NCBI GenBank assembly: GCA_018238625.1
Contig: JABCSY010000095.1
Location: forward strand, 1 to 16,186
Origin: Promethearchaeota archaeon
GTDB taxonomy: Archaea; Asgardarchaeota; Lokiarchaeia; Sigyniarchaeales; SOKP01
Length of the DNA: 16,186 nt
Direction of reading: 5' to 3'
The notes below the pieces were generated by a model. The model worked only from the letters and a program-made list of their open reading frames with translations. It did not search any database and was not told the origin of the DNA. The translations under genes were made by a program, and so were the position numbers. Shown one piece after another: positions 1 through 16,186 of the stretch; the first letter of the stretch is position 1; each line of letters begins with the position of its first letter.

Positions 1-1
1 A

Positions 2-997
2 GTTCGAACTTTATCTGGTTTAGGAATAAATCCAAACATTTATGGGGTTATTGTGGTTGGTTTAGGTTGTGAGAATATCACCAGTAAATTATTGGCAAGA
101 AAAATTAAAAAATCAAAAAAACCAGTGGAATTCTTTGATGTCCAAGACATTCAAGGAGGAACAACCGCAGCAATAGAAAAGGGCATCAAAATTGGAAAAG
201 AAATGTCAGAAGCTGCAAAAGAATTAAAGCGTGAACCGTTCGACTTTTCTCACTTAGTATTAGGTTTAGAATGTGGGAGTTCTGATTCTATATCGGGAAT
301 ATCTGCAAATCCTTCTTTGGGAATTGTCTCAGATAAAGTCGTAAGATTAGGAGGCACATCTATTCTCCCTGAATTTACAGAATGGATAGGTACAGAACAT
401 TTGCTAATTGAAAGAGCAGTAAATAAAAATGTAGCTGAAAAAATTCATTCCACTTTAAATCGATTTCTAGAAGGAACTAAAAGACTCGGAATAGATTTCC
501 GAGGAATTCAACCAACACCTGGAAATATAAAGGGTGGATTAACTACAATCGAGGAAAAATCATTAGGTACCATCGCCAAAGCAGGAAAGGCACCTATCCA
601 AGGATTATTAGATTATTCGGAGAGCCCAAAAGGAATGGGTTTATGGTTAATGATTGAACCGGGATTAGATATAGAATCAATGACGGGCCTTGCTGCTGCG
701 GGAGCGCAGATAATTGTCATGACAACGGGCAAAGGAAGTCCATGCGGAAATCCTGTAGCTCCAGTAATTAAAATTTGTGGAAATATTAGGAGTTGTGAGT
801 GGATGACAGGTAATATCGATATAAACGCAAGTAAAATTTTTACTGAAAATAAAACAATTGAAGATATTGCAGAAGTTCTATGGGATAAACTAAAATTAAC
901 TTGCAACGGAGAAAAAACTTGTGCTGAAATATTAGGTTTTAATGATTTGGCAATTTTGAGAGCAAATACAATCCTTTCAACAATGTATCAACTATAG
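2..997 (+). CDS. UxaA/GarD/SuyB-family dehydratase/lyase, large (C-terminal) domain; 5'-truncated by the window edge
   Basis: Frame 2 is open from base 2 (VRTLSGLGINPNIYGVIVVGLGCE), matching the family motif NPNxxxVxxxGLGCE, so GTG at 53 is not the true start. Further family motifs: LECGSSD..SG..ANP, GNIKGGLTTIEEKSLG, TTGKGSP.G.P..PVIK. Stop TAG at 995-997. Confidence 0.9.
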   Translation, partial: VRTLSGLGINPNIYGVIVVGLGCENITSKLLARKIKKSKKPVEFFDVQDIQGGTTAAIEKGIKIGKEMSEAAKELKREPFDFSHLVLGLECGSSDSISGISANPSLGIVSDKVVRLGGTSILPEFTEWIGTEHLLIERAVNKNVAEKIHSTLNRFLEGTKRLGIDFRGIQPTPGNIKGGLTTIEEKSLGTIAKAGKAPIQGLLDYSESPKGMGLWLMIEPGLDIESMTGLAAAGAQIIVMTTGKGSPCGNPVAPVIKICGNIRSCEWMTGNIDINASKIFTENKTIEDIAEVLWDKLKLTCNGEKTCAEILGFNDLAILRANTILSTMYQL

Positions 998-1089
998 GTT
1001 TTACATAGAATTAATAATCCTTTTTGAACTTAACATAAAATGCATTTAGATTTTTATAAACTACGATTTTCTAGTCGAAAATAAGTAAG

Positions 1090-1098
1090 TTTTTTTTT
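1090..1098 (+). terminator. T9 tract, candidate archaeal intrinsic terminator for the UxaA-family gene
   Basis: Nine consecutive T about 90 nt after the stop codon and upstream of the next gene's TATA-like box. Confidence 0.35.
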
Positions 1099-1112
1099 GT
1101 ATAGAAAATTTT

Positions 1113-1129
1113 CCAAAAAAGTTTATAAC
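1113..1129 (+). promoter_or_regulatory. BRE/TATA-like promoter element for the winged-helix gene
   Basis: CCAAAAAAG-TTTATAAC: a purine-rich run followed by TTTATAA (1122-1128), about 32 nt before ATG 1160. GGTGA at 1153-1157. Confidence 0.5.
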
Positions 1130-1159
1130 AATTTCTTTTCTTCTGATTATTTGGTGATT

Positions 1160-1768
1160 ATGATAATAACAAATAAACATCTCTCAGAAAAGGAACTTTC
1201 GCAAATTTTTAACTTGTTAAGACATCCATTACGGAGGGGGATTCTTAAACATTTATCTAAAAGTCCACAAGCTTATTCAAAAATTTTGAAAAATCTTAAT
1301 ATTCAGGAAAGTAGTATTTTAAACTATCACTTAAGAGAAATGGACGATTTACTGATTCAAAAAGATGTTAATGGAAAATATATGCTAAATGAAATCGGTG
1401 AAATTTGTTTACAACTTGTACTTAGAGTCAAGGAAAAGGAGGATATTCATAGGTTCAATAAACTTCAGCTAATAGTGGAAAAATTAAAATCAACAATATA
1501 TTTTATTCAAATAGTATTCTTGCCACTCGTAGTTATTTTAGCATTAGAACTCTACTTGTTAAATATTATTGATTTTGGATCTATTCTTGGAATTTTTACT
1601 TCAGGTGCGATTTTTAGTATAGTATTATCAACTGCTGTTTTTAAAGTCAATAAAGAATTTGAGAGCATATCGATAAGTAAATTTGAAAAGAAGGAGAAAT
1701 TTGGGACATTTTCCATGCTATTTACCATTTGGATACTTACTCAAACAATAGTTAGTTTATTATTGTAA
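1160..1768 (+). CDS. ArsR-like winged helix-turn-helix protein with about three C-terminal transmembrane helices
   Basis: N-terminal IFNLLRHPLRRGILKHL...YSKILKNL...SSILNYHLREM...GKYMLNEIG is the archaeal ArsR/wHTH pattern. Hydrophobic segments: IYFIQIVFLPLVVILALELYLL, FGSILGIFTSGAIFSIVLSTAVF, FSMLFTIWILTQTIVSLLL. I prefer ATG 1160 (202 aa) to TTG 1097 because a TATA-like box lies between them. Confidence 0.8.
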   Translation: MIITNKHLSEKELSQIFNLLRHPLRRGILKHLSKSPQAYSKILKNLNIQESSILNYHLREMDDLLIQKDVNGKYMLNEIGEICLQLVLRVKEKEDIHRFNKLQLIVEKLKSTIYFIQIVFLPLVVILALELYLLNIIDFGSILGIFTSGAIFSIVLSTAVFKVNKEFESISISKFEKKEKFGTFSMLFTIWILTQTIVSLLL

Positions 1769-1887
1769 TTAGGTATTCGTCATATTACAATATGGGATTA
1801 TTAAATCAAACCAATTTTATATTACTTTAAATGTTGATATTGAATCACTGAATTTTGCACCCAAACAAAAATAATCCTATTCTAAAA

Positions 1888-3192
1888 TTAAATAAATGGA
1901 TTCTTATCTCTGAATATTTTTTCTTTATATTTTTTTAACGAAGGAGGACAAAGTTCTTTTTCAGTAGCTTCTTTTTTAATTGTTCTCATAATCTCTGCTA
2001 AATCAACTCCCGCAGGACACCAGTTAGTACAATTTTCGCAGCCTGTACATAAAAATAAACCATCTTTAACAGCAGCTTCGATTCCATTATGAATATAATC
2101 TCGGACGATATTTATTGCTCCAATACCGTATTTTGACGCATAGATATTACCAAATGCGCGAGAAGCTGTGCATACATAATCACAACTTTTACATGCGATA
2201 CATTTTAAAATGTCTTTGTAAAATAGATTTTCTTTTGCTGCTTTAATTCTCCAGTCATCTACAAATATTACCACTACTTCATTCGCACCATACATCCCAA
2301 ATACGCGCTTTCCTTGAATATCAGAAGTATTTGACGCTGCGGATATAAAACTAATGTACGCGCCATCTACATTATTTATTCTCTCATGTATTTTAGCTAC
2401 AATTAGAGCGTCAAAAACATTTGGAACGATTTTTTGTATTCCTACTACAACGATGTGTTTCTCAGTCGCCCTAGTTAAAAGACTAATATTTCCTTCGTTC
2501 TCAATTAGAACGATAGACCCATCATTTGCAGCAATTACATTAGCTGATGTAAGAGAAACCTTAACATCGTTAAGTAATTCGGGACGATAATTCTTCCGGT
2601 AATAGGCTACTATTGCTTCTGCTTTCGCTTCTACATCTATTCCATATTTTTCCTTCATTTTTGCGACGATTTCTTTTTCAGTAAATTGAACTCCAGGAGC
2701 TAAAGTGAAACTTGGATATTTGTAATCAAATAGTTGACATAGAACGTCGCCTAAATCAGTTTCTTTAATTTCTATGTTATTTTTCTTTAAAACATCAACT
2801 ATTCCTATATCCTTTGCCTCCAAAGATTTTGATTTGTATAAAACTTTATTGTCTCCTAACTCTTCCATAAAGATTTTTTGGGCTTCTTCGTTTGTTTTGG
2901 CGTAATAAACCTTAAATTTGTTAGTCTTACGCATCACCTCTATGCATTTTTTTACGTGTTCCTCGATATTTTCAACGAAATCTTCTCGTATTTTAATAAG
3001 ATGTTCTTTGTGTTCTTCAACAAATTCCCTACTAGTATCTTCGTAAAGATATCGCAAATCGAAGGAACGATACTTACCTAAGCTTGCTAACTTCCAAATA
3101 TCTCCAAACTTGCTGTAGACTGAATCTTTATCGTTTAATAGTTCTATCTTTTCTTTCACTTTTTCATATAGCTCTTTTCCTTTTTCGCTCAT
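1888..3192 (-). CDS. LUD-domain + 2x[4Fe-4S] protein (LutB/LldF-like, divergent)
   Basis: Motifs KSKS, ETDLGD, SAN..AA.DG.IV..ENEGN, HIVVVG..KIVP and ferredoxin clusters CIACKSCDYVC and CTGCENCTNWCP. GGAGG RBS on the minus strand at 3203-3207. ATGA 4-nt overlap with the upstream gene. Confidence 0.88.
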   Translation of the reverse strand: MSEKGKELYEKVKEKIELLNDKDSVYSKFGDIWKLASLGKYRSFDLRYLYEDTSREFVEEHKEHLIKIREDFVENIEEHVKKCIEVMRKTNKFKVYYAKTNEEAQKIFMEELGDNKVLYKSKSLEAKDIGIVDVLKKNNIEIKETDLGDVLCQLFDYKYPSFTLAPGVQFTEKEIVAKMKEKYGIDVEAKAEAIVAYYRKNYRPELLNDVKVSLTSANVIAANDGSIVLIENEGNISLLTRATEKHIVVVGIQKIVPNVFDALIVAKIHERINNVDGAYISFISAASNTSDIQGKRVFGMYGANEVVVIFVDDWRIKAAKENLFYKDILKCIACKSCDYVCTASRAFGNIYASKYGIGAINIVRDYIHNGIEAAVKDGLFLCTGCENCTNWCPAGVDLAEIMRTIKKEATEKELCPPSLKKYKEKIFRDKNPFI

Positions 3193-3926
3193 ATCAAGGG
3201 GTCCTCCTGATTCATTATTTTGATTATAAAATCCTCAAATTTAATTACAGGTTTCCTAATATTATTTTCTTTTCGTATTCTTTGTAATGCGGTATAACAA
3301 AATGGACAGGCTGTTAACAAAGCTTTTCCTTTCCTCATTTGATCGAAAATCGATTTAGCGTTATAATCGCTATTTTCTTTAAAAATGGCATAGACACCTC
3401 CGCCAGCCCCACAACAAATACTATTAATTTTTGCATTTTCCATTTCAAATATTTCTATATTATCGATCGAGTTGATAATTGTTCTTGGTTCTTCGATGAT
3501 TGGTGGAATTGCATTTCGTAGATGACAAGCATCGTGATAATTGACAATTAATTTTTTTCCAGAATACTTTAAATTCAACTTCTTTAAATTTTCAGGTGTA
3601 GCCATAAATTGTAAAAGGTGTTTAACTTCGACTTTGAAATCAGAGCCTAAATATTGTTTATAATATCGAGTTAGGTAATTATAACAACCTGCGCAAATCG
3701 TAACAATTTTAGAAACATCATTTGATTTAAACCAATTATTCACAAATTCCACATGTTTCTTTAATTCTTCGTCGTTGGAAATGTGATAAGATAACGCGCC
3801 GCAACAAGGGACATCACCAAGGACTTCGTATTCCTCGTCAAGGAATTTAATGATCTTTATCCCATTTTCGCAAGTTTCTTTATATTTTGAGCTCGATAAA
3901 CACCCTAAATAAATTAATTTTCTCAT
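3189..3926 (-). CDS. Two-CCG-domain Fe-S protein (LutA/LldE, GlcF, HdrB/D-like)
   Basis: Two complete CCG motifs: YLGC...PCCG...TICAGC and YHDACHL...ICCGAGGG...TACPFC. Confidence 0.9.
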   Translation of the reverse strand: MRKLIYLGCLSSSKYKETCENGIKIIKFLDEEYEVLGDVPCCGALSYHISNDEELKKHVEFVNNWFKSNDVSKIVTICAGCYNYLTRYYKQYLGSDFKVEVKHLLQFMATPENLKKLNLKYSGKKLIVNYHDACHLRNAIPPIIEEPRTIINSIDNIEIFEMENAKINSICCGAGGGVYAIFKENSDYNAKSIFDQMRKGKALLTACPFCYTALQRIRKENNIRKPVIKFEDFIIKIMNQEDPLI

Positions 3927-3965
3927 GATTTAATTAACTTTTTAGTTTAAATTAAGATTTGATGT

Positions 3966-4047
3966 TATTTTATTTAAGAATAATTGCAGAAAGACTTAAA
4001 ATAAATTAAATTGAAATTTATAACGATAAAAATATTTAAATAAAATA
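3966..4047. promoter_or_regulatory. Divergent promoter region with mirrored TATA-like 12-mers
   Basis: TATTTTATTTAA (3966-3977) is the exact reverse complement of TTAAATAAAATA (4036-4047). Each copy ends 35-40 nt from its start codon (3926 on minus, 4083 on plus). Confidence 0.5.
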
Positions 4048-4082
4048 TCAGATAAAAACTGAGTTGTTCAAAAATTCCAAAA

Positions 4083-4352
4083 TTGTTAGAGAACAAAGAG
4101 AAGAGTTTTTCATTATTTCTAAATAAAAATAGGTGCGGCGGTTGTCAAGTCTGTGTTTACGTGTGCCCAACAGGCATTTTAGAGATGGGAGACGAATTAA
4201 ACATGAGAATTGCATATATTCCACGAGTTAAAGAGGGAAAAGCAAAATATTGTACAGCGTGTAAGCGATGCGAATATGGATGTCCAGATTGGTGTTTATA
4301 CATTGTAGATAGCTCAAAAAACAATACTATTACCGACAAAGCTAAAGCATAA
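4083..4352 (+). CDS. korD: 2x[4Fe-4S] ferredoxin, delta subunit of 2-oxoacid:ferredoxin oxidoreductase
   Basis: CGGCQVCVYVCP and CTACKRCEYGCP(D) motifs, directly upstream of the alpha subunit. The TTG start is tentative. Confidence 0.88.
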   Translation: MLENKEKSFSLFLNKNRCGGCQVCVYVCPTGILEMGDELNMRIAYIPRVKEGKAKYCTACKRCEYGCPDWCLYIVDSSKNNTITDKAKA

Positions 4353-4366
4353 AAAGGTGAAAAAAA

Positions 4367-5536
4367 ATGGTTATAGAAAATAACAAAAGATTCTTACCAG
4401 AAGGTAAGCATTTGATGATGGGAAATATAGCGATGTCCGAAGGCGCTATAGCTGCTGGTTTGAGGTTTTTTGGTGGCTACCCTATCACGCCAAGTACCGA
4501 GGTTATTGAACACCTTTCTGTTAGGTTACCAGAAATTGGAGGTGTTTGTATGCAAATGGAGGACGAAATAGCATCTATTAATTCTGTAATCGGAGCTTCT
4601 TTAGTCGGCGCTAAGGCTATGACAGCAACTTCTGGTCCTGGTCTTTCTTTAATGACCGAAACTATCTCAATGGCAGCAAATTTAGAAATCCCGTTTGTTT
4701 TTTGTGATGTACAGCGTAATGGTCCTGGGACGGGATATGTAACAGAACCGCATCATAATGACATAGGGTTAATGCGTTTTGCGGGAAATGGTGAATTTCA
4801 AGTTATAACATTAGCACCAATGAGTTGTCAAGAATTATATGATTTAACAATTACGGCATTTAACTTTGCTGAGACATACCGTTGCCCAGTGTTTATTATG
4901 TCAGACGCCTATTTAGGACACCTTCACGAAGTAGTTAATATACCAAAGCAAGAAGATGTGTTAAAGAGAGTAATTGACCGTGAATTACCGGATGATTTTA
5001 CCAAAAAATTTTCTTATAAAGACGAGAACCTCGGGAAATATGTTATCCCTAAACCACCGATTATTGGTACTGATTATTGTCCAGGAATGTTCCTCTCTCA
5101 ACCCCATAATTACGAAGGATTACCGACACCCAAACCACTTAAATTTATAGAGATGATGATCGATAAAATAACTAGCAATATAGATAAAATTTCGCTAACA
5201 AGCACTTATAAATTGGACGATGCCGAAATAGTTATAATTGCTTATGGTCTACCTGTTAGAACCAGTTATCGTGCGGTTGATTTAGCACGGAAAGAAGGAA
5301 TAAAGGTTGGAATTCTCAGACTTATAACAATCTGGCCTTTTCCAGACGGAAAAGTTAAAGAAACCGTTAAGGATGCTAAAGCGGTTATAGTTCCTGAGTT
5401 AAATTACACGGGAGTTATAGCAGAACAAGTCGAACGGGTAACCAAGCTTAATACACCAGTTATTAGACTTCCAAATGCTTGTGAAATTCATCATCCACAC
5501 GACATTTTAAAGGTTATTAAGGAGGTGGCTAATTAA
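4367..5536 (+). CDS. korA: 2-oxoacid:ferredoxin oxidoreductase alpha subunit (KorA/OorA-type)
   Basis: GN.A..EGA..AG, GYPITP, QMEDE, ATSGPG, DVQR.GP.TG and C-terminal GILRL.TIWPFP...VPELN. RBS GGTGA at 4356-4360. The symbol denotes the family; the substrate is uncertain. Confidence 0.93.
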   Translation: MVIENNKRFLPEGKHLMMGNIAMSEGAIAAGLRFFGGYPITPSTEVIEHLSVRLPEIGGVCMQMEDEIASINSVIGASLVGAKAMTATSGPGLSLMTETISMAANLEIPFVFCDVQRNGPGTGYVTEPHHNDIGLMRFAGNGEFQVITLAPMSCQELYDLTITAFNFAETYRCPVFIMSDAYLGHLHEVVNIPKQEDVLKRVIDRELPDDFTKKFSYKDENLGKYVIPKPPIIGTDYCPGMFLSQPHNYEGLPTPKPLKFIEMMIDKITSNIDKISLTSTYKLDDAEIVIIAYGLPVRTSYRAVDLARKEGIKVGILRLITIWPFPDGKVKETVKDAKAVIVPELNYTGVIAEQVERVTKLNTPVIRLPNACEIHHPHDILKVIKEVAN

Positions 5537-6453
5537 TGTCGGGAATAGGACCATTGTTTCCAAACGAGAAACCAGAGAGCCCTTACGTATTAGTCTCTTA
5601 CGCGGGCCATATGTTGGGTAATTATTCGTCTAGGTTTTGTGCTGGGTGCGGTTATGGGATCATAGGGCATATTTTTACCCGAATATTTGAAGATGACAAA
5701 CTAGATCCAAAATTATACCCGTTAGTTCTCGGTATTGGATGCTATAGTCAGATGTTATTACTAGTACATCATGCTACCCAAAAAGTTTTATCGCTTCACG
5801 GTCGTGCACCCTCAGTAGCAACTGGCATGAAAATGGCCAACCCTCAAATGAAACCTATAATATTTACTGGAGATGGCGATTGTTTAGGAATTGGGGGGAA
5901 TCATTTTATCCATACTTGTCGCCGAAATATAGATTGTGTTATATTAATATTTAATAATAGTATTTACGCCATGACAGGTGGCCAAGGTGCACCAACGACC
6001 TTATACGGTGCTAATAGCACGACAACGCCATACAAAATGTTTGAAAATAGAAGCGATGGAGTGAAACTTGCTCTTGCAGCTGGTGCAACTTATGTGGCAC
6101 GAACTACCGTTGCCCATCCTCGGACTTTCATGAAATATTTCAGAAAAGCCTTAAAACATAAAGGCACTTCAGTAATTGAGCTAATTACGCCTTGTGTTAC
6201 CTATTTTGGTAGAAAAAATTTGAGTAGTTTAGGAGCTGAAAATTTAGGAGAAAAAGGAGAAAAAATGGATACAGCGGGTAAGATGATAGAATGGATTAAG
6301 CGAAATAGCGTAAGAAAAAACCAAGCGAAATTCATGAGTGAAGAAGAATTGTTTAATAAATATATTATTGGAGAATTTAGATACGAGCCAGACAAACCGG
6401 AGTACTCAGAAGAATACGCGAAAATACAAAAAATCGCAAGAGGAGGCACATAA
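5536..6453 (+). CDS. korB: 2-oxoacid:ferredoxin oxidoreductase beta subunit (TPP- and [4Fe-4S]-binding)
   Basis: FCAGCG, GIGC, LHGRA, the TPP motif GDGD...GGNHFIH...NN..YAMTGGQ.APTT, and TPCVTY. TAATG 1-nt overlap with the alpha gene; RBS GGAGGTG at 5521-5527. Confidence 0.93.
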   Translation: MSGIGPLFPNEKPESPYVLVSYAGHMLGNYSSRFCAGCGYGIIGHIFTRIFEDDKLDPKLYPLVLGIGCYSQMLLLVHHATQKVLSLHGRAPSVATGMKMANPQMKPIIFTGDGDCLGIGGNHFIHTCRRNIDCVILIFNNSIYAMTGGQGAPTTLYGANSTTTPYKMFENRSDGVKLALAAGATYVARTTVAHPRTFMKYFRKALKHKGTSVIELITPCVTYFGRKNLSSLGAENLGEKGEKMDTAGKMIEWIKRNSVRKNQAKFMSEEELFNKYIIGEFRYEPDKPEYSEEYAKIQKIARGGT

Positions 6454-6456
6454 ACA

Positions 6457-7056
6457 ATGTCTCGATACGAAATTCGAGTAAGTGGGTTTGGCGGTCAAGG
6501 AGTTATCACTCTCAGCAAAATGATAATTATGGCAAGTTCAATCTACGAAGGCCTCGCTGCTACGCAAACAGAAGCTTATTCTGCCGCTGCGCGGGGAGGA
6601 AAATGTTGGGCGGAGGTTGTCGTTGATTTAGATAAAAGTATTGAATATATTGATTACCCGAAAGCTTTAAAGCCGTACGATTTTTTAATAGTTTTATCTC
6701 AAGAATCTGCTAACGACATAAAAGCTAATTTTGTTAAATCTGATGAAAATACGGGGTTTTTAATTTGGGATCCCTCCACGATTAACAAATTTAGAGGGGC
6801 GAAAAAAATTAGTAAAGCCTTGAGCATCCCCGTTCAGAAATTAGCTGTTGAAAAATTTGGTAATATAGTGTTTGGAAATACAATTTTGTTTGCTGTTTTT
6901 ACTATACTTGCAGGGATATTTTCTGAAGAATCTGCGTTAGAAACGATTAAAAAGTTTGTGCCAAGTTCTACATTAGACACAAATATAGAAGCGTTTGAGC
7001 TAGGAAAACAAGAAGCAAAAAAATTTCTTCAAAAATTAAAGGAGGAAGGTAGTTAA
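6457..7056 (+). CDS. korC: 2-oxoacid:ferredoxin oxidoreductase gamma subunit
   Basis: EIRVSGFGGQGV, QT.AYS.AARGG and N..AFELG motifs. RBS GGAGG at 6442-6446. Confidence 0.92.
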   Translation: MSRYEIRVSGFGGQGVITLSKMIIMASSIYEGLAATQTEAYSAAARGGKCWAEVVVDLDKSIEYIDYPKALKPYDFLIVLSQESANDIKANFVKSDENTGFLIWDPSTINKFRGAKKISKALSIPVQKLAVEKFGNIVFGNTILFAVFTILAGIFSEESALETIKKFVPSSTLDTNIEAFELGKQEAKKFLQKLKEEGS

Positions 7057-7057
7057 A

Positions 7058-8875
7058 ATGTATATTGGGAAAACTCAGAAAGGCTGGAAAGAACTATATG
7101 AGGAGATAATTCAAACGGGAAAGTGCGTATACTGTGGAGCTTGTGGGGCGTTTTGTGCTAGCATTCAATTTGATAAAGAAAAAGAAATCCCAATAGAAGA
7201 TGGATCTTGTAAAGACATGAATACTTGTAGAGATGGTTTCGGACTTTGTTATAATCTCTGTCCAAAAACAGAGATTGAGAAGATTCCTCTGTCATTATTA
7301 GATAAATGGGTTTTTGGTAAAGAACACGATAAAATTTTGGGTCACTATATTGAAATAGTTTCTGTAAAATTAACAAATAAAGCACATAAAAAGATCCCAG
7401 CTGAAGCAGGACCTTTAACAGGATTACTATGGGTTGCTATGGAGAATGGTCTCATCGACGCATCGATTATTACTGATAAAGATGAGAACTTCAGACCTTT
7501 TCCAATAATTGCTCAGAATCAACAAGATTTACTTAAAGGAGCTGGGTATAAACCAAGTCAAGGTCCAATTCTTTCGCTTCTAGGCGATGCCATCAATAAG
7601 GAGTATAAAGATATCGCGGTAGTAGGCACTCCATGCCAAATACAAGCTTTGAGAAAATTACAAAACCATCCTGCTTTCGATTACGAAGCTTACGATCTAG
7701 TAACGTTAGCCATTGGAACCTTTTGTTTTGGAACTTATTACAACCAATTATTGAAAATGGCGTTTGAGGAATTTAACATCAACCTGAGCGAGGTTGATAA
7801 AATTGATACTGATAAAGATAATTTTAAAATGAAAGTAAGCATTGATTCAACAGTCAAAGAAATACCCCTTAATTATTTATACGATAAAGCGATTAGAGCC
7901 GCTTGTTTTTCGTGTTCCGATTATACTGCTTCGTTTGCAGATATATCTGTTGGAAAGTTTGGCAGTGAAGACGGATGGAATACTATAATTGTGCGAACTG
8001 GAAGAGGTAAAGAAGTTTTTGAGTTAGCTGTCGAACAAGGTTTCCTCGAAACAAAACCTTTAGAGCACGAAAAGGAGGAATTGATTTTAGACATTACGAG
8101 AAATAAAACCGATATAGTAAAAATTAAATCGATAACGGAGCATGCCCCCGATATCAAAAGTTTTATCGTTAGAAACCCGCGAATTGCGAGAGGCTACAAA
8201 CCCGGGATGTTTGTTGTGTTATGGCTTCCCGACATTGATTTCTTACCAATGTCCATCTCTAGCATTAATGATAATCTTATCGAAATAACAGTTCAAAAAA
8301 TTGGCGAAGGAACGTCAAAATTATTTGAATTTAGAGAAGGAGATTCTATAGGGATTAGAGGTCCTTTTGGAAACTCTTTTAGTTACGAAAACGCAAAAAA
8401 TATCCTAGTAGTTGGGGGAGGAATGGGCGTAGCAGCGTTAACTACATTAATAGAGGATCTAAGACTAAATAAAAAGAATGTATTTGTAGCGATCGGAGCG
8501 AAAGATAAGGCCTCGTTAATATTTGCCGATCGATTAATAGATCTAATTCCAAATACGATGTGTACTACGGAAGACGGGTCTGTAGGTAAGAAATGTGTTG
8601 TAACGGATTCTATTGCAGATATAATTGAAAAAGAAAATATCGATCTAATTATTACATGTGGACCAGAAATCATGATGAAACGGGTTCTCGAAATCGCAGA
8701 TTCTAAAAAAATTGAAATTCAAGCTAGTCTGGAAAGGAAAATGAAATGTGGAGTAGGATTATGTGGTTCTTGTTGTGTAGGAGAAAAGAACGATATTAGC
8801 GTGTGTAAAGATGGGCCTGTCTTTAATTCGACCCAGTTAAAGTCATTTCCTCAATTTGGAAGTTATTCTAAATAA
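7058..8875 (+). CDS. Fusion protein: ferredoxin + FrhB/FdhB (F420-binding family) + PyrK/FNR-like FAD/NAD(P)-binding [2Fe-2S] module
   Basis: aa 1-70: CVYCGACGAFC and C..CYNLCP. aa ~95-350: GLID, IAVVGTPCQ, IGTFC, CFSC.DYTA.FADISVG..GS.DGW.TIIVRT.RG (FrhB). aa ~352-605: KPGMFV.LW, GEGT, RGPFGN, VGGGMG, TEDGS.G, CGPEIMM, SLER.MKCGVGLCGSC, VCKDGPVF (PyrK-type). One uninterrupted frame, starting 1 nt after the gamma stop; RBS GGAGG at 7041-7045. Confidence 0.9.
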   Translation: MYIGKTQKGWKELYEEIIQTGKCVYCGACGAFCASIQFDKEKEIPIEDGSCKDMNTCRDGFGLCYNLCPKTEIEKIPLSLLDKWVFGKEHDKILGHYIEIVSVKLTNKAHKKIPAEAGPLTGLLWVAMENGLIDASIITDKDENFRPFPIIAQNQQDLLKGAGYKPSQGPILSLLGDAINKEYKDIAVVGTPCQIQALRKLQNHPAFDYEAYDLVTLAIGTFCFGTYYNQLLKMAFEEFNINLSEVDKIDTDKDNFKMKVSIDSTVKEIPLNYLYDKAIRAACFSCSDYTASFADISVGKFGSEDGWNTIIVRTGRGKEVFELAVEQGFLETKPLEHEKEELILDITRNKTDIVKIKSITEHAPDIKSFIVRNPRIARGYKPGMFVVLWLPDIDFLPMSISSINDNLIEITVQKIGEGTSKLFEFREGDSIGIRGPFGNSFSYENAKNILVVGGGMGVAALTTLIEDLRLNKKNVFVAIGAKDKASLIFADRLIDLIPNTMCTTEDGSVGKKCVVTDSIADIIEKENIDLIITCGPEIMMKRVLEIADSKKIEIQASLERKMKCGVGLCGSCCVGEKNDISVCKDGPVFNSTQLKSFPQFGSYSK

Positions 8876-8877
8876 TA

Positions 8878-8898
8878 TTTTCTACTTTTCTTTTGTTT
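8878..8898 (+). terminator. T-rich tract after the OFOR/FrhB operon (candidate terminator)
   Basis: TTTTCTACTTTTCTTTTGTTT immediately after the stop at 8875. Confidence 0.4.
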
Positions 8899-8976
8899 AA
8901 ATTGTTAATTACTTAAATTTTAAAAAGAGACTATTTTTTAACTAGTATCAATTAAATCTGAATTTACAAACGATAA

Positions 8977-9957
8977 ATGGAAAATTATAATTTAAAAAAA
9001 GGATTAATCTGTGGCACAATTGGTGTATTGGGGATCTCTCTTCAACCGATTATTGCCAATTCTAGACCATCTGTTATTGATCCTTACATATTTGCTGCAG
9101 TAACAGCTTTAATTATGGCTACAATCTTTTTTCCGTTGTTTGTACTTGAAAGGCACAAATTAAATTCATCTATAGATGTAGATGTAAACTCAAATGAAAA
9201 GTTATATTCCTTGTTAAACGGATGGAAAAAGAAAAACAATTTAAAGTTTCTTGTTATAATAGGAATTACCTTTTCAATCGTCCCTGTGCTATTATATGTG
9301 AGTTTTGAACTTGCAGGGGCAATAAATAGCTCGCTAACTTTAAAAAGTGAAGTTTTTTTCGCTTTATTATTTGGTTACATATTTTTAAAAGAAAAAAGGA
9401 TATCAAAAGTTCAACTTCTATTCTGTGCAACCCTATTCTTCGGAGTATATATCGCAATAACGCAGGGATCTTTTAATTTGCTTGAATTTAATATTGGAGT
9501 CCTAATCTTACTGATAGATGTTGCCTTGTTCACTCTCATCCACACTTTCACTAAATCTAGATTCGATAGAAACGAGCTCTCCCCTATTCAAGTAGTTTTT
9601 ATTCGGAGTCTATTAAGTGGAATAATCTTATTTTCTACATATTTCATTTTTTTTCCTCTAGACAAATTAAATATTGTATTCAATCCTAATTATTTCATAT
9701 ATTATCTGCTGATGGGATTTGATTACAGTGTAAGCTTATTTCTTTGGTATAAAACTTTATCTTATATACAAATAGGAAAAGCTGGCGTATTAAATTCAGT
9801 AACACCAATTATAACAGCTTTATTCTCTTGGATCATTCTGGACGATGTATTCACAACCTTCCATCTAATAGGCATGGTAATTATTATAATTTCAATTTAC
9901 ATGATTGTAAGAGAAAAAAAGTTAAAAAAAAATCTAATACTTGATGAGAAAAAGTAA
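8977..9957 (+). CDS. EamA/DMT-family transporter (paralogue 1)
   Basis: About 10 hydrophobic segments in two repeats. DMT motifs LFGYIFLKEK.I and LWYKTL......A......TPIITALFSWIILDD.FT.FH.IG. Confidence 0.9.
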   Translation: MENYNLKKGLICGTIGVLGISLQPIIANSRPSVIDPYIFAAVTALIMATIFFPLFVLERHKLNSSIDVDVNSNEKLYSLLNGWKKKNNLKFLVIIGITFSIVPVLLYVSFELAGAINSSLTLKSEVFFALLFGYIFLKEKRISKVQLLFCATLFFGVYIAITQGSFNLLEFNIGVLILLIDVALFTLIHTFTKSRFDRNELSPIQVVFIRSLLSGIILFSTYFIFFPLDKLNIVFNPNYFIYYLLMGFDYSVSLFLWYKTLSYIQIGKAGVLNSVTPIITALFSWIILDDVFTTFHLIGMVIIIISIYMIVREKKLKKNLILDEKK

Positions 9958-9958
9958 T

Positions 9959-11119
9959 TTAATCAATATTATGTAAAGGGTAAACGCCTAATTTATTAGC
10001 AGCTTCAATCATCCATTTTAAACGATCAACTGTCATGTTTGGATGAAAGTTGGCTGGAGATATCATAAATCCACCTCCCTTACCCATTGCGTTTATCGCA
10101 TTCGCCACGGCTTGTTCTACTTCCTGTTTAGTTGCATCGACTAAGATATGTTTTGTGTCAATGTTTCCAGATAAGCATATCTTATCTCCAACTTTCTTTT
10201 TAACCAAATAAGGATCAACCCAAGGAGGTTCGAGGCATTGAAGGCCATCAAAACCAGATTCGACAATAAAATCTAATTGAGAAGTAATGTCACCATCTGT
10301 GTGTAGTATATATTTCCCACCCCAATCATGTATAGCTTCTGAAACTTCTTGGTATCGTGGTAAAAGATATTTGTTGAAGTATTTTGGACTCATCATTGGA
10401 CCTCCTTTATGTGCTATGTCCCCTCCTTCAAGAAAAATCTTAGCACCACAATCGGAATAGGCTCTAAAAACTGTCAAGACGAAGTCAGTGCAAAATCGAA
10501 AACGTTCTTCAATTAATTTTGGATCGTTCTTTAAAGCGCGAGCAAAGTTATTCATTCCCATGCCTTGCCATACAGGAGGAAAGACTGATGTTAAAGCATT
10601 TTGAGCTATAATACAAATATCGTCTTTGATATCTTTACACTTTCTTAGGACTCCTTTATAAAATTTTTTAGCAGATTTATATTCCTCTTTCATATCTGGC
10701 TTAGGATATTTTTCCCAATCATCTCGATTTTTAATGTATCCTCCATAGTAATCAGGATAAGGGTTTCCATCAATATCTCTTATTTTATGTCTCTTTCCAA
10801 ATATATCCGTCATCTCTGTTTGACTTTCGAAGATGAATGGTATATATTGTACCCCAACTCCATCAAACCCTATTTCATGCCCCGCTCTAACTGCTTTCGA
10901 AAAGGTTGATATTTCAATATCGACAATGATAGAATTGATTTTATCAGCCCAATCATCTGGATATTGTTTTTCCATATCGGCAAATACATCAAACGCAGTT
11001 CTTTTTGGACGACCTACGATCTTATCAGCAACATTACCATCGATATTTATCGTATGTGTTGGAATTCTATCGGGTTCTTCGAGATTTAAAGCCGCCCATA
11101 TTCGTTCGAAACTATTCAT
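9959..11119 (-). CDS. Uroporphyrinogen decarboxylase / MtaA-CmuA (URO-D superfamily) protein, function unknown
   Basis: MNSFERI.AAL..EEPDRIP N-terminus, GD.A.K.GPMMSP..F....LP, ILHTDG, GFDG, K..VGDKICL.GNID and GGGFM.SP. Lacks the HemE RQAGR motif. Confidence 0.88.
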   Translation of the reverse strand: MNSFERIWAALNLEEPDRIPTHTINIDGNVADKIVGRPKRTAFDVFADMEKQYPDDWADKINSIIVDIEISTFSKAVRAGHEIGFDGVGVQYIPFIFESQTEMTDIFGKRHKIRDIDGNPYPDYYGGYIKNRDDWEKYPKPDMKEEYKSAKKFYKGVLRKCKDIKDDICIIAQNALTSVFPPVWQGMGMNNFARALKNDPKLIEERFRFCTDFVLTVFRAYSDCGAKIFLEGGDIAHKGGPMMSPKYFNKYLLPRYQEVSEAIHDWGGKYILHTDGDITSQLDFIVESGFDGLQCLEPPWVDPYLVKKKVGDKICLSGNIDTKHILVDATKQEVEQAVANAINAMGKGGGFMISPANFHPNMTVDRLKWMIEAANKLGVYPLHNID

Positions 11120-11227
11120 AATTAATATTTCAACAGAGGAATATTTAATAGTATTTTTTCTTTATATCGAGGTTTAGACTTTTTCGGTGTAAAACTTTTT
11201 AATTTTTTATAGCTTTTCTTAAATATC

Positions 11228-12172
11228 TTGAACACCAATTTAAAGAAAGGTTTAATTTTCGGGGTTATTGGGAATATTTTTGTAGGTTTTCAACCAATAA
11301 TTGCTAACAGCGCTCCAGCTGCGCTTGATGCTCATATTTTTGCCGTAATGACCTGTTTAGTAGAAGCAGTAATTTTCTTACCATTAATTCTTATAGAGAA
11401 AAAAGTGAATCTTGCTAAAAATAATAGTGCAAGTACCAATCATAGCAATTCCATGATTAAAAACTGGAGAAAAAATATTTGGCTCTTTATATTTATTGGA
11501 ATAATCTTTGGTCTCAACCAACTTCTATTTTTTGTCGGATATGAATTAGCTGGAGCTATCAATGGGTCTCTTACTCAAAAAACAACAGTCTTTTTTAGTT
11601 TGATTTTTGGATTTCTAATTTTAAAAGAGCGGATAACTAAAGTACAAATAATATTTTCAATGATTTTATTTTTTGGGTTAATCCTTGCTATTTCGCAGGG
11701 ATCATTTAGTCTCTTAATTTTTAGTTTCGATATTTTGAGTGGCGTGTTGATTATTTTATTGATTGCTTGTTTATGGATATTTGGACATTCAATTACCAAG
11801 CCGGTTTTTGCTCGAAATGAAGTTACTCCGACTCAGATGGTTTTTATTAGAAATGTTTTGAGCGGTATTATTTTATTTTCTACTTATTTTCTATTCTTTC
11901 CTTTCAAGAACATTAGCCTATTATTTGTACCGATCAACCAATTCTATTATATCTCAATGGGCGCCGCTTATGGGGCGGGATTATATTGTTGGTATAAAAC
12001 GCTCTCATATTTAGATGTTTCGAAGGCAACAATCCTTTTTTCGCCAACGCCAATTATTACTGCGATATTTGCTACGCTATTTTTAGAAGAACTATTTACA
12101 ATCTTTCATATAATAGGACTTGTTATCATTATCGTATCTATCGTTATAATTGTTAAGCAAAAAGAAAAATAA
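11228..12172 (+). CDS. EamA/DMT-family transporter (paralogue 2)
   Basis: Same architecture as 8977..9957. The TTG start is supported by N-terminal alignment with the paralogue (NLKKGLI.G.IG). No RBS is evident, so it may be leaderless. Confidence 0.9.
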   Translation: MNTNLKKGLIFGVIGNIFVGFQPIIANSAPAALDAHIFAVMTCLVEAVIFLPLILIEKKVNLAKNNSASTNHSNSMIKNWRKNIWLFIFIGIIFGLNQLLFFVGYELAGAINGSLTQKTTVFFSLIFGFLILKERITKVQIIFSMILFFGLILAISQGSFSLLIFSFDILSGVLIILLIACLWIFGHSITKPVFARNEVTPTQMVFIRNVLSGIILFSTYFLFFPFKNISLLFVPINQFYYISMGAAYGAGLYCWYKTLSYLDVSKATILFSPTPIITAIFATLFLEELFTIFHIIGLVIIIVSIVIIVKQKEK

Positions 12173-12240
12173 ATCATAAATTTTCAAACTTAATTTTCAG
12201 TAATAACAATATTGAGATCCTAAATTGGTATTTTATATAT

Positions 12241-12264
12241 TGTAATATATTCTAATATATTACA
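12241..12264. promoter_or_regulatory. Perfect 11-2-11 inverted repeat, candidate operator
   Basis: TGTAATATATT-CT-AATATATTACA in the 255-nt intergenic region upstream of the ABC ATPase. TATA-like TTTATAAA (12288-12295) and TTTATATA (12317-12324) lie downstream. Confidence 0.5.
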
Positions 12265-12427
12265 TTGTTCCTCTGTTAGAACGTCAATTTATAAAGGTAA
12301 AGCATTAGTCGTAACATTTATATATTGAAGAAATATAGTATTATATAGAAAAATATATTGATAAAAGTTAAGCTAAATCAAGATTATTGCAAAAATAATC
12401 AACTTAAAACTCAAGGAAATTTTAAAA

Positions 12428-13234
12428 ATGGAAGATAATCTAGCGATCTCTGTTCGAGATTTGAAAAAGTATTTTGGTGAGGTTAAAGCTGTTAATGGTA
12501 TCTCTTTTGACGTCCAAAAAGGAGAGGTTTTTGGTCTTTTAGGCCCAAACGGAGCTGGAAAAACAACAACAATTAAACTTCTTTTAGGACTACTTGAACC
12601 TTTAGAAGGAACTATCAGAGTTTTTGGTTTAAATCCAGAGCGTGAAGAGGTTCAAATGAAAGAGAAAGTAGGTTACGTGTCAGAAGAGCCATTTATATTT
12701 AAATCGCTCACGCCTAAAGATTTGTTTAATTTTATAGCATCTATTCGTAAGTTAGACGCAGAGGAGACCACAGAACGCGTACAAAGGTATTTAGAAAGCC
12801 TAGGCGCTGTGGAGTATTACGAACAATTGATTGCTACATTATCACACGGAAACAAGCAAAAAATGCAAATTATTGCCTCTATACTTCATGAACCAGAGCT
12901 TTTAATTTTAGACGAGCCAATAGCCGGACTTGATGCTAAATCTGTTAGGGTAGTAAAAGAGATCTTAGATATGCATATTGAGAAAGGAGGCTCCGTTCTT
13001 TTTTCTACCCATATCATGGAAATCGCAGAAGATTTGTGCGATCGTATAGCAATAATAAACAGGGGTAAGTTAGTAGGACTTGGAACTATTGACGAGCTTA
13101 GACAACAAGCAGATAAATTGGGTGCGAGTTTGGAAGAGGTTTTTCTTAGATTAACTGAACAAGATTCTTCCGTAGAAGAGATTGTTAAGAAGTTAAGGGC
13201 GTCATATAAGAAAAAAATCAAGGAGACGGCTTAA
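12428..13234 (+). CDS. ABC transporter ATP-binding protein (ABC-2/exporter type)
   Basis: Walker A GPNGAGKT, signature variant LSHGNKQK, Walker B LLILDEP, H-loop FSTH and C-terminal SLEEVFLRLT. Confidence 0.95.
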   Translation: MEDNLAISVRDLKKYFGEVKAVNGISFDVQKGEVFGLLGPNGAGKTTTIKLLLGLLEPLEGTIRVFGLNPEREEVQMKEKVGYVSEEPFIFKSLTPKDLFNFIASIRKLDAEETTERVQRYLESLGAVEYYEQLIATLSHGNKQKMQIIASILHEPELLILDEPIAGLDAKSVRVVKEILDMHIEKGGSVLFSTHIMEIAEDLCDRIAIINRGKLVGLGTIDELRQQADKLGASLEEVFLRLTEQDSSVEEIVKKLRASYKKKIKETA

Positions 13235-13235
13235 A

Positions 13236-15875
13236 ATGGAAGATCAGAAGAAATTAAGCTGTTTCTCGCTATCAAAATTCACTAATTACGAAATGATTAT
13301 GGATTCTATGTTAGCTTCTTCTGGTGCTCATCAAGCTAAAGTACTTGAAAAGTCTGAGAAAAATAATAGATATATAAAAAATCAATCGATTGCGCTAAAG
13401 TTTGCTTCTGCTTTCGTTATGATGTTAATGCCATTTTTTTCAATTATTTTGTATTTTGAAATTACTGAAGGTATTTATCCTTCATACCCTATAGAAGGAC
13501 AAATCTTTCTCTATAGTTTTTTTATGTGGATATTTTTAACGATATCGATCCTATATATCTTTCTTTTTGGTTTGTTTACCACTAGTTCTTTAATGTCAGG
13601 TAACGCCTTCAAATGGTTACAAACCTTACCAATATCTCGAAACAATTTAAAAAAATTAGGATTTATGACATTATTACGAAATTTAATTGCCCCGATAATT
13701 GTAATGACTTTTGCTTTTCCAATTGTTTTACTTATAGTAACTCAGAGTTTTCTAACTTTTATTTTGAGCGTTATATCATCATTCTTCATTACAATTTTAA
13801 GTGTAAGTATTCTGATTATTGTTGCAGAGAGATTTAGCCGACTTTTTTCTGAATCAAGTCGAAATTCAAAAAAAGCAAATACTTTAAGAATTGTCTCTTT
13901 GATGGGTTTTTTTTTGGTAGCTTTTGGCTCAAGTTTTGTTTTGCAATTTGGAATGAATTCTATAGTAAATCTTATTGATGATTTTGGCACAAATCCTCCC
14001 GCAATGGATTTAAATATTTTATTGAGTTTTATTCCATTACCTTTTGCGCCAGGTTATTTAGTTGGTATAAGTTTAACGACTGGCCAAGTTCCTCTAATTT
14101 TATGGATATCAAGTTCAGTAGGAATGGCAATTCTAGCGGTAATCACTTTTCTTTTTTATAAAGTAGCTATAAATTCTTTAAATAGCGTAGCCACTATTGA
14201 AAAAGATTCTGCTAAGATAAAAAAGAAATCTAACACAATAACAAAAACTATTGAAATTGAAATAAAAACGATGTCTCCCGTCAAAGCTTATATTCGTAAG
14301 GATTTAACATCTTCAACGCGGGATTATCAATCTTTAATTTTTATTCTTATGCCTCTTCTCTATCCTATAATTATGGTTCTTTCGATGCAATCCGTAATAA
14401 CTAGAGAAGTATCATCTACCTTTAGTATTATGATATTATGGGCAATTATATTAATGGCTAGTCAATTTATACCATTTATGCTTGTTGGAGGATTATTAAA
14501 TCTGGAAGAATCAGGTTCGTCTACTCTTGCTTCATTGCCTCTTTTACCACGCGACCAAGCTAAAGGCAAATTGATATTGATGCTAACTATCCAAGGAATT
14601 TCACTAATTTTATTGGCTACAATTCTAACAATTCTAACTCAATCGATCATAGTTCTAATCCTATTTCTAAGCAATTTACCAATTATTTGGATGTTTCTAC
14701 TATTTGTATTCGAAATGAACGTTCGATTATTCGGTACAATGAAATACAAATATGTTCTTGAGGAAGTAAATAAAAAACATAAAATAGAGAAATGGCTTTT
14801 GATGATTGGTGCTGATGTAGTTATATGCATATTTATTTTAATTATCGGTTTTACGTTATTCGTTAGTGTAGGGATTACAGCTTCAATAATATCGTTGTTT
14901 ATCATAGGATTGGTTGGGTTATTAATAGTTGTTTATATTTTTTCAAAAATGTTCCCTAAGGCTAACAAATTACCATTATTTGAAACACGAGGTTTATTAA
15001 GAAATAAACCGATTCTAGGGGGGTTAGTGGTATTAATATTATTTTTCATTTTTCCAAATCTCGCAAGTTTAATTGAGATTATTTTTCTCCCGTTTTTATT
15101 AACGTTGCCATATGTGGGAATATTATTTATTGAATTTCTTCTCATAGAAGGGTTTCTATTGCTCTTATTTCTTTTAATAATTCCAAAGGGGTTGAAGTTA
15201 CCCTGTAGAGATGAAAAATTTAGCGATTATAATAAAACAATCGGTTTAACTAAGGTTAAACCTTTAGGCCGAAATCTCCTTGTTGGATTAGGCTCTTTTG
15301 CAATTTTTGGCATCGTTGTATTCGTTGGCGCTAATCTTTTAGGAACTTTTTATTGGGCACCTGGATTCTTATTTAGAGACCCTAACCCTTTAATTCCTGG
15401 AATCGTTAGTTTTGGTTGGTTTATTTGGATTTTTATGATTAGACCAGGATTATGGGAAGAGGTAGCTTTTCGAGGTGTTATTTTACCCCTCCTTTCACGA
15501 AAATATAAACAAATAATATCGATTCTAATAAGTGGCGTAATTTTTGGATTAGCACATGCATTTAATATCATAAATGTTTTATTATCAGGAGGAGATCCCT
15601 TATTCACAGTATTTCAAGTCATATACGCGACTTTACTTGGTTTTTCGATGGGATATATGTATATGAAAACTAAAAGTTTGCTTCCATCTATCATATATCA
15701 TTACTTAATTGATACAGTAGGGCTAATCTTGATGAACTCTCAAATGGAGAATATCTTTATTGTAGGAATATATTTAATCGTGTTTGTTGGCGTAATCCCA
15801 ACAATTTTAAATATTCTCTTTATAAAATTACTTTTTAGGAAAGAGAAAAAAAAAGATATACTATTTAATAAATAA
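13236..15875 (+). CDS. ABC-2-type permease (two TMD halves) fused to a C-terminal CPBP/CAAX (Rce1/Abi) intramembrane protease
   Basis: Starts 1 nt after the ATPase stop. Coupling-helix-like LQTLPIS (aa ~128) and LASLPLLP (aa ~431). CPBP motifs EEVAFR (E741/E742/R746), FGLAH (H774) and HYLID (H822/D826). Confidence 0.85.
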   Translation: MEDQKKLSCFSLSKFTNYEMIMDSMLASSGAHQAKVLEKSEKNNRYIKNQSIALKFASAFVMMLMPFFSIILYFEITEGIYPSYPIEGQIFLYSFFMWIFLTISILYIFLFGLFTTSSLMSGNAFKWLQTLPISRNNLKKLGFMTLLRNLIAPIIVMTFAFPIVLLIVTQSFLTFILSVISSFFITILSVSILIIVAERFSRLFSESSRNSKKANTLRIVSLMGFFLVAFGSSFVLQFGMNSIVNLIDDFGTNPPAMDLNILLSFIPLPFAPGYLVGISLTTGQVPLILWISSSVGMAILAVITFLFYKVAINSLNSVATIEKDSAKIKKKSNTITKTIEIEIKTMSPVKAYIRKDLTSSTRDYQSLIFILMPLLYPIIMVLSMQSVITREVSSTFSIMILWAIILMASQFIPFMLVGGLLNLEESGSSTLASLPLLPRDQAKGKLILMLTIQGISLILLATILTILTQSIIVLILFLSNLPIIWMFLLFVFEMNVRLFGTMKYKYVLEEVNKKHKIEKWLLMIGADVVICIFILIIGFTLFVSVGITASIISLFIIGLVGLLIVVYIFSKMFPKANKLPLFETRGLLRNKPILGGLVVLILFFIFPNLASLIEIIFLPFLLTLPYVGILFIEFLLIEGFLLLLFLLIIPKGLKLPCRDEKFSDYNKTIGLTKVKPLGRNLLVGLGSFAIFGIVVFVGANLLGTFYWAPGFLFRDPNPLIPGIVSFGWFIWIFMIRPGLWEEVAFRGVILPLLSRKYKQIISILISGVIFGLAHAFNIINVLLSGGDPLFTVFQVIYATLLGFSMGYMYMKTKSLLPSIIYHYLIDTVGLILMNSQMENIFIVGIYLIVFVGVIPTILNILFIKLLFRKEKKKDILFNK

Positions 15876-15911
15876 TAATAATTTTGAAAAATATTGTTAG
15901 AGTGATTAAGA

Positions 15912-16186
15912 ATGAAAGATAATGTAATGATTTCTGTTAACGAATTGAAAAAGTTTTTTGGGGATGTTAAAGCAGTAAATGGAATATCCTTTGACGTAAA
16001 AAAGGGTGAGGTTTTCGGTCTCTTAGGGCCGAACGGAGCCGGTAAAACTACTACTTTAAAAATATTATTAGGTTTATTAGAGCCCAACGAAGGAAACGTA
16101 AGTATAATGGGTTTAAATCCAGAAACAGATGAGGTTCAAATTAAGAGCCGAGTAGGCTATGTGTCAGAAGAAGCTCTTATATTCAA
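15912..16186 (+). CDS. Second ABC transporter ATP-binding protein, 3'-truncated by the window edge (absent from the ORF track)
   Basis: ATG 15912 opens MKDNVMISVNELKKFFGDVKAVNGISFDVKKGEVFGLLGPNGAGKTTT... to the window end. By hand count, 68 of 91 residues are identical to 12428..13234. Confidence 0.93.
   Translation, partial: MKDNVMISVNELKKFFGDVKAVNGISFDVKKGEVFGLLGPNGAGKTTTLKILLGLLEPNEGNVSIMGLNPETDEVQIKSRVGYVSEEALIF

What the first reader, a model, noticed from the sequence alone, without database searches (positions are those of the whole stretch)
7058..8875. Single-chain ferredoxin-FrhB-PyrK/FNR fusion: candidate F420/NAD(P)/ferredoxin electron hub coupled to an OFOR
Seen: one frame joins an N-terminal ferredoxin-like Cys region, a full FrhB-family domain with four cluster cysteines (C193, C223, C283, C286) and, from about D352 (nt 8111), a complete PyrK-type FAD/NAD(P) module with a Cys-ligated [2Fe-2S] motif (C564, C569, C572, C583). 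It is the last gene of the OFOR operon (1-nt gap, own RBS). Known: FrhB/FdhB/FpoF domains are FAD-dependent F420 sites, and PyrK/HydG/AsrB modules are FAD-dependent NAD(P) sites. They normally belong to separate complexes, and none of their usual partners (FrhAG, FdhA, PyrD, NfnB) is in the window. Inference: two hydride-exchange flavin sites linked by an Fe-S wire could act as an F420H2:NAD(P)+ transhydrogenase unrelated to Fno, or could route OFOR-derived electrons to F420 and/or NAD(P), possibly by confurcation. I know of no characterised enzyme with this architecture.
Basis: partly seen in the sequence, partly recalled or inferred. Interest (0 to 1): 0.8.

Follow-up and report, generated by a model that had tools for sequence, protein, structure and literature searches.

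The report
Oxoacid oxidoreductase with two-flavin fusion subunit
In one order of Asgard archaea, a 2-oxoacid-oxidising enzyme carries an undescribed fifth subunit that fuses an F420-type and an NAD(P)-type flavin module, probably passing its electrons directly to these soluble carriers rather than to free ferredoxin.

Summary
ORF 7058-8875 encodes a 605-aa protein with three parts: a 2x[4Fe-4S] ferredoxin domain, an FrhB-type domain and a PyrK-type FAD/[2Fe-2S]/NAD(P) domain. All 16 cluster cysteines are invariant in 123 full-length relatives. It is not a misassembly. More than 120 independent 602-621-aa copies exist, and DNA contigs from another study bridge the junction.

The gene directly follows the OFOR gamma gene in 22 of the 22 related loci that hold upstream DNA, down to 37-44% identity. 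No pyrD lies within the DNA held for any of the 24 fusion loci (up to about 6 kb each side). The genome has its own pyrD-pyrK pair and F420 biosynthesis genes (cofD, cofH, cofE), but no Fno was found.

The N-terminal half is closest to the F420-reductase subunits that make CODH and Fwd reduce F420 in Ca. Ethanoperedens (8RIU, 8RJA).

Best reading: a built-in acceptor subunit that routes OFOR electrons to F420 and/or NAD(P). Public records call the gene "PyrK". I found no paper describing it. I rate it a new variant of a known kind.

The parts
3927..4082 (+). AT-rich intergenic region upstream of the operon, divergent from the LutA-like gene; presumed promoter region
   Evidence: Sequence read; ORF map. 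No promoter was tested, because the archaeal promoter type is not covered by the scan tool.
4083..4352 (+). OFOR delta subunit (89 aa), a 2x[4Fe-4S] ferredoxin with two CxxCxxCxxxCP motifs
   Evidence: Pfam Fer4_7 and related families. NCBIfam OorD at 60 bits, below its cut-off. Both motifs are invariant in 15 orthologues.
4367..5536 (+). OFOR alpha subunit (389 aa)
   Evidence: Pfam POR_N 196 bits and PFOR_II 75 bits. NCBIfam PRK08659 2-oxoacid:acceptor oxidoreductase alpha at 398 bits, cut-off 411. Best PDB hits are 1yd7_A (3e-77) and 8ys5_A, a 2-oxoglutarate synthase alpha (6e-63).
5536..6453 (+). OFOR beta subunit (305 aa), the TPP-binding subunit
   Evidence: Pfam TPP_enzyme_C 107 bits. 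Best PDB hit is 8ys5_C, a 2-oxoglutarate:ferredoxin oxidoreductase beta (1e-47).
6457..7056 (+). OFOR gamma subunit (199 aa)
   Evidence: Pfam POR 86 bits. It lies directly upstream of the fusion gene in 22 of 22 loci that hold upstream DNA.
7040..7050 (+). Shine-Dalgarno-like tract AAGGAGGAAGG inside the end of the gamma gene, about 8 nt before ATG 7058
   Evidence: Sequence read.
7058..8875 (+). Fusion gene (605 aa plus stop), proposed fifth ('epsilon') subunit of the OFOR
   Evidence: AlphaFold2 model has mean pLDDT 90.2 and pTM 0.87.
7058..7327 (+). Residues 1-90: ferredoxin domain with eight invariant Cys (23, 26, 29, 33 / 51, 57, 64, 68-P69), predicted to hold 2x[4Fe-4S]
   Evidence: Aligns with the N-terminal ferredoxin domain of 8riu_B. 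That domain anchors the subunit to CODH in PMC11493965. Cys conservation. pLDDT dips at residues 91-94, marking the domain boundary.
7328..8092 (+). Residues 91-345: FrhB-type flavo-iron-sulfur domain, with [4Fe-4S] ligands C193, C223, C283, C286 and the ADISVGxxGSxxGWxT signature
   Evidence: Pfam PF04422 and PF04432. phmmer hits 8riu_B 4e-56, 8rja_E 5e-47 and FrhB 3zfs_C 6e-41. Foldseek TM (target) 0.83 and rmsd 2.4 A to 8riu_B.
8093..8110 (+). Residues 346-351: short linker between the two halves
   Evidence: pLDDT for block 341-350 is 68; a helix spans 337-348 and a strand starts at 352. T347, R348 and K350 are invariant.
8111..8872 (+). Residues 352-605: PyrK/NfnA-type FAD and NAD(P) binding module with a C-terminal [2Fe-2S] domain
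   Evidence: NCBIfam NF000796 at 259 bits, cut-off 224. phmmer hits 4ylf_A 4e-34, 5jca_S 1e-32 and 5ksw_B 1e-23. Foldseek TM (target) 0.82 and rmsd 2.0 A to 5jca_S, and 0.80 to PyrK 5ksw_B. P397-M398-S399, R434-G435-P436, G453-G454-G455-x-G457-x-A459 and C534-G535-P536 are invariant.
8747..8806 (+). [2Fe-2S] motif C564-x4-C569-x2-C572-x10-C583
   Evidence: Pfam PF10418. All four Cys are 100% conserved. The first ligand is Cys here, where T. maritima NfnA has Asp in the printed alignment.
8876..8905 (+). T-rich tract after the stop codon; likely end of the transcription unit
   Evidence: Sequence read. The next ORF starts at 8977. Not tested further.

Best explanation
The gene encodes a fifth ('epsilon') subunit of a Kor/Oor-type 2-oxoacid:ferredoxin oxidoreductase. 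It acts as the enzyme's built-in electron acceptor.

Proposed path. Electrons from TPP-dependent oxidative decarboxylation leave through the beta-subunit cluster and the two delta-subunit [4Fe-4S] clusters. They enter the two [4Fe-4S] clusters of the N-terminal ferredoxin domain and pass to the FrhB-domain [4Fe-4S] and its FAD. That FAD reduces F420 by hydride transfer. A second exit runs through the C-terminal [2Fe-2S] cluster to the PyrK-type FAD, which reduces NAD(P)+.

Net reaction: 2-oxoacid + CoA + F420 (or NAD(P)+) -> acyl-CoA + CO2 + F420H2 (or NAD(P)H). This makes the oxidation effectively irreversible. Because both hydride sites share one Fe-S wire, the subunit could also equilibrate F420H2 with NAD(P)H in a genome where no Fno was found.

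Shown: domain composition, intact and invariant cofactor ligands, a compact high-confidence fold, strict operon linkage to the OFOR, F420 biosynthesis genes, and a separate genuine pyrD-pyrK pair.

Inferred: binding to the OFOR, F420 and NAD(P) reactivity, the order of the redox centres, and the 2-oxoacid used. 2-Oxoglutarate type is a guess from best hits only.
For: 1. Architecture and cofactor sites. Pfam, NCBIfam, PDB sequence and fold matches place the three modules. All 16 cluster cysteines and the flavin/nicotinamide motifs are invariant in 123 relatives; 156 of 605 positions are invariant.

2. Closest solved relatives of residues 13-351. These are the zeta subunit of the F420-reducing CODH (8riu_B, E 4e-56, TM 0.83) and FwdI of the F420-reducing Fwd (8rja_E). 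Both have the same ferredoxin-domain-plus-F420-reductase layout, are anchored by the N-terminal domain, and were shown to make their enzymes reduce F420 (PMC11493965, passages).

3. Operon linkage. Gene spacing is 14, -1, 3 and 1 nt, with an RBS and a T-rich end. The gamma gene is directly upstream in 18 of 20 genome-contig loci. Of the other two, one contig starts inside the gene and one holds a truncated remnant. The same order holds in 4 of 4 more distant loci at 37-53% identity.

4. Not the pyrimidine PyrK. No pyrD lies in any of the 24 fusion loci or in the window. The genome's own pyrD and pyrK overlap on contig C121. By contrast, 48 of the 60 closest stand-alone homologues of the C-terminal half lie within 1.3 kb of a pyrD, 43 of them within 300 nt.

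5. F420 is available. cofD scores 319 bits (cut-off 257), cofH 466 (374) and cofE 269 (181). Within the order, 81 of 86 fusion-bearing genomes have a cofD match. The family without the fusion (0 of 14) mostly lacks cofD (2 of 14). Related genomes are not independent, so this is consistency only.

6. No Fno. The best TIGR01915 match is 29 bits against a cut-off of 150, in a genome 97.9% complete.

7. Precedent for OFOR-FrhB linkage. ANME-1 FrhB6 clusters with PFOR (PMC9012536, section 31). One metagenome contig, L112, has OFOR alpha-beta followed by a 371-aa FrhB gene.

8. Compact fold. pTM 0.87 for a two-half protein argues that the halves pack in a defined way (inference).
Against: No biochemical data exist for any member, and no cultured organism was identified as carrying it. 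Contact with the OFOR is inferred from gene order alone.

F420 binding cannot be read from sequence. The FrhB family also includes members that act on other substrates, such as HCAR (5dqr, which appears). The NCBIfam FrhB and FpoF equivalogs are far below their cut-offs (179 vs 331.5; 113 vs 475), so this is a divergent paralogue.

Why one enzyme needs two hydride exits is unexplained by a simple linear model. Dumping about -500 mV electrons onto -340/-320 mV carriers wastes energy, which is odd for energy-limited sediment archaea.

The fusion is patchy even within the genus: 33 of 42 genomes have it. Among those without it are genomes rated 91-99% complete. It is therefore dispensable or replaceable.

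Transcription is supported only by contigs of relatives in RNA libraries, which is a weak hint.
Confidence: 0.55

Rival explanations
1. Nfn-like flavin-based electron confurcation or bifurcation. The FrhB FAD (F420 site) sits at a junction between a low-potential [4Fe-4S] path to the OFOR and a higher-potential [2Fe-2S]/FAD path to NAD(P). The proposed reaction is 2-oxoacid + CoA + NAD(P)H + 2 F420 -> acyl-CoA + CO2 + NAD(P)+ + 2 F420H2. In reverse, F420H2 would drive reductive carboxylation.
For: The inventory of redox centres matches NfnAB: 2x[4Fe-4S], then a hydride-site FAD, then [2Fe-2S], then a second FAD with an NAD site. My knowledge of the Nfn layout is recalled; entries 4ylf and 5jca appear with their titles.

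The best PDB sequence matches of the C-terminal half are Nfn small subunits (4ylf_A at 122 bits, 5jca_S at 117 bits), ahead of PyrK (87 bits).

The same genome repeatedly pairs FrhB with bifurcation-type modules. Contig C162 has an NfnA-like gene followed by a 914-aa Fd-FrhB-NfnB/GltD fusion. Contigs C138 and C144 have FrhB next to HdrA and MvhD.

This reading explains why two hydride sites are kept, and it avoids wasting the low potential of the 2-oxoacid. F420 is about -340 mV and the pyruvate couple about -500 mV (PMC9012536, section 31); NAD at -320 mV is recalled.
Against: No FrhB-family flavin has been shown to bifurcate, to my knowledge. The [2Fe-2S] has four Cys ligands as in PyrK and HydG, not the Asp-containing site seen for T. 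maritima NfnA. PyrK-like subunits also pass electrons to plain Fe-S partners, as in HydG-HydB and AsrB-AsrA (recalled).
Confidence: 0.2
2. A self-contained F420H2:NAD(P)+ oxidoreductase that stands in for Fno. It is co-transcribed with the OFOR only for regulatory or metabolic reasons and is not physically part of the enzyme. The layout parallels Fsr, where an FrhB half feeds a fused C-terminal module.
For: No Fno was found. Fsr shows that an Fd-FrhB half fused to a C-terminal acceptor module works as one polypeptide (7np8 and 7npa appear; PMC11237513 passages). The fusion holds everything needed for F420H2-to-NAD(P)+ transfer.
Against: Gamma-fusion adjacency is strict, with 1-5 nt gaps, in 22 of 22 testable loci across 37-95% identity. 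That is more than loose co-regulation usually gives. The N-terminal ferredoxin domain is the best-conserved part (mean 0.81 against 0.72-0.76 for the rest). In the closest solved relatives it is the docking domain.
Confidence: 0.12
3. An OFOR:NAD(P)+ oxidoreductase in which the FrhB domain does not use F420. Its FAD and cluster would serve only as a relay or a one-electron/two-electron switch, or would act on another substrate.
For: The FrhB family includes non-F420 members such as HCAR (5dqr). The FrhB and FpoF equivalog scores are well below their cut-offs. Five-subunit NAD+-reducing OFORs exist, for example phenylglyoxylate dehydrogenase PadEFGHI. The NCBIfam models were seen; the biochemistry is recalled.
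Against: The closest relatives by sequence and fold are proven F420 reductases (PMC11493965). F420 biosynthesis genes are present and track the lineages that carry the fusion. A whole FAD domain is an expensive relay.
Confidence: 0.1
4. The database annotation is right: the protein is the electron-transfer subunit (PyrK) of dihydroorotate dehydrogenase B.
For: NCBIfam PyrK equivalog NF000796 scores above its cut-off on residues 351-604. NCBI and JGI name the homologues this way. The closest stand-alone relatives of the C-terminal half are genuine pyrD neighbours.
Against: No pyrD lies in any of the 24 fusion loci. The genome has a separate, overlapping pyrD-pyrK pair. The model covers only 42% of the protein. 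The fusion is always inside an OFOR operon.
Confidence: 0.02

Closest known systems
[quoted passage not shown] Ethanoperedens thermophilum (PDB 8RIU chain B, 8RJA chain E; PMC11493965)
   Same: An N-terminal 2x[4Fe-4S] ferredoxin domain followed by an FrhB-type [4Fe-4S]+FAD domain. These are the best sequence matches (E 4e-56 and 5e-47) and the best fold matches (TM 0.83 and 0.80). Each is encoded alongside a ferredoxin-level CO2-releasing enzyme, which it makes reduce F420.
   Different: The partner enzyme here is a 2-oxoacid oxidoreductase, not CODH or Fwd. In place of the short C-terminal dimerisation extension of zeta (residues 350-370), this protein carries a complete 255-aa PyrK-type FAD/[2Fe-2S]/NAD(P) module. 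Identity is only 29-32%. Activity is untested.
PyrK, electron-transfer subunit of class 1B dihydroorotate dehydrogenase (PDB 1EP3, 5KSW)
   Same: The C-terminal 255 residues score above the NCBIfam PyrK equivalog cut-off. They keep the four-Cys [2Fe-2S] site and match the fold (TM 0.80). The nearest stand-alone homologues are real pyrD neighbours.
   Different: It is fused behind an FrhB half, is never next to pyrD, and coexists with a genuine pyrD-pyrK pair. It is a recruited copy, not the pyrimidine-pathway subunit.
[quoted passage not shown]
   Same: The small subunit is the best PDB sequence match for the C-terminal half. The overall set of centres is parallel: two [4Fe-4S], a hydride-site FAD, a [2Fe-2S] and a second FAD.
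   Different: The large-subunit role is played by an unrelated FrhB fold rather than a GltD-type fold. The hydride carrier would be F420 rather than NADPH. The [2Fe-2S] has all-Cys ligation. Bifurcation is not shown.
Fsr, F420-dependent sulfite reductase (PDB 7NP8, 7NPA)
   Same: A single polypeptide of about 620 aa with an Fd-FrhB N-terminal half fused to a C-terminal redox module (PMC11237513 passages).
   Different: The C-terminal module of Fsr is a siroheme sulfite reductase. Here it is an NAD(P)-type flavoprotein. Fsr is not part of an OFOR operon.
FrhB6-PFOR gene clusters of ANME-1 (PMC9012536, section 31) and the alpha-beta-FrhB cluster on metagenome contig L112
   Same: An FrhB paralogue is encoded directly with a 2-oxoacid:ferredoxin oxidoreductase, and the authors proposed that it gives F420-reducing 2-oxoacid oxidation. 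L112 shows the same gene order.
   Different: Those FrhB genes are stand-alone (about 370 aa) and have no PyrK module. The OFORs are Por-like. The lineages are Halobacteriota or unknown, not Asgard. They too are uncharacterised.
Five-subunit NAD+-reducing phenylglyoxylate dehydrogenase PadEFGHI (NCBIfam NF045762-NF045766; biochemistry recalled, not read here)
   Same: A four-subunit-type OFOR plus a fifth flavoprotein subunit that passes electrons to a pyridine nucleotide.
   Different: The fifth subunits are not homologous. The PadH model NF045765 gives no match on this contig and is not among the families listed for P0001. There is no F420-type module.
Fno (F420H2:NADP+ oxidoreductase, TIGR01915)
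   Same: A possible shared net reaction, F420H2 <-> NAD(P)H.
   Different: A completely different fold and mechanism: direct hydride transfer with no flavin or Fe-S centres. Fno was not found in this genome.

Membership tests
FrhB/FdhB/FpoF family (Pfam PF04422 + PF04432) | Both Pfam domains above their gathering scores | tested here: met
   PF04422 at 38.2 bits (cut-off 22) and PF04432 at 136.2 bits (cut-off 23.3).
FrhB/FdhB/FpoF family (Pfam PF04422 + PF04432) | Four Cys ligands of the [4Fe-4S] cluster next to the flavin | tested here: met
   C193, C223, C283 and C286 align with Cys in 8riu_B, 8rja_E and 9r51_B. They are 100% conserved in 123 relatives.
FrhB/FdhB/FpoF family (Pfam PF04422 + PF04432) | FrhB fold | tested here: met
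   Foldseek TM (target) 0.77-0.83 to 8riu_B, 9r51_B, 4ci0_C and 6qgr_B, from a model with pLDDT 90.
FrhB/FdhB/FpoF family (Pfam PF04422 + PF04432) | Binds FAD and exchanges a hydride with F420 | not testable with these tools
   Indirect evidence only: the closest relatives are proven F420 reductases, and the genome encodes cofD, cofH and cofE.
FrhB proper (subunit of F420-reducing hydrogenase) and FpoF | NCBIfam equivalog score above cut-off | tested here: not met
   TIGR03289 at 179 bits against 331.5; NF040616 FpoF at 113 against 475; NF006808 at 109 against 444. It is a paralogue, not FrhB or FpoF itself.
F420-reductase subunits of ferredoxin-level enzymes (CODH zeta, FwdI) | N-terminal 2x[4Fe-4S] ferredoxin domain joined to an FrhB domain | tested here: met
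   Eight invariant Cys in residues 23-68. The alignment to 8riu_B covers residues 13-351. Domain limits in zeta are 1-83 and 84-349.
F420-reductase subunits of ferredoxin-level enzymes (CODH zeta, FwdI) | Encoded with, and bound to, the low-potential partner enzyme | tested here: inconclusive
   Gene linkage to the OFOR is strict: 22 of 22 testable loci. Physical binding is not established.
PyrK (DHODH 1B electron-transfer subunit) | NCBIfam equivalog above cut-off, with a four-Cys [2Fe-2S] site | tested here: met
   NF000796 at 259.1 bits against 224 on residues 351-604. C564, C569, C572 and C583 are invariant.
PyrK (DHODH 1B electron-transfer subunit) | Partnered with (encoded next to) PyrD | tested here: not met
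   No pyrD in any of 24 fusion loci or in the window. The genome has its own pyrD-pyrK pair on C121. Stand-alone homologues have pyrD within 1.3 kb in 48 of 60 cases.
NfnA (small subunit of NfnAB) | Partner NfnB/GltD-type subunit adjacent; Asp-containing [2Fe-2S] site as printed for T. maritima NfnA | tested here: not met
   The window has no GltD-type gene. The first ligand is Cys here, where 4ylf_A has Asp.
2-oxoacid:ferredoxin oxidoreductase, four-subunit type (the operon) | Alpha (POR_N + PFOR_II), beta (TPP_enzyme_C), gamma (POR) and delta (2x[4Fe-4S]) subunits | tested here: met
   Pfam. Best solved relatives are Kor/Oor-type enzymes. Substrate specificity was not determined; all NCBIfam equivalogs are below their cut-offs.
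PadH (epsilon subunit of NADH-dependent phenylglyoxylate dehydrogenase) | Match to NCBIfam NF045765 | tested here: not met
   No match on contig C65, and the family is not among those listed for P0001.

The most novel reading that the evidence does not exclude
The fusion turns the OFOR into an F420-based analogue of Nfn. The FrhB FAD would be a bifurcating or confurcating flavin at the junction of a low-potential [4Fe-4S] wire to the TPP site and a [2Fe-2S]/FAD branch to NAD(P). In this scheme, one 2-oxoacid plus one NAD(P)H reduce two F420. Run backwards, F420H2 would power reductive carboxylation without free ferredoxin. That would be the first bifurcating FrhB-family flavin and the first OFOR with an integrated bifurcation module, in the archaeal lineage closest to eukaryotes.
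Probability: 0.17. Interest if true: 0.9.

Novelty: new variant of a known kind. Interest (0 to 1): 0.66.

Why it matters
Asgard archaea of this order are thought to live by fermenting amino acids and other organics, with 2-oxoacid oxidation as a central step. How they balance ferredoxin, NAD(P)H and F420 is largely guesswork. This is a conserved, highly constrained subunit: 156 of 605 residues are invariant. It wires an OFOR to two soluble hydride carriers, so it would change the predicted electron budget of these organisms. It would also extend the recently proven principle that an FrhB module converts a ferredoxin enzyme into an F420 enzyme to the 2-oxoacid oxidoreductases. If the Nfn-like reading holds, it would add a new class of flavin-based electron bifurcation.

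There is also a practical point. Every one of the public names seen for this gene calls it 'dihydroorotate dehydrogenase electron transfer subunit'. That name misleads metabolic reconstructions.

Tried and rejected
1. Docking test. I submitted alpha + beta + delta + residues 1-95 of the fusion, each as an alignment. The score was 0.00 and the verdict was 'no answer'. This is no evidence for or against binding.

2. Internal wiring. The AlphaFold2 model is confident, but its coordinates are not exposed in /data. I therefore could not measure distances between the [2Fe-2S] site, the FrhB flavin site and the ferredoxin-domain clusters. The linear-versus-junction question stays open.

4. Literature. 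'PyrK' + 'FrhB' returned 0 papers. 'FrhB' + 'Asgard' returned 16 papers, 13 listed. 'Lokiarchae' + 'F420' + 'FrhB' returned 3 papers. 'Asgard' + 'F420' + '2-oxoglutarate' + 'ferredoxin oxidoreductase' returned 11 papers. In the passages I read (PMC11237513, PMC10667645, PMC10116835), none describes this fusion. I did not open supplementary tables of Asgard genome papers, and they may list the gene. The phenylglyoxylate/PadH search returned nothing useful, so the Pad biochemistry is recalled.

5. Expression. RNA-library runs hold only contigs of 93-94% identical relatives. One is a 14-kb contig that may be DNA carry-over. This is not enough to claim transcription. Run X2 has no cover beyond about 7600, which is not meaningful.

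6. ESM Atlas. The best hit scored 0.77 (AsrA-AsrB-type fusions), below the useful range. It says only that no large cluster shares the architecture.

7. Closest stand-alone FrhB homologue, P0128 (43% identity). Its metagenome loci L107-L111 show no OFOR nearby, so it is not a split form of this operon.

8. NAD versus NADP preference and the identity of the 2-oxoacid. I considered both, but neither can be decided from sequence here.

9. Mer (TIGR03555) was not found, so the downstream users of F420H2 in this genome remain unclear.

Full report
**What is there**

The window is contig C65 of a 4.29-Mb, 32% G+C genome of 201 contigs, rated 97.9% complete and 7.6% contaminated. The same gene order occurs at up to 94% protein identity in assemblies that carry Promethearchaeota / Lokiarchaeota-type names.

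ORF 7058-8875 (+) encodes 605 residues. It is the last of five tightly spaced genes:

| Gene | Coordinates | Evidence |
|---|---|---|
| delta | 4083-4352 | 2x[4Fe-4S] |
| alpha | 4367-5536 | POR_N + PFOR_II |
| beta | 5536-6453 | TPP_enzyme_C |
| gamma | 6457-7056 | POR |
| fusion | 7058-8875 | see below |

The gaps between genes are 14, -1, 3 and 1 nt. A GGAGG-type ribosome-binding site lies inside the end of gamma, and a T-rich tract follows the last stop codon.

**The three modules of the fusion protein**

- **Residues 1-90** carry eight cysteines in two ferredoxin-type motifs.
- **Residues 91-345** are an FrhB-type domain. PF04422 and PF04432 both score above threshold. The four cluster cysteines align with those of solved FrhB-like chains.
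- **Residues 352-605** are a PyrK/NfnA-type module with a four-Cys [2Fe-2S] site. NCBIfam NF000796 scores 259 bits against a cut-off of 224. The best PDB hits are 4ylf_A (4e-34), 5jca_S (1e-32) and 5ksw_B (1e-23).

An AlphaFold2 model built from a 106-row alignment has mean pLDDT 90.2 and pTM 0.87. Its N-terminal half superposes on 8riu_B (TM 0.83, rmsd 2.4 A). Its C-terminal half superposes on 5jca_S (TM 0.82, rmsd 2.0 A) and on PyrK 5ksw_B (TM 0.80).

In 123 full-length relatives, all 16 cluster cysteines are invariant. So are the flavin and nicotinamide signatures PMS, RGP, GGGxGxA and CGP; I name these motifs from memory. Altogether 156 of 605 positions are invariant.

**It is real, conserved and narrowly distributed**

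A word-indexed search returned 311 hits. All 120 listed are 602-621 aa with 99-100% coverage and 71-95% identity. An exhaustive scan of representatives clustered at 50% identity found only two full-length clusters with this architecture, P0122 (70% identical) and P0124 (44%). Everything else was fragments or single-module proteins of about 260-280 or about 330-400 aa.

I scanned 400 genomes of the phylum and read the table with best E <= 1e-100 as the criterion:

| Group | Genomes with the fusion |
|---|---|
| The window's family, f1 | 81 of 135 (one of these, G252, is a C-terminal remnant) |
| The window's genus, within f1 | 33 of 42 |
| Second family of the order, f4 | 4 of 4 (one cut by a contig end) |
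| Third family, f2 | the single genome (in two pieces, at a contig end) |
| Fourth family, f3 | 0 of 14 |
| The other 246 genomes | none |

In the other 246 genomes, the best matches cover one half only.

DNA contigs from a different study bridge the domain junction, spanning 7177-8055 and 8026-8353. Misassembly is excluded.

**Context decides against PyrK and for the OFOR**

The gamma gene lies directly upstream of the fusion in 18 of 20 genome-contig loci. Of the other two, one contig starts inside the gene and one is a truncated remnant. The same holds in 4 of 4 additional distant loci at 37-53% identity. In all of these the full delta-alpha-beta-gamma-fusion order is kept.

No pyrD lies within the DNA held for any of the 24 loci (up to about 6 kb each side), or in the window. 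The genome has a normal, overlapping pyrD-pyrK pair on contig C121.

By contrast, among the 60 closest stand-alone homologues of the C-terminal half (39-47% identity), 43 have a pyrD within 300 nt and 5 more have one within 1.3 kb. The module was therefore recruited from PyrK but no longer serves dihydroorotate dehydrogenase. Every one of the public names seen for the protein, 'dihydroorotate dehydrogenase electron transfer subunit', is a misannotation driven by the C-terminal 42% of the protein.

**What the N-terminal half resembles**

The best solved relatives come from Ca. Ethanoperedens thermophilum. [quoted passage not shown]

The paper (PMC11493965; passages read) describes zeta as a ferredoxin domain (1-83, two [4Fe-4S]) plus an F420-reductase domain (84-349, one [4Fe-4S] and FAD). 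It is anchored to the enzyme through the N-terminal domain. The paper shows that both enzymes reduce F420. P0001 aligns to zeta over residues 13-351.

Chadwick et al. (PMC9012536; section 31 read whole) noted that an ANME-1 paralogue, FrhB6, is clustered with pyruvate:ferredoxin oxidoreductase. They proposed F420-reducing 2-oxoacid oxidation. I found one further example of this simpler arrangement: contig L112, with OFOR alpha, OFOR beta and a 371-aa FrhB gene.

**Is F420 available?**

Yes. cofD, cofH and cofE all score above their curated cut-offs; cofC and cofG were not tested separately. Across the order, 81 of 86 fusion-bearing genomes have a cofD match. The family without the fusion mostly lacks cofD (2 of 14). 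Related genomes are not independent, so this is consistency, not proof.

Fno was not found: the best match is 29 bits against a cut-off of 150. Mer was not found either.

The genome holds nine FrhB paralogues and three other PyrK-like genes. Several sit in clusters typical of electron bifurcation:

- C138: MvhD-HdrA-MvhD-Fer4-Fer4_22-PyrK-like-FrhB.
- C144: FrhB, a CCG protein, HdrA and MvhD.
- C162: an NfnA-like gene followed by a 914-aa Fd-FrhB-NfnB/GltD fusion.

**Most likely mechanism (confidence about 0.55)**

The protein is a fifth, acceptor subunit of a Kor/Oor-type OFOR. For the alpha and beta subunits, Kor/Oor-type enzymes rank above Por-type ones among the solved hits; the top alpha hit, 1yd7_A, is a 2-keto acid:ferredoxin oxidoreductase alpha of unstated specificity. 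The substrate itself is not determined.

Electrons from the TPP site would run through beta and delta into the ferredoxin domain. They would then pass to the FrhB cluster and FAD, and from there to F420. A second exit would run through the [2Fe-2S] and the PyrK FAD to NAD(P)+. With both hydride sites on one wire, the subunit could also interconvert F420H2 and NAD(P)H.

Shown are the parts list, its conservation, the operon linkage and the metabolic setting. The docking, both substrate specificities and the order of the centres are inferred.

**Rivals**

- **Nfn-like confurcation or bifurcation (0.2).** The FrhB FAD would be the junction. This reading fits the cofactor inventory, the Nfn-like affinities of the C-terminal half, the genomic habit of pairing FrhB with bifurcating modules, and the energetic oddity of a plain two-exit enzyme. 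It has no direct support. The decisive distances could not be measured because the model's coordinates are not exposed.
- **Free-standing F420H2:NAD(P)+ oxidoreductase, merely co-transcribed (0.12).** Strict adjacency and the very well conserved docking-type domain argue against it.
- **OFOR:NAD(P)+ enzyme whose FrhB domain does not use F420 (0.1).**
- **Genuine PyrK (0.02).** Contradicted by synteny.

**Comparison with known systems, and novelty**

FrhB modules attached to ferredoxin-level enzymes are known for CODH and Fwd. FrhB halves fused to a catalytic module are known from Fsr. A five-subunit OFOR that reduces NAD+ is known in the Pad system. Its epsilon subunit, PadH, is not homologous: the NF045765 model gives no match here.

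What I could not find anywhere is an FrhB module fused to a PyrK module, or an OFOR carrying both. No PDB chain covers both halves. No paper in the library holds both terms. In the Asgard or FrhB papers whose passages I read, nothing describes it; supplementary tables were not examined.

I file it as a new variant of a known kind, with real interest for anaerobic bioenergetics and for models of Asgard metabolism.

**Limits**

There is no biochemistry. The docking job gave no verdict. The expression evidence is only suggestive. The distribution is patchy even within the genus, so the subunit is not essential to the lineage.

Noticed in passing
window 1888-3926 (- strand): LutB-like (LUD domain + 4Fe-4S, 434 aa) and LutA-like (CCG domain, 245 aa) genes are transcribed divergently from the OFOR operon. 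Both are found upstream of the operon in 7 of 20 related loci; in one of these (L025) they lie on the same strand as the operon. This may be a lactate or hydroxyacid-oxidising partner feeding the 2-oxoacid enzyme.
   Followed up: partly
G000 contig C162:4639-8254 (locus L013): An NfnA-like gene (294 aa) is followed by a 914-aa fusion of a ferredoxin domain, FrhB and an NfnB/GltD-type domain (Fer4_20 + Pyr_redox_2). It sits beside a protein with an Mpt_N (methylene-H4MPT dehydrogenase N-terminal) domain. A representative of the same architecture exists elsewhere (P0265, 906 aa). This is a possible F420-linked Nfn.
   Followed up: partly
G000 contig C138:7330-15682 (locus L012) and C144:3477-9422 (locus L103): Two HdrA-centred clusters end in FrhB paralogues. 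The first is MvhD, HdrA (1004 aa), MvhD, Fer4, Fer4_22, PyrK-like, FrhB. The second is FrhB, a CCG protein, HdrA (1031 aa), MvhD. FrhB next to PyrK-like genes therefore recurs in split form.
   Followed up: partly
L024:3036-5535, L030:4809-5537; RNA-library contig in run X15 at window 6434-6604: In some relatives, extra DNA lies between the beta and gamma genes, and the gamma match starts only at residue 46. The inserts are about 2.5 kb with a 679-aa ORF carrying weak Ig-like domain hits (L024), about 0.7 kb with no ORF (L030), and 1792 letters replacing 169 (X15 contig). The nature of the insert is unknown.
   Followed up: partly
L036:5832-6561 (and G252): A close relative (89-90% identity) keeps only residues 417/419-605 of the fusion, directly abutting a LutB fragment. 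This looks like a deletion that removed the OFOR genes and most of the fusion, or an assembly chimera.
   Followed up: no
L035:1-4472: In this 65%-identical locus, beta, gamma and the fusion are present, but no alpha or delta match was found in the 4.4 kb upstream.
   Followed up: no
window 8977-12172: Two EamA-family transporter genes flank a URO-D-family gene on the opposite strand. URO-D is the family that also holds methylcobamide methyltransferases. The URO-D gene is found downstream of the fusion in 10 of 20 related loci.
   Followed up: no
window 12428-15875: An ABC ATPase (268 aa) is followed by an 879-aa membrane protein that combines a 12-TM region with an Rce1-like CAAX protease domain.
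   Followed up: no
L112:3767-7032 (metagenome contig): A three-gene cluster of OFOR alpha, OFOR beta and a stand-alone 371-aa FrhB paralogue, with no delta, gamma or PyrK. This is the simpler form of OFOR-FrhB linkage.
   Followed up: partly
Order-level scan: One family of the order (f3) lacks both the fusion (0 of 14) and, mostly, cofD (2 of 14). The other families have both. F420 use may have been lost in that family.
   Followed up: partly
G000 C121:13521-14996 and C109:28667-30901: A 491-aa TIR-domain protein lies next to the genuine pyrK. A Ras-family small GTPase and a Roadblock/LC7 protein flank a degenerate FrhB paralogue (317 aa).
   Followed up: no
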